Shown here in pieces: positions 1 to 64,000 of a stretch of 64,000 nt of DNA. How positions within the stretch are numbered: position 1 is the first letter of the stretch; every line of letters starts with the position of its first letter. The notes under the pieces were generated by a model, which saw nothing but the letters and a program-made list of their open reading frames with translations, was not told the DNA's origin and ran no database searches. The translations under genes and the position numbers were made by a program. This DNA is from Marivirga sp. (GTDB taxonomy: Bacteria > Bacteroidota > Bacteroidia > Cytophagales > Cyclobacteriaceae): positions 5,613-69,612 of the forward strand of contig NZ_DASSWQ010000014.1 of the NCBI RefSeq assembly GCF_035704835.1, in the 5' to 3' direction.

Positions 1-161
1 GCATTTCACTGAACTCATTTAAAGCACATTCCCACATTATCAATCTAATTTTTATCCCCCCCCATATGTAATCTTTGAATAATCTTTTTCATACAAGTTA
101 TATGACAGTTCTTTAAAACGCCAATTTATAACACTTACATTTTGGTAAATAAAGAAACTAA

Positions 162-524
162 CTAATAAAAAAGTAAAGAATCCGATAACAATTTTGAAAA
201 ATTATCTATTTCATTTCTTTTTGCTCCTAATAGAAAAACCCTTTTGTTTTCTGTACTAGAGATCTCAAAAACTGAAGGTGCAATAGAAGTCATGTCAAAC
301 GTTGCCCTAACAACATTTTTTTTAATAAATAATTTAACAAAAAACAGCAAAAAAATACCATCAATTAATATCCTGTCTATAGAACTTATATTAAACTTAT
401 TTTTTAATATTTGATAAGAAACAGCATTTATATAAATGACAGTTTTATCATTTTGAAATATTTCATTAATTGTATTTACTGATGTTAAGCTTTTATTTTT
501 TATTGTAGATATATAATTATTCAT
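162..524 (-). pseudogene. WecB/TagA/CpsF-family glycosyltransferase, truncated (N-terminal ~120 aa only)
   Basis: IDGI, RATFDMTSIAP and RVFLLGAK match the WecB/TagA N-half. Stop follows at once. I found no GYxxGYF-type continuation in any frame of the remaining 161 nt. Confidence 0.65.
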
Positions 525-1617
525 TTTTTAATAGTCCTATTGTTAACATATATGAATAAAAAGTTACTCCATGCTGTCTGGCTAAATACACTTCAATTAT
601 GAATTCAATTGCAAATATAAGCAGAATAATAAAGTAAAACTTTTTATGATGCTTTATCGCAAAGTTTAAAGAGATTGCTAATAAAATTAAGAATAGAAGC
701 AAACCGAATATCCCATGTGTTAATATTATTTCTAAATATTGATTGTGCGTATTGTAATTTAAGTAATATTCAAGCCATGATTTATCTCTATATTCATTTA
801 GCTTAGTAAGACCATCACCAGTGCCCACCCCAAAATAGATATTATCTTTAATTGCTAGTAAACTATGTTCCCAGTTTCTCTTTCTTATATAATCAGAATC
901 ATGTATAAGTTTTAAAAATCTATTTTTAGTATCTTCATGATAATTAATCAGAATGAATGTTGATATAAAAATTGATGAAGCTAGAATAATAAATTTCATC
1001 AAATTTAATTCTCTGTATATTAAAAGCATTGATACTAATAAAAATATTAATATTGGCGCCTTGGCGGGGGTACTTAAAATAAAAATTAGTAATAAAAAAT
1101 GGATACTAATTTTTTGTTTGATTTTACTTTGAATCATATAGTTGATAATCAAAGCCCCGCAATAATACATTCCCAGATAGCTTCTGGGTATATTTGTAAT
1201 ATCAGTATCAAAAATTACATTCGACATAAAATTCAATAGCCCCAGCAGTAAAATTACACCTATTAATAGGTTTAAAAATTTAATTAAAAAGTTGGGTCTT
1301 TGAGAATTAACGACAATTAAAATCAATGGAACAAACAAAAGAGGTAACCTTTTTACCATAATATCTGCGATTTGGTCAATGTTTTCGGAATAAAATGAAC
1401 CGTAAAAATAAATGAAGAAAACACCTGCTGTTGGTGCTAAGATCTCTAAACTTTTTATAGTAATAACTTTTTTCTTGTAGCTCCAAGCGTAAATTATGGA
1501 TAAGGCCGAGCAAGCAATAAGTGAGATTGAATTTATAATAGGTAAGAATATCAGTCCGATAATTGATAAATAAACAATAAATTGAATTATATCATGTAAT
1601 AATCTTTCAATTTTCAT
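517..1617 (-). CDS. O-antigen ligase/polymerase-like membrane protein (WaaL/Wzy_C family)
   Basis: Many hydrophobic segments; periplasmic loop R..NW....FGVGTGD; YNTHNQYLEIILTHGIFG signature. Confidence 0.8.
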   Translation of the reverse strand: MKIERLLHDIIQFIVYLSIIGLIFLPIINSISLIACSALSIIYAWSYKKKVITIKSLEILAPTAGVFFIYFYGSFYSENIDQIADIMVKRLPLLFVPLILIVVNSQRPNFLIKFLNLLIGVILLLGLLNFMSNVIFDTDITNIPRSYLGMYYCGALIINYMIQSKIKQKISIHFLLLIFILSTPAKAPILIFLLVSMLLIYRELNLMKFIILASSIFISTFILINYHEDTKNRFLKLIHDSDYIRKRNWEHSLLAIKDNIYFGVGTGDGLTKLNEYRDKSWLEYYLNYNTHNQYLEIILTHGIFGLLLFLILLAISLNFAIKHHKKFYFIILLIFAIEFIIEVYLARQHGVTFYSYMLTIGLLKNE

Positions 1618-2719
1618 TTAACTTAATTTTAAAGAAATAAATTGCTAATAAGATAAAAATAAGTTGATATAACATGTTATGATAAAAACTTACTAAATAA
1701 ATTAATCCAATCATGAAAGTAGCTTTATTCTTTGAAAATATTATTAACAGGAATGTTAAAAACATTAAAGTTGGAATAATCCCAAAGTCAAATAAAAATC
1801 TAATAAAATCATTGTGCGTTTGTAGATCAGACTTAAAATTAGCTTTAATCATATTTCTAGAGGCTTCATTTCCTGCCCCCAATAATTTTTCATTAGTAGT
1901 TAATTCTGAAAATTTCTCTAGCGTTTTATTAAATAATGCATATCTTAATCCAAAAGATGCATCTCTCCCTGATTCATATCTTACCTCAACCAAACTTGGG
2001 TAGTTTTTAATTATACTATTGTAAACAGGATATGTGAGGTTTAGAAGTGTCATGTAAATTAACAGAACAACTAATCTAATTAATCTATTTTTTTTTGCAA
2101 AAAATAAAAAGAATGGTAAAAACAAGTAAAATGCTATGTTTAGACGTGTAACTGTTGGTAATATCAGCACTAAACCTATTGTATATAAAATTACTCGATA
2201 TAGTTTTTTCTTTATAAGTAGTATATTAATTGTAACAATTAATATAATGAACATTGAAAACGTGGTCGAACTTCCTGTAAAACCAGAAAATCTGCCTTCA
2301 AGAGCAAATGAAGTTGAAAAAAAAGAATATATTATTGCTAACAGAATGTATAAAACAAATACAATTAAACAGTATTTGGAAATTTTCTTTATCTGCCCGT
2401 CAAACTTTAATAAAGTACATGAACTGACTACAAAAAAATATAGTATTGGCATTGAATTCGATGCGCTCGTATAATTGATAATTGAAAATAGTAACAATAA
2501 AATACTCAACATTATTATAGAGACTTCAGATGTTGAGTATCTTTTCCTTATTACTTGAGTTGGAATAACTATAAAACTGAAAATTGATATCAAAGAGAAA
2601 TAGAAAACATTAAATTTAAATCCAATACCAAAAGGTAAAAGCAATCCTAAGATAATCGGGAATACGAGTACAGAAATAGGAAAGATCAAATTCGATTGAA
2701 ACTTAAGATTAATTTTCAT
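1607..2719 (-). CDS. wzy: O-antigen polymerase Wzy-like membrane protein
   Basis: Polytopic; GRFSGFTGSST loop, LLGAG and THNDFIRFLFDFG motifs; follows wzx. Confidence 0.7.
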   Translation of the reverse strand: MKINLKFQSNLIFPISVLVFPIILGLLLPFGIGFKFNVFYFSLISIFSFIVIPTQVIRKRYSTSEVSIIMLSILLLLFSIINYTSASNSMPILYFFVVSSCTLLKFDGQIKKISKYCLIVFVLYILLAIIYSFFSTSFALEGRFSGFTGSSTTFSMFIILIVTINILLIKKKLYRVILYTIGLVLILPTVTRLNIAFYLFLPFFLFFAKKNRLIRLVVLLIYMTLLNLTYPVYNSIIKNYPSLVEVRYESGRDASFGLRYALFNKTLEKFSELTTNEKLLGAGNEASRNMIKANFKSDLQTHNDFIRFLFDFGIIPTLMFLTFLLIIFSKNKATFMIGLIYLVSFYHNMLYQLIFILLAIYFFKIKLNEN

Positions 2720-3968
2720 TAATATCTTTTTTAATTCTTTTATGATGTATGTGTAAGTACGTTTTAATTAAAAATAGAGCCATGAATCCAGCTGATGTAC
2801 TTATTGCTGCTCCTATAACACCATATTTGGGCACTAAAATGAAATTTAGTGTTAGATTAATTACCAAGGATAAAATCGAACTATATAAGAGTAGCTTTTC
2901 TTTTCCTCTAATATACATCATATGATGAGGGTAATATGATAGCATAAAAAAGAAAGTACCGATTAGTAAAACATTTAAAACATTAATATTATTTAATAAT
3001 TCTTGCTTTCCTATTAGTTCTAGTAGAAATGGAGAGAAAAAATATAGCAAGACACATAATACGGTTGAAAGAAAAAGGATTTCACGGAGTAATTTTTCAC
3101 TAAGTTTTTTGAAGTTTGCCTCTTCGTTTAATTTATTTGCACGTATTAGTTTAGGATAAATTACAATTATCGTGACTGTGTGAATTGTTACAAAAACCAA
3201 GTTTGAAAGACTACTGAAGAAAGTAAAAATACCTACATTCTCTTTTGTTGTGTAAAAATCTAAAAAATATCTAGAAGAGAATTCTATTACTTTGAAAATC
3301 AAAGTTGAAGCGAAGAAGATAATTGAAATTTTTAATCCGCTTATTATATTATCAAAGACCTTTTTACTTAGACTTAAGGTAATCAGGTGGTTTTTCAAAA
3401 AATAAATCAGAATTAATATGAACGATATTGTTTCAAAGTAAAGCCAATAATTTATTATCACGGTGAGCGATATTGAAAATTCGAAAATCTTCAATTCTGT
3501 TAGTAATAATATAATTAAGCACCATAATCCCATTCTAACAAATTGAAGAATGTTAGCGAAAAGTGGTTTAGAAAATGCTATTAATAAACGATATCCTTCT
3601 AAACTTAGATGTTCTAAAATTAATATTAGGTAAAATATTAGAATCAAATTTGTTGGAATAATCTCTTTTAACAGGAAATATGAGGCCGGGATAAATATTA
3701 AATGTATAATTATGTGTAGTAAAAACTGTTCTCCAAGCAATCTCCTTTGTAAGGATTTTTTCTCTGAAACTACCTCCCTTATATTATATTGATAATAATC
3801 TAACCCTATAAATATAGCCGAAATAGTGACAGTTGTATAAAAAATTGAGTAAACCCCGTAATCTTCAAGGGATAAAGCTTTAAGAATGAGTAAATTAAAA
3901 ATGAACCTTATACCAATGGTTAAGCTTCTTGTAGTTAATATAGAGAGTTTATAAAAAAAGCCTTTCAA
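2709..3968 (-). CDS. wzx: Wzx polysaccharide flippase (MOP superfamily)
   Basis: ~12 TM; LEDYGVYSIF, ENVGIFT and LVPKYGVIGAAIST motifs; TTG start. Confidence 0.88.
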   Translation of the reverse strand: MKGFFYKLSILTTRSLTIGIRFIFNLLILKALSLEDYGVYSIFYTTVTISAIFIGLDYYQYNIREVVSEKKSLQRRLLGEQFLLHIIIHLIFIPASYFLLKEIIPTNLILIFYLILILEHLSLEGYRLLIAFSKPLFANILQFVRMGLWCLIILLLTELKIFEFSISLTVIINYWLYFETISFILILIYFLKNHLITLSLSKKVFDNIISGLKISIIFFASTLIFKVIEFSSRYFLDFYTTKENVGIFTFFSSLSNLVFVTIHTVTIIVIYPKLIRANKLNEEANFKKLSEKLLREILFLSTVLCVLLYFFSPFLLELIGKQELLNNINVLNVLLIGTFFFMLSYYPHHMMYIRGKEKLLLYSSILSLVINLTLNFILVPKYGVIGAAISTSAGFMALFLIKTYLHIHHKRIKKDINEN

Positions 3969-4261
3969 AAAATATTATTTAAATGCTGAAAAAGAGAAAT
4001 TCTTTAATTCAAAAAAAAGAAAATTAGAACTAATTTTCTCATTAATTATATTTTAAAATTAATTCATCAAATACTTATAGGTAGAATGCGCAAATAGATA
4101 TTTCTTTTTAAAATCTCCCTATTTAGTTTTGATGTAGTTCTATTTAATGAGATTCTATTATTTATTGACGATTTATTTATTATTAAAATTTGATACAGAT
4201 TTTAAAATAAAAAATCATACTAAATTTATTTGGAAGCAAATGTAATTAAAAGACTTATTAT

Positions 4262-5218
4262 TTAAACTATAGCTTCTGACCTGATGTTCATTTTTTTAAA
4301 GATAGTATTAATTTTTGCATATGGGTTAGTCAAATATATAACCTCAACTCCTGGGATATTCATCATGGTTAATAAAGTAGAACTACCAAAAGCAAATAAT
4401 TTGACATTACTTGTATTATACTTTAATAACTTTAAAATCCATTCTTCGGCAATCATATTAGTATCAATAATTTTTGACTGATTAATTTTATAATTATTCA
4501 TCAAGGTATCCTTGGGATGTGGTAGAAGATAATCAATCTTATATTTTTCTATGACATTGTTAAATAAACCAACAGAAATCTGCTTTGAAAGTCTTCCAAT
4601 ATCATAATAAGGAGTAGTCAATAAAATATTAATAGTATTATTGTTACTTGGTTTGTTTAGGGAATTACTTAGATCCAATAGTGAAACAAATGTACTGTTC
4701 GGAAAAATATTGAAATCAGGAGGAAATATTGTGAAATGGCAACTAATGAAGGTTTTAAGATTTTTATATAATAAATTTTTATTAAAAACTTTAAAAATAA
4801 AACTAGATATCCAATGTTCCTTAATTACGTCAAAATATCCTCCAACATTCAAATTTCCAATTCCGTCATCATAGGAATATATTTCACCATACTTCTTAGT
4901 ATAGTTAATAGTGGACAATAATAATACTCTGTTAAATGCGGTTTTTAATTGACCAATATAAATAGACTTAAACTTTTTCTTTCTAAGCGTGAGTAACAAT
5001 TTGAAAAGCTGAATTAAACCAGCAGAAGAATTTAAGTCAATTAATATTGAATTTTCAAAGAAGAGATTTATTTTATTGAAATAATTTAAATCTTTCTTAT
5101 TTATATTTTTAGTAAGATACACTAAAAAAACACCTGTTTTAGGCTTAGATTCCTTTAAAATTGATTTAATTATTAAGCAGTGTAAAGGAGTGTTTGCAAT
5201 AATAAGAGACTTATACAT
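4262..5218 (-). CDS. GT52 (Lst-like) nonulosonate transferase, probably pseudaminyltransferase
   Basis: SYDDGIGN, LPHPK, MIAEEWI and GSSTLL resemble the Lst/GT52 motifs FDDGxxN, PHP and IAEDY; next to pseI. Confidence 0.7.
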   Translation of the reverse strand: MYKSLIIANTPLHCLIIKSILKESKPKTGVFLVYLTKNINKKDLNYFNKINLFFENSILIDLNSSAGLIQLFKLLLTLRKKKFKSIYIGQLKTAFNRVLLLSTINYTKKYGEIYSYDDGIGNLNVGGYFDVIKEHWISSFIFKVFNKNLLYKNLKTFISCHFTIFPPDFNIFPNSTFVSLLDLSNSLNKPSNNNTINILLTTPYYDIGRLSKQISVGLFNNVIEKYKIDYLLPHPKDTLMNNYKINQSKIIDTNMIAEEWILKLLKYNTSNVKLFAFGSSTLLTMMNIPGVEVIYLTNPYAKINTIFKKMNIRSEAIV

Positions 5219-5401
5219 ATGCGAATTTTCAAGTAGTTACGTAGATAAAAATATCATTTTAGATTTACATTTTTTGAACAGAAAGAGTAGTTAAAATTTC
5301 TTTTGAAAGAAAAATATTTTATCAATTATAAACACTAAGCAAAGTCAAAAATACTTTAATCAAAAATAATAAACACTCCTCTCAACCTAAAAAACCTTGA
5401 A

Positions 5402-6409
5402 TTAATACAAATGTAATGGTGTGCCTTTTTTAGCATTTGAGTTAGCTATTTTTCCAATTATATCATTTAAATATTTCGGATGCATACCATGCCCAGGTCT
5501 AACACTTCTCACATGTTCTTCAGTTATAACTTCACCTTTTTTAATATCTTTTGCCACAAATAAAGATCGTCTCCTTAACTTACTCTTTTCACTAACCTCA
5601 TAACTAACTTTTCCCAAAGCTTCTTCTGCTTCCCTTACTCCTTGTACCATATCAGCAAATTCATTTGGCTCCATGGAGAAAGCAGAATCAGGACCACCCA
5701 AAGATCGGTCTAGAATAAAATGTTTTTCTACAACCGTTGCACCTAATGCAACTGAAACAATCGGAATGGTGCTTCCCATGGTATGATCTGAAACCCCTAC
5801 TTTAACATTAAAAGTCTCTTTTAGATTTGGAATAGTTAGCAAATTAGCCATATCAAAAGGTGCAGGATATTCGGAAGTACATTTTAATAGTGTAATATCA
5901 TTATTTCCAACTTTCCTACAGCTATGCACGGCCAGTTCAATATCTGCTAATTCTGCAACTCCTGTAGAAATTATAATTGGTTTCCCTTTGGAGGCCGTGT
6001 ATTCTATTAATGGAATATCAGTAATTTCTAAAGAAGCTATTTTATATCTAGGTACACCAACTTCGTTTTCAAGAAAGTCAACCCCGTGTAAATCGAAAGG
6101 GGAGCTAAAAAATTCCATGCCTAAGTCATTAGCTACCTTTTTAAGTTTTGGTTGCCATTCATAAGGCATTGCAGCCTCTTCAAACAGTTCATAAGGTCTT
6201 CTACCTTTCCATAATCCTTCCTTTCTAGGTCCGAAATACTCATTATCGACATCTAATGTAAGCGAATCAGGAGTGTAAGTTTGTACTTTAACAGCGTCTG
6301 CTCCTGAGGAAGCCATGGCCTCAATAGTTTTTACTGCTAAGTTATAATCATTATTATGATTAGCTGAAAGTTCAGCTATAATATAAACTTTATTATTCTT
6401 GTTATCCAT
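5402..6409 (-). CDS. pseI: Pseudaminic acid synthase
   Basis: IIAELSANHN, DAVKVQTYTPD, YKIASLEITD, GVSDHTMG, EKHFILDR; C-terminal SAF domain. Confidence 0.95.
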   Translation of the reverse strand: MDNKNNKVYIIAELSANHNNDYNLAVKTIEAMASSGADAVKVQTYTPDSLTLDVDNEYFGPRKEGLWKGRRPYELFEEAAMPYEWQPKLKKVANDLGMEFFSSPFDLHGVDFLENEVGVPRYKIASLEITDIPLIEYTASKGKPIIISTGVAELADIELAVHSCRKVGNNDITLLKCTSEYPAPFDMANLLTIPNLKETFNVKVGVSDHTMGSTIPIVSVALGATVVEKHFILDRSLGGPDSAFSMEPNEFADMVQGVREAEEALGKVSYEVSEKSKLRRRSLFVAKDIKKGEVITEEHVRSVRPGHGMHPKYLNDIIGKIANSNAKKGTPLHLY

Positions 6410-7400
6410 TTTCTAATATCTTTACTATTCGATCTACTCCTTTAAAATCAAGAGTACTTTTAGCTAACTTACTTAATTTTTTTCTTTTGTTCGGATTGTT
6501 GATTAGCTCATTTAACTCAGAATTCAATTTTGTCTCAGTTAAATCATCTATTAGCCCTAGGCTAATTAATGCGTCTGTGTTTTTTGCCAAATATTGAACG
6601 GCCTCTGCATTAGCCTTTTGATGTCCATAAGACAATATAGGCATTCCCAAAGCCATAAATTCATACGTGCTTACCCCAAAAGCTGAGATCAGCAAATCAT
6701 TTTTCAATATGTCTTGATGATTAAACTCATTGTATAAAAAATTTGTATATTTTGTATTATATTTTTTTAAATCTATTAGGTATTTATAGTCATTTCCATA
6801 AAAAAAATTAAAAGAAATATTTTTATAATCTTTTTTATCAAGCATTCCTTGAATGATCTTCAAGGTGTTCTTAGGGTCAGTTCCCCCTGCAATAATCCCT
6901 ATATTTTTAACTTCATTTATGCTTTCTTTTTTTTTAAGTGAAGTTACTTTATTATGAAAAGTAAAATATTCTAGACCTTGATAAACTCGAGTACTAGGCT
7001 TGAAATCACTAAAGAATGGCTTTTTTTGATTTATAGAAGGTAATATAAACAAATCTGCTAGATATTTCGAATTACTAATATTTTGATAAAAAGCTATTTT
7101 AGCATATTTCTTAATTTGACTAATAAATTCCTTATCAAATTCAATAATTCCATCTACATAAAATAAATCAATTAAATATTGCTTTATGATTAACAGTTCA
7201 TTGATTTGCTTAAGAGAATTTAATTCAAAAGTTTGAAAAGTAAAGCCCTTAGACTTTTCAAGATCCCAAAAATCTGAAGGGTTATGTGCAAAAAGAATTT
7301 TATGACCTTTTTCTGAAAGCTTATTTGCTAAGGCAACAGACCTATAATAATGTCCTAATCCAACCTCTCCACCCGCATCAACTCTAAATAAAATATTCAT
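6402..7400 (-). CDS. pseG: UDP-2,4-diacylamido-2,4,6-trideoxy-beta-L-altropyranose hydrolase
   Basis: FRVDAGGEVGLGHYYRS, GGTDPKN and GVSTYEFMALG motifs; context. Confidence 0.88.
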   Translation of the reverse strand: MNILFRVDAGGEVGLGHYYRSVALANKLSEKGHKILFAHNPSDFWDLEKSKGFTFQTFELNSLKQINELLIIKQYLIDLFYVDGIIEFDKEFISQIKKYAKIAFYQNISNSKYLADLFILPSINQKKPFFSDFKPSTRVYQGLEYFTFHNKVTSLKKKESINEVKNIGIIAGGTDPKNTLKIIQGMLDKKDYKNISFNFFYGNDYKYLIDLKKYNTKYTNFLYNEFNHQDILKNDLLISAFGVSTYEFMALGMPILSYGHQKANAEAVQYLAKNTDALISLGLIDDLTETKLNSELNELINNPNKRKKLSKLAKSTLDFKGVDRIVKILENG

Positions 7401-7402
7401 TA

Positions 7403-8065
7403 CTATTCTACACTTCCAATTTGCCTTGCGGGATTACCTACCATTTTTGCATAATCTGGTACATCTTTCAGGACTACTGACCCTATACCTGTTATGGACC
7501 ATTTACCTAGTTTTACAAATTCTAAAGTAGTTGCATTAGTCCCTAAATATGCTCCTTCTTCCAAATGTACATCTGCTCCAATACATGCATTATTAGCAAT
7601 ATAGCAGTAGTCATCTAGAACAGCCCCATGGCCTATTAATGACTGAGCATATATTTGGACATGATTTCCAATTTTAGTGTTAGGGCCAACAGAAACAAAT
7701 GGCTGGATGCAAGTGCCATTTCCTATTTGTGCAAATTTAGATACTACTGCAGTGGGATGAATTATTGTAGCAAATCTATTCTTTGGAATTTCTAAATCAG
7801 TTAATTTATTTAAAAATTTGAAGTTCATTTTTACCGAAATTAAGGTGTAAAAAAAATAAACATCAGGGTCTATTAAATACTTATTAATAGTCTTTTTATC
7901 AATTTTACCCAAAACAGGTGATCCATTAATGGGTTGAGTTTCCCTGTCATTTAAAAACCCTATTAAATCCCATTCTTGATTTACAGCATTTATATCTTCA
8001 ACAGTCGATTGAACGACAGTTCCATTACCATATCCGCCTATTATAATTAGTTTTTTAATTGCCAT
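7403..8065 (-). CDS. NeuD/PglD-family hexapeptide-repeat sugar N/O-acyltransferase
   Basis: N-terminal IIGGYGNG Rossmann motif, TIIHPTA, left-handed beta-helix repeats, C-terminal VGNPAR. Confidence 0.9.
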   Translation of the reverse strand: MAIKKLIIIGGYGNGTVVQSTVEDINAVNQEWDLIGFLNDRETQPINGSPVLGKIDKKTINKYLIDPDVYFFYTLISVKMNFKFLNKLTDLEIPKNRFATIIHPTAVVSKFAQIGNGTCIQPFVSVGPNTKIGNHVQIYAQSLIGHGAVLDDYCYIANNACIGADVHLEEGAYLGTNATTLEFVKLGKWSITGIGSVVLKDVPDYAKMVGNPARQIGSVE

Positions 8066-8066
8066 A

Positions 8067-8960
8067 TTAAGTAGTTTTATTGATCAAGTCCATTTTTTTC
8101 AGGATTTTTTGTGAGGATAAAATCATTGGAGGTCCCACGAATTTACCATTCACCAATGCGACTCCCTTCCCTTCTTTTTTTGCCTCATGCGCAAGCATTA
8201 AAATTTCATTGGCATTAGTAACCTCTTCTTCTGTTGGAGAAAAATATTGATGAACTAATGGTATTTCTTTAGGGTTTAGGACCATCATTCCCTCAAATCC
8301 TAAGATTTTAGCAATTTTAAGATTTTCCTCAAGTTCATCTAAATCATGAACATTAATGTGGACAGTATCAATAGGGACTACATTATTTGCTTTTGCAGCC
8401 ATAGCAATCATGGCCCTTGGTGTAAATAAACTTTGTCCAGCTGAGTCATGGATTCCACCTAAGTCTGTTATAAAATCTTCACAACCATAGGCAATCGCGA
8501 TAACTCTTGATGACGCTTTACATATTTCCTGTGCATTTAATACTGCTGCTGTGGTTTCAATTAAAGGTATAAGCTTAAAAGTTCCAATAGGAATCTCTTT
8601 TTCATATTCTATTGTTTCAAGTAATTTATCTATAAAATAAATATCTTCCCCTTTTTTAGCTTTAGGGTACATGAACCCATGAACCCCTTCAATAGTAAGT
8701 TGATATATGTCTTTTAGTAATTGCCCGCTTTCTCTATCATTTACTCTGGGGAATATCTTTTTATTTCCAAAACGTCCCGATTCGACCCAATCTTTTATGT
8801 TTGCCCTTGCAATAGGTTTATTTTCAGTAGGCTGAACGGAATCCTCTAAATCTAGTAATAATACATCAGCATTTTTGGTGCTAGCACTTTCCATCAACTT
8901 TAAATTGTGTGCCGGAACAAACATTAAACTTCTCATCAAGAAAAAATCATCGCTCTTCAT
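8067..8960 (-). CDS. CitE/HpcH-family acyl-CoA lyase/thioesterase
   Basis: RSLMFVP, LDLEDSV, RVN, YPK, PLIET, YGCEDF, LGFEG motifs. Confidence 0.92.
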   Translation of the reverse strand: MKSDDFFLMRSLMFVPAHNLKLMESASTKNADVLLLDLEDSVQPTENKPIARANIKDWVESGRFGNKKIFPRVNDRESGQLLKDIYQLTIEGVHGFMYPKAKKGEDIYFIDKLLETIEYEKEIPIGTFKLIPLIETTAAVLNAQEICKASSRVIAIAYGCEDFITDLGGIHDSAGQSLFTPRAMIAMAAKANNVVPIDTVHINVHDLDELEENLKIAKILGFEGMMVLNPKEIPLVHQYFSPTEEEVTNANEILMLAHEAKKEGKGVALVNGKFVGPPMILSSQKILKKMDLINKTT

Positions 8961-9421
8961 GCCTCTTCTTGCTTTTTAATTAATACATTTCTTTTAAAAG
9001 AGATTACACTCTTTCCCTCCTGATTAATTCCAAAAGTTTCAACATACACTATCCCGGCAGTGACATTGGATTTCGATTCTCTTTTATCTATAATTTTTGT
9101 TTTAGCATAAATTGTATCACCTATAAATACAGGGGCTAGATGGTTTATTTCTTCGTAATTTAAATTTGCTATAGCTTTCCCGCTTATGTCAGGGACCGTT
9201 ATGCCCACTACCAAGCTAAATACTAAAGTGCCTACAACCAATATTTTACCATATTTTTCATCTTTGCAGTAATCTGAATTTAGATGGACTGGGTGATGGT
9301 TCATTGTAATAAGGCTAAATAAATTGTTATCACTTTCAAAGATTGTTTTTGAAAGTTGGTGTTCTATTTCATCACCAATTTCAAAATCCTCATAGTAATT
9401 ACCCATTTTAGATGGTGTCAT
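8957..9421 (-). CDS. MaoC-family (hot-dog fold) acyl-CoA hydratase/dehydratase
   Basis: YYEDFEIGD, DNNLF...NHHPVH, PVFIGDTIYA motifs. Confidence 0.92.
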   Translation of the reverse strand: MTPSKMGNYYEDFEIGDEIEHQLSKTIFESDNNLFSLITMNHHPVHLNSDYCKDEKYGKILVVGTLVFSLVVGITVPDISGKAIANLNYEEINHLAPVFIGDTIYAKTKIIDKRESKSNVTAGIVYVETFGINQEGKSVISFKRNVLIKKQEEA

Positions 9422-10235
9422 ATCCTATTGATTTTAAAATATTATTTATTCGTTTAAGGTGGGGCTTCTCCAAAATTTGACCTTCTATTTTAGCTATTGT
9501 AAAATTGGATTTCCCTCCGATATCATCTATATATTGTTTTACTTTTTTTGCAAATAATATGTCTTTCGCAGTAAAATTAGAAAGATTCTTCAGAATATTT
9601 AATTGCCAAGGATGTATTATAAATTTAGACTCAAAGCCTTTGCTAATTCCATCACGACATTCATTCTGAAATTCATTTTCATCATTTATATTCATGGAAG
9701 CAATATCTATTGTCTCTTTTTCAAATGCTTTGGCAGTATTTAAAATTTTCATTCTGGCCCATAAAATATTTTCACTTGTATGTTCCATTCCCATAGCATC
9801 ACAATAATCGTGGCTACCCAAACCAATTGCTTCAACATACTCTGTTTGAGCAATTTCATCTAAAAAAATCAAGGCTTTTGGACTTTCGATCAAAACTATT
9901 AAACGTGGATCCTTTCTCAGGTTCTTAGAAATAAATAATGCGAATTCTTCAATTTCTTTTGAATTTTCGACTTTTGGCAAAACAAATCTGTGAAACCCCT
10001 CTTTTAGCAACGGTAATAAATATTTATAATTTCCACTAGTTGTTTTATAGGTATTTATCACCCTTGTATAGGTGTGATTCGGTAAATTATAGTTTAAGAT
10101 ATTATTTATAGCTTCATCAACATTTGTGTTGTGAATTGCATCTTCTAAATCCAATATAATCTCATCCGATTCTATATTGGTTGCCTGTTTGAGGAATTTC
10201 TCATTATTAGCTGGTATGAAAAAGTAACTTTTCAT
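9408..10235 (-). CDS. Second, more divergent CitE/HpcH-family lyase
   Basis: SYFFIPA, LDLEDAI, RVIN, LPKVE, LIESP, GSHDY, KFIIHPWQ. Confidence 0.85.
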   Translation of the reverse strand: MKSYFFIPANNEKFLKQATNIESDEIILDLEDAIHNTNVDEAINNILNYNLPNHTYTRVINTYKTTSGNYKYLLPLLKEGFHRFVLPKVENSKEIEEFALFISKNLRKDPRLIVLIESPKALIFLDEIAQTEYVEAIGLGSHDYCDAMGMEHTSENILWARMKILNTAKAFEKETIDIASMNINDENEFQNECRDGISKGFESKFIIHPWQLNILKNLSNFTAKDILFAKKVKQYIDDIGGKSNFTIAKIEGQILEKPHLKRINNILKSIGYDTI

Positions 10236-10900
10236 CCCTTTAACAAAAAGTTAAATTTCATTTCTGCACTTTTCCAATCATCTTCTGTATCTATGTCCTG
10301 TACGTATTCTGCAGGAATCACTAATGCTCCTCTCTTGTCCGACCGTAAGCCTTTTTCTGATTTCATCCAATAAAACTGCCCCGCATCGTGATAAGCATCT
10401 TCAAGATCCTGCGACCTGGATTTTAAAAATTCAGGATAAAACCAATCTACTTTCCCTTCATTTGATATTTTCATTGCTCTTTGTATAGGGTAAGAAAATT
10501 TTGCAACTGGTCGCACTGAGTCAAAATCTTGACCTTTTAACATATTAAGAGAACTGATTAAGTGCTTTCGTTGAATTAGAGGTGAGGTTGATAACATGCA
10601 ACAAGCATATTTGAATTTCCCTTTATAAAAGGATAATACTTCATCGACAACATCTGCCAAAGGTGCATAATCATCAGCATTTTCCTTCGATCGCATAAAA
10701 GGTACATTTGCCCCATACTTCTTGGCTACTTCAACGATTTCCTCATCATCAGTTGAAACCATAACCTCATCAAATAAACCCGATTGCAAAGCAGTTTCAA
10801 TGGAATAAGCTATAATAGGTTTACCTAAAAAGTCCTTAATATTTTTTCTAGGAATTCTTTTGCTTCCTCCTCTTGCCGGTATGATGCAAAGATTACTCAT
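10232..10900 (-). CDS. pseF: Pseudaminic acid cytidylyltransferase
   Basis: IIPARGGSKRIPRKNIKDF, RSQDLEDAYHDAGQFYW, VQDIDTEDDW. Confidence 0.95.
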   Translation of the reverse strand: MSNLCIIPARGGSKRIPRKNIKDFLGKPIIAYSIETALQSGLFDEVMVSTDDEEIVEVAKKYGANVPFMRSKENADDYAPLADVVDEVLSFYKGKFKYACCMLSTSPLIQRKHLISSLNMLKGQDFDSVRPVAKFSYPIQRAMKISNEGKVDWFYPEFLKSRSQDLEDAYHDAGQFYWMKSEKGLRSDKRGALVIPAEYVQDIDTEDDWKSAEMKFNFLLKG

Positions 10901-12081
10901 TTGTAGAATTCAATAATTTTGTTGATTACAAATTCTTGATCTTCAATAGGTAAAGTGGGGAACATCGGCAAACTTAAACAATTTTTATAATAAGTTTCTG
11001 CATTAGGCATATCGCCTTCCTTCCATCCAAAACTTCTATAATACGGCATCAAATGAGTAGGAATATAATGAATCTGAGCAAATATTTTATTTTCTCTCAA
11101 ATGGTTGTAAAGTCCCAATCTATCTTCCACTTCAATAACATATAAATGATAGGCATGACCTTTAACTACTCCAGATTGACCTATGATAAAATTTTCCCCT
11201 TCAAATGCTTCAAAATATTTCTTTGCAATTTCTTGGCGTCTCGCTAATCCTTCATCAGCTCTTTTTAACTGGCTTAGACCTAGAGCAGCCTGGAAATCAG
11301 TTAATCTGTAATTATATCCAAGGTCCTGCATTTCCATGTACCAGGCAGGATAAGAACTGTCACCGCCTGCAAATTCAATAGAGTTATCATAAGAACTTTC
11401 ATCCTTAGTGATACCGTGTGTCCTTAGTTTTAAAAGCTTATGGTATAATTCTACATCATTGGTAGAGACCATTCCACCTTCACCTGCAGCAATGTGTTTT
11501 ACTGGGTGAAAAGAAAAAATCGCTAAATCTGCAAATTTTCCATTTCCACAGTTTTGATTCTGTCCTTTGCTATCTGTAAAGTATCCTCCTGGAGAGTGAC
11601 AAGAATCCTCAATTATCCATAAGCCATATTCATCAGCTAATTCTCTAAAAGCTTCAAGATTTACGGCTCGTCCTGCAAAATCTACTGGTATAATGCCTTT
11701 GTAAGTTCCTTTGGGTGAAGCTTCTAGCAGTTTTCTTACTTTATTAATATCTAATAAATATGTTTCAGGATCAATATCTGCAAAAACCACTTCGCCACCA
11801 CAATACTTTACGCAATTGGCAGAAGCGGCAAAAGTAATTGGGGTGGTAATGACTTTATCACCTTCTTTTACATTTAAAGCAAGGCAATTTAAATGTAGGG
11901 CTGCTGTTCCATTAGCAACGGCAACTGCATATTTGGACCCTATATATTGGGCGAAAGCATCTTCAAATTCCTTGATTTTAGGACCTTGGGTAAGATAGTC
12001 CGATTGCAAGGTTTCCACTACTGCCTGAATATCAGTCTCTGTAATGTTTTGCTTTCCGTATGGGATTATTTGTTGGCTCAT
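10897..12081 (-). CDS. pseC: UDP-4-amino-4,6-dideoxy-N-acetyl-beta-L-altrosamine transaminase
   Basis: IPYGKQ, LTQGP, SFHPVKHI (PLP Lys), GEGG, LGYNYR. Confidence 0.95.
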   Translation of the reverse strand: MSQQIIPYGKQNITETDIQAVVETLQSDYLTQGPKIKEFEDAFAQYIGSKYAVAVANGTAALHLNCLALNVKEGDKVITTPITFAASANCVKYCGGEVVFADIDPETYLLDINKVRKLLEASPKGTYKGIIPVDFAGRAVNLEAFRELADEYGLWIIEDSCHSPGGYFTDSKGQNQNCGNGKFADLAIFSFHPVKHIAAGEGGMVSTNDVELYHKLLKLRTHGITKDESSYDNSIEFAGGDSSYPAWYMEMQDLGYNYRLTDFQAALGLSQLKRADEGLARRQEIAKKYFEAFEGENFIIGQSGVVKGHAYHLYVIEVEDRLGLYNHLRENKIFAQIHYIPTHLMPYYRSFGWKEGDMPNAETYYKNCLSLPMFPTLPIEDQEFVINKIIEFYK

Positions 12082-13088
12082 ACTTCAAAAGAAGGGTCTA
12101 CATGTTCTTTAATTAGGGTGCGTAAACTTTCAATAGTTTCCCACTCCGTGTTCTCTCCAGAATTATACTGAAATCCTTTTTCTACCTTTTTGGCGTTAAA
12201 TTGTTTGATATAATCTTCTAACTTCCATTTATGAGTTGCTGGTAAAATAGTATAATATTTTCCCAAATCATAAGTGTAATATGAATCGGATGAAGTGATC
12301 ATTTCTTCATGAACTTTCTCCCCGGGTCTGATTCCCACTTCAGGTTTTTCGCATTCCGGACCAATAGCTTCTGCAACATCAGTAATTTTATAAGATGGAA
12401 TCTTAGGAACGAATAATTCGCCTCCCCAGGCATATTCTAAGGCATGCATTACCATATCTACACCCCCTTGAAGTGAAATATTAAAACGCGTCATGGAAGG
12501 ATCTGTAATAGGTAAAACTCCATCTTTCTTTTTGTTTAAGAAAAATGGAATGACAGACCCATTGGATCCCATAACATTCCCATATCTTACAACTGAAAAC
12601 TTTATAGGGTTATTTCCTTTGATATTGTTTGCAGCTATAAATAGCTTATCAGAAGTTAATTTAGTAGCACCGTAAAGATTGATAGGTGCGCAAGCTTTAT
12701 CTGTTGAAAGTGCCACAACACGTTCTACTTTAGTAGCAAAACATGCATCAATCACATTCTGTGCTCCATTAACATTTGTTTTAATACACTCATCAGGGTT
12801 ATATTCTGCAATAGGAACATGCTTCATAGCAGCTGCATGGATTACATAATCAATACCTTGCATAGCCCTTCTTAATCTTTCTCCATCTCTTACATCACCA
12901 ATAAAAAACCTTATTTGAGGGTATTTATTATGAGGATATTCCTGAGCCATTTGAAACTGTTTTTGCTCATCTCTGGAAAAAATAACGACCCTTTTTACAT
13001 TTGGATAAATATCAAAGATATGTTTGGTTAATGCTTTTCCCAGTGAGCCTGTTCCGCCCGTTATTAAAACTGCTTTGTTATTCAACAT
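12078..13088 (-). CDS. pseB: UDP-GlcNAc 4,6-dehydratase (inverting)
   Basis: TGGTGSLG, SRDEQKQ, LSTDKA, NLYGATK, RYGNVMGSNGSV. Confidence 0.96.
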   Translation of the reverse strand: MLNNKAVLITGGTGSLGKALTKHIFDIYPNVKRVVIFSRDEQKQFQMAQEYPHNKYPQIRFFIGDVRDGERLRRAMQGIDYVIHAAAMKHVPIAEYNPDECIKTNVNGAQNVIDACFATKVERVVALSTDKACAPINLYGATKLTSDKLFIAANNIKGNNPIKFSVVRYGNVMGSNGSVIPFFLNKKKDGVLPITDPSMTRFNISLQGGVDMVMHALEYAWGGELFVPKIPSYKITDVAEAIGPECEKPEVGIRPGEKVHEEMITSSDSYYTYDLGKYYTILPATHKWKLEDYIKQFNAKKVEKGFQYNSGENTEWETIESLRTLIKEHVDPSFEV

Positions 13089-13110
13089 ATTTAATATATT
13101 ACAAAAATTT

Positions 13111-14361
13111 CTATAATCTTTTACTTACTAAACCTCTCTCAAAAAATCCTTTAATGTCATAAGTGACTCCATTTTCATTTAAATGGTTGGATAAGTTGAA
13201 ATCTTTAAATTCTTTATGTGAAACTGCTAAAACGATAGCATTATAATCTGAGCCTGGCTTTTCAATTAAGTCAACCCCGTACTCATGTTTCACTTCTTCT
13301 TTATCTGCTTGTGGGTCGTAGGTTTCTACTTCTATGCCGTAAGATTGCAGTTCTTTAATGACATCTATTACTTTGCTGTTTCGAATGTCAGGACAATTTT
13401 CTTTAAAAGTTATACCCAAAACCAAAGCTTTAGAACCTTTGATTACAGAGCCCTTTTGTGCCATTAGTTTTACCACTGAACTGGCTACGTGAGCACCCAT
13501 ATTGTCATTGATTCTCCTTCCTGACAAGATCACTTGCGGATGATAACCTAATGATTCTGCTTTGTGGGTTAAATAATAAGGATCAACTCCTATACAATGT
13601 CCACCTACTAGCCCTGGCTTAAACGGTAAGAAATTCCATTTAGTACCAGCTGCTTCTAATACATCGGCAGTATCAATTCCCATTTTATCAAAAATTAATG
13701 CCAGCTCATTTACGAAAGCAATATTTAAATCTCTTTGTGAGTTTTCAATTACTTTTGCGGCTTCCGCTACTTTGATAGTGGCTGCTTTATGTGTTCCTGC
13801 GGTAATAATTTCTTTATATAATTGATCTACCTCTTCAGCAATTTCTGGCGTACTTCCAGAGGTTACTTTTTTAATGGTAGGTAATCGGTGCTCTTTATCT
13901 CCCGGATTAATTCTTTCTGGTGAATAACCACAGAAAAAGTCTTGATTGAATTTCAAGCCACTTTCTTTTTCCAAAATAGGCACGCAATCATCTTCCGTAC
14001 AACCTGGGTAAACGGTAGATTCATAAATCACAATATCTCCTTTTTTCAAAGTCTTCCCAACTGTGGCAGAAGCCATTTTCAATGGAGTTAAATCAGGCTG
14101 CTTATATTCATTGATAGGAGTAGGAACTGTAACAATATAATAGTCCGCATCCTTTAGATCTTCTATATCAGCTGTATATTGAAGATGTTTAGCACCTTTC
14201 AATTCCTCACTATCAACTTCCAAGGTTCGATCGTAACCATCTTTAAGCTCTTGAACACGTTTTTTATTAATGTCAAAACCTAAGACTTCTCTGTATTTGC
14301 CGAATTCTGCAGCTAAGGGAAGTCCCACATAGCCTAAACCAATTACTGCGATTTTTTTCAT
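13111..14361 (-). CDS. UDP-N-acetylhexosamine 6-dehydrogenase (TviB/WbpO type)
   Basis: [36 protein letters not shown]. Start moved to ATG 14361 (MKKIAVIG) because a promoter box overlaps the track's 5' extension. Confidence 0.93.
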
Positions 14362-14381
14362 ACTATAATCCAAATGAAGTG

Positions 14382-14389
14382 CAAAATTA
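14382..14389 (-). promoter_or_regulatory. Bacteroidota -7 promoter box for the polysaccharide operon
   Basis: TAATTTTG on the minus strand (consensus TAnnTTTG), 20 nt upstream of ATG 14361; no clear -33 box. Confidence 0.6.
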
Positions 14390-14483
14390 GTCATTTTCCA
14401 TAACTAAGGAAGTGAATGTGCTTTTAATATCAAATGTATTGGAAAAGTGAAAGTTAGATTAGAAAAGTTAAAGGCTTTTTAAC

Positions 14484-14535
14484 CACTGAATTGCACTAAA
14501 GATTTCACTAAGTACACTGAGGATAGCCGTAGGCT
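14484..14535. repeat. Short CACT(A/G)A repeats followed by an AGCC-GTA-GGCT hairpin
   Basis: CACT units at 14484, 14494, 14506 and 14515; hairpin 14525-14535. Confidence 0.5.
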
Positions 14536-14572
14536 GTTAATTTAACCACAAAGTAACAAAAAAATAAAAGGA

Positions 14573-14790
14573 CAGCCGAAGGCTGAATATATTCACGCCA
14601 AGACGCAATGGCGCAAAGTTTACGCAACGAAAAAATGACTAGCTAAAGATAAAGGTGTTTAGCCATTTATCCTCCTAGAATATTTCTACCTTCATCCTAG
14701 TCAGATCCTAATTAAAAAAACCTTTGCGGTTCACTTCAATCCTTTGCGTCATAGCGGCTCTGCGAGAGTAGTCACACAGCCTTTGGCTGT
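14573..14790. repeat. MITE/REPIN-like unit with composite inverted ends (triloop hairpin plus nCGCAAAG octamers)
   Basis: Left: CAGCC-GAA-GGCTG then ACGCCAAG-ACGCAATG-GCGCAAAG. Right: CTTTGCG..CTTTGCGTCATAGCGGCTCTGCG then ACAGCC-TTT-GGCTGT. Confidence 0.6.
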
Positions 14791-14849
14791 TAATTTTTTG
14801 CTTCTTCTTTTCTTTAGCGAAAACTAAAAAATATTTCCGTATATACTTT

Positions 14850-14878
14850 TTTGAAATGGAATTTACTTCTTACCTTTG
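14850..14878 (+). promoter_or_regulatory. Bacteroidota promoter for tRNA-His
   Basis: TTTG (14850-14853), 17-nt spacer, TACCTTTG (14871-14878). Confidence 0.65.
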
Positions 14879-14889
14879 TGAGCCAAAAT

Positions 14890-14964
14890 GGTGGATGTAG
14901 CTCAGTTGGTTAGAGTATCGGTTTGTGGTACCGAGGGTCGTGGGTTCGAGCCCCATCTTCCACC
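14890..14964 (+). tRNA. tRNA-His (GTG); CCA not encoded
   Basis: Cloverleaf: G-1, acceptor GTGGATG/CTTCCAC (one mismatch), D arm GCTC/GAGT, anticodon stem TCGGT/ACCGA with loop TTGTGGT, T arm GTGGG-TTCGAGC-CCCAT, discriminator C. Confidence 0.96.
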
Positions 14965-14971
14965 CAAAAGA

Positions 14972-14999
14972 GCCTCTACAGTTAGTAGAGGCACTTTTT
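14972..14999 (+). terminator. Rho-independent terminator after tRNA-His
   Basis: GCCTCTAC-AGTTA-GTAGAGGC followed by ACTTTTT. Confidence 0.8.
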
Positions 15000-15228
15000 C
15001 TCAATTTGATATCATAATTGATATTTTTCTTGCCCAAGTTTTCTAAGAAAACAATCAACAAATTCGATTGAAATCGAATCAGTTGACAAAATTTATTTGT
15101 AATCATTTCATTTATTCTTGGCTTAGCGATTAGACGGATCGAACCGTCAAACCGTAAAGTTCAGTTATGCCGCCTACAAGGCTTTCCAAAATTATTAACT
15201 CTCAAATTTTTAATTGTTAATTAATAAG

Positions 15229-15429
15229 ACCTCTCTGTCCTTCGGACATCTCCCCTAAAACAAGGGAGCAACAGATTGTGCCAAACATGAGAAGTTTGCC
15301 TAAGAAAAACTCTTATACTTCAAAACAGAACAAACAAAAGATTTAAAATAAACAGTATAAATTGGCTAGAAGCAGTTCCCCACTCCCCTCCTTACAAAAA
15401 GGAGGGCTGCCCGAAGGGCGGGGTGGTTG
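15229..15429. repeat. 201-bp direct repeat, copy 1 (palindromic REP-like ends, AT-rich core)
   Basis: Aligns without gaps to 15936-16136 (offset 707 nt) with 7 mismatches counted by eye. Confidence 0.95.
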
Positions 15430-15516
15430 TCAAAACCTGTGCCCGAGAGCGGGGCGGTTGCATAAATTCAAAATTAAATCAGATTCTTTTTTAAAATATC
15501 AGAGCTTTTTATTTAA

Positions 15517-15912
15517 TTGAAATCGCAACAATACATAGTTAGTCCCTTGAAAAACTATCAAATCCATAATAGACCTGAACTAAAAGAATACAGAAAAAGA
15601 CTGAGAAACAATGGTACACCTGCAGAAGCCTTTTTGTGGAATTACTTAAAAGCCAAACAATTAAAAGGCAGGAAATTCAGAAGGCAATTTAGTGTAGGAA
15701 ACTATATTTTAGATTTTTATTGCCCTGCTGAAAAACTTTGTATTGAATTGGACGGTGCCGACCATTTTACTTCAGCAGGTTATCAAAATGACGAGGAAAG
15801 AACAAATTATTTAAATCATCTCGGAATCAAAGTTATTAGATTTGAAAATAAAACAGTTTTTGATGCAACTGAAAGTGTGTTGGAGACTATTGTGAGTAAT
15901 TTTAAGGAGTGA
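15517..15912 (+). CDS. DUF559 / Vsr-like endonuclease domain protein
   Basis: LRNNGTPAEAFLW, KFRRQ, ILDFYC, IELDGADH, D..RT.YL..LG.KVIRFEN. No ATG; TTG at 15517 or 15547. Confidence 0.92.
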   Translation: MKSQQYIVSPLKNYQIHNRPELKEYRKRLRNNGTPAEAFLWNYLKAKQLKGRKFRRQFSVGNYILDFYCPAEKLCIELDGADHFTSAGYQNDEERTNYLNHLGIKVIRFENKTVFDATESVLETIVSNFKE

Positions 15913-15935
15913 AAAAGCTCTTAAACCGCTGAATA

Positions 15936-16136
15936 ACCCCTCAGTCCTTCGGACAGCTCCCCTAAAACAGGGGAGCAACAGATTGTGCTAAACATGAGAA
16001 GTTTGCCTAAGAAAAACTCTTATACTTCAAAGCAGAACAAACATAAGATTTAAAATAAACAGTATAAATTGGCTAGAAGCAGTTCCCCACTCCCCTCCTT
16101 ACAAAAAGGAGGGCTGCCCGAAGGGCGGGGTGGTTG
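15936..16136. repeat. 201-bp direct repeat, copy 2
   Basis: See copy 1. Followed by a partial extra end, AGTCCGAAGGGCAGGGTGGTTG (~16143-16164). Confidence 0.95.
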
Positions 16137-16225
16137 CAAATCAGTCCGAAGGGCAGGGTGGTTGAGTTGCTTGTGTGTGGCAATCAAAAAACCAAAAAAT
16201 AAATATTGAATAAATTAGCCATTTT

Positions 16226-16260
16226 TCCTTCTCCAATAGGAGAAGGATTAAAGGATGAGG
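16226..16260. repeat. Solo REP-like hairpin with purine tail
   Basis: TCCTTCTCC-AATA-GGAGAAGGA then TTAAAGGATGAGG. Confidence 0.65.
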
Positions 16261-16325
16261 CTTAATAAAAGCTTAACTTAACGACATTGAGCCTTTGGCT
16301 GGAGGCTAAATAATCTAAGCGAATC

Positions 16326-16353
16326 TTCCCCTTTTGGGGGAATTAAAGTGGGC
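16326..16353. repeat. Solo REP-like hairpin with purine tail
   Basis: TTCCCC-TTTTG-GGGGAA then TTAAAGTGGGC. Confidence 0.5.
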
Positions 16354-16359
16354 TGGCAC

Positions 16360-16398
16360 AAAAAAAGTCTCCCCGATTTTGACATCAGAGAGACTTTT
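16360..16398 (-). terminator. Terminator of rpmE2
   Basis: Minus-strand RNA GUCUCUCUGAU-GUCAAA-AUCGGGGAGAC followed by U7. Confidence 0.75.
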
Positions 16399-16423
16399 AG
16401 AAAGAAATGATAATCTAAAATTA

Positions 16424-16669
16424 TTACTTCTTTTTGTATTTTTGGTTGAACTTCTCCACACGACCTGCAGTATCCAAGAAGATTTTCTTTCCTGTATAAA
16501 AAGGGTGAGAAGCTGAACTAACTTCGATTTTAATTACTGGATATTCTTTACCATCTTCCATTTTAATGGTTTCACCTGAGGACATTGTAGACCTCGTTAA
16601 GAATTTCACATCTGCTTGAGTATCCCAAAACACAACTTCTTTGTATTCCGGATGAGTATCTTTTTTCAT
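16424..16669 (-). CDS. rpmE2: 50S ribosomal protein L31 type B
   Basis: [29 protein letters not shown]; no Zn-ribbon cysteines. Confidence 0.97.
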
Positions 16670-16719
16670 AACTACTAAATTAAATTATTGATTTCCAACC
16701 AATTCTTTTAAAAGGAATG

Positions 16720-16751
16720 CAAAAATAAGGGAAGCTTTTGTTCTTTCCAAA
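16720..16751 (-). promoter_or_regulatory. Bacteroidota promoter for rpmE2
   Basis: Minus strand TTTG, 20-nt spacer, TATTTTTG. Confidence 0.7.
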
Positions 16752-16811
16752 CCACCACCTATTTATTGGTCATATATTTTTGGTTATCTTGCACCCGCTA
16801 ATTTATTCAAT

Positions 16812-18524
16812 ATGAGATTAACACTAACCGCCTTACTCTTTTTATCAGTCTTCACAGTACATTCTCAAGCTGTAAATGCCCCCTTAAACCGCGATTATTA
16901 CCATCTTTTAGAAAGACTGGAAGTGAGGAGCGGCAAATTTTCTGAAAGTTTTCATGCTTCTATGAGGCCTTTTAATAGAAAAGAAATTGCTCAATTTCTG
17001 GATAGCTTAGACACAGACAACTTCAATAGAAGAGATAAATTCAATTATAATTATCTTAAAAATGATAGTTGGGAATGGGCTGACAGTGCTAATTATAAAA
17101 ATAGGAAAGGTGTTTTAGGACACATTTATAAAACCAAACCTGATTTTCTAAATGTTCATAATGAAGAATTTGATTTACATATCAATCCTGTTTTGGCGCT
17201 TTCATTAGGCCAAGAAAGCATAAGCGATAATAGATTATATACCAATACGAGAGGTTTCGAAGTGAGAGGGCTCATCAATAAAAAACTCGGTTTTTACACT
17301 TTTGTCGGTGAAAATCAACTAGTTCTTCCCCATCATGTGAGAAATTATATTAATCAATTTAATGCTGTGCCAGGTGAGGGATTTTGGAAGCCCTATGGTG
17401 ATAATAATGAAGGAGTAGATTTTTTCACTGCCCGAGGCTATATCTCCTTTCAAGCAACAAAAAGTATCAATTTACAATTTGGTCATGATAGATTTTTCAT
17501 TGGTAATGGAGAACGATCGCTTATTTTAAGTGATTTCGCAACCGGCTATTTATTCTTGAAAGCTGAAACCAATATTTGGAAATTGAATTACACCAATCTT
17601 TTTGGATTACAAACTGCTGATGTGGTGTTAAGAGGAAATCAATTGTCGGGTACACAATACCAGTATCCACGGAAATTTATGTCCCTCCATCACTTAAGCT
17701 ATAATATTACAGACAATATTAATATTGGGATTTTTGAAGCCATTATGTCTGGAGATTCTTCAGTTGCTCAAAATCCTATAGATCCCGTTTATTTTAATCC
17801 CATCATTTTTTACAGAGCACTAGAACAACAAGATGGTAGCTCGGGCAACGCTTTAGTAGGGATGGATTTCCGAGCATTATTTTTGAAAAGATTTAGCCTT
17901 TATGGCCAATTAGTATTAGATGAATTTTTGATTGACAACTTAAGACAAGGCGGCTGGTGGGCCAATAAGTGGGCGGTGCAAACTGGCTTAAAATATTTTA
18001 ATGCTTTCGAAATTCCTAATCTAGATTTACAAGGAGAATATAATGTTTCCCGTCCTTTCATGTATGCACATGATTCTAATTTCACCAATTACGCAAATTA
18101 CAAACAACCATTAGCGCATCCTTTAGGTGCTAATTTTAGGGAGATGATTGCCACTTTGCGCTATCAAATCAGTCCGAGAATTCACTTTCAGGCAAAAGCG
18201 GTTATGGCAGAATTTGGAACAGATACGACTCAAAATAACCACTTCGGAGGAAATATCTTCAAGCAAAATAATGCTCGCTATAGCCATATAAATCCTGATA
18301 CTGGAAGTAGATGGCAATTTGGACACACTATTGGGCAAGGAGAAAGCAATACGTTAAGATTTATAAAAATGACATTAAGTGTAATGCCTTATCACAATTT
18401 GTTTTTGGATGTGAACTACAGCATTAGAAATCAGCAAAGTGAATTTGAAAACAACACCAGTGAAAATACTTTTTATGGTGTTGACCTCAGATGGAATATT
18501 CCAAAACGAGAGAATTTATTCTAA
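16812..18524 (+). CDS. Outer-membrane beta-barrel protein, Wzi/RemB-like
   Basis: Signal peptide; QFGHDRFFIGNG.RSLILSD, QPLAHPLGANFRE; aromatic beta-strands; ends in Phe. Confidence 0.6.
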   Translation: MRLTLTALLFLSVFTVHSQAVNAPLNRDYYHLLERLEVRSGKFSESFHASMRPFNRKEIAQFLDSLDTDNFNRRDKFNYNYLKNDSWEWADSANYKNRKGVLGHIYKTKPDFLNVHNEEFDLHINPVLALSLGQESISDNRLYTNTRGFEVRGLINKKLGFYTFVGENQLVLPHHVRNYINQFNAVPGEGFWKPYGDNNEGVDFFTARGYISFQATKSINLQFGHDRFFIGNGERSLILSDFATGYLFLKAETNIWKLNYTNLFGLQTADVVLRGNQLSGTQYQYPRKFMSLHHLSYNITDNINIGIFEAIMSGDSSVAQNPIDPVYFNPIIFYRALEQQDGSSGNALVGMDFRALFLKRFSLYGQLVLDEFLIDNLRQGGWWANKWAVQTGLKYFNAFEIPNLDLQGEYNVSRPFMYAHDSNFTNYANYKQPLAHPLGANFREMIATLRYQISPRIHFQAKAVMAEFGTDTTQNNHFGGNIFKQNNARYSHINPDTGSRWQFGHTIGQGESNTLRFIKMTLSVMPYHNLFLDVNYSIRNQQSEFENNTSENTFYGVDLRWNIPKRENLF

Positions 18525-18639
18525 AAGGTGACCAAGTGGAGAAGTGCTGCTGTGTTTTCTAGCTTATAGTAGAGCTTGTTGCAAAACATAACTCGTCCTA
18601 CCTACAAAAACTGGCTAAATCATAAATAGATTGAAAGAA

Positions 18640-18795
18640 TTAGCTATTATTTTTAATTTCTGAGAGCCGAGCTTTGTTGTATCCCTCTTTGAAAGCATCA
18701 ACATATTTCTCTGTATTGACCACTAATTCCATTGTCAAAACAGTAATTAATCCTATGAAAAATCCAGTAATATGCTCTTTTTTAATTCTTTTCAT
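18640..18795 (-). CDS. Putative 51-aa single-TM small protein (below the ORF-track cutoff)
   Basis: MKRIKKEHITGFFIGLITVLTMELVVNTEKYVDAFKEGYNKARLSEIKNNS; basic N-terminus, hydrophobic stretch, AT-rich leader. Confidence 0.5.
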   Translation of the reverse strand: MKRIKKEHITGFFIGLITVLTMELVVNTEKYVDAFKEGYNKARLSEIKNNS

Positions 18796-18953
18796 TTCTA
18801 GAATTTAAATAGTCAGTGCAATTTTCTTCAATTTATAATTGAAATCCAAAATCTCCGCCCCAGGAATCTAAAAACTAAATCCTTTTAATCGCAAAAGGGA
18901 AAATATTAGGTGATTTAATTACTGCGTAAACTATTAAGGCTTAATGCTTAGCC

Positions 18954-19328
18954 TTAATTATAAGGAATAATCTCGATTGGTAAACGACAAAGATTAGCGA
19001 AATCCTCTCCTATTTCCATCATGTCATCGTCTGCTTCTCTGTAGTACCACTTAATTTTCACATCCTTACCTTCTATATCCTTAATAGATTCCATCTTATG
19101 AATCATATCTAGCATTAACTTCGAAGTACTGGTATTGAAGTAATCTAATCTGAAATGAAGTTCAGTAACTGGTTGGGGATTTTCCATATATCGATTGAGG
19201 TGATCGAAGATGGGAGTAAAAACATCCATTGGATTCTCAGGAATAGAGGAACCTGAGATTTCAAAAAAACCTTTTTCGATATCGATGACCACCGTGGGTC
19301 TTTGATGTGTGCCTGACATTCTAAACAT
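18954..19328 (-). CDS. SiaC / DUF1987 family protein
   Basis: ISGSSIPEN, LDYFNTSTSK (phospho-Thr motif), KWYY...DDDM.EIGEDF. Confidence 0.88.
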   Translation of the reverse strand: MFRMSGTHQRPTVVIDIEKGFFEISGSSIPENPMDVFTPIFDHLNRYMENPQPVTELHFRLDYFNTSTSKLMLDMIHKMESIKDIEGKDVKIKWYYREADDDMMEIGEDFANLCRLPIEIIPYN

Positions 19329-19519
19329 ACTGTGTCAAATATGCTAACAATTTATGTTAACTTCAAAATCTTGTTCTAATTTTCGATAATTATCAGTTTT
19401 TTTACCCTAAATAATAGATTTTCGCGCGTTGCCTTAAGTACAAATTTTGAAAAAGGATAAATATGCTTTTATCAAAAAAATTAGACCAGTTAAAAAAATC
19501 AACTTAACAAGAATAAACC

Positions 19520-21403
19520 ATGACTAAATCGGCTTTGTTATTTTTTATATTACTAGGCTTATTTGCTTGCAATACAAATAAAGAAATGAAAAACACAAGA
19601 ATCAAAACTAGTGACCTTAAGAAGGACGATCAACATTCGTTTGCCAAACCTCAAAAGGCAATAATCACTCACCTTAATTGGAATGCTACCATTGATTTTG
19701 AAACTAAAACGATAAATGCAATAGCTCAATTTAATATCCAAAAATACCCTAATGTAACTGAAATAATACTGGATACTAAGAATTTGGATATTGAGAAAAT
19801 CTGGAGAAATAAAGACGATTCTGTAGACTTCGTATTAAAAGAGCAAGTTGAAATTTTGGGTCAAGCATTACATATACCTTTAACTAAAGAAACTGAAACT
19901 ATTAGTATTCAATATAAAACTTTCCCTGATTCTGAAGCACTGCAATGGTTAAGTGCACAGCAGACTGCTGGAGATTCTCCTTTCCTTTTTACGCAATCCC
20001 AAGCCATCTTATGTCGCTCATGGATTCCCATTCAAGATTCGCCTGGCATCAGATTTACTTATGAAGCGCAAGTAAAAGTACCAAAAGGGAATTTAGCTAT
20101 AATGAGTGCTGAAAATCCACAAGAAGTTGATTCAACAGGGAATTATAATTTTAAAATGCAGCAGCCTATTCCAGCTTATCTAATGGCCTTGGCTGTGGGA
20201 GATTTGGAATACTACAAAACTGGTCCAGAAACAGGGATTTATGCAGAACCAGCCACAATGGAAAAAGCCGTAAAAGATTTGGAAGATTTGCAGTCCTTTT
20301 TGGAAACCGCTGAAGAACTTTATGGCAATTATCGTTGGGGTCAATTTGATGTCTTGATATTGCCTCCCAGTTTCCCTTTTGGAGGAATGGAAAATCCTCG
20401 TCTGACTTTTGCAACTCCTACCATATTATCGGGTGATAAATCTTTGGTTTCCTTAATCGCTCATGAACTGGCCCATAGTTGGTCAGGAAATTTAGTAACC
20501 AACGCAACTTGGAATGATTTCTGGCTAAATGAAGGCTTCACGGTCTATTTTGAATACCGTATTATGGAAGCGCTCTATGGAAAGGATTACTCTGAAATGT
20601 TAGCTTCCATTTCCCACAAGGAATTGAGGGGTGAAGCCAAGGAATTGATTGACAACGGGAATGCAAAAGACACTCATTTAAAATTAGATTTAGCTGGTAG
20701 AAATCCCGATGTGGGGATGACCGCTATTGCTTATGACAAAGGCTACTTCTTTTTAAAATACATAGAAGAACTTACGGGCAGGGAAAAATTTGATGATTTT
20801 TTGAAGCAATATTTCACAGAGCATGCATTTGAAAGTATTAACACAGAGCAATTTTTGCTTTACATGGAACAAAATCTCTTTGGGAAGCATAACATCCCGA
20901 TGCCAAAAGATTTATTTTCTAATTGGGTTTATGGGTCTGGAATACCTGAAAATCTACCAAAACCCAATTCTGAAAGATTTAGAAATGTAGAGCAGTCGAT
21001 TGCAAAATGGTTAAATACTGAAAATATTGATACACTCAAGTGTCAAGACTGGAGCACCCACGAATTCTTACATTTCTTTCATCAATTGCCCGATTCGATT
21101 GAATATAGCGAGGTGCAAGCATTGGATGAAAAATTCGATTTCACCAATGGCGGAAATTCTGAAATATTAGCAGAGTGGTTTTTATTGTCTATCAAAAAAG
21201 AGTACCGTCCTGCATATGGGGCAATGGAAAATTTTTTAATTAATACGGGCAGGAAAAAGTTTTTAATGCCCCTTTATGGTGAGCTTGCTAAAACAGAAAA
21301 CGGCAAAAGGATTGCTTTAAATATCTACAAAAAAGCAAGGCAAAATTACCACTATGTAAGCTACAATTCGTTAGACAAATTATTAAATTACCAAACAGAT
21401 TGA
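19520..21403 (+). CDS. M1-family aminopeptidase (leukotriene A4 hydrolase-like), lipoprotein
   Basis: Lipobox LFAC; GGMEN; HELAH...WLNEG zinc motif; YDKG; C-terminal GRKKF. Confidence 0.93.
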   Translation: MTKSALLFFILLGLFACNTNKEMKNTRIKTSDLKKDDQHSFAKPQKAIITHLNWNATIDFETKTINAIAQFNIQKYPNVTEIILDTKNLDIEKIWRNKDDSVDFVLKEQVEILGQALHIPLTKETETISIQYKTFPDSEALQWLSAQQTAGDSPFLFTQSQAILCRSWIPIQDSPGIRFTYEAQVKVPKGNLAIMSAENPQEVDSTGNYNFKMQQPIPAYLMALAVGDLEYYKTGPETGIYAEPATMEKAVKDLEDLQSFLETAEELYGNYRWGQFDVLILPPSFPFGGMENPRLTFATPTILSGDKSLVSLIAHELAHSWSGNLVTNATWNDFWLNEGFTVYFEYRIMEALYGKDYSEMLASISHKELRGEAKELIDNGNAKDTHLKLDLAGRNPDVGMTAIAYDKGYFFLKYIEELTGREKFDDFLKQYFTEHAFESINTEQFLLYMEQNLFGKHNIPMPKDLFSNWVYGSGIPENLPKPNSERFRNVEQSIAKWLNTENIDTLKCQDWSTHEFLHFFHQLPDSIEYSEVQALDEKFDFTNGGNSEILAEWFLLSIKKEYRPAYGAMENFLINTGRKKFLMPLYGELAKTENGKRIALNIYKKARQNYHYVSYNSLDKLLNYQTD

Positions 21404-21428
21404 TTTTCATATAAAACTAAACTGAAAA

Positions 21429-22343
21429 ATGTATAAAATAGAAAGACTTTTAGTTGCACTTGACTTAACTGAAATGGATGAATTACTGATAAAATATTCA
21501 TCACATTTAGCTAAATTTTTGAAAAGTGAAAAAGTGTATTTTATCCATGTTGCGAAAGACCTTGAACTGCCTGAAGACTTAAAAAAAAATTATCCTGACT
21601 TGATGGCTCCAAATGATGAATCCATGGCTGATTCTATTAATAAATTGGTTGAAAAAGCGTGGGATTCTGACTATAAATGTGAAAAAGTAATTGAAATCAA
21701 AGAAGGAGACCCATCAGACCAAATTCTTAAATGGGTGAATATCAAGGATATTGATATGATGGTGATGGGCCGCAAAAGAAAACTAAAAGGCGGTGGTATT
21801 GTGCCACAAAAAGTAGCAAAAGTTGTACACACTTCCCTCATGATGGTCCCTGAAGGCTTTGGATTTAAGCTAGACAAGGTTGTAGTACCAGTTGATTTTT
21901 CAAAGCATTCCAAACTAGCGGTTGAAGAAGCATTATCCATCACAGAAAAAAATAAGGTGGACGTTTCATTAGTGCATGTATATGATGTCCCATCAGGCTA
22001 TCATAAAACAGGAAAGAATTATGATGAATTTTCTAAAATCATGGAAGGACATGCAAAAAATGACTACAAGGAGTTTATAAAAAAGAATGAATTTCCTGAG
22101 GATTTAAATTGTGATTATGTTTTAGATGAAGATAATTCACCCGCAGATAAAATCTTTGAGTTTGCCTCTGACCAGAAAGCTGATATGATTATAATGGGCT
22201 CTAAAGGAAGAACAGGATTGGCCTCTATTTTATTGGGAAGTGTCGCTGAAAAGGTAGTGGTTTACGACAGCGAAATTCCTTTGATGATAGTAAAAGAAAA
22301 AGGGGAAAATATGGGCTTTTTGAAAGCGCTGCTTAAATTATAA
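21429..22343 (+). CDS. Tandem-domain universal stress protein
   Basis: LLVALDL / VVVPVDFS, IDMMVMG, MGSKGRTGLASILLGSVAEKV. Confidence 0.92.
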   Translation: MYKIERLLVALDLTEMDELLIKYSSHLAKFLKSEKVYFIHVAKDLELPEDLKKNYPDLMAPNDESMADSINKLVEKAWDSDYKCEKVIEIKEGDPSDQILKWVNIKDIDMMVMGRKRKLKGGGIVPQKVAKVVHTSLMMVPEGFGFKLDKVVVPVDFSKHSKLAVEEALSITEKNKVDVSLVHVYDVPSGYHKTGKNYDEFSKIMEGHAKNDYKEFIKKNEFPEDLNCDYVLDEDNSPADKIFEFASDQKADMIIMGSKGRTGLASILLGSVAEKVVVYDSEIPLMIVKEKGENMGFLKALLKL

Positions 22344-22358
22344 TGCTACTTTAAAACT

Positions 22359-22391
22359 AACTTTCCCAAAGTCTTCAACTTTGGGAAAGTT
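22359..22391. terminator. Bidirectional terminator between convergent usp and iscS-like genes
   Basis: Perfect 14-bp stem AACTTTCCCAAAGT-CTTCA-ACTTTGGGAAAGTT. Confidence 0.75.
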
Positions 22392-22397
22392 TAAATC

Positions 22398-23546
22398 CTA
22401 CCCTACCGTCTTCTTCTCATAAATTTCAGCTACAGCATCCACAGCCTTATCAATCTCTTCAGCAGTATTATATTTACTAAAAGAAAAACGGACATTTGGT
22501 CTTTCCGAGGCTTTTCCTAATTCTGCTATCACATGCGAACCCACATCACTTCCACTACTACATGCCGAACCTCCACTAGCAGAAATGCCTTTGATGTCCA
22601 AGTTAAACAATAGCATATCACTCATATTTGAAGGAGGCAAACAAACATTCAAAACTGTGTAAAGGCTTTTGTCTTGGTCGGCACTTAAGCCATTGAAATC
22701 AACTCCTTCAATTTTGGCTTGAAGCTTCTGAATCATTCGGTCTTTTAAGCCTTGAATATGGTTGTGATGTTCTTCCATATCACGATAAGCAATTTCCATT
22801 GCTTTGGCCAAACCTACTATTCCATAAACATTTTCTGTCCCTCCACGCATGTTTCGTTCTTGAGCACCTCCATGAATAAATGGATGAATTTTATGCTCAC
22901 CATTGATGTATAAAAAGCCAACACCCTTAGGTCCATGAAATTTGTGAGCAGCACCAACAATATGTTGTGCCTTTATTTCCTGTAAATCATGGGTATAGTG
23001 CGCCATCGTCTGAACTGTATCAGAATGAAACACTGCGCCATGCTCTTTACAGAGCCAACTGATCTCCTCTAAATCAATGATATTCCCGATTTCATTATTT
23101 CCGTGCATGAGGGAAACTAAGCTATCAGGATTTTTGCTTAACCAATCTTTTAAAGCATCCATCTCAATCGAGCCGTTTTCATCTAATGGAACATAATCCA
23201 ATTCAATTTGGCCAGCTTTTTCTAAATGCTGAAGTGTATGTAAAACAGCGTGGTGCTCAATTTTTGAAGTCAGCGCTTTCTTGATTCCTTTCTGTTCAAT
23301 ACTGCATCTTATAGCAGTATTATCAGCTTCAGTACCACCAGAAGTAAAAAATATTTCAGAGGGTGAAGTATTCAATAATTCAGCAATGGTTCTTCTGGCT
23401 TTTTCAATTGCAGCTCTGACTTCACGTCCATGTGAATGAATAGAAGAAGGATTCCCAAAATGACTCAACATAAAAGGTTTCATCGCTTCAAAAACTTCAG
23501 GGTCTAAAGCGGTGGTTGCTGCGTTATCCAAATAAATCCCTGCCAT
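22398..23546 (-). CDS. iscS: Cysteine desulfurase (IscS/NifS family)
   Basis: YLDNAATT, GNPSSIH, TSGGTEADN, AHKFHGPKG, SGGSACSSG. Confidence 0.92.
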   Translation of the reverse strand: MAGIYLDNAATTALDPEVFEAMKPFMLSHFGNPSSIHSHGREVRAAIEKARRTIAELLNTSPSEIFFTSGGTEADNTAIRCSIEQKGIKKALTSKIEHHAVLHTLQHLEKAGQIELDYVPLDENGSIEMDALKDWLSKNPDSLVSLMHGNNEIGNIIDLEEISWLCKEHGAVFHSDTVQTMAHYTHDLQEIKAQHIVGAAHKFHGPKGVGFLYINGEHKIHPFIHGGAQERNMRGGTENVYGIVGLAKAMEIAYRDMEEHHNHIQGLKDRMIQKLQAKIEGVDFNGLSADQDKSLYTVLNVCLPPSNMSDMLLFNLDIKGISASGGSACSSGSDVGSHVIAELGKASERPNVRFSFSKYNTAEEIDKAVDAVAEIYEKKTVG

Positions 23547-23550
23547 AAAA

Positions 23551-24945
23551 TTAGTCTTCTTTGTATGCTATAATTTCTTTAATATCAGAAATCATTTTTT
23601 GTGCCAAATGCTCTGCTTTTGATTCGGAATCTGATTCAGAATAAATTCTTATAATAGGCTCCGTATTTGACTTCCGCAAATGAACCCATTCTTTATCAAA
23701 TTCAACTTTAACTCCATCAATGGTATTGATAGGCTGGTTTTTATATCGGACTTGAATCGCCTCTAAAATGCCATCTACATCAATTTCAGGAGTCAATTCA
23801 ATTTTATTTTTAGAAATGTGATAGCTTGGGAAAGTTGATCTTAATTGCGAACAAGATTTTCCAGATTTAGCTAAATGCGTCAAAAATAGGGCAATTCCAA
23901 CCAAAGCATCTCTTCCATAATGCAATTCAGGATAAATGATACCTCCATTACCTTCTCCACCAATTATGGCTTCGGTTTCCTTCATTTTGGTGACTACATT
24001 TACTTCTCCAACTGCAGAAGCTTCATAAGAACCTCCCCTTTTTTCAGTTACATCACGCAAGGCTCGTGTACTTGAGAGATTGGAAACTGTATTTCCTTTT
24101 TGTTGGCTTAAAATATAATCAGCAACTGCTACTAATGTATATTCCTCTCCAAAAGGAGTTCCATCTTCGTTTACAATCGCTAACCTATCTACATCAGGAT
24201 CAACTACAAAGCCTAAATCATAGTGACCATTAGCCAGTTCATTGCTTATATGTGTGATGTTTTCAGGTAAAGGCTCTGGGTTATGCGGGAAGTTTCCATC
24301 AGGATAGCAATACAGTTCTCTAACTTCAGTCACACCCAAAGATTTTAACAATTTTGGAATTGCAATTCCGCCTGTGCTATTGACTGCATCCACTACAACT
24401 TTGAACTTTCTTTCACGAATGGCTGCAACATCAACTAAAGGCAAATCAATTACCATGTCGATGTGCTTTTGGATATAATGGTCCTGAGTAGTGTATTTTC
24501 CGATTTTCTTAACTTCGCTAAAATTATAATCCGCGCTTTCAGCCAAATCTAAAATTGCTTGCCCATCTTCACCAGAAATAAATTCTCCCTTTTCATTTAA
24601 AAGTTTTAGAGCGTTCCATTGAACTGGATTGTGGCTTGCTGTCAGGATAATCCCACCTGCTGCCTTTTCCAAACCAACAGCTATCTCAACCGTTGGTGTG
24701 GTCGAAAGCCCTAGGTCAACTACATTCATGCCCATTCCTTGTAAAGTGGCGGCAACTAATTTTGACACCATTTCACCTGTAGGCCTAGCATCCCTACCAA
24801 TAACAACTTTATTGTTATCTGATTTGGTTCTCAACCAAGCTGCATAAGCACTACTAAACTTTACGATATCAACGGGCGTTAACCCATCTCCTGTCTTTCC
24901 TCCTATGGTTCCTCTAATGCCGGAAATTGATTTTATTAAGGTCAC
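23551..24945 (-). CDS. glmM: Phosphoglucosamine mutase
   Basis: SISGIRG, TASHNP, DPDVDR, GGEGNGG, RKSNTEP; GTG start. Confidence 0.9.
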   Translation of the reverse strand: MTLIKSISGIRGTIGGKTGDGLTPVDIVKFSSAYAAWLRTKSDNNKVVIGRDARPTGEMVSKLVAATLQGMGMNVVDLGLSTTPTVEIAVGLEKAAGGIILTASHNPVQWNALKLLNEKGEFISGEDGQAILDLAESADYNFSEVKKIGKYTTQDHYIQKHIDMVIDLPLVDVAAIRERKFKVVVDAVNSTGGIAIPKLLKSLGVTEVRELYCYPDGNFPHNPEPLPENITHISNELANGHYDLGFVVDPDVDRLAIVNEDGTPFGEEYTLVAVADYILSQQKGNTVSNLSSTRALRDVTEKRGGSYEASAVGEVNVVTKMKETEAIIGGEGNGGIIYPELHYGRDALVGIALFLTHLAKSGKSCSQLRSTFPSYHISKNKIELTPEIDVDGILEAIQVRYKNQPINTIDGVKVEFDKEWVHLRKSNTEPIIRIYSESDSESKAEHLAQKMISDIKEIIAYKED

Positions 24946-24970
24946 TTAATTTATTGTTTGATTCAATCAA

Positions 24971-24978
24971 CAAAGGTA
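24971..24978 (-). promoter_or_regulatory. -7 promoter box for glmM-iscS
   Basis: TACCTTTG on the minus strand, 25 nt upstream of the start. Confidence 0.55.
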
Positions 24979-25108
24979 CTAAAAAATGCAGCGTGACGGA
25001 ATTCTTTTTAATATTACGCACGAAAAAATATCTATTCATCGATAACTCCTTGAAAAAACCAACTTTTGTTATTAAAATCGATTCTTTAACTTTATTTTAT
25101 GTAAAATT

Positions 25109-26071
25109 TTGCTAGCTGCAATAAAAATATGGAATACGTCTGGCATTTCATTTGATATGGATGCCCAAGAGAGAAGAAAAGTATTTCTAACGAATGCTTT
25201 AGCTCTTTTTGTGGCTATATACACCTTTGCGGTTGCGCTAAATGACTTTTTTATTGTTGAATATTATTTAGCTGGATATAGAAGATTAGCAATATCCATT
25301 TTGATGTTTTTGATTCCATATTTGAACTCTAAAAAGCACTTTAACCTCTCTAAAAGCATTTTTCTCTTTCTACCCAGTTTCGCTCAATTTGGAATACCTA
25401 TCTTGATTGGAGACATTACCGAAAGTCAATTCATCTGGTTTCAGTACGTAGCCGCTATTTTTTGCTCGGTTCCTTTTCTTTTATTTAATCAAGAAAAAGA
25501 TAGAGGGTTGATAATCTTGTTTTTTACTTATTATTTATTAATCACACTTTTCATAGACCGAGGACTTTTATACGCATTAGAAACTCCTCTTCAACCCGCT
25601 ATAAGTGACTATATAAGTGATTTTAATCGTTATAAATTTCCACCTCTTTTTATAGCATTGTTTTCAAGTGCTACTCTTATGTGGTATAACAACACCAATT
25701 ACAAATATGAAAAAATCCTTAAAAAAACGAATCTCGAGCTTAATGAAATGCAAGAAGAATTAATTTCTAAAAATGAGGAATATGAAGCCATAAACCGCAA
25801 TTTAGAAGCTATGGTAGAAGAGCGAACAAAACAAATAAAATCAAAAAACAGCCAAATAATTGATTATGCCTACATTAATGCCCATAAAGTAAGAGGACCA
25901 TTAGCTAGAATTATGGGTCTAATCAATATTTCTGAGTATTCAAACGACCCTGAAGAGTTAAAAAATATTTTTGATAAATTAAGGCCTCCTTCTCAAGAAC
26001 TTAATGTAATTATAGATGAAATTAATAGAACACTTGAAGAAGGAAATTCAAATGATGTTGAAGAAAAATAA
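25109..26071 (+). CDS. Membrane sensor with coiled coil and HisKA-like H-box but no HATPase domain
   Basis: ~6 TM, LEAMVEERT coil, NAHKVRGPLARIMGL; ends ~50 aa later. Start uncertain (TTG). Confidence 0.7.
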   Translation: MLAAIKIWNTSGISFDMDAQERRKVFLTNALALFVAIYTFAVALNDFFIVEYYLAGYRRLAISILMFLIPYLNSKKHFNLSKSIFLFLPSFAQFGIPILIGDITESQFIWFQYVAAIFCSVPFLLFNQEKDRGLIILFFTYYLLITLFIDRGLLYALETPLQPAISDYISDFNRYKFPPLFIALFSSATLMWYNNTNYKYEKILKKTNLELNEMQEELISKNEEYEAINRNLEAMVEERTKQIKSKNSQIIDYAYINAHKVRGPLARIMGLINISEYSNDPEELKNIFDKLRPPSQELNVIIDEINRTLEEGNSNDVEEK

Positions 26072-26098
26072 AATCAATTTATTTTTTAATTCAAATTA

Positions 26099-26114
26099 AT
26101 CGTAATATTGCAAT
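26099..26114. promoter_or_regulatory. Putative ArsR operator upstream of arsR
   Basis: Imperfect palindrome ATCGTAA-TA-TTGCAAT; 14/16 identical to the site at 26484. Confidence 0.55.
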
Positions 26115-26128
26115 ATAATAAAAATCAA

Positions 26129-26464
26129 ATGGGCGTAACTAAATCTGACTTATTCACGGAAGAGCAAAATGACCTGGCAAATGTAGCTAAAGCATTTGCA
26201 CATCCGGCTCGTATTGCTATCATTCAGTATTTACTGAAATCAAATGCCTGTATAAATGGACATTTAGTTTCTGAACTCGGATTAGCACAAGCTACCATCA
26301 GTCAGCATTTAAGAGCTCTAAAAGATATAGGCATCATTCAAGGTACGATCGAGGGTGTATCGGTTAGTTATTGTATAAACCCAACCCGTTGGGAAGAAGT
26401 AAAAAATCTATTCAGCGAAATTTTTGAACTGTATAAAAACCCCAATCAGCAAAATTGCTGCTGA
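26129..26464 (+). CDS. arsR: ArsR/SmtB transcriptional repressor
   Basis: AKAFAHPARIAI, LAQATISQHL wHTH, C-terminal CC; start moved to ATG 26129. Confidence 0.92.
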   Translation: MGVTKSDLFTEEQNDLANVAKAFAHPARIAIIQYLLKSNACINGHLVSELGLAQATISQHLRALKDIGIIQGTIEGVSVSYCINPTRWEEVKNLFSEIFELYKNPNQQNCC

Positions 26465-26483
26465 TATTTTTTTGTATATAATC

Positions 26484-26507
26484 ATCGTAATATACCAATA
26501 ATACGAT
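26484..26507. promoter_or_regulatory. Second putative ArsR operator
   Basis: ATCGTAATATACCAAT overlapping an ATCGTA-N12-TACGAT inverted repeat. Confidence 0.5.
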
Positions 26508-26533
26508 AAATCAAAATCTATAAAATAAAAAAC

Positions 26534-27010
26534 ATGAGACTATCTGAAATCAAATCAAGGCTTGACGATTTAAATGAAGTAAAATTTCAAATCCCTAATG
26601 GAGAGTTTGTTCCTCCACATTTTCATATTACAGAGGTTGGAATCATCACTCGCAATTTCATTGATTGCGGTGGAACAATGAGAAACGAGCAAAAAGTGAA
26701 TTTCCAACTGTGGGAAGATGGTGATTTCGACCATAGATTGGGTGCTAAAAAACTGCAGAATATTATTAACTTATCTCAAGAGAAATTAGGGATAGATGAT
26801 AATTTGGAGGTTGAGGTCGAATATCAAGGCGCAACTATCGGTAAATATCTTTTAGATTTTAATGGAGAACACTTTGTATTGGTCAATACCCAAACAGATT
26901 GTTTGGCCAAAGATAAATGTGGTATCCCAGCTTCAAAACCAAAAATGCAATTAGCAGATGTTACAGGCTCTACTTCAAATGCTTGTGCTCCAGGTGGTGG
27001 ATGTTGTTAA
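26534..27010 (+). CDS. DUF6428-like arsenic-operon protein with Cys-rich tail
   Basis: VPPHFHITEVG, FIDCGG, QTDCLAKDKC, CAPGGGCC. Confidence 0.75.
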   Translation: MRLSEIKSRLDDLNEVKFQIPNGEFVPPHFHITEVGIITRNFIDCGGTMRNEQKVNFQLWEDGDFDHRLGAKKLQNIINLSQEKLGIDDNLEVEVEYQGATIGKYLLDFNGEHFVLVNTQTDCLAKDKCGIPASKPKMQLADVTGSTSNACAPGGGCC

Positions 27011-27070
27011 GCCTTAATAACCCGCCAGATTTAAGAAAAATTAGATTAGTTGTCCTAATCCATTACTAAA

Positions 27071-27697
27071 ATGTTCCAAAGACTCATGGATTATATCGAA
27101 AAATTAGACCCTAATTCCATACCTGATGAGAGAAGGGAAGTATTAAAACCATTTATTGATTATTTGCAAGAAAAAGTCGATTCAGGAAAAGACATCTCAT
27201 TGAATTTTATCTGTACTCACAATTCCAGAAGAAGCCACCTCTCTCAAATTTGGGCTCAGGCGATGTCAGAATATTTCAAATTAAATCAAATTACTTGCTA
27301 TTCGGGAGGAACTGCATCTACTTCAGTTTATCCAATGATTTTACAGGTTTTAGAAGAAGCGGGATTTGAATCAATTCAACTTTCAAAAGAAGAGAATCCT
27401 GTAATTGCAGTTAAATATGACTCGGATAGGCATCCAATCATTGCATTTTCAAAAACATACGACCATCCGTTTAATCCTACCATAGGTTTTGCTGCCCTGA
27501 TGACTTGCTCTGATGCAGATGAAAATTGCCCCTTCATTCCAGGCACAGAAAAAAGAATTTCTCTTAATTATGAAGACCCAAAATCTTTTGATGACAGTCC
27601 TTTGAAGCATCAGAAATATAAAGAACGAAGCCAGCAAATTGCTACAGAAATGCTATATGTGTTTAGTAAAGTAAATAAACTTATTATTCATGGCTAA
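27071..27697 (+). CDS. arsC: LMW-PTP-fold arsenate reductase-like protein
   Basis: [11 protein letters not shown]-loop, [19 protein letters not shown]. Confidence 0.8.
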
Positions 27698-28727
27698 TAC
27701 TAAAAGTTTAAGTTTCTTAGATAGGTTTTTAACCTTATGGATTTTTCTAGCAATGATTCTAGGAGTAGGAATCGGTTACATAATTCCTTCAAGTGCTAAT
27801 TTTATTGATTCTTTAAGTTCAGGGAGCACTAATATTCCAATTGCAATAGGATTGATATTGATGATGTATCCCCCACTAGCAAAAGTGGATTACAAATTAC
27901 TACCTAAAGTATTTAAAAATACAAAAATATTATCTGTCTCTCTCCTTTTAAATTGGATACTTGGGCCTATTTTAATGTTTGTCTTGGCAATTATATTTCT
28001 TCCGAATGAACCAGAATACATGGTCGGGCTTATTCTTATTGGATTAGCCAGATGTATAGCCATGGTGTTGGTTTGGAATGATTTAGCAGAGGGAAGTAGC
28101 GAATATGGCGCAGGATTGGTGGCATTAAATAGTATTTTTCAAGTTTTTGCTTATAGTTTTTATGCCTGGATTTTCATTACCATTCTACCACCTTACTTTG
28201 GCTTTGAAGGTGCGATAGTAGACATCTCAATAGCGACAATAGCTGAAAGTGTTGCTATTTACTTAGGGATTCCATTTTTGGCCGGTATTCTCAGCAGAAT
28301 GATTTTGGTATCATGGAAAGGAAAAGATTGGTATAAACAAAAATTTATCCCAGCAATTTCACCAATTACACTCATTGCATTACTTTTTACCATCATCGTA
28401 ATGTTTTCGCTAAAAGGTGAGTTAATAGTTGAAATTCCATTAGACGTCATAAAAATTGCGATTCCACTACTCATATATTTTTCTATAATGTTTCTTATTG
28501 GGTTTTTTGTCACCAGAGCAACTGGAGCTGCATACGATAAAAACGCTGCTGTAGCATTTACTGCTGCCGGAAATAATTTTGAATTAGCCATAGCAGTTGC
28601 CATTGCCGTTTTCGGATTAAATTCTGGACAAGCCTTTGCTGGCGTTATCGGTCCATTGGTTGAAGTCCCTGCTTTAATTTTACTAGTTAGGGTATCGTTC
28701 TGGTTAAAGAAAAAATATTATTCATAA
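27690..28727 (+). CDS. acr3: Acr3 arsenite efflux permease
   Basis: [45 protein letters not shown]. Confidence 0.96.
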
Positions 28728-28829
28728 TTATAGTTGAACTATCTCCAAGACTTATAAATATCGTTCTTCATGATTATTTTCGATTCAGCTTGGCAATTAA
28801 TTTATTTAAAAATTCTATAAAATGAATCT

Positions 28830-29888
28830 ATGCCTGAACATAAAATACATGATGTCATCATAATTGGAGGTGGGCAAAGCGCTTTAGCTTGTGGTTACTA
28901 TTTAAGAAGGACAGATTTGGACTATGTCATTTTGGATAATCAAAAAGAATGCGGGGGTGCATGGCAACATGGTTGGGATTCTCTTACACTCTTTTCGCCT
29001 GCTGAGCAAAGTTCATTACCCGGTTGGCTGATGCCTAAATCAGAAAACGAATTTCCTACGAGGGATGAGGTGATTGATTATATGTGCCAATATGAAAAGC
29101 GCTACAAACTACCAGTTGAAAGACCTCTTAATGTTAAGGAAGTTGAGGAGAAATCTGATTACTTTAAAATTATTACGGATAAATCAACTTTTTACAGCAA
29201 AGCCATAATTTCCGCAACTGGCACATGGGGCAAACCTTTTATTCCCAATATCCCCGGAAAAGATAGCTTCAAGGGAAAACAAATTCATTCAGCGCATTAT
29301 AGAAAGCCAGAAGATTTCTCTGATAAAAAAGTATTAATAATAGGAGAAGGAAACTCCGGTGCACAAATTTTAGCTGAGGTTTCTAAAGTTGCTGATACCG
29401 TTTGGGCTACTCTCAAAACCCCTGAATTTTTACCTGACGATGTCGATGGCCGAGTTTTATTTGACCAAGCTTCTGCTAAATATTATGCTGAAAAGAAGGG
29501 CGAAAAATTTGATGCTTCAACATACAATTTAGGCAATATCGTGATGGTTCCATCAGTAAAAGAAGCTAGAGAGCGAGATGTTTTGCACTCTAAGGGTCAA
29601 TTCAATTCTTTTACTGAAACTGGAGTACTTTGGGAAAATGGCGAAGAAGAAGCTTTTGATGCCGTGATATGGTGCACAGGTTTTAGATACGCTACCGACC
29701 ATCTCCAAAAAATAGTCTCCACTGATGACAGAGGGAAAATTAAAACTCAAGGAACTCGCTCAATTGAAGAAGAAAATCTTTGGTTGGTTGGCTATGGTGG
29801 CTGGACAGGATTCGCTTCGGCAACTTTGATTGGAGTTGGAAGAACAGCGAGGTCTACGGTAAAGGATATTCAAAATCGTTTAAAATAA
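28830..29888 (+). CDS. ArsO-like NAD(P)H-dependent flavin monooxygenase
   Basis: GGGQSAL, GGAWQHGWDSL, ATG, HSAHY, GEGNSGAQI, WTGFASATL; last gene of the ars operon. Confidence 0.85.
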   Translation: MPEHKIHDVIIIGGGQSALACGYYLRRTDLDYVILDNQKECGGAWQHGWDSLTLFSPAEQSSLPGWLMPKSENEFPTRDEVIDYMCQYEKRYKLPVERPLNVKEVEEKSDYFKIITDKSTFYSKAIISATGTWGKPFIPNIPGKDSFKGKQIHSAHYRKPEDFSDKKVLIIGEGNSGAQILAEVSKVADTVWATLKTPEFLPDDVDGRVLFDQASAKYYAEKKGEKFDASTYNLGNIVMVPSVKEARERDVLHSKGQFNSFTETGVLWENGEEEAFDAVIWCTGFRYATDHLQKIVSTDDRGKIKTQGTRSIEEENLWLVGYGGWTGFASATLIGVGRTARSTVKDIQNRLK

Positions 29889-29938
29889 ATGTGCCTAAAA
29901 TCTAATAGTATTTAAAGCTCCAATTTTTTAGTTCACTA

Positions 29939-30556
29939 TTAATCTTGTTCAGTATTTCTTAATTTTAAAACATATTCTACTGCACCAAGATTGAAATTTC
30001 GTTGAGTACAAATTCCATTCTCATTATACCTTAAGATGGACTTTTCTCCTTCATCGTTTAGCATCATAAAACGATTTTCAGACGGCAGTTTCGCTATTTT
30101 ATAATATTTGTGTGTTACCTCTGAAAATGCAGAATCTCTTCTTTGCGGTTGGTTAAAATACAGCTTCAATGAACTATTCAAAATTGGTTTTTCATGCCAA
30201 CCGCTTACCGTATCTTGAAAAGTTCTATAATATTTTTTTCCATATAACCGCTCTATTTTTGCCTCCTCCAATATCTCTCCATTTGTTTTATCTACAAAAT
30301 ATGCTTGACTTAAGGTATCATTTTGATAAATCGCTTCTTGTAACTGAACCATTTGAGTTTGCCTAAACAACTCATATTCTAAATCCATCAAAGCAGAAAA
30401 ATAAACTTTTCCACTATCTAATACTTTTTTAGTGACCATCAAATTACCAACTGGTTTCCCCTCTATACTCACATCGTATATGAGTTCTTGACCATAACCC
30501 AAGAAACCTAAGCCCAAAAAAATACTTATCAGAAAACTTCTCTTTAACCTGCCCAT
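29939..30556 (-). CDS. Exported hypothetical protein (DUF6134-like)
   Basis: Signal peptide, then YDVSIEGKPVGNL beta-rich fold. Confidence 0.5.
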   Translation of the reverse strand: MGRLKRSFLISIFLGLGFLGYGQELIYDVSIEGKPVGNLMVTKKVLDSGKVYFSALMDLEYELFRQTQMVQLQEAIYQNDTLSQAYFVDKTNGEILEEAKIERLYGKKYYRTFQDTVSGWHEKPILNSSLKLYFNQPQRRDSAFSEVTHKYYKIAKLPSENRFMMLNDEGEKSILRYNENGICTQRNFNLGAVEYVLKLRNTEQD

Positions 30557-32082
30557 TCTTCCCTATCTAAACTTCTATATTGTATGGCTTCCGCCAAATG
30601 TTCAATTTTAATATCCTCACTTCCAGCTAAATCTGCTATAGTGCGGGATACTTTCATTATCCTATCATAAGCTCTGGCTGAAAGCCCCAATTTTTCCATG
30701 GCATTCTTTAATAATGTTTTTCCAGCCGAACTTATCACGCAAACTTCCTTAACCATTTGTGAAGGCATCAGAGCATTGGAATGAACTTCTTCTAAGCCTT
30801 CAAATCGTTTTTCTTGTATCGCTTTGGCCGCAATTACCCTTTTGCGGATGGTGTCACTACTTTCCGCTTTTCTATCAGCCGTCATTTGGTCAAAAGAAAC
30901 TGGGGTAACTTCAACATGCAAATCTATTCTATCCAAAAGCGGACCACTTACTTTATTCAAGTAACGCTTTACTGCACCTGGAGGACAAACGCATTCTTTT
31001 TCTGGGTGATTATAATAACCACATGGACATGGATTCATACTCGCCAGCAACATGAAATTAGCTGGGAAATCAACCGATACTTTTGCTCTTGAAATAGTGA
31101 CTCTGCGTTCCTCCAGTGGTTGACGCATTACTTCTAAGACCGCTCTTTTAAATTCAGGAAGTTCATCCAAAAAGAGAACACCATTATTTGCTAAAGAAAT
31201 TTCTCCAGGTTGAGGAATTCCTCCTCCACCGACAAGGGCAACGTCAGAAATTGTATGATGAGGTGCACGATATGGACGAGTTGCAATCAGAGATGAGTTT
31301 GGTCCTAACCTCCCAGCAACAGAATGGATCTTGGTGGTTTCTAGTGCTTCAGTCAAACTTAATGGGGGCAGAATTGATGGGAATCTTTTAGCCAACATTG
31401 TCTTTCCAGCTCCGGGAGGACCAACCATAATTACATTATGACCACCAGCTGCAGCAATTTCTAATGCTCTTTTTATATTTTCCTGACCTTGCACATCTGC
31501 AAAATCAGCTTCATAATCGTTGAGATTCGTGAAAAAGATATCACGGGTATCCATTTCCATTGGTTTAATGTCGGAAGTACCTTCCAAAACACCAATGGCA
31601 TCTTTTAAATTTGAGACTGGAATCACATCCAGATTATTCACAATAGCGGCTTCCGCTGCATTTTCTTGAGGTAGAATAAAGCCTTTAAAGCCTTTCTTTC
31701 TAGCTTCTATGGCAATGGGCAAAACCCCTTTTATGGGTCTGAGCGTACCATCCAAGGCCAATTCCCCCATAATCATATATTTACCTAATTCTTCTGTAAA
31801 AATCTGCTCGGAACCTTTTAAGATACCCAAGGCAATCGGCAAATCATAAGCAGAACCTTCTTTTTTGACATCCGCTGGTGCCAAATTAACGACTACTTTT
31901 TGTCTGGGCATTTTGTAGCCACTGTATTTTATGGCAGCGTCAATACGGTGTTCGCTTTCTTTAATGGCATTATCGGGTAATCCTACCATATGAAACTTAG
32001 TACCTTGGCTAACATTCACCTCAATGGTGATAACATTGGCATCTACTCCAAAAACTGAACTTCCATAAGATTTAGCTAACAT
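30544..32082 (-). CDS. comM: YifB/ComM Mg-chelatase-like AAA+ ATPase
   Basis: [44 protein letters not shown]. Confidence 0.93.
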
Positions 32083-32653
32083 ACCCTAATCTTTTTTCAA
32101 TCAGTAAAATAAAAACATGAATAATTTTGATGTGAATTTCCTGAATTCTGTCGGCATAACCATCATGAGGAACACGGATTTCCACATCACATTCCTGCGC
32201 CAATTCGCCACCATTTTTGCCTGTAAGCCCTACAATTTTCATCCCCTTAGCTTTGGCTGCTTTGCAGGCCTCCAAAATATTTTTTGAATTTCCACTAGTA
32301 CTAATGGCCAATAAAACATCTTCCTTTCTGCCTAATGCTTCAATTCCTCGGCTAAAAATAAATTCAAAACCATAATCATTTCCCACACAGGTGGTATGGC
32401 TGATATCCGAAAGTGCCATCGCGCCAATTGCAGGTCTCGCTTCCCTAAATTTTCCGCTTAATTCTTCCGCAAAATGCATAGCATCACAATGAGAACCGCC
32501 ATTTCCACAACTCATTACTTTTCCTTCCTGCTTGAAGGAATCGACCATTATTTCTACTGCAGATTCAATGTTGGCTAACTGCTCGGGTTGGTTTAAAAAA
32601 TCATCCAGCGCTTTCTGTGCTGAAATAAGTTCATTTTTTATAAGGTTAATCAT
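32072..32653 (-). CDS. gmhA: D-sedoheptulose-7-phosphate isomerase
   Basis: [36 protein letters not shown]. Confidence 0.95.
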
Positions 32654-32661
32654 TCCTAGTC

Positions 32662-33057
32662 TTATGATTGGGGATTACTAGAATCATTTGTTTTGGTAGA
32701 ATTATCTTCAGGAGCTTCACTTTTCGGATTGTCTAACTTATCCTTGGAAGGCTCAATCTTTGTGGAAGCATTTTCACTTTCAGATTCCTTCTTATCATAA
32801 AGTCTGGCTTTAAACTGATTAATTTCATTTTCATGTTTTTCAATCAGTTTTGCTTTAGCTTTTTCTTCCTGTTTGAAAAGAAATACTACAATTAGAAAAA
32901 GTAAAAGACCAGCTATTGAACTGTATTGAACGAGATCCATTTGCTTGAATAAATCAAATAGGAAGTTTAGATTGTTTTTTCCTATCGAAATAATTACCAC
33001 TGTGGCAATGTGAAAGATAAGTAATGCCACAAAAACAATAGTTTTAAAAGTCTTCAT
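32662..33057 (-). CDS. Hypothetical 2-TM protein with coiled coil and disordered tail
   Basis: Two hydrophobic helices, FKARLYD coil; lies between msbA-like and gmhA. Confidence 0.7.
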
Positions 33058-33177
33058 AAAGATGGAGTTGTGATGGTTTTGATTATGAATATAAACAAAT
33101 ATAGAAATAATTTAAGAACTAATGGCTTTAGATTGCACGAATAGCAAACTACCACCTCAATAATTACATTCTACACT

Positions 33178-35004
33178 TTAGGAAACTGATTGAATTTCAA
33201 TGAGCTTTTTGTAAACCCCTGCTTTTTCCATAAGTATTTCATGCTTTCCTTCTTCAATGATTTCACCGTCTTGCATTACATAAATTTTATCTGCCTCTTG
33301 GATTGTGCTCAGTCTGTGGGCAATCACAATAGAAGTTCTGTTCTTCATTAAATTGGTTAATGCATCTTGAACCAGTTTTTCTGATTCTGAATCTAAGGCA
33401 GAAGTAGCCTCATCTAAAATTAAAATGTCGGGGTTTTTCAAAATGGCTCTTGCGATGCTAATTCTCTGCCTTTGCCCTCCAGAAAGCTTCGTTCCTCTCT
33501 CCCCTATCTTAGAATCATATCCGTTTTCCATCTGAGCGATGAATTCATGAGCGTTTGCTACTTTGGCCGCTTGCTTTACTTCTTCTAAAGTACATTCCGG
33601 TTTTCCAAATGCTATATTATTGAAAATAGTATCATTAAATAAAATAGATTCCTGACTAACAATTCCCATTTTTGCTCGAAGGCTTTCCATTTTGATGTCT
33701 TTTAAAGAAACTCCATCTATTTGCACCTCACCGCTAACAGGATCGTAAAATCGAGGAATAAGGTCCGCCATAGTTGATTTACCACCACCTGAGGGCCCTA
33801 CTAAAGCGATTGTTTGGCCTTTTTGAATATTGATATTGATATTTTTCAATACTTTTTCCTCACCATAGGCAAATGATACATTCTTAAAACTTAACTCACT
33901 TTTGAATTCAGTCAAATCTGAAGCGGTACTTTTATCATTTATAGCAGGCTCTAGATCTATAATTCCAAAAATTCTTTCGGCCGATGCTAAGCCTCTTTGA
34001 ACATTACTGAAAGCTGTGGATAATTGCTTTGCAGGTACCAAAAGTTGGGAATAAATGGCGATAAATGCAATAAAACCACCTGCATCTAATTCAGAATTTC
34101 CTTCCAGAATCATTCCTCCACCAATAAGTAAAACTCCAACCACAACAAATACTCCCAGAAATTCAGAAGTTGGCCCAGCTAAGGCTTGTTTCTTCTGCAT
34201 GCTAATATTAAAGTCAGCATAATTCTTCACTTCCCTTTGAAACCTATCTTTTGAGAAACCAATGGCATTGAATGCTTTAATAATTCGCATTCCACTTAAA
34301 GTTTCATCCAAAATGTCAGATATTCTACCAATTGTTTCCTGACTTTTTCTGGCTTTCTTTTTTAATGAAATGGCAATATATGAGATAATAAAGCCTGAAA
34401 TAGGCAGGATAACTAGGGTGATTAAGGTTAGCTTAACCGAGATAAAAAATAAAGCAATAAAATATCCTATCAGCATAAAGGGTTCTTTTATTATGGCCTT
34501 TAAACTGTTTACTACCGTACCCTCTACTTCTTGCACATCGGCCATTACTTTAGACATAATATTGCCTTTTCGCTCTTCAGTGAAAAAACCAATATGCATA
34601 TTTATTAATCTATCATATAGTGAATTCCTCAGATTTGAGATAACATTGGCTTTTACAATTGCGGATATCACAGCGAGCAAATATTTAAATATATTTGATA
34701 GAAAAATACTTACAATTAAAATTAAACAGACAAATTGTAAAGCAGCAAATCTATCCTCTTGCACAATCGTGAGCAAGTAGTAATCAAATACATCTGTCAA
34801 ATACTGAATACTAAAATTAAAATCAGGCGCAGATTGAGGCACTTTATCTGTTTCTTGTGGTATGAATAGTACATTTAATACGGGTGCTAAAATCCCCAAT
34901 GTTATAACACTAAAAACTGATTGAAAAATAGCATAAATTATATATTGAGGTGCTAACCAGCCTAATGGTTTTGCATAAGAAAGGACTCTAAAATACGTTT
35001 TCAT
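33178..35004 (-). CDS. MsbA-like ABC exporter (fused TMD-NBD)
   Basis: 6 TM; GPSGGGKST, LSGGQRQR, ILDEATSALD, IAHRLSTI. Confidence 0.92.
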   Translation of the reverse strand: MKTYFRVLSYAKPLGWLAPQYIIYAIFQSVFSVITLGILAPVLNVLFIPQETDKVPQSAPDFNFSIQYLTDVFDYYLLTIVQEDRFAALQFVCLILIVSIFLSNIFKYLLAVISAIVKANVISNLRNSLYDRLINMHIGFFTEERKGNIMSKVMADVQEVEGTVVNSLKAIIKEPFMLIGYFIALFFISVKLTLITLVILPISGFIISYIAISLKKKARKSQETIGRISDILDETLSGMRIIKAFNAIGFSKDRFQREVKNYADFNISMQKKQALAGPTSEFLGVFVVVGVLLIGGGMILEGNSELDAGGFIAFIAIYSQLLVPAKQLSTAFSNVQRGLASAERIFGIIDLEPAINDKSTASDLTEFKSELSFKNVSFAYGEEKVLKNININIQKGQTIALVGPSGGGKSTMADLIPRFYDPVSGEVQIDGVSLKDIKMESLRAKMGIVSQESILFNDTIFNNIAFGKPECTLEEVKQAAKVANAHEFIAQMENGYDSKIGERGTKLSGGQRQRISIARAILKNPDILILDEATSALDSESEKLVQDALTNLMKNRTSIVIAHRLSTIQEADKIYVMQDGEIIEEGKHEILMEKAGVYKKLIEIQSVS

Positions 35005-35082
35005 TAATCAAATTTGATTTTAATGCAATTTACAAGATATAGTGGGTAATCAGAACTTACAAATGATAGTAGAGTTAAAACG

Positions 35083-35115
35083 AAAAAAGCCGATTTACAT
35101 TTCAGTAAATCGGCT
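35083..35115 (-). terminator. Terminator of atpD-atpC
   Basis: AGCCGATTTAC-ATTTCA-GTAAATCGGCT with a U run on the minus strand. Confidence 0.85.
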
Positions 35116-35140
35116 CACTATTTTATAAAAAATACCTACG

Positions 35141-35389
35141 CTATTCTTTGATTACTTTTTCAGCAAGAACAGTAATGGTATTATTTAAAACTTCTACTAC
35201 ACCGCCTTCTACTACTATTGTAGTATTATTTTTGCCATCAGTGAATTTTAAATCTCCTTTAGCCAAAGAACTGATAAGTGGTGCGTGATTATTCAAAACC
35301 TGAAAAGAACCATTGCTTCCCGGGAAAGTAGCAGAATCTACATTTCCTTTAAACACATTTTTTTCCGGTGTAATGATTTCTAAAAGCAT
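35141..35389 (-). CDS. atpC: ATP synthase F1 epsilon subunit
   Basis: LEIITPE, PGSNGSFQVLNNHAPLISSL, GGVVEV. Confidence 0.95.
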   Translation of the reverse strand: MLLEIITPEKNVFKGNVDSATFPGSNGSFQVLNNHAPLISSLAKGDLKFTDGKNNTTIVVEGGVVEVLNNTITVLAEKVIKE

Positions 35390-35399
35390 AATTTTAATT

Positions 35400-36911
<1,512 letters not shown>

Positions 36912-36955
36912 TTAATAATTATAATAAAATAAAATTGCTCTATTCTTTCAGGGTG

Positions 36956-36986
36956 CAAAGCTAAGGTTTAATTCAATTATAACAAA
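36956..36986 (-). promoter_or_regulatory. Bacteroidota promoter for atpD
   Basis: Minus strand TTTG, 19-nt spacer, TAGCTTTG. Confidence 0.75.
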
Positions 36987-37169
36987 GTATTTTTCCCATG
37001 GGCTTTAAGTTGTCACGGAAATTTTATTATCATCTCATGACTGACATTATAGCTTCAATCCTTTTTCCACTAGCATTGCTCATTTTTCCACTCATGGAAA
37101 AGAATGATCGAATCTAAACTAAATAAGTCTGTAATGCTTAGATTAGCGAGAAATTTAAATGTACATACA

Positions 37170-39614
37170 ATGAAAAAAGTAATATTAAGCTTTGCTATGA
37201 TGGCTTTCATAGGACTTTCTGCTACAGAAAGTAACGCACAGCTATTTGGCAAAAAGAATAAAGAAGAACCAAAAGAAAAGAGTGATTCAAAGTCAAAATA
37301 TCAACCCTATTCTAAGGTAATTACATCTGAAGCAGAATCTGACGAGGGATTATTTACTTTTCATAAAGTAGAGGATAAATACTATTTTGAAATCCCTAAA
37401 GATTTATTAGAGAAAGAAATTTTAATAGTTTCTAGAATTTCTGGACACGTTAAAGGCTTGAATTTTGGCGGTGCAGGTATGAAATCTCGTCCTCAGCAAG
37501 TTATCAGATTTCAGAAGAAAGATAATCAATTATTATTACGTTCTGTTTCCTACAATTCTGTAGCCGATGAGGAAGATCCAATTTATGAATCAGTTAGAAA
37601 TAATAATTTTGAGCCTATAGTTTATAGTTTTAAAATTGAAGCATTAGGCAAAGATTCCTCTTCATACGTAATAAATATTGAAGATTTTTTTACTTCAGAC
37701 GTAGAGATGATAGGTGCCTTATCAGATGATCAGAGAAAAGAATTCAAAATTTCTAGAATAGATAAAAGCAGATCAATTATAGTACATGGAAAAGCTTTTC
37801 CAGAAAACGTGGAAGTAAGACATATCCTTACTTATGACGGAAGTAACCTTCCTGACAACCAAATAACTGGAACTTTATCGATTGAAATGAACCAATCTAT
37901 GATTTTACTTCCGGAAGAGCCGATGGTTCCAAGAAATTTTGACGAAAGAGTGGGATATTTCTCGATCCGTCAAATAGATTATTCAAAAGATTCTTATAAA
38001 GCCGATGATAATAGGTTTATCACTAGATGGAGATTGGAGCCTTCAGATTGGGAAGCTTACAACAGAGGAGAATTAGTTGAACCTGTTAATCCAATTGAAT
38101 ATTATATAGATCCTGCTACTCCAATAGAATGGAGAGAATATTTGAAAAAAGGAATTGAAGACTGGCAACCGGCCTTTGAAGCTGCTGGCTTTAAAAATGC
38201 AATTATTGCGAAAGATGCTCCAACTAAAGAAGAAGATCCTAATTGGAGTCCGGAAGATGTGAGATATTCAGTTATTCGATATATCGCTACTGACATTCAG
38301 AATGCTCAAGGTCCACATGTGCATGATCCGAGAACTGGTGAAATATTAGAAAGTGATATTCTGTGGTATCATAACGTAATGAATTTATTGAGAAATTGGT
38401 ATTTCATCCAAACGGCAGCTGTAAATCCTGAGGCTCAAAAAGTTAAGTTTGAAGAAGAATTAATGGGTGAATTAATTAGATTCGTTGCTGCACACGAAGT
38501 AGGTCACACATTAGGTTTGCCGCACAACATGGGCTCTAGTGTTGCTTATCCAATTGATTCATTACGTTCGGCTGAATTTATGAAAACACATGGTGTTGCA
38601 CCTTCCATTATGGATTACGCAAGGTTCAATTATGTTGCACAGCCAGAAGATAATGTAGAAAATTTCTTTCCTATGGTAGGAGAATACGATAAATGGGCCA
38701 TTGAATATGGCTACAGAGCCATTCCAAACATCGAAACCGCTGAAGAGGAAGAACCAATTTTAAATGAGTGGATTCTAGAAAAGGCTGATAATCCAGTTTA
38801 TAGATTTGGTCGTCAGCAAAGAGGTGTAGTGGATCATACTTCTCAAACTGAAGATATTGGTGATGATTCTATGATTGCTTCAGAACTAGGAATCAAAAAC
38901 TTAAAAAGAATCACTGAAAATGTTCTAGAGTGGAGTTCAGTAGAAGGTGAAAATTATGACGAATTAAGTGAATTATATAGTAATATAATTGGTCAGTATA
39001 ATCGTTATATGGGTCATGTAACTGCTAATGTAGGCGGAATTACAGAATATATTAAAACAACTGACCAAGAAGGTGCAATTTATACTCATGCTTCCTTAGA
39101 TAAACAGAAGAGAGCTATTGAATTTTTAAATAAGCAATTATTTGAAACTCCAGAATGGTTAATTAATGCTGAAATTTTGAGAAGAATTGAGTCAGAAGGT
39201 ATTGTGGATAGAATTAAAGCATTACAAACAAGAACTTTAGGTAGCTTATTCAGCGCATCAAGAGTTAAGAGAGTTTTAGAAAATGTATCTTTAAATGGAG
39301 ATGATGCCTACCAAGCAACTCAAATGATGAGCGACTTACGTACTGGTATTTTCTCTGAATTAAGGACAGGAAGAACCATTGATACTTACAGAAGAAATTT
39401 ACAAAAAGCTTTTGTAGAGCAATTAGGTGGCTTAGTTAACATTGAGGACGAAGATATCCGTACCACGGATATTCCTTCACTTTCAAGAGGAAACTTAGTT
39501 ACATTACAAAACGAAATCAATAGAGGGTTAGCGAGACAGAGCGATTTGATGTCTCGTTACCACTTACAAGATTTGGTTAGTAGAATAGATTTAATTTTAA
39601 ACCCAAGAGGATAA
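37170..39614 (+). CDS. Exported zinc-dependent metalloprotease (DUF5117/DUF4953, EcxA-like)
   Basis: Signal peptide from ATG 37170; DPRTGEI, HEVGHTLGLPHN, SIMDY Met-turn. Confidence 0.9.
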   Translation: MKKVILSFAMMAFIGLSATESNAQLFGKKNKEEPKEKSDSKSKYQPYSKVITSEAESDEGLFTFHKVEDKYYFEIPKDLLEKEILIVSRISGHVKGLNFGGAGMKSRPQQVIRFQKKDNQLLLRSVSYNSVADEEDPIYESVRNNNFEPIVYSFKIEALGKDSSSYVINIEDFFTSDVEMIGALSDDQRKEFKISRIDKSRSIIVHGKAFPENVEVRHILTYDGSNLPDNQITGTLSIEMNQSMILLPEEPMVPRNFDERVGYFSIRQIDYSKDSYKADDNRFITRWRLEPSDWEAYNRGELVEPVNPIEYYIDPATPIEWREYLKKGIEDWQPAFEAAGFKNAIIAKDAPTKEEDPNWSPEDVRYSVIRYIATDIQNAQGPHVHDPRTGEILESDILWYHNVMNLLRNWYFIQTAAVNPEAQKVKFEEELMGELIRFVAAHEVGHTLGLPHNMGSSVAYPIDSLRSAEFMKTHGVAPSIMDYARFNYVAQPEDNVENFFPMVGEYDKWAIEYGYRAIPNIETAEEEEPILNEWILEKADNPVYRFGRQQRGVVDHTSQTEDIGDDSMIASELGIKNLKRITENVLEWSSVEGENYDELSELYSNIIGQYNRYMGHVTANVGGITEYIKTTDQEGAIYTHASLDKQKRAIEFLNKQLFETPEWLINAEILRRIESEGIVDRIKALQTRTLGSLFSASRVKRVLENVSLNGDDAYQATQMMSDLRTGIFSELRTGRTIDTYRRNLQKAFVEQLGGLVNIEDEDIRTTDIPSLSRGNLVTLQNEINRGLARQSDLMSRYHLQDLVSRIDLILNPRG

Positions 39615-39641
39615 TTACCTTAATCAGTTTAGTTTAATTTT

Positions 39642-39674
39642 AGCCTCCCAGAGAATTCTCTGGGAGGCTTTTTT
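39642..39674 (+). terminator. Rho-independent terminator
   Basis: AGCCTCCCAGAG-AATT-CTCTGGGAGGCT followed by a T run. Confidence 0.9.
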
Positions 39675-39770
39675 ATTCAAAAGTAAGGTTCATAGGAAAA
39701 TTGCAGAATCAGTAATTCTTTGATATTCAACTTATTGAAGTTACAAGAATTATTATTTTTTAACTTTTCT

Positions 39771-40304
39771 TTAATTCAATTCAATTTTATCGATTTCTAA
39801 TCGAAAATTCTCCTCCTTATTATTGCCAATTAAAAAGCGTACTTCCTGAATTTTTTCAGCAGGGAAATTTGGGATATCCAATTTTCGTCCATGATAAACT
39901 GGTTCCATTTCGCTTAGCGGAATCTCTACGGTTTCCCAATCTCCAGAAGTTTTAAATCCATATACATAGGATGCTCTCTCTTTTAAATTAGATTTCATTC
40001 TGAACTGATATTTCTTACCATCCCCTTTCAAAAAAATGATTGCTTTCGTATATCCTTTTATATCTTTGGTCGGAAAATGATATTGCAAAGAAGCAAATCC
40101 GCCATTGTTTTCCAGAGATACTGTTCCTGTAAAAATAGCATTTCCTTCTGCGCTACTTTCAAGATTACTGCTCGACCTCCCTCCCATCACCACATCATTT
40201 TCCACTTCCCAATTCGACCAGTCGCCTGTTGAACTAAAATCAAAGAGTAATAATTTGCTCATAAATAAGATTATTAGAAATACTAAGAATTGCTGCTGAA
40301 ACAT
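39771..40304 (-). CDS. CIA30/NDUFAF1-family carbohydrate-binding-like protein
   Basis: NDVVMGGRS, SLENNGGFAS, LKGDGKKY. Confidence 0.9.
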   Translation of the reverse strand: MFQQQFLVFLIILFMSKLLLFDFSSTGDWSNWEVENDVVMGGRSSSNLESSAEGNAIFTGTVSLENNGGFASLQYHFPTKDIKGYTKAIIFLKGDGKKYQFRMKSNLKERASYVYGFKTSGDWETVEIPLSEMEPVYHGRKLDIPNFPAEKIQEVRFLIGNNKEENFRLEIDKIELN

Positions 40305-40537
40305 AATACTTTAAGTTAAATAAATCAATTTTAACTTATTAACTTATGAATAGGCATTAGTTATAAAGCTGATGAGTTTTTAACCGAAGCCATGAGTTCT
40401 ATTTTTAAATTCTACAAGTTCAAAAAATCAGTGGTTTTTTGTGCTCAGAGTAAAATTTTTTAAAAAATTATCTGAGATCACATAATGCCAATAAGAGTGA
40501 GATACCATATAAGCTAAATGAAATGGAACTTCATGTA

Positions 40538-41365
40538 TTACACAATATCGGCCATTACTTTCTCTACTCTTTTGAAATAAAGAAGTCCTGTAATGAATAG
40601 AATAATGACAATGCTAAATGAAAAATAAGCAAAAATACTTGGTGGGTCTCCACCCAAAAGGCTCCATCTAAAGCCTTCCACTACTCCTGCCATTGGATTA
40701 GCATAATATATAAATGAGCCCCACTCAGGTAATCTATTGATGACATCCTTGGCTTGATAACCAACGGGAGTAGCATAAAGACCGAACTGAACTAAGAATG
40801 GTACCACATGCTGAAAATCTCGATAACGAATAGTCAAGGCACTCAACCAAATTCCTACTGCCAAAGCTGAAATAATAGTCAGAATGATAAATATGGGAAG
40901 ATAAATAATATTAGCTGACGGAATAAATCCGTAATAAACCATCAATATCACAACAAACAACATGGCTATACCGAAGTCTACAAATCCTACTAATGCCTTT
41001 GATAAAGGAATAACTAATCTGGGAAAATAGATTTTTTTTACCATCTCCTGTGCTCCAATAATAGAATTACCGGATTGATTTAACACAAAAGAAAAATAAG
41101 ACCAAGAGGCCATTCCGCAGACTGCAAAAAGCGGATAAGGAATACCATCTGTTCCTACTTCTGCTACTGCTCCAAAAACTACGGTGAAAATAATGAGAGT
41201 GGCCAAAGGTTGAATGAAAGCCCAGAGTAAGCCTAAAAACGTTTGCGCATAGCGTACACGTAAATCTCTATAAGCCAAAATATAGAACAAATCCTTATAG
41301 GCCCACAACTCCTTAAAATTAATGTGCCATTTAGGTTTGGAAGCGTCTACTACTAGTTTTTCCAT
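40538..41365 (-). CDS. ABC-2 (Wzm-type) polysaccharide transport permease
   Basis: RDLRVRYAQT.LG..WA, KIYFPRLVIP, RYRD, YATPV.Y, NPMAG.VEGFR. ATG at 41365. Confidence 0.9.
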   Translation of the reverse strand: MEKLVVDASKPKWHINFKELWAYKDLFYILAYRDLRVRYAQTFLGLLWAFIQPLATLIIFTVVFGAVAEVGTDGIPYPLFAVCGMASWSYFSFVLNQSGNSIIGAQEMVKKIYFPRLVIPLSKALVGFVDFGIAMLFVVILMVYYGFIPSANIIYLPIFIILTIISALAVGIWLSALTIRYRDFQHVVPFLVQFGLYATPVGYQAKDVINRLPEWGSFIYYANPMAGVVEGFRWSLLGGDPPSIFAYFSFSIVIILFITGLLYFKRVEKVMADIV

Positions 41366-41442
41366 AATCAATTCTTAATCTATATTCAGCTTCAAAAGAT
41401 GATTTAAACTCTTTTATGCGGAAGTTTTCATAATATCCAGGA

Positions 41443-41450
41443 CAAATATA
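41443..41450 (-). promoter_or_regulatory. -7 promoter box for the Wzm-like gene
   Basis: TATATTTG on the minus strand, between the giant-gene terminator and the wzm-like start. Confidence 0.5.
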
Positions 41451-41520
41451 ATAGGATTTGTTCAGTAAATATTTTTCTTAAACCACTATGTCTACTATGA
41501 AAAAGAATTCATACACAAAT

Positions 41521-41567
41521 AAAAAATGAGGATTAGGAATTTGAAAATTCAAACAACTAATCCTCAT
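41521..41567 (-). terminator. Terminator closing the STAND/T9SS operon
   Basis: 11-bp stem ATGAGGATTAG/CTAATCCTCAT with U6 on the minus strand, 30 nt after the stop. Confidence 0.7.
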
Positions 41568-41596
41568 CTATCAAATTTTAGAAATTTACAATTGCA

Positions 41597-44500
41597 TTAA
41601 TCAGAGACAACAAATTTCATGGTGCGATTTTCTCCATTTTCCCCAAAGATAATCAGATTATAAAGTCCAGTTTTTAGATCTCTGGTATCAATTTCATGTT
41701 CCGCTTCTCCCACTAATAAATCAAAGCTATGAATCTCTTTTCCGGTAACATCTATCACTTTTGCTTTTAATCTTTCTCCTAAAATAGCTCCATAACTAAT
41801 TTTAAGATAATCATAAGCAGGGTTAGGATAAAGCTGTATGTTTAGGTTATCTAGCCTATGCGTATTAGAAGTTACAGTTGGAAGCGTTAACAAAGGAACC
41901 TCTACTTCATAAGCTGATTGAATAATAGTGCCATTTTCCATATCCTGCAAGAATGCCACTATGGTGATTGCTTCTTCATCCTCTTCTTTCTGAGCAATAA
42001 AAGTGGTAGATAAAGTACCTTCGCCAGCGCTCGTTTCTAATGCGGAACCTTCATTGGTCGGTAACAAGGTTCTTAAAACATTATAATATGATGACATTTG
42101 CCCTTCTATATTCACTTCATTATGCAGTACCGCGACAAATAAACGAGTGGTTTCAGGCAGTTCTTCCAGTATATCGTAATCCACATCTATTGTTAATTCA
42201 TTTTCACTCGCAGAATTAACCGAAATGTCAAGGTTTGCACTGCTTGACCTTAATCTGGCACGACTTACCGCATTTCTTCCCGTATTATTTTCACTAAAAC
42301 TAAACTCACTATTTAGCACTCCATCAATGGCAAATTGATTATTTGCAGTATAGGCGTCATAAAAATATAAACGAGACAGCATGCTTGATGAATTGCGTTG
42401 GTATAAAGCATCATCTTCATTTATTCGATAGTTTATCCAGGCAAAGTTCCCAAAGGTTTCGAAAGTTTGTTTGATAGAATTCATCTCCACTGTATCATGT
42501 GGAGAGTTATCATCACCGAAATATTCTACCAACACATTTCTATTGAGGCTTTCAATCACAAAATTGTCAAAAGCAGCCCCATCCGGATTATTAAAATTAT
42601 CACCTCCATCACTAGCCCTAGACTTAAACTGGAACCTAAAAATAACATTCTCTCTTTGGTCAATAGGGATTTCCTCTAAGGCATGTTTGGCATTTACTGG
42701 TTCTATACTTTCAGAATCATTTAATAGAGACCACCCGTTTGCGCTAGAATTGTTACTTATAATATCCCCATTATTATCAATAAAAGTAGTTCCTGGTCGA
42801 GATTCAATATCTTCCAAATTATACCATTCCAAACCAGATGAAATGGCCCCTGACACATCTCCTAAAACTACCCAACGCTTTTCAGAATCTTCAATTCTTT
42901 TCCCATCAGTAGAATATTCCAAAATCAAGCCATCATTACCTGCAGCTATATCGAGCCATAAATCGAAACTCACCACTGGGCGTTCAATAGTCCTGATATC
43001 CATGGCTGGCGAATAAACATAAGACTCAATATTGGATTCATAAGAACCTGAAGCATTGGTAATCCATACCTCATCGCTAGATTCAAAAGTGGAAGTATCT
43101 CTAGGAACAGAAAAATCCCATAGCCTTACCGAATCGGTGTCATTTCGAGCAAACCCATCGCTCACCCAGCCTTCGCTTGAACCATCGAAACTATAAACAT
43201 ATCGGTTCGCAAGATTTGCTTCTGGTAAAATGACAATTTTCTCACTTACATTTGCTAAACAGCCATTTCTGGTTAAAATACTAAATTCAACCTCATATCG
43301 TCCAGCACCATAATTATTGAAATCTACTGCAACAGTAGTGTCATTTTCCACTGTAAAAGCTTCTGGCCCTAATTCAGTGTTATCACTTATTCTGGTGATA
43401 GTCCATTCAGTAGACTTTAATGCGGTTTGATTAGGATTGCCAGTAAAAATGATATCTTCATTACCAAAAGTAGATTTATTCCATCTAAAATCAGGATTAA
43501 TGATTCTTCTGTAAGTTACAACGGTTGGTGAGCTGACACAAGATGGGTAATCTTCCCCACTGCTGTTTTCATTCAATCGAAATACATAGAACCTTCTGGT
43601 ATTGCTATTAACAAATAAATCCTCACCTGGCGAAAAAGTAGTGCCTCTGCCGAGAATTGCATCTTGCTCTGTTGTAAAAACATCATTAGCTAGCCAAATT
43701 AATTCTTCATTTTCATTGCTACCATTATATCCTATAACCTCAGCATCCTCAACTTCTCCATCTTCAATCACACAAATATCTGAAGATTTTAAAGTTGGTG
43801 CATCAGGCTGTTTCCACACCACAAAATCATAAACCTTAGAATTAGTACATCCATTTTGATTGGTATAGGTATATTCTATTTCAATTTTGATTGAATCTTT
43901 ATTTTCATTAGCAAGATAATCTTGTAAAAGTGTTTGGTTAAATACAAACCCTTCGACATTATCACCTATTAAAAGACTATCAGGTAACCCTACTTCTGAA
44001 TTTAAAAGCTCAAAATTGAAAATATTAGTATTGGTACCAGAAACTATTGGCTCAAGTTCTAAAGGTTCATCAAAGGAACATAAACTAAATTCAAAACCCT
44101 CGTCTTCAAAATTTTCAAACCCTTCAATTTCCAGTTCTGGCAAAGGGTTTACCCTCACGGTTTGGTCTGCTACATTTTCCTGTACATTTTCAGGATTGCT
44201 TAAATCTACCGTAGAATATGAAATAGAAATTAAGCTAGGGTTTTCTGCATCTTGATTTTCCGCATAAGCAGTCGCAGGATTAAAAATTGCTGTTAAAGCC
44301 CGAATAGAATCCCCATCGACCACATCAATAATATATTCCAAATTTGAAATACCCGGACCATTAATATCTGTTACTTCAAAACCCTCAATAATGGCATCGT
44401 CCACTCTAATCTGAATGGAATCGTTCAATTGACAATATTGCACTTGATCCAAATCAGGGAAAATTCTTTCCGCATTGAATACATTAAATGATATAGATGT

Positions 44501-47500
44501 ATCTGCAACACACCCAAATTGATTGGTGTACCTAAAGAATATTTCATGGACATCATTCGGATCAGCAAGAACGGTTAAAGCTAATTGTCTGCTATCCAAA
44601 TAATAAGAACTATCACTATTTTGAACTACACCAGGACCAAAAAATTCAAAATTCTCTTGTCCTAAAATAGTTGAATTATCTTTTAGATTTGTCGTATCAG
44701 GACCACCTAATCCTCTAAGTAGAATCGGGTCTGCAGTATTAGATATAGTAGTAGATTCTTCGTAATCAATAATCGCAATGGGTTTTGGTTTTAGTGAAAT
44801 AAAGAAAGTATCTGGTTCGCTTACACAGCCACTGGATGCATCAATTTCTTCCACTACCAATATTTCGGTGGTTTCTGTTTCTACCTCCCTGAAGTTGATG
44901 AACACTAAGTTTCGGTTATCAACTTCGCCCTCAAATTTATTGCCATCGTCAGCATCCGTAGCATCCTCACCGACAAAATACCAATTAAAAGTATTGTTCG
45001 CATCATTCGGAATCATTCTATATCTAACTTCTTGCTCGCCTGAACAAACAATTTCAGAGAAATCAGATCTAGAGAGGACAGGAATATCGTTTATATTTAG
45101 AGTAACTGGCCTTGGTGCTGGTATATCCCCACAACCAACTCCATCAAAGAGTACTACTGGCTGAATAGTCAAGTTTGCCCGTCCACTATCAATTTCCTGG
45201 GGACTTGCTTTGTAGATCGGATTAAGCACATTTGAAGTCAAGGAATACTCCGTTTGATTTTCGTCATCTTTAAAACCCCAAGTACCGTCATAATTTGCCA
45301 GCTCGTTGGCCGTGTTATCAATTCTTTCCCATAAAACGGTAAGGCTATCAGATTCAATTCCGCCTGATACTGTACTATTCAATTGTGTTACAGCAAGTTC
45401 ATTTCCATTCTCGTCTGTATCTATACAAATCGAGACATTACTACTTGTATTCACCGTTAAGCTTTCTGAAAATCTGATAATAACTAAATCGCTTGGACCA
45501 TCACATGGATTCAATCCTCCTGGTTCATCTGAGGTTAATTTCAGCTGAATTTCACCACTTACCCCGTCTGCAAAGCTCGCGTAATATTTTACAGTGTCTG
45601 GTCTATCTGTTTGAACTGACTTTAAGTTGAAGTCAGGAGAAAAACCACCGCCATTCGTGCTTGGCCCTTGATCTATGGTCCAGGTCCCCTGTTCCACATC
45701 ACCTATAATAGAAGGACGGTTCGATACTAGATTTTCGTCTTCGAAATCTACAATATTAGTATTGGCACCACAGAGTTCTATCACTCCTATTTCATCCTCA
45801 TTCTCGGCAAATCCACCTGCATCCACTTTAGATCGAATGAATTTTGTAATTTCTAAATCTGTACCCAGATTGGCACTAGGAACTGTACAAATGTTTAACT
45901 CTTCATCTTCTAATGAAACGATAGTGATAGTGTTTTCACCATCATCAGGAGGAGTAACAAAAAATGTTGTACCGCTTACGTAGCCGGGTCGTATAACAGG
46001 GTCGTCAGAACCCACCTTATATTCCAATGTATAAACACCTGAACCTCCCACTACATTAACTGAAATTTCTACTTGATTTACATTTCCTAAGTCATCAAAG
46101 TCGCAAATACTACTTGAAGCCTGCTCCAATACCAATTGAGCACTGCTAGGCCCTACACTTATCTCCTCATCAGAGGTAGTACTCGCATCTGCTGTATTTC
46201 CCTTTTGCCCGCTTTGCTTGTCCAATGTAATCCGACCGGGAATTGTTCCTTCAGGTACGTCAAATGTGATGGTTTCATCATCTACGATTACAAAATCAGC
46301 TGTATTAAGGACAGTTCCTTCAGCACCATCAATATTGGTACGGATTCTTGTAACTCCAGTAAAATATTGCCCCTTTATAATAAATTGCCCCCCTACACAG
46401 GCACCGTCAATAGGGAAATCATCAATTCTTGGTGGGCCGAAAGTGGTGAATGACCAAATATTATCAGCATTAAATCCAGCAAATGGATTACCTGCCCTAT
46501 CTACCAGAGCTCCAGGATCAATTTGAATATAATATTCAGTAGAATCTTGCAATAGATTTTCAAATGAATCGAAGTCTAAAATATTGCTTGTATTGTTAGT
46601 AAAAGCTGTTCCACCATCCAATACAACCAGAACACTGGAGGTTTTCTTGTCTATAATGGTGATATTATTTGTTCCTTGGCCCGAAACTGGCTCATTCATT
46701 TCAATTTTGAAAGTCAAAGAATGAGAAACATTGAATTCACCATTGAATGGGGTAAATGGATCATTTGCTAATTCAGGATCTTCAGTATCAATTGTAATTT
46801 CTGTATTTCCATTTAAGGAATTAGCACTTCCTACAGCTGGTAAACCCAAGCTAGCAGAAATCCCAGCTAAATCTTCTATGGCTCCACTATTAAGATCAAT
46901 ACTGTTTATATCTACATATTCAAGCTCCGCTACATCCACTATGGTGGTGCCATTAGAGGCTTCTACAGTATAATTAAAAGTTAGGATTGTTGAATTAGAA
47001 CCACTTACATATTCAGCATTAGAACCAGTATTTAAAGAAAGTAATGGAGTTCCTGTAACTACAACTGGTTCATCAAATTCAATTGTAATGTCAATTTGAT
47101 CTCCTGCTGTAAAGAATCCTTGGTCTGGAACGGCTGTAACATTTAAAACATCTGCCGGATCGGAATCCACTTGAATATCAGCGTTATCTTGTAATCTATC
47201 CGGATCAGATGGAAGAATTATCTCTGCATCATTGCTTACTAAATCCCGGATATTACCACCATTCATATTGAATGCTGTAACATCTAAGTCTAGTGTGTTT
47301 TCACCTGAATTAACACCACCAACAGTGTAAACAAAATTTACTTCATTTCCATTTGTTACGTTTTGGTAATTGGCTTGTCCACCTGAGTTTAAATTTAATG
47401 TTGGAGTTCCACCTACGGTTACATCTTCATCAAAAACTAATTGGATATTGATATTGTCACCCGGACTATATAAGCCATTGGAACTTGTAGATACAATCTC

Positions 47501-50500
47501 AGTAATTCTTGGCTTTTGAGTATCAATTGTGAAAGTTTCAGAAGTATTAGTAATGGATGTATTTCCTACCACATCTGTTGCTCCTGAAACTTCGATCGTT
47601 ACATTCTGAACTTCCTCCTCAGTTAAATTATGGGTATAAGTAGCAATAAAAACTGTAGCTGAATTCCAATTAGCAGCATCCAAAATTAAATCATCTGACC
47701 CTTGCACATTCAAACTTGGAGTTGTGACTTGATCCATATCCTCATTATAAGTTGCAGTAAGAACCAATTGATTATTCGCACGAGTAATTTCAGTATTATC
47801 TAAATCAATTGTTACAGTTGGTGAGGTAGTATCAATTTCAATATCCGTATTATCGCTTAAAGAGCCCGCCCCAGCAGTTGCAGGAAGCACCAAATTAGCA
47901 TTAACACTTGCTAAATCAACTATAGAACCTCCATTCAATTCCAGGCTGTTGATATTGGCATATTCCAAATCCAAAACATCCACAATACTTCCACCTGCAG
48001 AAGCCACAGTATAAGTAAAAGTCAATTCAGTAGAATTTGATCCTGAGCTGTAATTAGCATAGGAACCAGTATTTAAAAGTAAGCGTGGAGTTCCACCCGT
48101 TTCGTCCACTACCACAGTCTCATTAAAAGTGACTATAATATCAATTACATCTCCTGCCTTAAATATGCCTGATGTTGGATTAGCTGTCACATTTGTCACA
48201 TCTGCTGGATCTGTATCGATAATAATGTTAGCATTATCTCCTAAGTTATTACCCCCAGGTAAATTCAATATGGATGGGTTTGCTTGTAAATCTAATACTA
48301 CATTTTCTGAAGGTGAGAAAGAGTTTACAGTTAAATCACCAGTATTTTCTCCAGAATTAACCGATCCAACTGTATAGGAGAAATTCATTTCATTTCCATT
48401 CGTGATATCCACATAAGTTGCAACTCCTGTTGAATTGAGATTTAAAGTAGGATTAGCACCAATTTTCTGTACATCTTCATCAAAAACAACTTTTATATCA
48501 ATGATATCTCCAGGACCATAAATTCCTGATGAAGTTGAAGTGATTACAGTTATACGCGGCTTTTGAGTATCAATATCAAATGAGGCAGAAGTATTGGTAG
48601 TTGCAATATTGCCCACTTCATCCGTTGCACCGGTAATTTCTATCGTAATATTAGATATTTCTTCTTCAGTTTGATCATGGGTAAAAGTTTCAACATAAGT
48701 TCGGTTATCTGACCAATTCCCCACATTATCTTTATCTAAGTTATTTGGCAGGTTAAAAGAATAGGCAGGATCTGAACTCATATCCATATCCTCATCATAC
48801 ACAGTTGTAACTGTTAAGACCAGATCATTCAAATCAACCATTGAAATATCTAAATCAATGGTGAACTCAGGACTTCTAGTATCAATCTCAATGTTTTTAT
48901 TGTCGCCTAAAGAATTACTGCTACCAATAGTTGGTAGTGTTTGATCAACTGGTACTGAAGCCGGATCGATGATACTTCCCCCGTTTAATTCTAGGCTGTT
49001 TATATCATTATATTCCAAGTCTGTAACATCGAATAACGTAACTCCATCTGAATCTTGCACCGTGTAATTGAAAATTAATTCTGTAGAATTTGAACCGCTT
49101 GTATATTCTGCATAATCCCCAGTGTTTAAAGCAATCCGTGGGGTATTAGTAACAGTAACTACCTCATCAAAAGTCACAACTATTTCAATATTGTCTCCTG
49201 CCTTATATTTGCCATCAACATTAGTAGAAGTAACATTTGTAATTACTGCTGGGCGAGTATCAATTACGATAGCCGCATTATCGCTTAATTGATTAGGTAC
49301 AACAGGCAAAGTCAATACCGATGGGTTGTCAACCAAATCCAATACTTCATTTTCCGATGTAGAAATAGAAGTAACATTTAAATCTAAGGTGTTTTCTCCT
49401 GAATTAACTGCTCCTATTGTATAGATGAAATTAAGTTCATTTCCGTTGGTAATATTATCAAAAGCAGCAGTAGCACCAGTATTTAAAGTTAAAGTGGGAG
49501 TCGTTCCTGTTTGTTGAATATCCTCATCAAAAACAACTTTTATATTTATTTGCTCACCTGGACCATAAGTACCGTCTGCAGTAGATGAAACTATTTCAGT
49601 AATTCTTGGACTTTGTGTGTCAATATTGAAAGTTTCCGAATCAGCAGTAACTGTGGTATTTCCAACCGAATCTGTAGCTCCAGTAATTTCAATAGTCACA
49701 TTATCAAATTCTTCCTCTACTGTTAAATCATGTTCAAATTCAGCTCGATATGTTTGATTGTTAGTCCAACCTCCTGATTGAAAACTAATATTACTACCAT
49801 TACTAAACGAAAAGCCAGGAGCGCTAAGTTGATCCATTACTTCATTGTAATTAATTATCAATGTGAATGTAGGGTTCACTTGGCTAACCGTATTAGGCGT
49901 TATGCTTGTGCTAGCGATTTCAGGACTTTGGGTATCAATATCAAAAGGACCGGAAGTATTGGTAACAGCCGTATTTCCAACTTCATCAGTGGCACCACTA
50001 ATTTCAATGGTAATTCCCGTTAATTCTTCCTCTGTTCCATTATGGGTAAAGGTTTCCACATAAGTTGTGTTATTCGTCCATGCCCCTACGTTATCTTGAA
50101 TTAAATTAGTTCCTTGACTTATTGCGTATGAAGGATCGGTAGTCATATCCATAGCCTCATCATAATTAGTCGTAACTGTTAAAGTTAGGTCATTAAGATC
50201 AACCATAACAATATCTAAATCAATGGTAAACTCTGGATCTCTAGTATCTATTTCAATGTCGGTATTATCACTTAATGAAGTGCCACTGCCAATAGTTGGC
50301 AATGTTTGATCCACAGGAACAGAAGCTGGATCAATAATACTTCCTCCATTCAGCTCTAGACTATTTACATCTTCATATTCTAAGTCCACAACATCAAATA
50401 AAGTAATGCCATCTGAATTTTGGACTGTATAATTGAAGGTTAATTCATTAGTACCAGAACCACCTGTATAATTCGCATAATCACCAGTATTTAAAGCAAT

Positions 50501-53500
50501 GCGAGGAGTATTCGTAACGGTAACGATCTCATCGAAAGTAACCACTATTTCTATGCTCTCACCTGCCTTATATTTAGGTTCTAAACTGGTGGAAGTCACA
50601 TTGGTAATTTCAGCTGGGCGGGTGTCAATTATGATTGCTGCATTATCGCTTAATTTATTAGGCGCAGCAGGCAATGTCAATACCGATGGGTTGTTTATCA
50701 AATCCAATACTTCATTTTCTGAAGTGGAAATTGAGGTAACATCTAAATCCAGTGTATTTTCACCAGAATTAGCAGCTCCAATTGTATAAATAAAATTAAG
50801 TTGATCTTGATTTACACCAGTAATATTATCGAATACAGCAGTTGCCCCTGTATTTAGAGTTAATGTTGGTGCAGTTCCTGTTTGTTGAATAGCTTCGTCA
50901 AAAACCACTCGAATATTGATTTGCTCGCCAGGACCGTACGTACCATCTGCAGTAGTCGTCACTATTTCGGTTATTCTTGGGTGTTGAGTATCAATATTAA
51001 ATGTTTCTGAATCAGCCGTAACGGTAGTATTTCCCACTGAATCAGTGGCGTCAGAGATTTCTATGGTTACATTAGCAACTTCTTCCTCTACAGTCAAATC
51101 ATGTTCAAATTCAGCTCTATAGGTTTGATTATCAGACCAGCCACCTGATTGCAATATAATATTAGCATCACTAGGTAGGAAGCTTGGAGTACTTGTTTGA
51201 TCCATTACTTCATTGTAATTAACTATCAATGTTAATGTAGGATTCACTCGACTAACCGTATTAGGCGTTATGCTTGTGCTAGTTATTTCAGGACTTTGGG
51301 TATCAATTTCTATTTCCTTGCGAGTCGATAACTCATCTGCAGCATCAGCTGGTAGTGTTAAAATTGCATCATTTAAACCAGCATTTTTGATTGTTGCATC
51401 TTCTAACCTAAATCCAGTTACATCCAATAAGGCTGCATTTTCAGTTGCTAAAACGGTGTAATTAAATGTCAGTATATTATTGGCTGCATTATCAAATACA
51501 GCTATACCATTTGAATTCAAATCTAATTCTGGTGAGCCTAATGCATCATCAACGGTAAGATTTTGATCAAAATGAACTTCAATGGTAATGACATCATTAG
51601 CCTTATAAATTCCAGTAGTATTAGTAGCTGTAATGAAATCTATTCTTGCTCTGGTGGTATTAATGGTGAAAGGATCTGTCTCGGCTATATCCATAATATT
51701 ACCTGCCACATCCTCAGCATCTTCAATAATAATTTTATCAGTGATATTTTCTTCAACTCCTAAGTCATGCGTAAATGTGACGGTGTAAACTGTATTACCT
51801 AAACTCCAGACTCCATCTCCATTTTCAATTAGGTTAATTGAATTATCGGGAGTAAAACTAGGATCAATCGCACCATTCATTTCCTTATTGAATGTAACTG
51901 TTAATTCAATGGTATCATCAGTTCTATTTACTAAGGCAAGATCTAAATTAATATTGTCTGCGATAGGGTTCTCAGTATCAATTGAGAATAAATCAGCTTC
52001 ATTAACAGCATCTAATGAATTGCCATATTTATCAAAAGCATTGGAAATTGAAATATCAATATTCTCCATTAGTTCATCTTGATCTGCTAAATCAAAATAG
52101 AAAGAATAAAAAGTACTATCAGCAGACCATCCACTATTGCCATTTGGGCCTGATAAGCTATTTGTAAATAATGGATCTTCACCAACTGTAGGGAAATCAA
52201 TATCAGGAATGATTGCATCATCCATTTTCTCATTAAAAGTGACCTTAATTTCAAGCGCATCATTTCCTACATCTGCTCCAGATAATAAAGTAGGGATAGC
52301 TGTTATTTGATCAATTTCAGGTTTGGTAACATCTTCAAAATCATATTGCCTAGAAAAAGAAGATGCATTTTTATTAGCTGAGTTGGTAAAGACAATGTCA
52401 CTTATATCCAATTGAAAAGTTACAGGTGCTAAATCGATATTTACATTATCATCTACATCCAAAATCAAGAAATAATTTTTGGAATCAGAACTAAAGTCTT
52501 CAGTTAAACCTGAAAAAGTAATGGTGGTTCCTCCAGTTATATTAAGTGTACTGGTAATTGATGATTCATCACCATCATAAATATTATCAGGAGAAGCAAC
52601 TAAGCGTAAGTTATCTACTAATCCAGTTATGTCTTCATCGGTTGTGAATACAATTTCGTTTACTTGAGAAGTACCTAAAGCTGCAATTTCAAATCCTAAA
52701 ACTGCTTGATCGGTAGAACTACTTTGTAGTGTCCCCGCATTTAATCCAGCAGTTAGTTCTGTTAAACCTACTGTTGGATTTACTGTAACTGAAGTTGAAG
52801 ACAAATTAAAAAGATTAGCTCCATCCGTTATGGTTAAGGTTCCATCACCACTGCCCTGGTAATTAAAAGTTGCAGGGAACTCAAATTCACCATTAGTGAA
52901 ACTTGGAGGCGAGGGTAGGTTATCCATCGTAATAGCACCTGCATTCGTAATGGCAAAAGTGCCATAATCTAAATCTAAATTTCCATTGGCATCTTTAGCC
53001 TCCACTACTGCTTGAGGGGAAACATTTTCACCAGCGTTAACTGTTCCTGGGGGATCTGTTGTAAATTCAAATGCTGTTGCTAAAACTTCAATTTCGTTAT
53101 CGGTTTCAGATGTAGTGATTGTAGGTACAGGAGCAAATTCACTACCTGAACGAATTGTTATATTAGCTGGATCTAATTCAAACACAAGGTTTTTCAAGTC
53201 TATCTCTTCTGAAATGGTCTTTTTCAGTCTGATTTGCAATTCGAGATTAATTGATCCTCCATCCGCAAGAAAACCAAAATGAGTTGAAATATTATTATCG
53301 CTATTCCCAATGGTAACTTCTATTTGATTGGATCCAACACTAATGGTTGCAGGGAATTCCGTACTATTATTGGTATTGATTACTTTTGCATCTGCTAATA
53401 TATCATTCCATGAAGCAAAGTCATTGCCAGTACCAGCTGTAAAAGTAAAGCCTGAAATTTTCGTATCTGCGCCATCATCACCCACATCATTCATATCAAA

Positions 53501-56500
53501 ATCCATCACGGTAATGAAGTTTGCTAAATCATCATTATCATTATTCACAGAAGAAATTGCTGAAGCAGCACCTACTAAAGTGAGTGTATTTGAAGCTTCA
53601 ACAGGATCAGTAGTAATATCTATTGAGACAGATCCAAAATCATAGCAATAAGTACCTGATTTGTAAGCATAAATATCAAAATAATATTGGGTACTTCCGC
53701 TTAGTTCAGTAATGGTAACACTTGTGCCTTCATTGGCATATACAATTTTATTTCCGCTGGTGCCATCACCATCAGCTGCTGCTAAAAAGCTAGATGTGGC
53801 AATATCCCCAGTTCCTCCATCTTCAAAATTATCACCATTATTAAATGTTAAATCTACAGCAGAACCTTCTTTTGCTACGATTAAGTATCTATCAGCACCT
53901 GTAACCGCTGTCCAACTTAAGTCCACCGATACTGCTGTTACATTTGCAGGCGCATTAAAAATGGCTTCTGACTCAGGCGGTTCACAAACCGTTGTTTCTG
54001 AAAGTGTAACTGCGGTAGTATTATAGCAGAAACCACCTCTAGTCGGGTTGTACTCATAAATATCGAAACTGTAAGCAGTATTTTCATCAAGTCCCGTAAT
54101 GCTTGTAGAAGTACCATTCCCGTCATAAACTGCAAAATTGCCAGTCCCTAATTCTTGTCCAGATCCAAACTGACTATTTTCATTATAATCAATATTAGAG
54201 CTTGGAGCTTGAGCAGAAGAACCAGACTCTCGAGCTAAGATCAACACATTCCCCCCGCCTTGAATTGTCCAAGTGAGTGCTATCTCATCAAATGCATTTA
54301 CAGTAATGGAAGTGTTATTTACTTCTGTTATGGCTGGATCACATAAAGTAGTTTCCATAATAGTTTCTCCTACATTCTCATAACAGAAACCATTATCATT
54401 GAACAGATAAACATCAATTGAATATTCTTGATAATCATCCAGTCCCGTTAAGGTAAAACTAGTACCAGTTCCTTCATAAACAACATAATTACCACTAGCT
54501 CCAAACTGATCACCTGAGCTAAATGCAGCATTTGCAGTATAATCCTGTCCGTCAGTAGGGGCCGTTTTTGTTGAAGTGCTTAATCGAGCTACCGCTAACA
54601 CATTTAACCCACTGGCATTAGTCCAACTAATGTCCATTTGATTTACGGCAACATTTGAAGTGGCTAAGTCCGCTACAGTTTCCGTTGGATCCACACATAA
54701 GGTAGTTCCTGATCTCAATGGAGGAGTGTCATTATTGTAATTGTAAGTTTCATCTACAGCAACACCTCCATCATCAAGATAAGTATATGGAAGTACTTTA
54801 AAAGTGTAATCAGTATCAGCATCTAGACCTGAAATATTAACTGTAGTTGCATTTTCATCATCAACATCCACATAAAATACCTCGCCTACACCTGTTGGGT
54901 AAGTTTGATTATCAGGATTTACTCCATTCTCCAAAAATGAATCATCTAGCTCCGAATTTGATTTTGTATATAAAACGAGATAACCTGCAGCTCCAGTAAC
55001 TGCAGTCCAGTTCACTGTTATTTCTGAATTTGAAATAACAGCAAGATTAAAAGTACCATCATCCGCAACATCAGCTCCCCCATCAGCAGGAGCTTGTAAA
55101 GTATAAAAATCAACATCAGGTTTATCCGTTATATTATATCCAATGGTTGCGTCTTCAGCAGCATCTTTATTATATGGAATAATTGAAAATTTATATCTAG
55201 TAGCAGCAAGTAAGCCTGTAACAGCCACTTCTGTTGCAGCAGCTTCTGTTATTTCAACATAACTAGGTAGGCCTGTCTGCACTGCAGGCAAAACACCATT
55301 TTCAATCGTTGATAAATTAATAATTCCAGGAGCAACATATTCCTCATAATAGATTAAAAACCCACCATCATCTGAAAAACCCGGAATATTAGTAGTGTAA
55401 TCATCTAATAAAAAAGTAAGGCTTTCTGCTGTTGCAGAATCTTTAACAAATCCAGTTACAGGGTCGGGAGGTAATGTTGCGCTCGTAAACACCGCTTCTC
55501 TTTTTGTGTTGCTGGCTGTATTATAGTTATAGGTTTCAGGCACAGGAATGCCCCCGTCTGTAGCATAGGAGTATGGGATAATTCTAAAACTATATTCTGT
55601 TTTGGGATTCAAGCCTGTTATTTCAGCTTCTAGGGTAGATCCTCCATCTACATATTGAAAACCTGTTGCTTGACCGAAATCCCCTGCATCAGAATGAACT
55701 ACACCATCGGTAACACCATTCCCGTCAGGATCATTATTTCCAGTTCTATATAAAATTAAATAACCATTTGCACCCGTGGATTCATCATAACTTAGTGTGA
55801 TTGAACCATCTGTTTTACTTTCATAATTTAAGTTAGCTATGTCGTCAGATGGCTGTGTTTGTAATGTCCAGTGAGTGGCGGTAGGAGCATCACTTTTTCT
55901 ATAATGAAAAGTTTCCTCATTTATACCATCAGAATTATAAATTGGCAATATGAAAGAATATTGTGTTCCAGGATTTAATCCCGTTGCACTAATCGCAGTT
56001 GCACCATCAATTGTTTCGAATACAAAATTATCCCCGGCAATCTGTCCGTTTGGCAAATCTCCATTACTTAAATTTGTTAAATCTTCTGGTGTATCCCCAG
56101 TTTTAAAATACAAGACATATCCACCATTGTCAGGAAATGTATAACCACCAAAAGTAAATGCAATACTACTAGTTGAATTATCATCAAATTGAAAATTATT
56201 TACTGGCGAAGTAGGCTGATCTGCTAATGTATAAGCTGAAATCAACTCAATTCCAGGAGTTTTATAATTATATGTAGTAGGCTCATCAGCCGAATGTGAA
56301 AATGCAATAATTCTAAAACTGTATTCAGTAGCTTCAGTCAAACCAGTAATTGTAGGATTTGTTGAAGCTGAGCTTTGTACAAATTGATAACCATCAGCGT
56401 CTGTAAATTCGCTTCCATCTGTACTTTTAGTTCCATCAACCACTCCCGTGGCATCAGGTGCAGTATTGCCAGTAGCATATAAAATTAAATACCCATCCGC

Positions 56501-57676
56501 ATCTGGTACTGCATCATAAATAATGGACATTTCAGTTACATTCGGAATGTCCCTTGCAGGATTTATCGGGTCAGTAGTAGGTTCATCTGCCAAAGTATAA
56601 GCCGATAATTCACTATTAGTAGTTACATTATAATTGGTAGTCAATGGATCAATTCCAGTATTATAAGGAATAATGACGAATGAATATTCTATACCTGCAG
56701 ACAACCCAGTAATATCTTGACTAGTACTTGAGGAGCCAGTTCTTACAATATTGTTACCAAATGGCTGTGAATTAGGTTCAATACCTAATTCAACTTCAGT
56801 TGCAGGATCGGGGGCTGATGATCCCGTGGCCCAAAGTATCAAATATCCATCATTATCAGTGGTTTCAGCCGTCCATTCCAATTCAATATTGTTATTTCCC
56901 TTGGAGCGAACGCCAAAGTCTGCAATAGCATTGGATGTAACTGTTTCTAAAGTGTAAGTAGTTAAGGTGGTATTCCCTGTTAATTTATAGTTCGTTGTAG
57001 CTGGATCTGAACCAACATTATAAGGGATAATCCTGAAAGAATAATCTGAGTTAGCAGTTAAGCCATTAATAGTAGTTGAGGTGGTTGAAGCATCTTCAAT
57101 TAATACCTGGTTTGCATATGAAAGAGAAGCAGGAGCAGTCCCTAGATCTAAATCCGTTTCATCAGGAGCTGCGCCTCCTGCAGAATAAACGATTAGGTAA
57201 CCTGTAATATCTGTATTTTGAGCTGTCCATTCTAGCGTAATGCTGGTAGTAGTCGCGGATTGTCGCTGAAATCCTGCCACAGCGGTTGAGGTAACATCTG
57301 AATAAGTCCAAAATGAGCCCTCGGTACTAGTTGCTGTTTGAGTGTTATCTACAGTCTCTTCTGCATATAATTCATAAAAGTATTGCGTTTCAGCAGAAAG
57401 TCCTGACAAAGTTTCATCAACAGCTTGAGTACCGTTTAAACCTGCTAATGTAATTGCAGGATCTGGAGCTTGACTAGTTAAGCTTCCAGAGGTAGTTCCA
57501 TAATTGAAATAATAATCTACATCAATAGCACCAGAAGTAGTTATTTCACCATTAAGCGTTACTCCTTCATGAGTTATGTTAGTCACAGCATTAACAGAAG
57601 TACCTGTTAATTGAGCATTTGATTTAAATCCCAACAGCAATGATGCACTAAAAAATATCAGTAAAAACTTCTTCAT
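41597..57676 (-). CDS. Giant 5359-aa T9SS-secreted surface protein (FN3-like array, Ig-like repeat array, IPT/PKD-like, Omp28-like, type A CTD)
   Basis: Signal peptide; ~10 FN3-like units with GYLxxY motifs; 16 Ig-like units opening with IDTxxP; C-terminal LYPNPA...IDTRDLKTGLY...KFVV T9SS signal; uninterrupted 16-kb ORF. Confidence 0.92.
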   Translation of the reverse strand: MKKFLLIFFSASLLLGFKSNAQLTGTSVNAVTNITHEGVTLNGEITTSGAIDVDYYFNYGTTSGSLTSQAPDPAITLAGLNGTQAVDETLSGLSAETQYFYELYAEETVDNTQTATSTEGSFWTYSDVTSTAVAGFQRQSATTTSITLEWTAQNTDITGYLIVYSAGGAAPDETDLDLGTAPASLSYANQVLIEDASTTSTTINGLTANSDYSFRIIPYNVGSDPATTNYKLTGNTTLTTYTLETVTSNAIADFGVRSKGNNNIELEWTAETTDNDGYLILWATGSSAPDPATEVELGIEPNSQPFGNNIVRTGSSSTSQDITGLSAGIEYSFVIIPYNTGIDPLTTNYNVTTNSELSAYTLADEPTTDPINPARDIPNVTEMSIIYDAVPDADGYLILYATGNTAPDATGVVDGTKSTDGSEFTDADGYQFVQSSASTNPTITGLTEATEYSFRIIAFSHSADEPTTYNYKTPGIELISAYTLADQPTSPVNNFQFDDNSTSSIAFTFGGYTFPDNGGYVLYFKTGDTPEDLTNLSNGDLPNGQIAGDNFVFETIDGATAISATGLNPGTQYSFILPIYNSDGINEETFHYRKSDAPTATHWTLQTQPSDDIANLNYESKTDGSITLSYDESTGANGYLILYRTGNNDPDGNGVTDGVVHSDAGDFGQATGFQYVDGGSTLEAEITGLNPKTEYSFRIIPYSYATDGGIPVPETYNYNTASNTKREAVFTSATLPPDPVTGFVKDSATAESLTFLLDDYTTNIPGFSDDGGFLIYYEEYVAPGIINLSTIENGVLPAVQTGLPSYVEITEAAATEVAVTGLLAATRYKFSIIPYNKDAAEDATIGYNITDKPDVDFYTLQAPADGGADVADDGTFNLAVISNSEITVNWTAVTGAAGYLVLYTKSNSELDDSFLENGVNPDNQTYPTGVGEVFYVDVDDENATTVNISGLDADTDYTFKVLPYTYLDDGGVAVDETYNYNNDTPPLRSGTTLCVDPTETVADLATSNVAVNQMDISWTNASGLNVLAVARLSTSTKTAPTDGQDYTANAAFSSGDQFGASGNYVVYEGTGTSFTLTGLDDYQEYSIDVYLFNDNGFCYENVGETIMETTLCDPAITEVNNTSITVNAFDEIALTWTIQGGGNVLILARESGSSAQAPSSNIDYNENSQFGSGQELGTGNFAVYDGNGTSTSITGLDENTAYSFDIYEYNPTRGGFCYNTTAVTLSETTVCEPPESEAIFNAPANVTAVSVDLSWTAVTGADRYLIVAKEGSAVDLTFNNGDNFEDGGTGDIATSSFLAAADGDGTSGNKIVYANEGTSVTITELSGSTQYYFDIYAYKSGTYCYDFGSVSIDITTDPVEASNTLTLVGAASAISSVNNDNDDLANFITVMDFDMNDVGDDGADTKISGFTFTAGTGNDFASWNDILADAKVINTNNSTEFPATISVGSNQIEVTIGNSDNNISTHFGFLADGGSINLELQIRLKKTISEEIDLKNLVFELDPANITIRSGSEFAPVPTITTSETDNEIEVLATAFEFTTDPPGTVNAGENVSPQAVVEAKDANGNLDLDYGTFAITNAGAITMDNLPSPPSFTNGEFEFPATFNYQGSGDGTLTITDGANLFNLSSTSVTVNPTVGLTELTAGLNAGTLQSSSTDQAVLGFEIAALGTSQVNEIVFTTDEDITGLVDNLRLVASPDNIYDGDESSITSTLNITGGTTITFSGLTEDFSSDSKNYFLILDVDDNVNIDLAPVTFQLDISDIVFTNSANKNASSFSRQYDFEDVTKPEIDQITAIPTLLSGADVGNDALEIKVTFNEKMDDAIIPDIDFPTVGEDPLFTNSLSGPNGNSGWSADSTFYSFYFDLADQDELMENIDISISNAFDKYGNSLDAVNEADLFSIDTENPIADNINLDLALVNRTDDTIELTVTFNKEMNGAIDPSFTPDNSINLIENGDGVWSLGNTVYTVTFTHDLGVEENITDKIIIEDAEDVAGNIMDIAETDPFTINTTRARIDFITATNTTGIYKANDVITIEVHFDQNLTVDDALGSPELDLNSNGIAVFDNAANNILTFNYTVLATENAALLDVTGFRLEDATIKNAGLNDAILTLPADAADELSTRKEIEIDTQSPEITSTSITPNTVSRVNPTLTLIVNYNEVMDQTSTPSFLPSDANIILQSGGWSDNQTYRAEFEHDLTVEEEVANVTIEISDATDSVGNTTVTADSETFNIDTQHPRITEIVTTTADGTYGPGEQINIRVVFDEAIQQTGTAPTLTLNTGATAVFDNITGVNQDQLNFIYTIGAANSGENTLDLDVTSISTSENEVLDLINNPSVLTLPAAPNKLSDNAAIIIDTRPAEITNVTSTSLEPKYKAGESIEIVVTFDEIVTVTNTPRIALNTGDYANYTGGSGTNELTFNYTVQNSDGITLFDVVDLEYEDVNSLELNGGSIIDPASVPVDQTLPTIGSGTSLSDNTDIEIDTRDPEFTIDLDIVMVDLNDLTLTVTTNYDEAMDMTTDPSYAISQGTNLIQDNVGAWTNNTTYVETFTHNGTEEELTGITIEISGATDEVGNTAVTNTSGPFDIDTQSPEIASTSITPNTVSQVNPTFTLIINYNEVMDQLSAPGFSFSNGSNISFQSGGWTNNQTYRAEFEHDLTVEEEFDNVTIEITGATDSVGNTTVTADSETFNIDTQSPRITEIVSSTADGTYGPGEQINIKVVFDEDIQQTGTTPTLTLNTGATAAFDNITNGNELNFIYTIGAVNSGENTLDLNVTSISTSENEVLDLVDNPSVLTLPVVPNQLSDNAAIVIDTRPAVITNVTSTNVDGKYKAGDNIEIVVTFDEVVTVTNTPRIALNTGDYAEYTSGSNSTELIFNYTVQDSDGVTLFDVTDLEYNDINSLELNGGSIIDPASVPVDQTLPTIGSSNSLGDNKNIEIDTRSPEFTIDLDISMVDLNDLVLTVTTVYDEDMDMSSDPAYSFNLPNNLDKDNVGNWSDNRTYVETFTHDQTEEEISNITIEITGATDEVGNIATTNTSASFDIDTQKPRITVITSTSSGIYGPGDIIDIKVVFDEDVQKIGANPTLNLNSTGVATYVDITNGNEMNFSYTVGSVNSGENTGDLTVNSFSPSENVVLDLQANPSILNLPGGNNLGDNANIIIDTDPADVTNVTANPTSGIFKAGDVIDIIVTFNETVVVDETGGTPRLLLNTGSYANYSSGSNSTELTFTYTVASAGGSIVDVLDLEYANINSLELNGGSIVDLASVNANLVLPATAGAGSLSDNTDIEIDTTSPTVTIDLDNTEITRANNQLVLTATYNEDMDQVTTPSLNVQGSDDLILDAANWNSATVFIATYTHNLTEEEVQNVTIEVSGATDVVGNTSITNTSETFTIDTQKPRITEIVSTSSNGLYSPGDNINIQLVFDEDVTVGGTPTLNLNSGGQANYQNVTNGNEVNFVYTVGGVNSGENTLDLDVTAFNMNGGNIRDLVSNDAEIILPSDPDRLQDNADIQVDSDPADVLNVTAVPDQGFFTAGDQIDITIEFDEPVVVTGTPLLSLNTGSNAEYVSGSNSTILTFNYTVEASNGTTIVDVAELEYVDINSIDLNSGAIEDLAGISASLGLPAVGSANSLNGNTEITIDTEDPELANDPFTPFNGEFNVSHSLTFKIEMNEPVSGQGTNNITIIDKKTSSVLVVLDGGTAFTNNTSNILDFDSFENLLQDSTEYYIQIDPGALVDRAGNPFAGFNADNIWSFTTFGPPRIDDFPIDGACVGGQFIIKGQYFTGVTRIRTNIDGAEGTVLNTADFVIVDDETITFDVPEGTIPGRITLDKQSGQKGNTADASTTSDEEISVGPSSAQLVLEQASSSICDFDDLGNVNQVEISVNVVGGSGVYTLEYKVGSDDPVIRPGYVSGTTFFVTPPDDGENTITIVSLEDEELNICTVPSANLGTDLEITKFIRSKVDAGGFAENEDEIGVIELCGANTNIVDFEDENLVSNRPSIIGDVEQGTWTIDQGPSTNGGGFSPDFNLKSVQTDRPDTVKYYASFADGVSGEIQLKLTSDEPGGLNPCDGPSDLVIIRFSESLTVNTSSNVSICIDTDENGNELAVTQLNSTVSGGIESDSLTVLWERIDNTANELANYDGTWGFKDDENQTEYSLTSNVLNPIYKASPQEIDSGRANLTIQPVVLFDGVGCGDIPAPRPVTLNINDIPVLSRSDFSEIVCSGEQEVRYRMIPNDANNTFNWYFVGEDATDADDGNKFEGEVDNRNLVFINFREVETETTEILVVEEIDASSGCVSEPDTFFISLKPKPIAIIDYEESTTISNTADPILLRGLGGPDTTNLKDNSTILGQENFEFFGPGVVQNSDSSYYLDSRQLALTVLADPNDVHEIFFRYTNQFGCVADTSISFNVFNAERIFPDLDQVQYCQLNDSIQIRVDDAIIEGFEVTDINGPGISNLEYIIDVVDGDSIRALTAIFNPATAYAENQDAENPSLISISYSTVDLSNPENVQENVADQTVRVNPLPELEIEGFENFEDEGFEFSLCSFDEPLELEPIVSGTNTNIFNFELLNSEVGLPDSLLIGDNVEGFVFNQTLLQDYLANENKDSIKIEIEYTYTNQNGCTNSKVYDFVVWKQPDAPTLKSSDICVIEDGEVEDAEVIGYNGSNENEELIWLANDVFTTEQDAILGRGTTFSPGEDLFVNSNTRRFYVFRLNENSSGEDYPSCVSSPTVVTYRRIINPDFRWNKSTFGNEDIIFTGNPNQTALKSTEWTITRISDNTELGPEAFTVENDTTVAVDFNNYGAGRYEVEFSILTRNGCLANVSEKIVILPEANLANRYVYSFDGSSEGWVSDGFARNDTDSVRLWDFSVPRDTSTFESSDEVWITNASGSYESNIESYVYSPAMDIRTIERPVVSFDLWLDIAAGNDGLILEYSTDGKRIEDSEKRWVVLGDVSGAISSGLEWYNLEDIESRPGTTFIDNNGDIISNNSSANGWSLLNDSESIEPVNAKHALEEIPIDQRENVIFRFQFKSRASDGGDNFNNPDGAAFDNFVIESLNRNVLVEYFGDDNSPHDTVEMNSIKQTFETFGNFAWINYRINEDDALYQRNSSSMLSRLYFYDAYTANNQFAIDGVLNSEFSFSENNTGRNAVSRARLRSSSANLDISVNSASENELTIDVDYDILEELPETTRLFVAVLHNEVNIEGQMSSYYNVLRTLLPTNEGSALETSAGEGTLSTTFIAQKEEDEEAITIVAFLQDMENGTIIQSAYEVEVPLLTLPTVTSNTHRLDNLNIQLYPNPAYDYLKISYGAILGERLKAKVIDVTGKEIHSFDLLVGEAEHEIDTRDLKTGLYNLIIFGENGENRTMKFVVSD
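48575..51307 (-). repeat. Intragenic tandem duplication of a four-module block (1368 and 1365 nt)
   Basis: IDTQSPEI starts at 51307 and 49939. Long identical DNA runs, e.g. the 31-nt CTAACCGTATTAGGCGTTATGCTTGTGCTAG, occur in both copies. Confidence 0.92.
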
Positions 57677-57691
57677 ATTATAATCTCCTTA

Positions 57692-58882
57692 TCAATCTTC
57701 TAATTCTCCAAAACCATTGGTTTTAATCAATAGTAATGTGTTCTCAATTCCTATAACAGTAGAGCCAATAGCGAAAATCCTATCATTGACCATAACCGCA
57801 TCATGTAAAACCTCATTTTCATTACTTCCGAAGGATTTGGTAAATACTTCCCCTCCGTTTGGTCCCCTTCTCGACAGAAAAAAATCTGTTTGTTCATTAG
57901 CTCCTGCCCGTGAAATTTCGGATGAACCACTTATTAAATAACCATCTTCAATTTTTTTTACGCCTCTAAGCTCATCATTACCCTCGCCACCGATAAAAAT
58001 CGGAGAAGCAGAAAATGCCTGATACATAAAAACATCAATTTGACTATTTACACTATGCTCGCCAAAAAGCATAATATTGCCTTCGGGTGAAGCCAATAAT
58101 TGTTTTGTAAAAATATTATTAGACCCAGGGAAATTAAGGGGTTCCGCATCTTCGATTTGCTGCATATTTATGCCGTTACTTCTTACTAAAACAGAATTTC
58201 CTGAATTGTAGACCCAATTTAATCTTCCATTACTATCTTTATACAATGCAGTGGCAGGCAGTGCTTTGGCTTTATGGGTTTTAAAAAAAGTCTCAATTGT
58301 CAAGTTATCTACACTTAATTCGCCATAAAAGGTGGAGTCTTCAGCATCGTCCATTTGCTCCGAACCTCCAAATAGAATTCGGGATGACGCCTCATCATAA
58401 TTCAAACCTGTTAGGCTATAATTATCTGCACCTGAAGTATAGATCTGACTATTTATGGAGTCTAATGAAGAACTGACCGTCATAAAAAACAATGCTGTAT
58501 TACCAACGGTTTGATTTCCTATTGTACCTCCAATTACTATATTGTCATTTGGCAATACTAATACCTGGCTTGCTCTCCAACTTTGATTTTGTGGATAGTA
58601 GCGTTCGGAATTAGAAACAGGTAATTCCCCATTAGCATCTACCCTTACTAGTCTAACCCTTTCAGTGATGGTACCAGAAATTGGATCGTTTATAGTGCTG
58701 TTAGAAACAATTAGTAAATTTCCATCAGAGAGCGCCTCAATTTTTAATGGGTTATCGGTCCCTCTTCCTTTAATGATTTTAATAAATGCATTCTGTTGGG
58801 CAGGAGCTATTCCTTCCTCCGTATTACATGCAAAAACAGTCATTATTATTAATGTCCATATCGTGAACTTCAAATATTTCAT
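57692..58882 (-). CDS. Lipoprotein, probable beta-propeller
   Basis: Lipobox VFAC then NTEEG; repeats such as NDNIVIGG, DGYLISG, DRIFAIG and GGxGNDE / GSNENE. Confidence 0.7.
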   Translation of the reverse strand: MKYLKFTIWTLIIMTVFACNTEEGIAPAQQNAFIKIIKGRGTDNPLKIEALSDGNLLIVSNSTINDPISGTITERVRLVRVDANGELPVSNSERYYPQNQSWRASQVLVLPNDNIVIGGTIGNQTVGNTALFFMTVSSSLDSINSQIYTSGADNYSLTGLNYDEASSRILFGGSEQMDDAEDSTFYGELSVDNLTIETFFKTHKAKALPATALYKDSNGRLNWVYNSGNSVLVRSNGINMQQIEDAEPLNFPGSNNIFTKQLLASPEGNIMLFGEHSVNSQIDVFMYQAFSASPIFIGGEGNDELRGVKKIEDGYLISGSSEISRAGANEQTDFFLSRRGPNGGEVFTKSFGSNENEVLHDAVMVNDRIFAIGSTVIGIENTLLLIKTNGFGELED

Positions 58883-59910
58883 TTTTTCAACTCAGGGTTA
58901 AATCTTGGGAAACGAAAACCTAATCTCAATATGAAAGCATGTCCTTTATATTGATTATCTGCGTAGGCAGCATCTTTTAAAATTAATTTCAATTCCTCTG
59001 TTTCTACATTTTCATTCTTTTCTTCTATAAATCGATGTTGATATAATGCCTCCACCGTGATATAATTTCTACCCAATACCTTGAAATTTCCTCTTACTCC
59101 TATAATCGCGCTTACGTTCAATAAATTTCTGTAATTAATCATGTCAAGATCAATGATTTCTGTTCCAACACCTCGAACAGAGAGTTCTGACGATAGTAAA
59201 TAATGAAATGAAGGCCCTCCAGTGGCTTCAAGTAAGAATTGATTGAAGAAAGGGAGTTTATAATTTAATAAAAATGGGAGTTCGAGCCATTGTTGCATTT
59301 CAGTAATTTCATGGTCCCCACTTGAATTTCCTTCTGCTGTCACGGTTGCCCTTTTCAACAATGTGGTTCTATAATTATAATGAATTTCGGCATTAGCACT
59401 AAACTCATCATTAATAGGATATTGAAAAAATAAACCAACTCCTATTCCTAAGGGTGGATCATAAGTACCTGAACTGGACAAATTATAGTTGTCATTATTT
59501 TCGAGTATTTGTATAAAATTAAAGCTCCCTGTAAATTTTAAGCCATAAAAAAACTTCGCATCTGTTTCAAAGTTTTCGGCTAAAATTACCAGTTCTGTAG
59601 GATCAGAATCTAAGTCTATTTGATATTCGGGGTCAATTTTAAGCAATCTCAAGAAGGATTCTTCTGCTTTATTCTGTTCTTCATTAAAAAGATAAGACAA
59701 GGTAACCAACCTCAATGCTTCTACTTTTTCTTCATCTGTAAATCCATTATCAATACATTTCAATAGTAGCTTTGGAAGCTCATTAAGTTTTCCTTCATCA
59801 TAAAAATTTCGGGCTTCTCGCAAGTTTTGCACACAAGAGCTTTGTGCAAAAGTGGTATTGGCAAAAATAAAGCATCCCACAACTATTAATAAGATTCTAA
59901 TTTGCTGCAT
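58879..59910 (-). CDS. Outer-membrane protein: N-terminal TPR-like helices plus PorT/OMP beta-barrel
   Basis: Signal peptide; ARNFYDEG...AEESFLRLLKIDPEY TPR; WLELPFLLNYK, GGPSFHYLL and LRLGFRF barrel strands. Confidence 0.75.
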   Translation of the reverse strand: MQQIRILLIVVGCFIFANTTFAQSSCVQNLREARNFYDEGKLNELPKLLLKCIDNGFTDEEKVEALRLVTLSYLFNEEQNKAEESFLRLLKIDPEYQIDLDSDPTELVILAENFETDAKFFYGLKFTGSFNFIQILENNDNYNLSSSGTYDPPLGIGVGLFFQYPINDEFSANAEIHYNYRTTLLKRATVTAEGNSSGDHEITEMQQWLELPFLLNYKLPFFNQFLLEATGGPSFHYLLSSELSVRGVGTEIIDLDMINYRNLLNVSAIIGVRGNFKVLGRNYITVEALYQHRFIEEKNENVETEELKLILKDAAYADNQYKGHAFILRLGFRFPRFNPELKK

Positions 59911-62900
59911 CGGATAGTTTTTCTAAATTTTCACACGTTTTTTCATACTCTAAATCAGCTCCCACATAGGTTGCCCATTCGTTTTTAGTCATATTTCGGT
60001 CTAATTCATCACAAAGCAAGCCACCCATTTTATCAATTGAATAAGGCCAAATATGAACTTTCCCATCCTCTGAAGCGGAGAAAATCCATTCACCAGAAGT
60101 ACTAAAATCGGTTGACCAAACCCAGTCTCCATGGTCGGATAACACGATTGGTGCCTGTATGATTTGAGATAAATTCCATATCCTTACAGACCTATCTTTA
60201 CTTGCTGTAAGCATTGTTGCCCCATTATCGCTGATCTTGATATCATCTATTCCTCCATTGTGCCCTGTCAAAGAATTAGGATTGGTAAAATCGTTGTCTG
60301 TAAATAATTTTACTTCTCCATTAATATTACCCAAGGCTAGAAAGTTAAACTTTGAAGTGATGGCACTAAGTGCGACTTTACTTCGATAGATTACAGTATC
60401 ATTTTCTCCAGAATCATCTATCCTTATCAGTTCTCCACTATCTGCCGCTAACCAGATTACATTTCTATTTTCATCAATTGTAAAATCATTAATTTTGACG
60501 TCTGATTGATATATTTTTTTGGATTGATTTGCTTCAATAGTTTTGATTGATTTACCACCGTCATCCAAAACCCATAGCTTATTATCAGCCCATTTCATTT
60601 TTACAAATGTTCCACTAACCCCTTCTATTGCTGTTGGTTGCGGATTTCTATTTTCTAAATCATAACGTTCTATAATGGATTTACCGGCACTAGTGATAAA
60701 TTGACCTGCAGCATAAATTTGATTCTTCTCTTTATCAAAAATCATAGATTTTACCACTCTTCTATCTCTTGTAGGAGCAATTGTATCTGCCACCCATTGA
60801 TTATTAACTCTATTCCATTTTAAAATACTGCCTTTGGATCCAGCTGAGAAGAACTCATTGTCTGAACTTCCACTCATTACTACTTTAGCCGATTTATCAT
60901 GAGCATTTAATTTCTGAGTTAATGGATGTTCAAATTCTTTTAAGGCAAAATACAAGCCTTCATAAATTTCAGGATCGTATTCGTAGCTATTATATCGCTC
61001 ATCAAATTCAAAAGCTTGTTGCGCCAATAGACCTTTTAGCTGCGGATCATTTATTTGAGTTGATTTCACCGCCATGGCATTCGCAATGGCCAGATATCTC
61101 AATTGGTCGGCTCTAGCTTTTTGTTGTTCTGCTCTGTCTCTTTCTAAATCCGCTTGTTGTTTTGCCTTGGTAGCTTTAATTGCCTCTTCACTTGCCACAC
61201 CCTCCGCTTTCACTGCTGCAATTCTACTTATTTCAGCCTGTTCAGCTGCTTGAATTGCTTTTTGTTCTTCTAATTCGGCTCTTCTTGCATTTTCTTCAGC
61301 CTCCTTTTGAGCTGCGATTGCACGTTTTTCTTGTTCAGTTGCAATATCTTTCTGCTGTTCAGCAACTAAAGTTTGCTGTTCGGCTTCTAGTCTTGCTTTT
61401 TCTGCTTCATTCTTTTGCTCTTCAGCCCTTGTCTGCTGAATAAATGCATAAATCAAAAATAAAATGGAGATGACTGTGGCTCCACTCATAATCAAAGTTG
61501 TTAATCTTGCAGTTCGCAATCTTCTCTTCTGCTGCAATTCTTTGGCTCTTTGCTCTATTTCATATTCTTCTGCAGAATGTTCTAAGAAGGAGATAGTCCG
61601 CTCATAGGCCGGATGATGGCGTTGTCCCCAAATTAATGTAGGATTATGTTTTTCTTTCCAGTTTAAAGCAAGTTGTAAATCTGGTGGACGCCACAAACTT
61701 GTTTTTCCTTGTTGAAACATATCAGCCGCTTCAGCCAGCCTTTTGTACATGGCCACGGCATCTGCTTCATCATTCACCCAGTTTTTTAGTCTGTTCCAAA
61801 TTCTCATAATGCTTTCATGAGAAATATCAATAATGGAATGACTGTGAATAGGAATACCGTATTGCGGAGTTAATAAGGACCGACTCGGATCGCGGAATTT
61901 TTCAATTACTTGAATAATTTGCTCCTCTGAAGTATCCGCGATAGCGGCTATTTCATTTAATTGAGTTGGTCTTCGAATTCCATAACTTCCGCCCCCTCTT
62001 TTTTCCGTAATGGCTTTAAATAAAAATTCACAAATTCTTTGCTGCTCATCATCTAGTTCTTCAAAAGCTTCATTAGCATGCATAGATAAAGCCTCCGCCA
62101 TGGTACCGATTGCCTCATAATGCTTAATATCTAATAACTCATTTTCAAAATCTTTAAAATTGCTCCAATAATCCCAAGTTCGCATAAGGGCATGCTGTAA
62201 AATGGGAAGCTGATCGGGATTATCTCCTAAGTCATTTAAAAGTTGTTGGGTTAATCTTGGAGCAATTTCAGCATTTCCAACAGCGACCGGTCCTGTGATA
62301 GCGCGCCTTTTCTGCTCACGCGTCATTTGCGGAATTAAATATTGGCTTTCATTGATTTGGCGAGTCAATTCTGGAAACTGAGAACATTCCCCAATAAAAT
62401 CTGAGCGCATGGTAATGGCCACATATATTGGCGCATCTGCATAATTAATAGCCTCCATCAGAAGATTAATGAAAGCTAGCGTTTCGTTTATGGTTTGAAT
62501 ATTGGAAGAATCTTTGAAACGAAATAACTCCTCAAATTGATCAACTAAAATGAGATAGTTTTTTTCCTCATCACCTTTAAATTGCATTATGGTTTCCACC
62601 AAACCAACAGAGGAACTTCTGAGAAGAGACGATATAATGGTTTTCCTGATTTGCTTGTCTTCATCTGACAGATGTTCATCTACCAAATCGGTTTTCAATA
62701 AGGCTTGCGCCAAATTATCAATTGGAGCTGCGCCTGGCCTAGTCACCACTACTTCCCATTCTGTTGATCGGCCGGTGAGAAATCCTCCATATAATATGGG
62801 TAAAACCCCACAGTAAATAAATGAAGATTTACCACTTCCAGATGGACCTATAACACCCACAAAGCGATGTTTCGATAACTTCAAAAGTACCTCATCGCTT

Positions 62901-63028
62901 TGACCTTCTCTGCCAAAAAATAAATGGCTTTCCTCAATTTTGAAAGGACGCAATCCTGGAAAAGGATTGTTTTTCTTCCCGTATTGAGTTTGAATAGGTT
63001 CTGTTATGGTGATTTTTTCCTCCTTCAT
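59897..63028 (-). CDS. nSTAND1-type P-loop NTPase with TM helix, long coiled coil and C-terminal WD40 propeller
   Basis: NPFPGLRPF..FFGRE, Walker A GPSGSGKSS, Walker B LVDQFEELF, GDNPDQLPILQHAL; TM at ~61440-61505; WD repeats (ASKDRSVRIW, SASEDGKVHIW). Confidence 0.92.
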   Translation of the reverse strand: MKEEKITITEPIQTQYGKKNNPFPGLRPFKIEESHLFFGREGQSDEVLLKLSKHRFVGVIGPSGSGKSSFIYCGVLPILYGGFLTGRSTEWEVVVTRPGAAPIDNLAQALLKTDLVDEHLSDEDKQIRKTIISSLLRSSSVGLVETIMQFKGDEEKNYLILVDQFEELFRFKDSSNIQTINETLAFINLLMEAINYADAPIYVAITMRSDFIGECSQFPELTRQINESQYLIPQMTREQKRRAITGPVAVGNAEIAPRLTQQLLNDLGDNPDQLPILQHALMRTWDYWSNFKDFENELLDIKHYEAIGTMAEALSMHANEAFEELDDEQQRICEFLFKAITEKRGGGSYGIRRPTQLNEIAAIADTSEEQIIQVIEKFRDPSRSLLTPQYGIPIHSHSIIDISHESIMRIWNRLKNWVNDEADAVAMYKRLAEAADMFQQGKTSLWRPPDLQLALNWKEKHNPTLIWGQRHHPAYERTISFLEHSAEEYEIEQRAKELQQKRRLRTARLTTLIMSGATVISILFLIYAFIQQTRAEEQKNEAEKARLEAEQQTLVAEQQKDIATEQEKRAIAAQKEAEENARRAELEEQKAIQAAEQAEISRIAAVKAEGVASEEAIKATKAKQQADLERDRAEQQKARADQLRYLAIANAMAVKSTQINDPQLKGLLAQQAFEFDERYNSYEYDPEIYEGLYFALKEFEHPLTQKLNAHDKSAKVVMSGSSDNEFFSAGSKGSILKWNRVNNQWVADTIAPTRDRRVVKSMIFDKEKNQIYAAGQFITSAGKSIIERYDLENRNPQPTAIEGVSGTFVKMKWADNKLWVLDDGGKSIKTIEANQSKKIYQSDVKINDFTIDENRNVIWLAADSGELIRIDDSGENDTVIYRSKVALSAITSKFNFLALGNINGEVKLFTDNDFTNPNSLTGHNGGIDDIKISDNGATMLTASKDRSVRIWNLSQIIQAPIVLSDHGDWVWSTDFSTSGEWIFSASEDGKVHIWPYSIDKMGGLLCDELDRNMTKNEWATYVGADLEYEKTCENLEKLSDAAN

Positions 63029-63029
63029 A

Positions 63030-63998
63030 TTAGCTTTCTCTTGCCACTTTTACTTGGCTATTTTCATAAGCCAGTTCAATAGTCTTAATAAAATTAATTA
63101 CATTTTTGGAATCTCCGCTAACATCAACTTCCACTTCATAACGGCTAAGGTATTCATTTTCAATACCTTTAGCCTTTTCGGATTTGAACAACTTTCCTAA
63201 AATGGGTTTAGAACGTCCGAAACCTGGCGCTTTTAATAAATCCAAAAGTTTCATGTAAACCCACTGATTATTTACCTTTTCCTGAAATACAATAGCCGCA
63301 TCCATTTGCTTCAGACAATCGATGTGCTTATTACGTAGCTCCATCAAATCTCCTTTATTTTCTAAAGTGAGAAGAGTTACATTTTGAGCTTGAATTTCGT
63401 CTACCAAAATGGAGGCTGCTTCTCGGTCTATTTCATCATAAATTAAGTAGATGTTCGCCCTCTCTTGGGACGCATCTAAATATAAATTTCTGAGCTTTTT
63501 ATTTAAGCCTTTTTCCATCAGTTCTTCCCAGAGTGTATTCTTAAAATCTTCTAGAGAAGTTTGTAATACTTCTGCTCCTCTAGAGGATTTATCATCTCTT
63601 TTAATATTGTGAATAAAAGATTTTTGCTTTTCGCTAGCATATTTTAGTGAGGGACTAATCCAAATCAACCTACTAAAATCTGAGGCGCTTGACTCTGAAT
63701 AATCAGCAGCCAAACTATTTTGAATATCCATAACTGAGCTTTCCGAATCTTTTGGAATTGCTCCATAAGATGCTCCTATCATATGCACAGAAAATTGACA
63801 CTTTTCTAAATCTGCTTGAATTGATTTCTTTAAGCCTGAAAAGCTTTGAGGTAGTAAGCTTTTAGGATACACATCATATCCATGTCTAATTAATTCTCTT
63901 TTGATAATATTTCTTGCACCTGATAAATCTTGACCCGTTTCTGCCAAATAAACAGTCTTTCTTCCATGTGATCGAGTATTTTTCTCTGTTTGATTCAT
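63030..63998 (-). CDS. Protein with tandem TIR/DUF4062-like Rossmann domains; may extend beyond the window edge
   Basis: KTVYLAET...SVHMIGASYG (domain 1); NIYLIYD...DAAIVF...QWVYMKL (domain 2). The upstream codon is cut by the window end, so the start is unverified. Confidence 0.65.
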   Translation of the reverse strand: MNQTEKNTRSHGRKTVYLAETGQDLSGARNIIKRELIRHGYDVYPKSLLPQSFSGLKKSIQADLEKCQFSVHMIGASYGAIPKDSESSVMDIQNSLAADYSESSASDFSRLIWISPSLKYASEKQKSFIHNIKRDDKSSRGAEVLQTSLEDFKNTLWEELMEKGLNKKLRNLYLDASQERANIYLIYDEIDREAASILVDEIQAQNVTLLTLENKGDLMELRNKHIDCLKQMDAAIVFQEKVNNQWVYMKLLDLLKAPGFGRSKPILGKLFKSEKAKGIENEYLSRYEVEVDVSGDSKNVINFIKTIELAYENSQVKVARES

Positions 63999-64000
63999 TT

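What the first reader, a model, noticed from the sequence alone, without database searches (positions are those of the whole stretch)
59897..63028. STAND NTPase whose WD40 sensor sits across the inner membrane on a ~115-residue stalk
Seen: NTPase and helical domain, then a basic patch (KRRLR), one hydrophobic helix (LTTLIMSGATVISILFLIYAF), ~115 aa of E/Q/A/K/R-rich coil, then WD40 repeats. The positive-inside rule puts the NTPase in the cytoplasm and the propeller in the periplasm. At ~1.5 A per residue the coil is ~17 nm, roughly periplasm-spanning (inference). Characterised Avs and NLR proteins sense cytoplasmic ligands, whereas this topology implies sensing at the inner face of the outer membrane.
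Basis: partly seen in the sequence, partly recalled or inferred. Interest (0 to 1): 0.65.

Follow-up and report, generated by a model that had tools for sequence, protein, structure and literature searches.

The report
Membrane-spanning STAND switch with periplasmic propeller
This gene encodes an Apaf-1-like ATPase switch that very probably crosses the inner membrane and holds a WD40 propeller about 18 nm out in the periplasm on a strictly periodic alanine-heptad helix, inside a conserved cell-envelope operon, so it looks like a built-in trans-envelope signalling device and not a mobile phage-defence gene.

Summary
Window 59897-63028 (-) encodes a 1043-aa protein with these parts:
- an nSTAND1 NTPase (aa 22-442, E 3e-97);
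- a basic patch;
- one hydrophobic helix (aa 509-529);
- a 129-residue helix (aa 530-658);
- a 7-bladed WD40 propeller;
- a small C-terminal cap.

Four independent sequence signals place the propeller in the periplasm.
- The positive-inside bias holds in 262 of 269 homologues.
- A C-terminal cysteine pair is kept or lost together (68 both, 1 single, 13 neither).
- An outer-membrane barrel gene follows immediately downstream in 72 of 74 related loci.
- The stalk has a conserved length.

The stalk is not a vague "coil". It is 17 uninterrupted heptads that each start with Ala (family mode 18-19). That gives about 18-19 nm, close to the ~180 Å GldM rod that spans most of the Bacteroidota periplasm.

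The gene sits in a Cytophagales operon:
- a 12-TM/HEAT/cNMP-like protein;
- a Glu-less TIR/DUF4062 protein;
- this NTPase;
- a TPR+OmpA-like barrel;
- a β-propeller lipoprotein;
- a giant T9SS adhesin.

The flanking genes are housekeeping, and no defence models match.

The domain layout "nSTAND1+TM+BetaPropeller" is already listed 278 times in a published supplement. That paper's main text does not discuss its topology, stalk or outer-membrane partners. Function remains inferred.

The parts
59897..63028 (-). Gene C: the nSTAND1-TM-stalk-WD40 protein, 1043 aa (P0001)
   Evidence: ORF; Pfam match; AlphaFold2 model with mean pLDDT 87.4; the best Foldseek match is full-length Apaf-1, E 5e-19.
61703..62965 (-). 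nSTAND1 NTPase plus winged-helix module, aa 22-442 (predicted cytoplasmic)
   Evidence: PF20703, E 2.7e-97. Columns invariant across 82 sequences include G61, G66, K67, S69, D163, E166, E167, R208 and H279. This is the best-conserved region, at 55% mean identity.
62822..62848 (-). Walker A motif, GPSGSGKSS, aa 61-69
   Evidence: Read directly from the sequence; G61, G66, K67 and S69 are invariant.
62528..62554 (-). Walker B motif, ILVDQFEEL, aa 159-167
   Evidence: Read directly from the sequence; D163, E166 and E167 are invariant.
61505..61528 (-). Basic patch KRRLRTAR, aa 501-508, on the cytoplasmic face
   Evidence: Across the family, the 15 residues on the N side carry a mean net charge of +5.3 against -0.2 on the C side.
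61442..61504 (-). Single transmembrane helix, aa 509-529
   Evidence: Kyte-Doolittle peak of 2.38; the only segment above 1.6. Present at the same place in 269 of 269 homologues analysed. Part of one continuous helix in the AlphaFold2 model.
61055..61441 (-). Periplasmic stalk helix, aa 530-658
   Evidence: AlphaFold2 helix H530-658. Composition A 24%, E 17%, Q 14%. A weak, below-cutoff match to TolA domain II.
61070..61426 (-). Ala-heptad array: 17 uninterrupted heptads with Ala at position 1 (A535 to A647). A528, inside the TM helix, is in the same phase.
   Evidence: 17 consecutive heptads against a shuffle mean of 2.9 and maximum of 9; family mode of 18-19 heptads; position 1 is Ala in 97%, position 4 is Gln/Ala/Asn; stalk length median 125, interquartile range 118-125, a difference of one heptad.
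60935..61045 (-). Conserved helical linker between stalk and propeller, aa 662-698
   Evidence: AlphaFold2 helices 662-679 and 686-698, pLDDT above 90; 42% mean identity and a constant length of 57-58 residues.
60041..60916 (-). Seven-bladed WD40 propeller, aa 705-996 (predicted periplasmic)
   Evidence: Pfam WD40 and propeller models. The AlphaFold2 strand pattern fits seven blades. Foldseek TM-scores of 0.8-0.86 to 7-bladed WD40 domains. This is the most variable region (24% identity; blades 2-4 at 15-19%) but its length is constant at 289-297 residues.
59900..60040 (-). C-terminal helical cap with the covarying pair Cys1006 (nt 60011-60013) and Cys1032 (nt 59933-59935)
   Evidence: Both cysteines in 68 sequences, one in 1, neither in 13 of 82; Fisher p = 3e-14. 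Consensus motif C....RN.T..EW..YVG.DI.YE.TC.
63030..64000 (-). Gene B (3' part; the window cuts it off). The full gene encodes a 485-aa protein with TIR-like and DUF4062 units. Its stop codon lies 1 nt before the start of gene C.
   Evidence: It lies directly upstream of C in 61 of 72 loci. An invariant Lys413 stands at the position I read as that of the TIR catalytic Glu, judged by eye from the W409xxxK413 motif and my knowledge of TIR NADases, not by alignment to a reference TIR.
58879..59910 (-). Gene D: 343-aa outer-membrane protein with a signal peptide, a TPR-like periplasmic domain (aa 23-92) and an OmpA/OmpW-like β-barrel (aa 118-337). Its start overlaps the end of gene C by 14 nt.
   Evidence: Pfam OMP_b-brl_2. 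AlphaFold2 pLDDT 92.3, pTM 0.83. Foldseek matches OmpA, OprG and OmpW. Immediately downstream of C in 72 of 74 loci. Cys26 and Cys52 covary: 46 both, 1 single, 6 neither.
57692..58882 (-). Gene E: 396-aa lipoprotein with a β-propeller of the DUF5122 type, related to the CylK C-terminal domain. It overlaps gene D by 4 nt.
   Evidence: Lipobox Cys19 is invariant. The family profile matches the CylK propeller at E 1e-28. DUF5122 matches 13 of 31 members. Asp/Glu are enriched at +1, +3 and +4 after the lipid-modified Cys.
41597..57676 (-). Gene F: 5359-aa surface protein with FN3 and Ig-like repeats and a T9SS C-terminal sorting domain. It starts 15 nt after gene E.
   Evidence: Por_Secre_tail E 2.3e-10 and fn3 E 3.6e-24. 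An ORF of at least 900 aa stands at this position in 39 of 44 assessable loci.

Best explanation
Gene C encodes a bitopic inner-membrane STAND (NLR/Apaf-1-like) nucleotide switch.

**Anatomy**
- The nSTAND1 NTPase and winged-helix module are cytoplasmic.
- One long helix (aa 475-658) runs from the cytoplasm through the membrane (aa 509-529) and on for about 18-19 nm as a rigid stalk of 17-18 alanine-phased heptads.
- At its tip sit a conserved helical linker, a seven-bladed WD40 propeller and a disulfide-stapled cap, near the inner face of the outer membrane.

**Proposed mechanism**
- The propeller docks on the periplasmic TPR-like domain of the co-encoded OmpA-like barrel (gene D).
- That barrel works with the β-propeller lipoprotein (gene E) and the giant T9SS-displayed adhesin (gene F).
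- A change in this outer-membrane and surface assembly, such as adhesin engagement, load, loss or mis-assembly, is passed down the stalk by altered packing or register of parallel stalks.
- This gates nucleotide exchange and oligomerisation of the NTPase.
- The oligomer then engages the Glu-less TIR/DUF4062 protein (gene B) and the 12-TM/HEAT/cNMP-like membrane protein (gene A) as cytoplasmic output. The signal could equally run inside-out.

**What is shown and what is inferred**
- Shown in silico: the domain anatomy, conservation of the TM helix, the periodic stalk of fixed length, the covarying cysteines, the operon linkage, and the folds of C and D.
- Inferred: the topology (strongly), the C-D contact, the direction of signalling, the nature of the signal, and the output.
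For: **Anatomy and fold**
- (best Foldseek match is Apaf-1).
- The switch looks intact: Walker A, Walker B, a sensor Arg208 and a winged-helix His279 are invariant.

**Topology**
- The TM helix is kept in 269 of 269 relatives.
- Lys+Arg average 6.8 on the N side and 3.2 on the C side; the N side is higher in 262 of 269.
- The Cys1006/Cys1032 pair covaries (Fisher p = 3e-14), whereas the cytoplasmic cysteines do not.
- The exported partner D shows the same signature in its periplasmic domain.

**Stalk**
- 17 uninterrupted Ala heptads against at most 9 in shuffles.
- Family mode of 18-19 heptads, starting at the end of the TM helix.
- Length varies mainly by whole heptads.
- AlphaFold2 gives one straight helix with no hairpin.
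- GldM, at ~180 Å, spans most of the Bacteroidota periplasm (PMC5790014).

**Partnership**
- Gene D follows immediately in 72 of 74 named loci and in 19-21 of 22 further loci.
- Genes overlap or nearly abut: B/C 1 nt apart, C/D overlap 14 nt, D/E overlap 4 nt.
- No terminator-like site lies inside the operon.
- D is a TPR-like domain plus a small barrel.

**Built-in and not mobile**
- Flanking genes are housekeeping.
- There are no meaningful PADLOC matches.
- Operon subtypes form clades on the tree of C.
- Two complete paralogous operons occur in this genome.
Against: - No experiment supports any step.
- The AlphaFold2 stalk has low confidence (pLDDT 45-70 for aa 510-600), and only a monomer could be modelled, so the oligomeric state is unknown.
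- The stalk lacks a classical hydrophobic a/d seam: the hydrophobic moment at the heptad angle has z = 0.2. How, or whether, stalks bundle is therefore unclear.
- The C-D contact rests on gene adjacency only.
- The gene is patchy. It is found in 58 of 151 Cytophagales genomes and is absent from four of seven genera of its own family. That pattern is also seen for accessory or conflict systems.
- TIR plus STAND is the hallmark pairing of conflict systems (PMC8195603).
- Some family members, for example from Accumulibacter, have very short stalks and two propellers. A periplasm-spanning ruler is therefore not universal in nSTAND1+TM proteins.
- The Fisher test on cysteines ignores phylogenetic non-independence.
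Confidence: 0.6

Rival explanations
1. This is an envelope-guarding abortive-infection or conflict system. The periplasmic propeller monitors the outer-membrane barrel, lipoprotein and adhesin complex as a phage or predator entry site. On disturbance, the STAND oligomer activates the TIR/DUF4062 protein and the 12-TM protein to arrest or kill the cell.
For: - nSTAND1 was defined within counter-invader systems, and TIR+DrHyd followed by nSTAND1 is listed among them (PMC8195603).
- The distribution is patchy: 58 of 151 genomes in the order, and about 7 of the roughly 290 sampled genomes outside the order.
- The propeller is the most variable domain (24% identity; blades 2-4 at 15-19%).
- The giant surface protein is highly variable in sequence between loci.
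Against: - No PADLOC model matches beyond P-loop noise.
- No mobile-element or defence-island neighbours were found.
- Gene order is strictly conserved over about 100 loci, and operon types track the tree of C.
- In the third unit of B, an invariant Lys413 stands where I read the TIR catalytic Glu to be, judged by eye from the motif and not by alignment to a reference TIR.
- A whole subclade lacks the TIR gene but keeps genes A, C, D and E.
- Propeller length is invariant, unlike hypervariable sensors.
Confidence: 0.2
2. This is mainly a structural tether or assembly factor. The stalk and propeller physically link the inner membrane to the outer-membrane anchor of the giant adhesin, as TolA-Pal or GldM-GldKN link the two membranes. 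The NTPase acts as an assembly checkpoint or chaperone for placing or moving the adhesin, not as a signalling switch.
For: - The stalk length is fixed, and its composition gives a weak, below-cutoff TolA match.
- The length matches GldM.
- The gene is tightly linked to an outer-membrane barrel, a lipoprotein and a T9SS cargo.
- In Bacteroidota, outer-membrane proteins are known to be coupled to periplasmic machinery (PMC12635249).
Against: - From general knowledge of the class, STAND NTPases are slow conformational switches and not motors. The invariant Walker A/B, sensor Arg and His279 fit a working nucleotide switch.
- The cNMP-binding-like, TIR-like and (in the paralogue) PP2C phosphatase neighbours point to signalling.
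- The giant gene is missing next to C in some loci: 5 of 44 and several.
Confidence: 0.15
3. The hydrophobic segment is not a membrane span. It is either buried in a soluble fold or a peripheral anchor, and the whole protein, including the WD40 propeller, is cytoplasmic as in Apaf-1 and the Avs proteins.
For: - Many nSTAND1+BetaPropeller proteins are listed without a TM segment (427 occurrences).
- Known WD40-STAND proteins are cytosolic.
- pLDDT around the segment is low.
Against: - The segment is 20-27 uncharged residues with a Kyte-Doolittle peak of about 2.5 in 269 of 269 relatives.
- It carries a strong positive-inside bias.
- The AlphaFold2 secondary-structure output shows it as part of one long helix, not as separate short packed elements.
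- A covarying cysteine pair lies only in the post-TM part.
- The obligate neighbour is an exported outer-membrane protein.
Confidence: 0.05

Closest known systems
nSTAND1+TM+BetaPropeller proteins catalogued by Kaur, Iyer, Burroughs and Aravind (eLife 2021, PMC8195603, Figure 2 source data). [quoted passage not shown]
   Same: The family, the domain order and the two upstream genes are the same. A Fulvivirga kasyanovii protein of the same length (P0039, 1054 aa, 55% identical to the query over 97% of its length), presumably this entry, was among the hits. The string 'nSTAND1+TM+BetaPropeller' occurs 278 times in the supplement.
   Different: The paper treats nSTAND1 as a conflict-system NTPase. 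Its main text never uses the word 'periplasm', and none of its 'transmembrane' passages concerns nSTAND1. The listed operon strings stop at the NTPase gene, so the barrel, lipoprotein and giant adhesin are not included. The Ala-heptad stalk, the cysteine pair and the conserved downstream genes are not described there.
Apaf-1 and other AP-ATPase/NACHT STAND proteins with WD40 sensors, including the bacterial Avs proteins
   Same: A P-loop NTPase plus winged-helix switch followed by a WD40 propeller. Full-length Apaf-1 is the best structural match (Foldseek E 5e-19).
   Different: A TM helix and a 129-residue stalk stand between the switch and a single seven-bladed propeller, so the sensor and the switch are in different compartments. 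There is no CARD or other fused effector. No defence model matches.
TolA (domain II) and GldM/PorM: inner-membrane-anchored proteins that span the periplasm to reach outer-membrane partners
   Same: One TM helix, then a long rigid periplasmic rod ending in a partner-binding domain. The Ala/Glu/Lys/Gln-rich helix resembles TolA domain II (weak NCBIfam match, E 0.0076). The length is close to the ~180 Å of GldM.
   Different: There is no sequence homology: the TolA score of 15 bits is far below the 213-bit cutoff. Those proteins have tiny cytoplasmic parts and are driven by proton-motive-force stators. This one has a 500-aa cytoplasmic NTPase switch.
Bitopic receptors with a cytoplasmic enzyme, one TM helix and an extracytoplasmic β-propeller, for example the Ser/Thr kinase PknD of Mycobacterium tuberculosis (from my own knowledge, not tested here)
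   Same: The same logic: a cytoplasmic signalling enzyme, a single span and an outside propeller sensor.
   Different: The enzyme is a STAND NTPase and not a kinase. A long periodic stalk is present. A dedicated outer-membrane partner is encoded next to it.

Membership tests
nSTAND1 clade of STAND NTPases (Pfam PF20703) | Match to the family model above its curated cutoff | tested here: met
   327.2 bits against a cutoff of 27.1; aa 22-442 cover model positions 1-375 of 379.
nSTAND1 clade of STAND NTPases (Pfam PF20703) | Intact P-loop switch motifs: Walker A GxxxxGK[ST], Walker B hhhhDQFEE, a sensor Arg and a winged-helix His | tested here: met
   GPSGSGKSS at aa 61-69, ILVDQFEEL at aa 159-167, R208 and H279, all in invariant columns of 82 sequences.
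nSTAND1 clade of STAND NTPases (Pfam PF20703) | The published architecture nSTAND1+TM+BetaPropeller with an upstream TIR+DrHyd gene | tested here: met
   for this protein; for the published listing, which includes a Fulvivirga kasyanovii entry of the same length as hit P0039.
nSTAND1 clade of STAND NTPases (Pfam PF20703) | Nucleotide-dependent oligomerisation | not testable with these tools
   Needs biochemistry or multimer modelling.
Antiviral STAND (Avs) / bacterial NLR defence proteins | Match to a defence-system model | tested here: not met
   PADLOC returns only P-loop-level matches to mad3 and mad8 (E 6e-4 and 2e-3, about 20 residues each).
Antiviral STAND (Avs) / bacterial NLR defence proteins | An effector domain fused to the NTPase | tested here: not met
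   The NTPase starts at aa 22. No other catalytic domain is found in the protein.
Antiviral STAND (Avs) / bacterial NLR defence proteins | A sensor domain in the cytoplasm, where phage proteins are met | tested here: not met
   The sensor is predicted to be periplasmic. This is a prediction, not an experiment.
Antiviral STAND (Avs) / bacterial NLR defence proteins | A variable, island-like genomic context | tested here: not met
   The neighbours are housekeeping genes. The operon is conserved in about 100 loci.
Antiviral STAND (Avs) / bacterial NLR defence proteins | Protection against phage | not testable with these tools
   Needs infection assays.
TolA family | Match to the TolA model above its cutoff, and a TolA domain III | tested here: not met
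   NF007065 scores 15.3 bits against a cutoff of 213, and only on the helical region. The C-terminal domain is a WD40 propeller.
Periplasmic or exported protein domain (a topology class, not a family) | Positive-inside rule, disulfide signature and a partner in the envelope | tested here: met
Periplasmic or exported protein domain (a topology class, not a family) | Direct localisation by reporter fusions, protease accessibility or disulfide state | not testable with these tools
   Experimental work only.

The most novel reading that the evidence does not exclude
In Cytophagales the six genes form one vertically inherited trans-envelope receptor that has not been described.
- A giant T9SS-displayed adhesin, its OmpA-like barrel and a β-propeller lipoprotein are read out in the periplasm by a WD40 propeller.
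- That propeller is held at a fixed distance by an 18-heptad alanine 'ruler' helix.
- The signal crosses the inner membrane along one continuous helix and flips an NLR-type ATPase switch.
- The switch recruits a catalytically silent TIR scaffold and a cNMP-domain membrane protein.

This would make NLR/Apaf-1-like switches genuine transmembrane receptors for the state of the cell surface. It would also suggest that the tens of thousands of nSTAND1+TM proteins work this way.
Probability: 0.3. Interest if true: 0.8.

Novelty: new variant of a known kind. Interest (0 to 1): 0.55.

Why it matters
All STAND/NLR switches characterised so far (Apaf-1, plant and animal NLRs, bacterial Avs, MalT) sense ligands in the compartment where they oligomerise. 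A STAND switch whose sensor lies across a membrane, at a fixed 18-19 nm, next to a dedicated outer-membrane partner, would be a new way to carry information across the Gram-negative envelope.

It would also change how a very large uncharacterised family is read. The search found 14,855 clusters (at 50% identity) with E < 1e-30, a count inflated by WD40-only matches, and all 150 top representatives carry the TM helix.

The system suggests direct tests: heptad insertions and deletions, cysteine mutants, Walker mutants and partner deletions in gliding Cytophagales or Flavobacteria.

It also offers a possible handle on how giant T9SS adhesins are monitored or controlled.

Tried and rejected
- **PADLOC and NCBIfam** on C and its neighbours gave only P-loop noise and a below-cutoff compositional TolA match.
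- **Profile search of the PDB** with the whole family returned only WD40 proteins. No nSTAND1 structure has been solved.
- **Single α-helix (ER/K type).** I considered this for the stalk. Glu+Lys+Arg make up only 34%, and i/i+4 salt-bridge pairs are barely enriched (12 against 8.6±2.4), so it is not a typical one.
- **Classical leucine-zipper coiled coil.** The hydrophobic moment at the heptad angle is not above shuffles (z = 0.2). Only the Ala stripe is periodic.
- **Helical hairpin**, which would halve the length. AlphaFold2 gives one helix, and the Ala phase runs unbroken through all 17 heptads.
- **Stalk length against envelope type.** Short-stalk, long-C-terminus relatives could mostly not be assigned to organisms. 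The one that was named (Accumulibacter) is also a diderm, so the test was uninformative.
- **Wider phyla.** The search for related loci returned only Bacteroidota.
- **The 12-TM part of gene A** matches no Pfam or NCBIfam transporter family, even at E ≤ 5.
- **Literature.** Searches for 'periplasmic WD40', 'transmembrane STAND' and similar terms, and for 'alanine zipper' with 'periplasm', found nothing relevant.
- **SprB/SprF gliding operon.** I looked at it as a comparator. D is an OmpA/OmpW-like barrel with no Pfam PorP/SprF match, so no membership is claimed.
- **Complex modelling** of C with D could not be done, because the tool folds single chains only.

Full report
**1. The observation**

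Pfam places a 'Novel STAND NTPase 1' domain on aa 22-442 (E 2.7e-97, 327 bits against a cutoff of 27.1). WD40 and β-propeller models cover about aa 705-1000.

The quoted basic patch (KRRLRTAR, aa 501-508) and hydrophobic helix (LTTLIMSGATVISILFLIYAF, aa 509-529) are present. That helix is the only 19-residue window in the protein with Kyte-Doolittle hydropathy above 1.6; its peak is 2.38. The following stretch is Ala/Glu/Gln/Lys/Arg-rich, with 1 Pro and 2 Gly.

The NTPase looks functional. Walker A (GPSGSGKSS), Walker B (ILVDQFEEL), Arg208 and His279 all lie in invariant columns of an 82-sequence alignment.

**2. Structure**

AlphaFold2 with 82 homologues gave a mean pLDDT of 87.4. The elements, in order, are:
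- the NTPase and helical module;
- one very long helix, 475-527 and 530-658, which runs straight through the hydrophobic segment;
- two conserved linker helices (662-698);
- a seven-bladed propeller (706-995);
- a small helical cap.

Confidence is low (45-70) for aa 510-600, as expected for an isolated helix. The secondary-structure output gives no hairpin. The hydrophobic segment appears as part of one long helix, not as separate short packed elements. The tool returns no coordinates, so its exposure could not be checked directly.

The best structural match in the PDB is full-length Apaf-1 (E 5e-19). The propeller superposes on 7-bladed WD40 domains with TM-scores of 0.8-0.86. By sequence, only WD40 proteins in the PDB match; no nSTAND1 structure exists.

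**3. Is the helix a real, conserved membrane span?**

The organism is a Marivirga-like member of the Cytophagales, since the nearest hits are Marivirga proteins at 75-80% identity.
- All 120 closest homologues (52-80% identical, full length) have one hydrophobic helix at position 500-524.
- All 150 best representatives of 50%-identity clusters (33-60% identical) do too.
- Over 269 sequences the uncharged span has a median of 23 residues.
- The 15 residues on the N side hold on average 6.8 Lys+Arg (net charge +5.3). The C side holds 3.2 (net -0.2). The N side exceeds the C side in 262 of 269.

This is a strong positive-inside signal for an N-in, C-out orientation.

**4. The stalk is a strictly periodic alanine-heptad helix**

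The alignment consensus showed Ala every seventh column. In the query, A535, A542 and so on to A647 form 17 consecutive heptads with Ala at position 1. A528, inside the membrane helix, is in the same phase. Composition-preserving shuffles give a mean longest run of 2.9 and never more than 9.
- In the 990-1100 aa class of the family the array has a mode of 18-19 heptads. It begins at the end of the membrane helix and is followed by a C-terminal part of constant size (interquartile range 390-404 aa).
- Position 1 is Ala in 97% of heptads. Position 4 is Gln, Ala or Asn. Positions 7 and 2 are partly Leu, Ile or Val.
- Stalk length is 118 residues in the query and 125 at the family median, which is one heptad more. 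Between two invariant anchors, length differences are multiples of seven in 40 of 82 sequences, where chance predicts about 12.
- The stalk is not a typical ER/K single helix, since Glu+Lys+Arg make up only 34%. It is not a leucine-zipper-like coiled coil either, since there is no hydrophobic moment beyond the Ala stripe.
- At 1.5 Å per residue, 118-129 residues give 17.7-19.4 nm.

[quoted passage not shown] A weak, below-cutoff match to TolA domain II reflects the same kind of composition.

**5. An independent topology signal**

Cys1006 and Cys1032 in the C-terminal cap are both present in 68 of 82 sequences, both absent in 13 and single in 1 (Fisher p = 3e-14). The three conserved cysteines of the cytoplasmic part show no comparable coupling; their pairwise p values are 0.014 or larger. 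The sequences that lack the pair carry varied replacement residues.

This is the pattern of a structural disulfide, which fits an oxidising compartment. The test ignores shared ancestry, so the p value overstates independence.

**6. Genomic context**

Gene boundaries are tight. The stop of B lies 1 nt before the start of C. C and D overlap by 14 nt, D and E by 4 nt, and E and F are 15 nt apart. No terminator-like site on the coding strand lies between them.

By reading beyond the window in the same contig, the operon is as follows.

| Gene | Size | What it encodes |
|---|---|---|
| A | 1046 aa | about 12 TM helices, HEAT repeats and a weak cNMP-binding-like C-terminus |
| B | 485 aa | TIR-like and DUF4062 units |
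| C | 1043 aa | this protein |
| D | 343 aa | signal peptide, TPR-like domain and β-barrel |
| E | 396 aa | lipoprotein |
| F | 5359 aa | FN3 repeats and a T9SS sorting domain |

A second, complete paralogous operon lies on another contig, with C 40% identical. There, a Reg_prop/Y_Y_Y-SpoIIE phosphatase gene stands immediately upstream of the TIR-like gene, preceded by a different multi-TM protein.

The same order is found in Fulvivirga lutea and in a Cyclobacteriaceae genome. In 80 named Bacteroidota loci:
- a D homologue follows C immediately in 72 of 74 assessable cases;
- B precedes C in 61 of 72;
- A lies upstream in 63 of 65;
- a giant ORF follows in 39 of 44.

In 22 further loci from about 13 families, D follows C in 19-21. 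D is therefore the most faithful partner of C, more so than the TIR-like gene. One well-supported subclade lacks B altogether yet keeps A, C, D and E. Operon subtypes form clades on the tree of C.

The rest of the window encodes housekeeping functions: ATP synthase β, ABC transporters, phosphoglucomutase and polysaccharide synthesis. C occurs in 58 of 151 sampled genomes of the order (37 of 86 genera). Among the roughly 290 sampled genomes from the rest of the phylum it occurs in about 7.

**7. The partners**

*Gene D.* AlphaFold2 gave pLDDT 92.3 and pTM 0.83. The model shows a signal peptide, a four-to-five-helix TPR-like domain (aa 23-92) and a β-barrel (aa 118-337) whose nearest folds are OmpA, OprG and OmpW. 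I infer that the N-terminal domain of such a barrel faces the periplasm. Its Cys26 and Cys52 covary (46 both, 1 single, 6 neither), the same signature as in the cap of C.

*Gene E.* It has an invariant lipobox Cys. A family profile matches the β-propeller domain of CylK at E 1e-28, and Pfam DUF5122 matches 13 of 31 members. Asp and Glu are enriched at +1, +3 and +4 after the lipidated Cys. From my own knowledge, this resembles the Bacteroidota signal for surface export of lipoproteins. This is an inference.

*Gene B.* An invariant Lys413 follows Trp409, at the position I read as that of the TIR catalytic Glu. I judged this by eye from the motif and from my knowledge of TIR NADases, not by alignment to a reference TIR. 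B may therefore be a scaffold and not an NADase.

**8. Most likely mechanism**

C is a bitopic inner-membrane STAND switch. Its NTPase is cytoplasmic. A continuous helix carries the propeller about 18-19 nm into the periplasm, to where the TPR domain of barrel D hangs from the outer membrane. D, lipoprotein E and the giant T9SS adhesin F form the outer part.

A change in that assembly would be transmitted along the stalks, by register or packing changes of parallel Ala-striped helices. It would gate nucleotide exchange and oligomerisation of the NTPase. The oligomer would then engage B and A in the cytoplasm or inner membrane.
- Shown in silico: the anatomy, conservation, periodic fixed-length stalk, cysteine covariation, operon linkage and folds.
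- Inferred: the topology (I put it at about 85-90%), the C-D contact, and the signal, its direction and the output.

Rivals are an envelope-guarding conflict system (about 20%), a mainly structural tether or assembly factor (about 15%) and a fully cytoplasmic protein (about 5%).

**9. Comparison with what is known**

The protein is a bona fide nSTAND1 member. Its architecture is already listed: the supplement of Kaur et al. 2021 (PMC8195603) contains 'nSTAND1+TM' 412 times and 'nSTAND1+TM+BetaPropeller' 278 times. [quoted passage not shown] A Fulvivirga kasyanovii protein of the same length (P0039, 55% identical) was among the hits here. TM-less and other variants are listed too.

The main text of that paper never uses the word 'periplasm', and none of its 'transmembrane' passages concerns nSTAND1. 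The listed operons stop at the NTPase gene. A later paper raises periplasmic localisation for some DGR-diversified STAND targets, in a different setting. Targeted literature searches found nothing on periplasmic WD40 or transmembrane STAND proteins.

The protein fails the tests for an Avs-type defence protein. It has no defence-model hit, no fused effector, a non-cytoplasmic sensor and no island context. It works like TolA or GldM in geometry, and like bitopic receptor kinases in logic, without being a member of those families.

**10. Earlier notes of this scan**

Several earlier follow-ups on homologues in other genomes reached the same reading. I re-tested their main claims here: the published listing, the conserved envelope operon, the fixed-length stalk and the Glu-less TIR. 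They held. They are not independent evidence.

**11. Verdict**

The immune-sensor framing is not supported.

The gene is a regular member of a catalogued architecture. The trans-envelope reading, the alanine-heptad ruler, the disulfide signature and the conserved outer-membrane partners did not turn up in any paper found in these searches. I rate it a new variant of a known kind, with interest 0.55.

Noticed in passing
window 63030-64000 (-), continuing to G000:C40; full gene = L006:5643-7100 (-): The upstream 485-aa protein has three Rossmann-like units, with weak TIR_2 and DUF4062 matches. In the third unit an invariant Lys413 follows Trp409, at the position I read as that of the TIR catalytic Glu (judged by eye from the motif, not by alignment to a reference TIR). 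This suggests a non-catalytic scaffold or a different chemistry.
   Followed up: partly
L006:7097-10237 (-), which is G000:C40 just beyond the window end: The first gene of the operon encodes a 1046-aa protein with about 12 TM helices, HEAT repeats and a weak cNMP-binding-like C-terminus (E 0.0016, below cutoff). The 12-TM part matches no Pfam or NCBIfam transporter family, even at E ≤ 5.
   Followed up: partly
G000:C9:1-20000 (L007), genes at 5698-18227 (-): A complete paralogous operon lies in the same genome, with C 40% identical. A Reg_prop/Y_Y_Y-SpoIIE (PP2C phosphatase) membrane protein is encoded immediately upstream of the TIR-like gene, preceded by an 844-aa multi-TM protein. The paralogous C lacks the C-terminal cysteine pair.
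   Followed up: partly
window 57692-58882 (-): The 396-aa lipoprotein belongs to a family whose profile matches the β-propeller domain of CylK (E 1e-28) and Pfam DUF5122. Acidic residues cluster at +1, +3 and +4 after the lipobox Cys, which resembles the Bacteroidota signal for surface export of lipoproteins.
   Followed up: partly
window 58879-59910 (-): The outer-membrane protein has a TPR-like periplasmic domain with a covarying Cys26/Cys52 pair (46 both, 1 single, 6 neither), placed in front of an OmpA/OmpW-like barrel. NCBIfam gives a weak TssQ-family match to this N-terminal domain.
   Followed up: yes
window 41597-57676 (-): A 5359-aa protein with N-terminal FN3 repeats, many Ig-like repeats and a T9SS C-terminal sorting domain. 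A giant gene stands at this position in most related loci, but its sequence is poorly conserved between them.
   Followed up: partly
loci L079, L082, L087, L092, L096, L100, L103, L106: A well-supported subclade of the operon lacks the TIR-like gene. There, gene A lies 65-160 nt upstream of gene C, while D, E and the giant gene are kept.
   Followed up: partly
proteins P0192, P0194, P0204, P0213, P0221 and others (relatives over 1150 aa): A class of nSTAND1+TM relatives has only 3-8 Ala heptads and a C-terminal part of 600-950 aa with multiple WD40 arrays. One of them is from Candidatus Accumulibacter. The long ruler stalk is therefore specific to one subfamily.
   Followed up: partly
window 37104-39614 (+): An 836-aa protein with DUF5117, DUF5118 and DUF4953 (Met-zincin) domains lies near the operon on the opposite strand. 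No link to the operon was examined.
   Followed up: no
window about 9400-18500: A polysaccharide and capsule gene cluster, including a UDP-glucose/GDP-mannose dehydrogenase and a Wzi-like capsule assembly protein. This is ordinary context.
   Followed up: no
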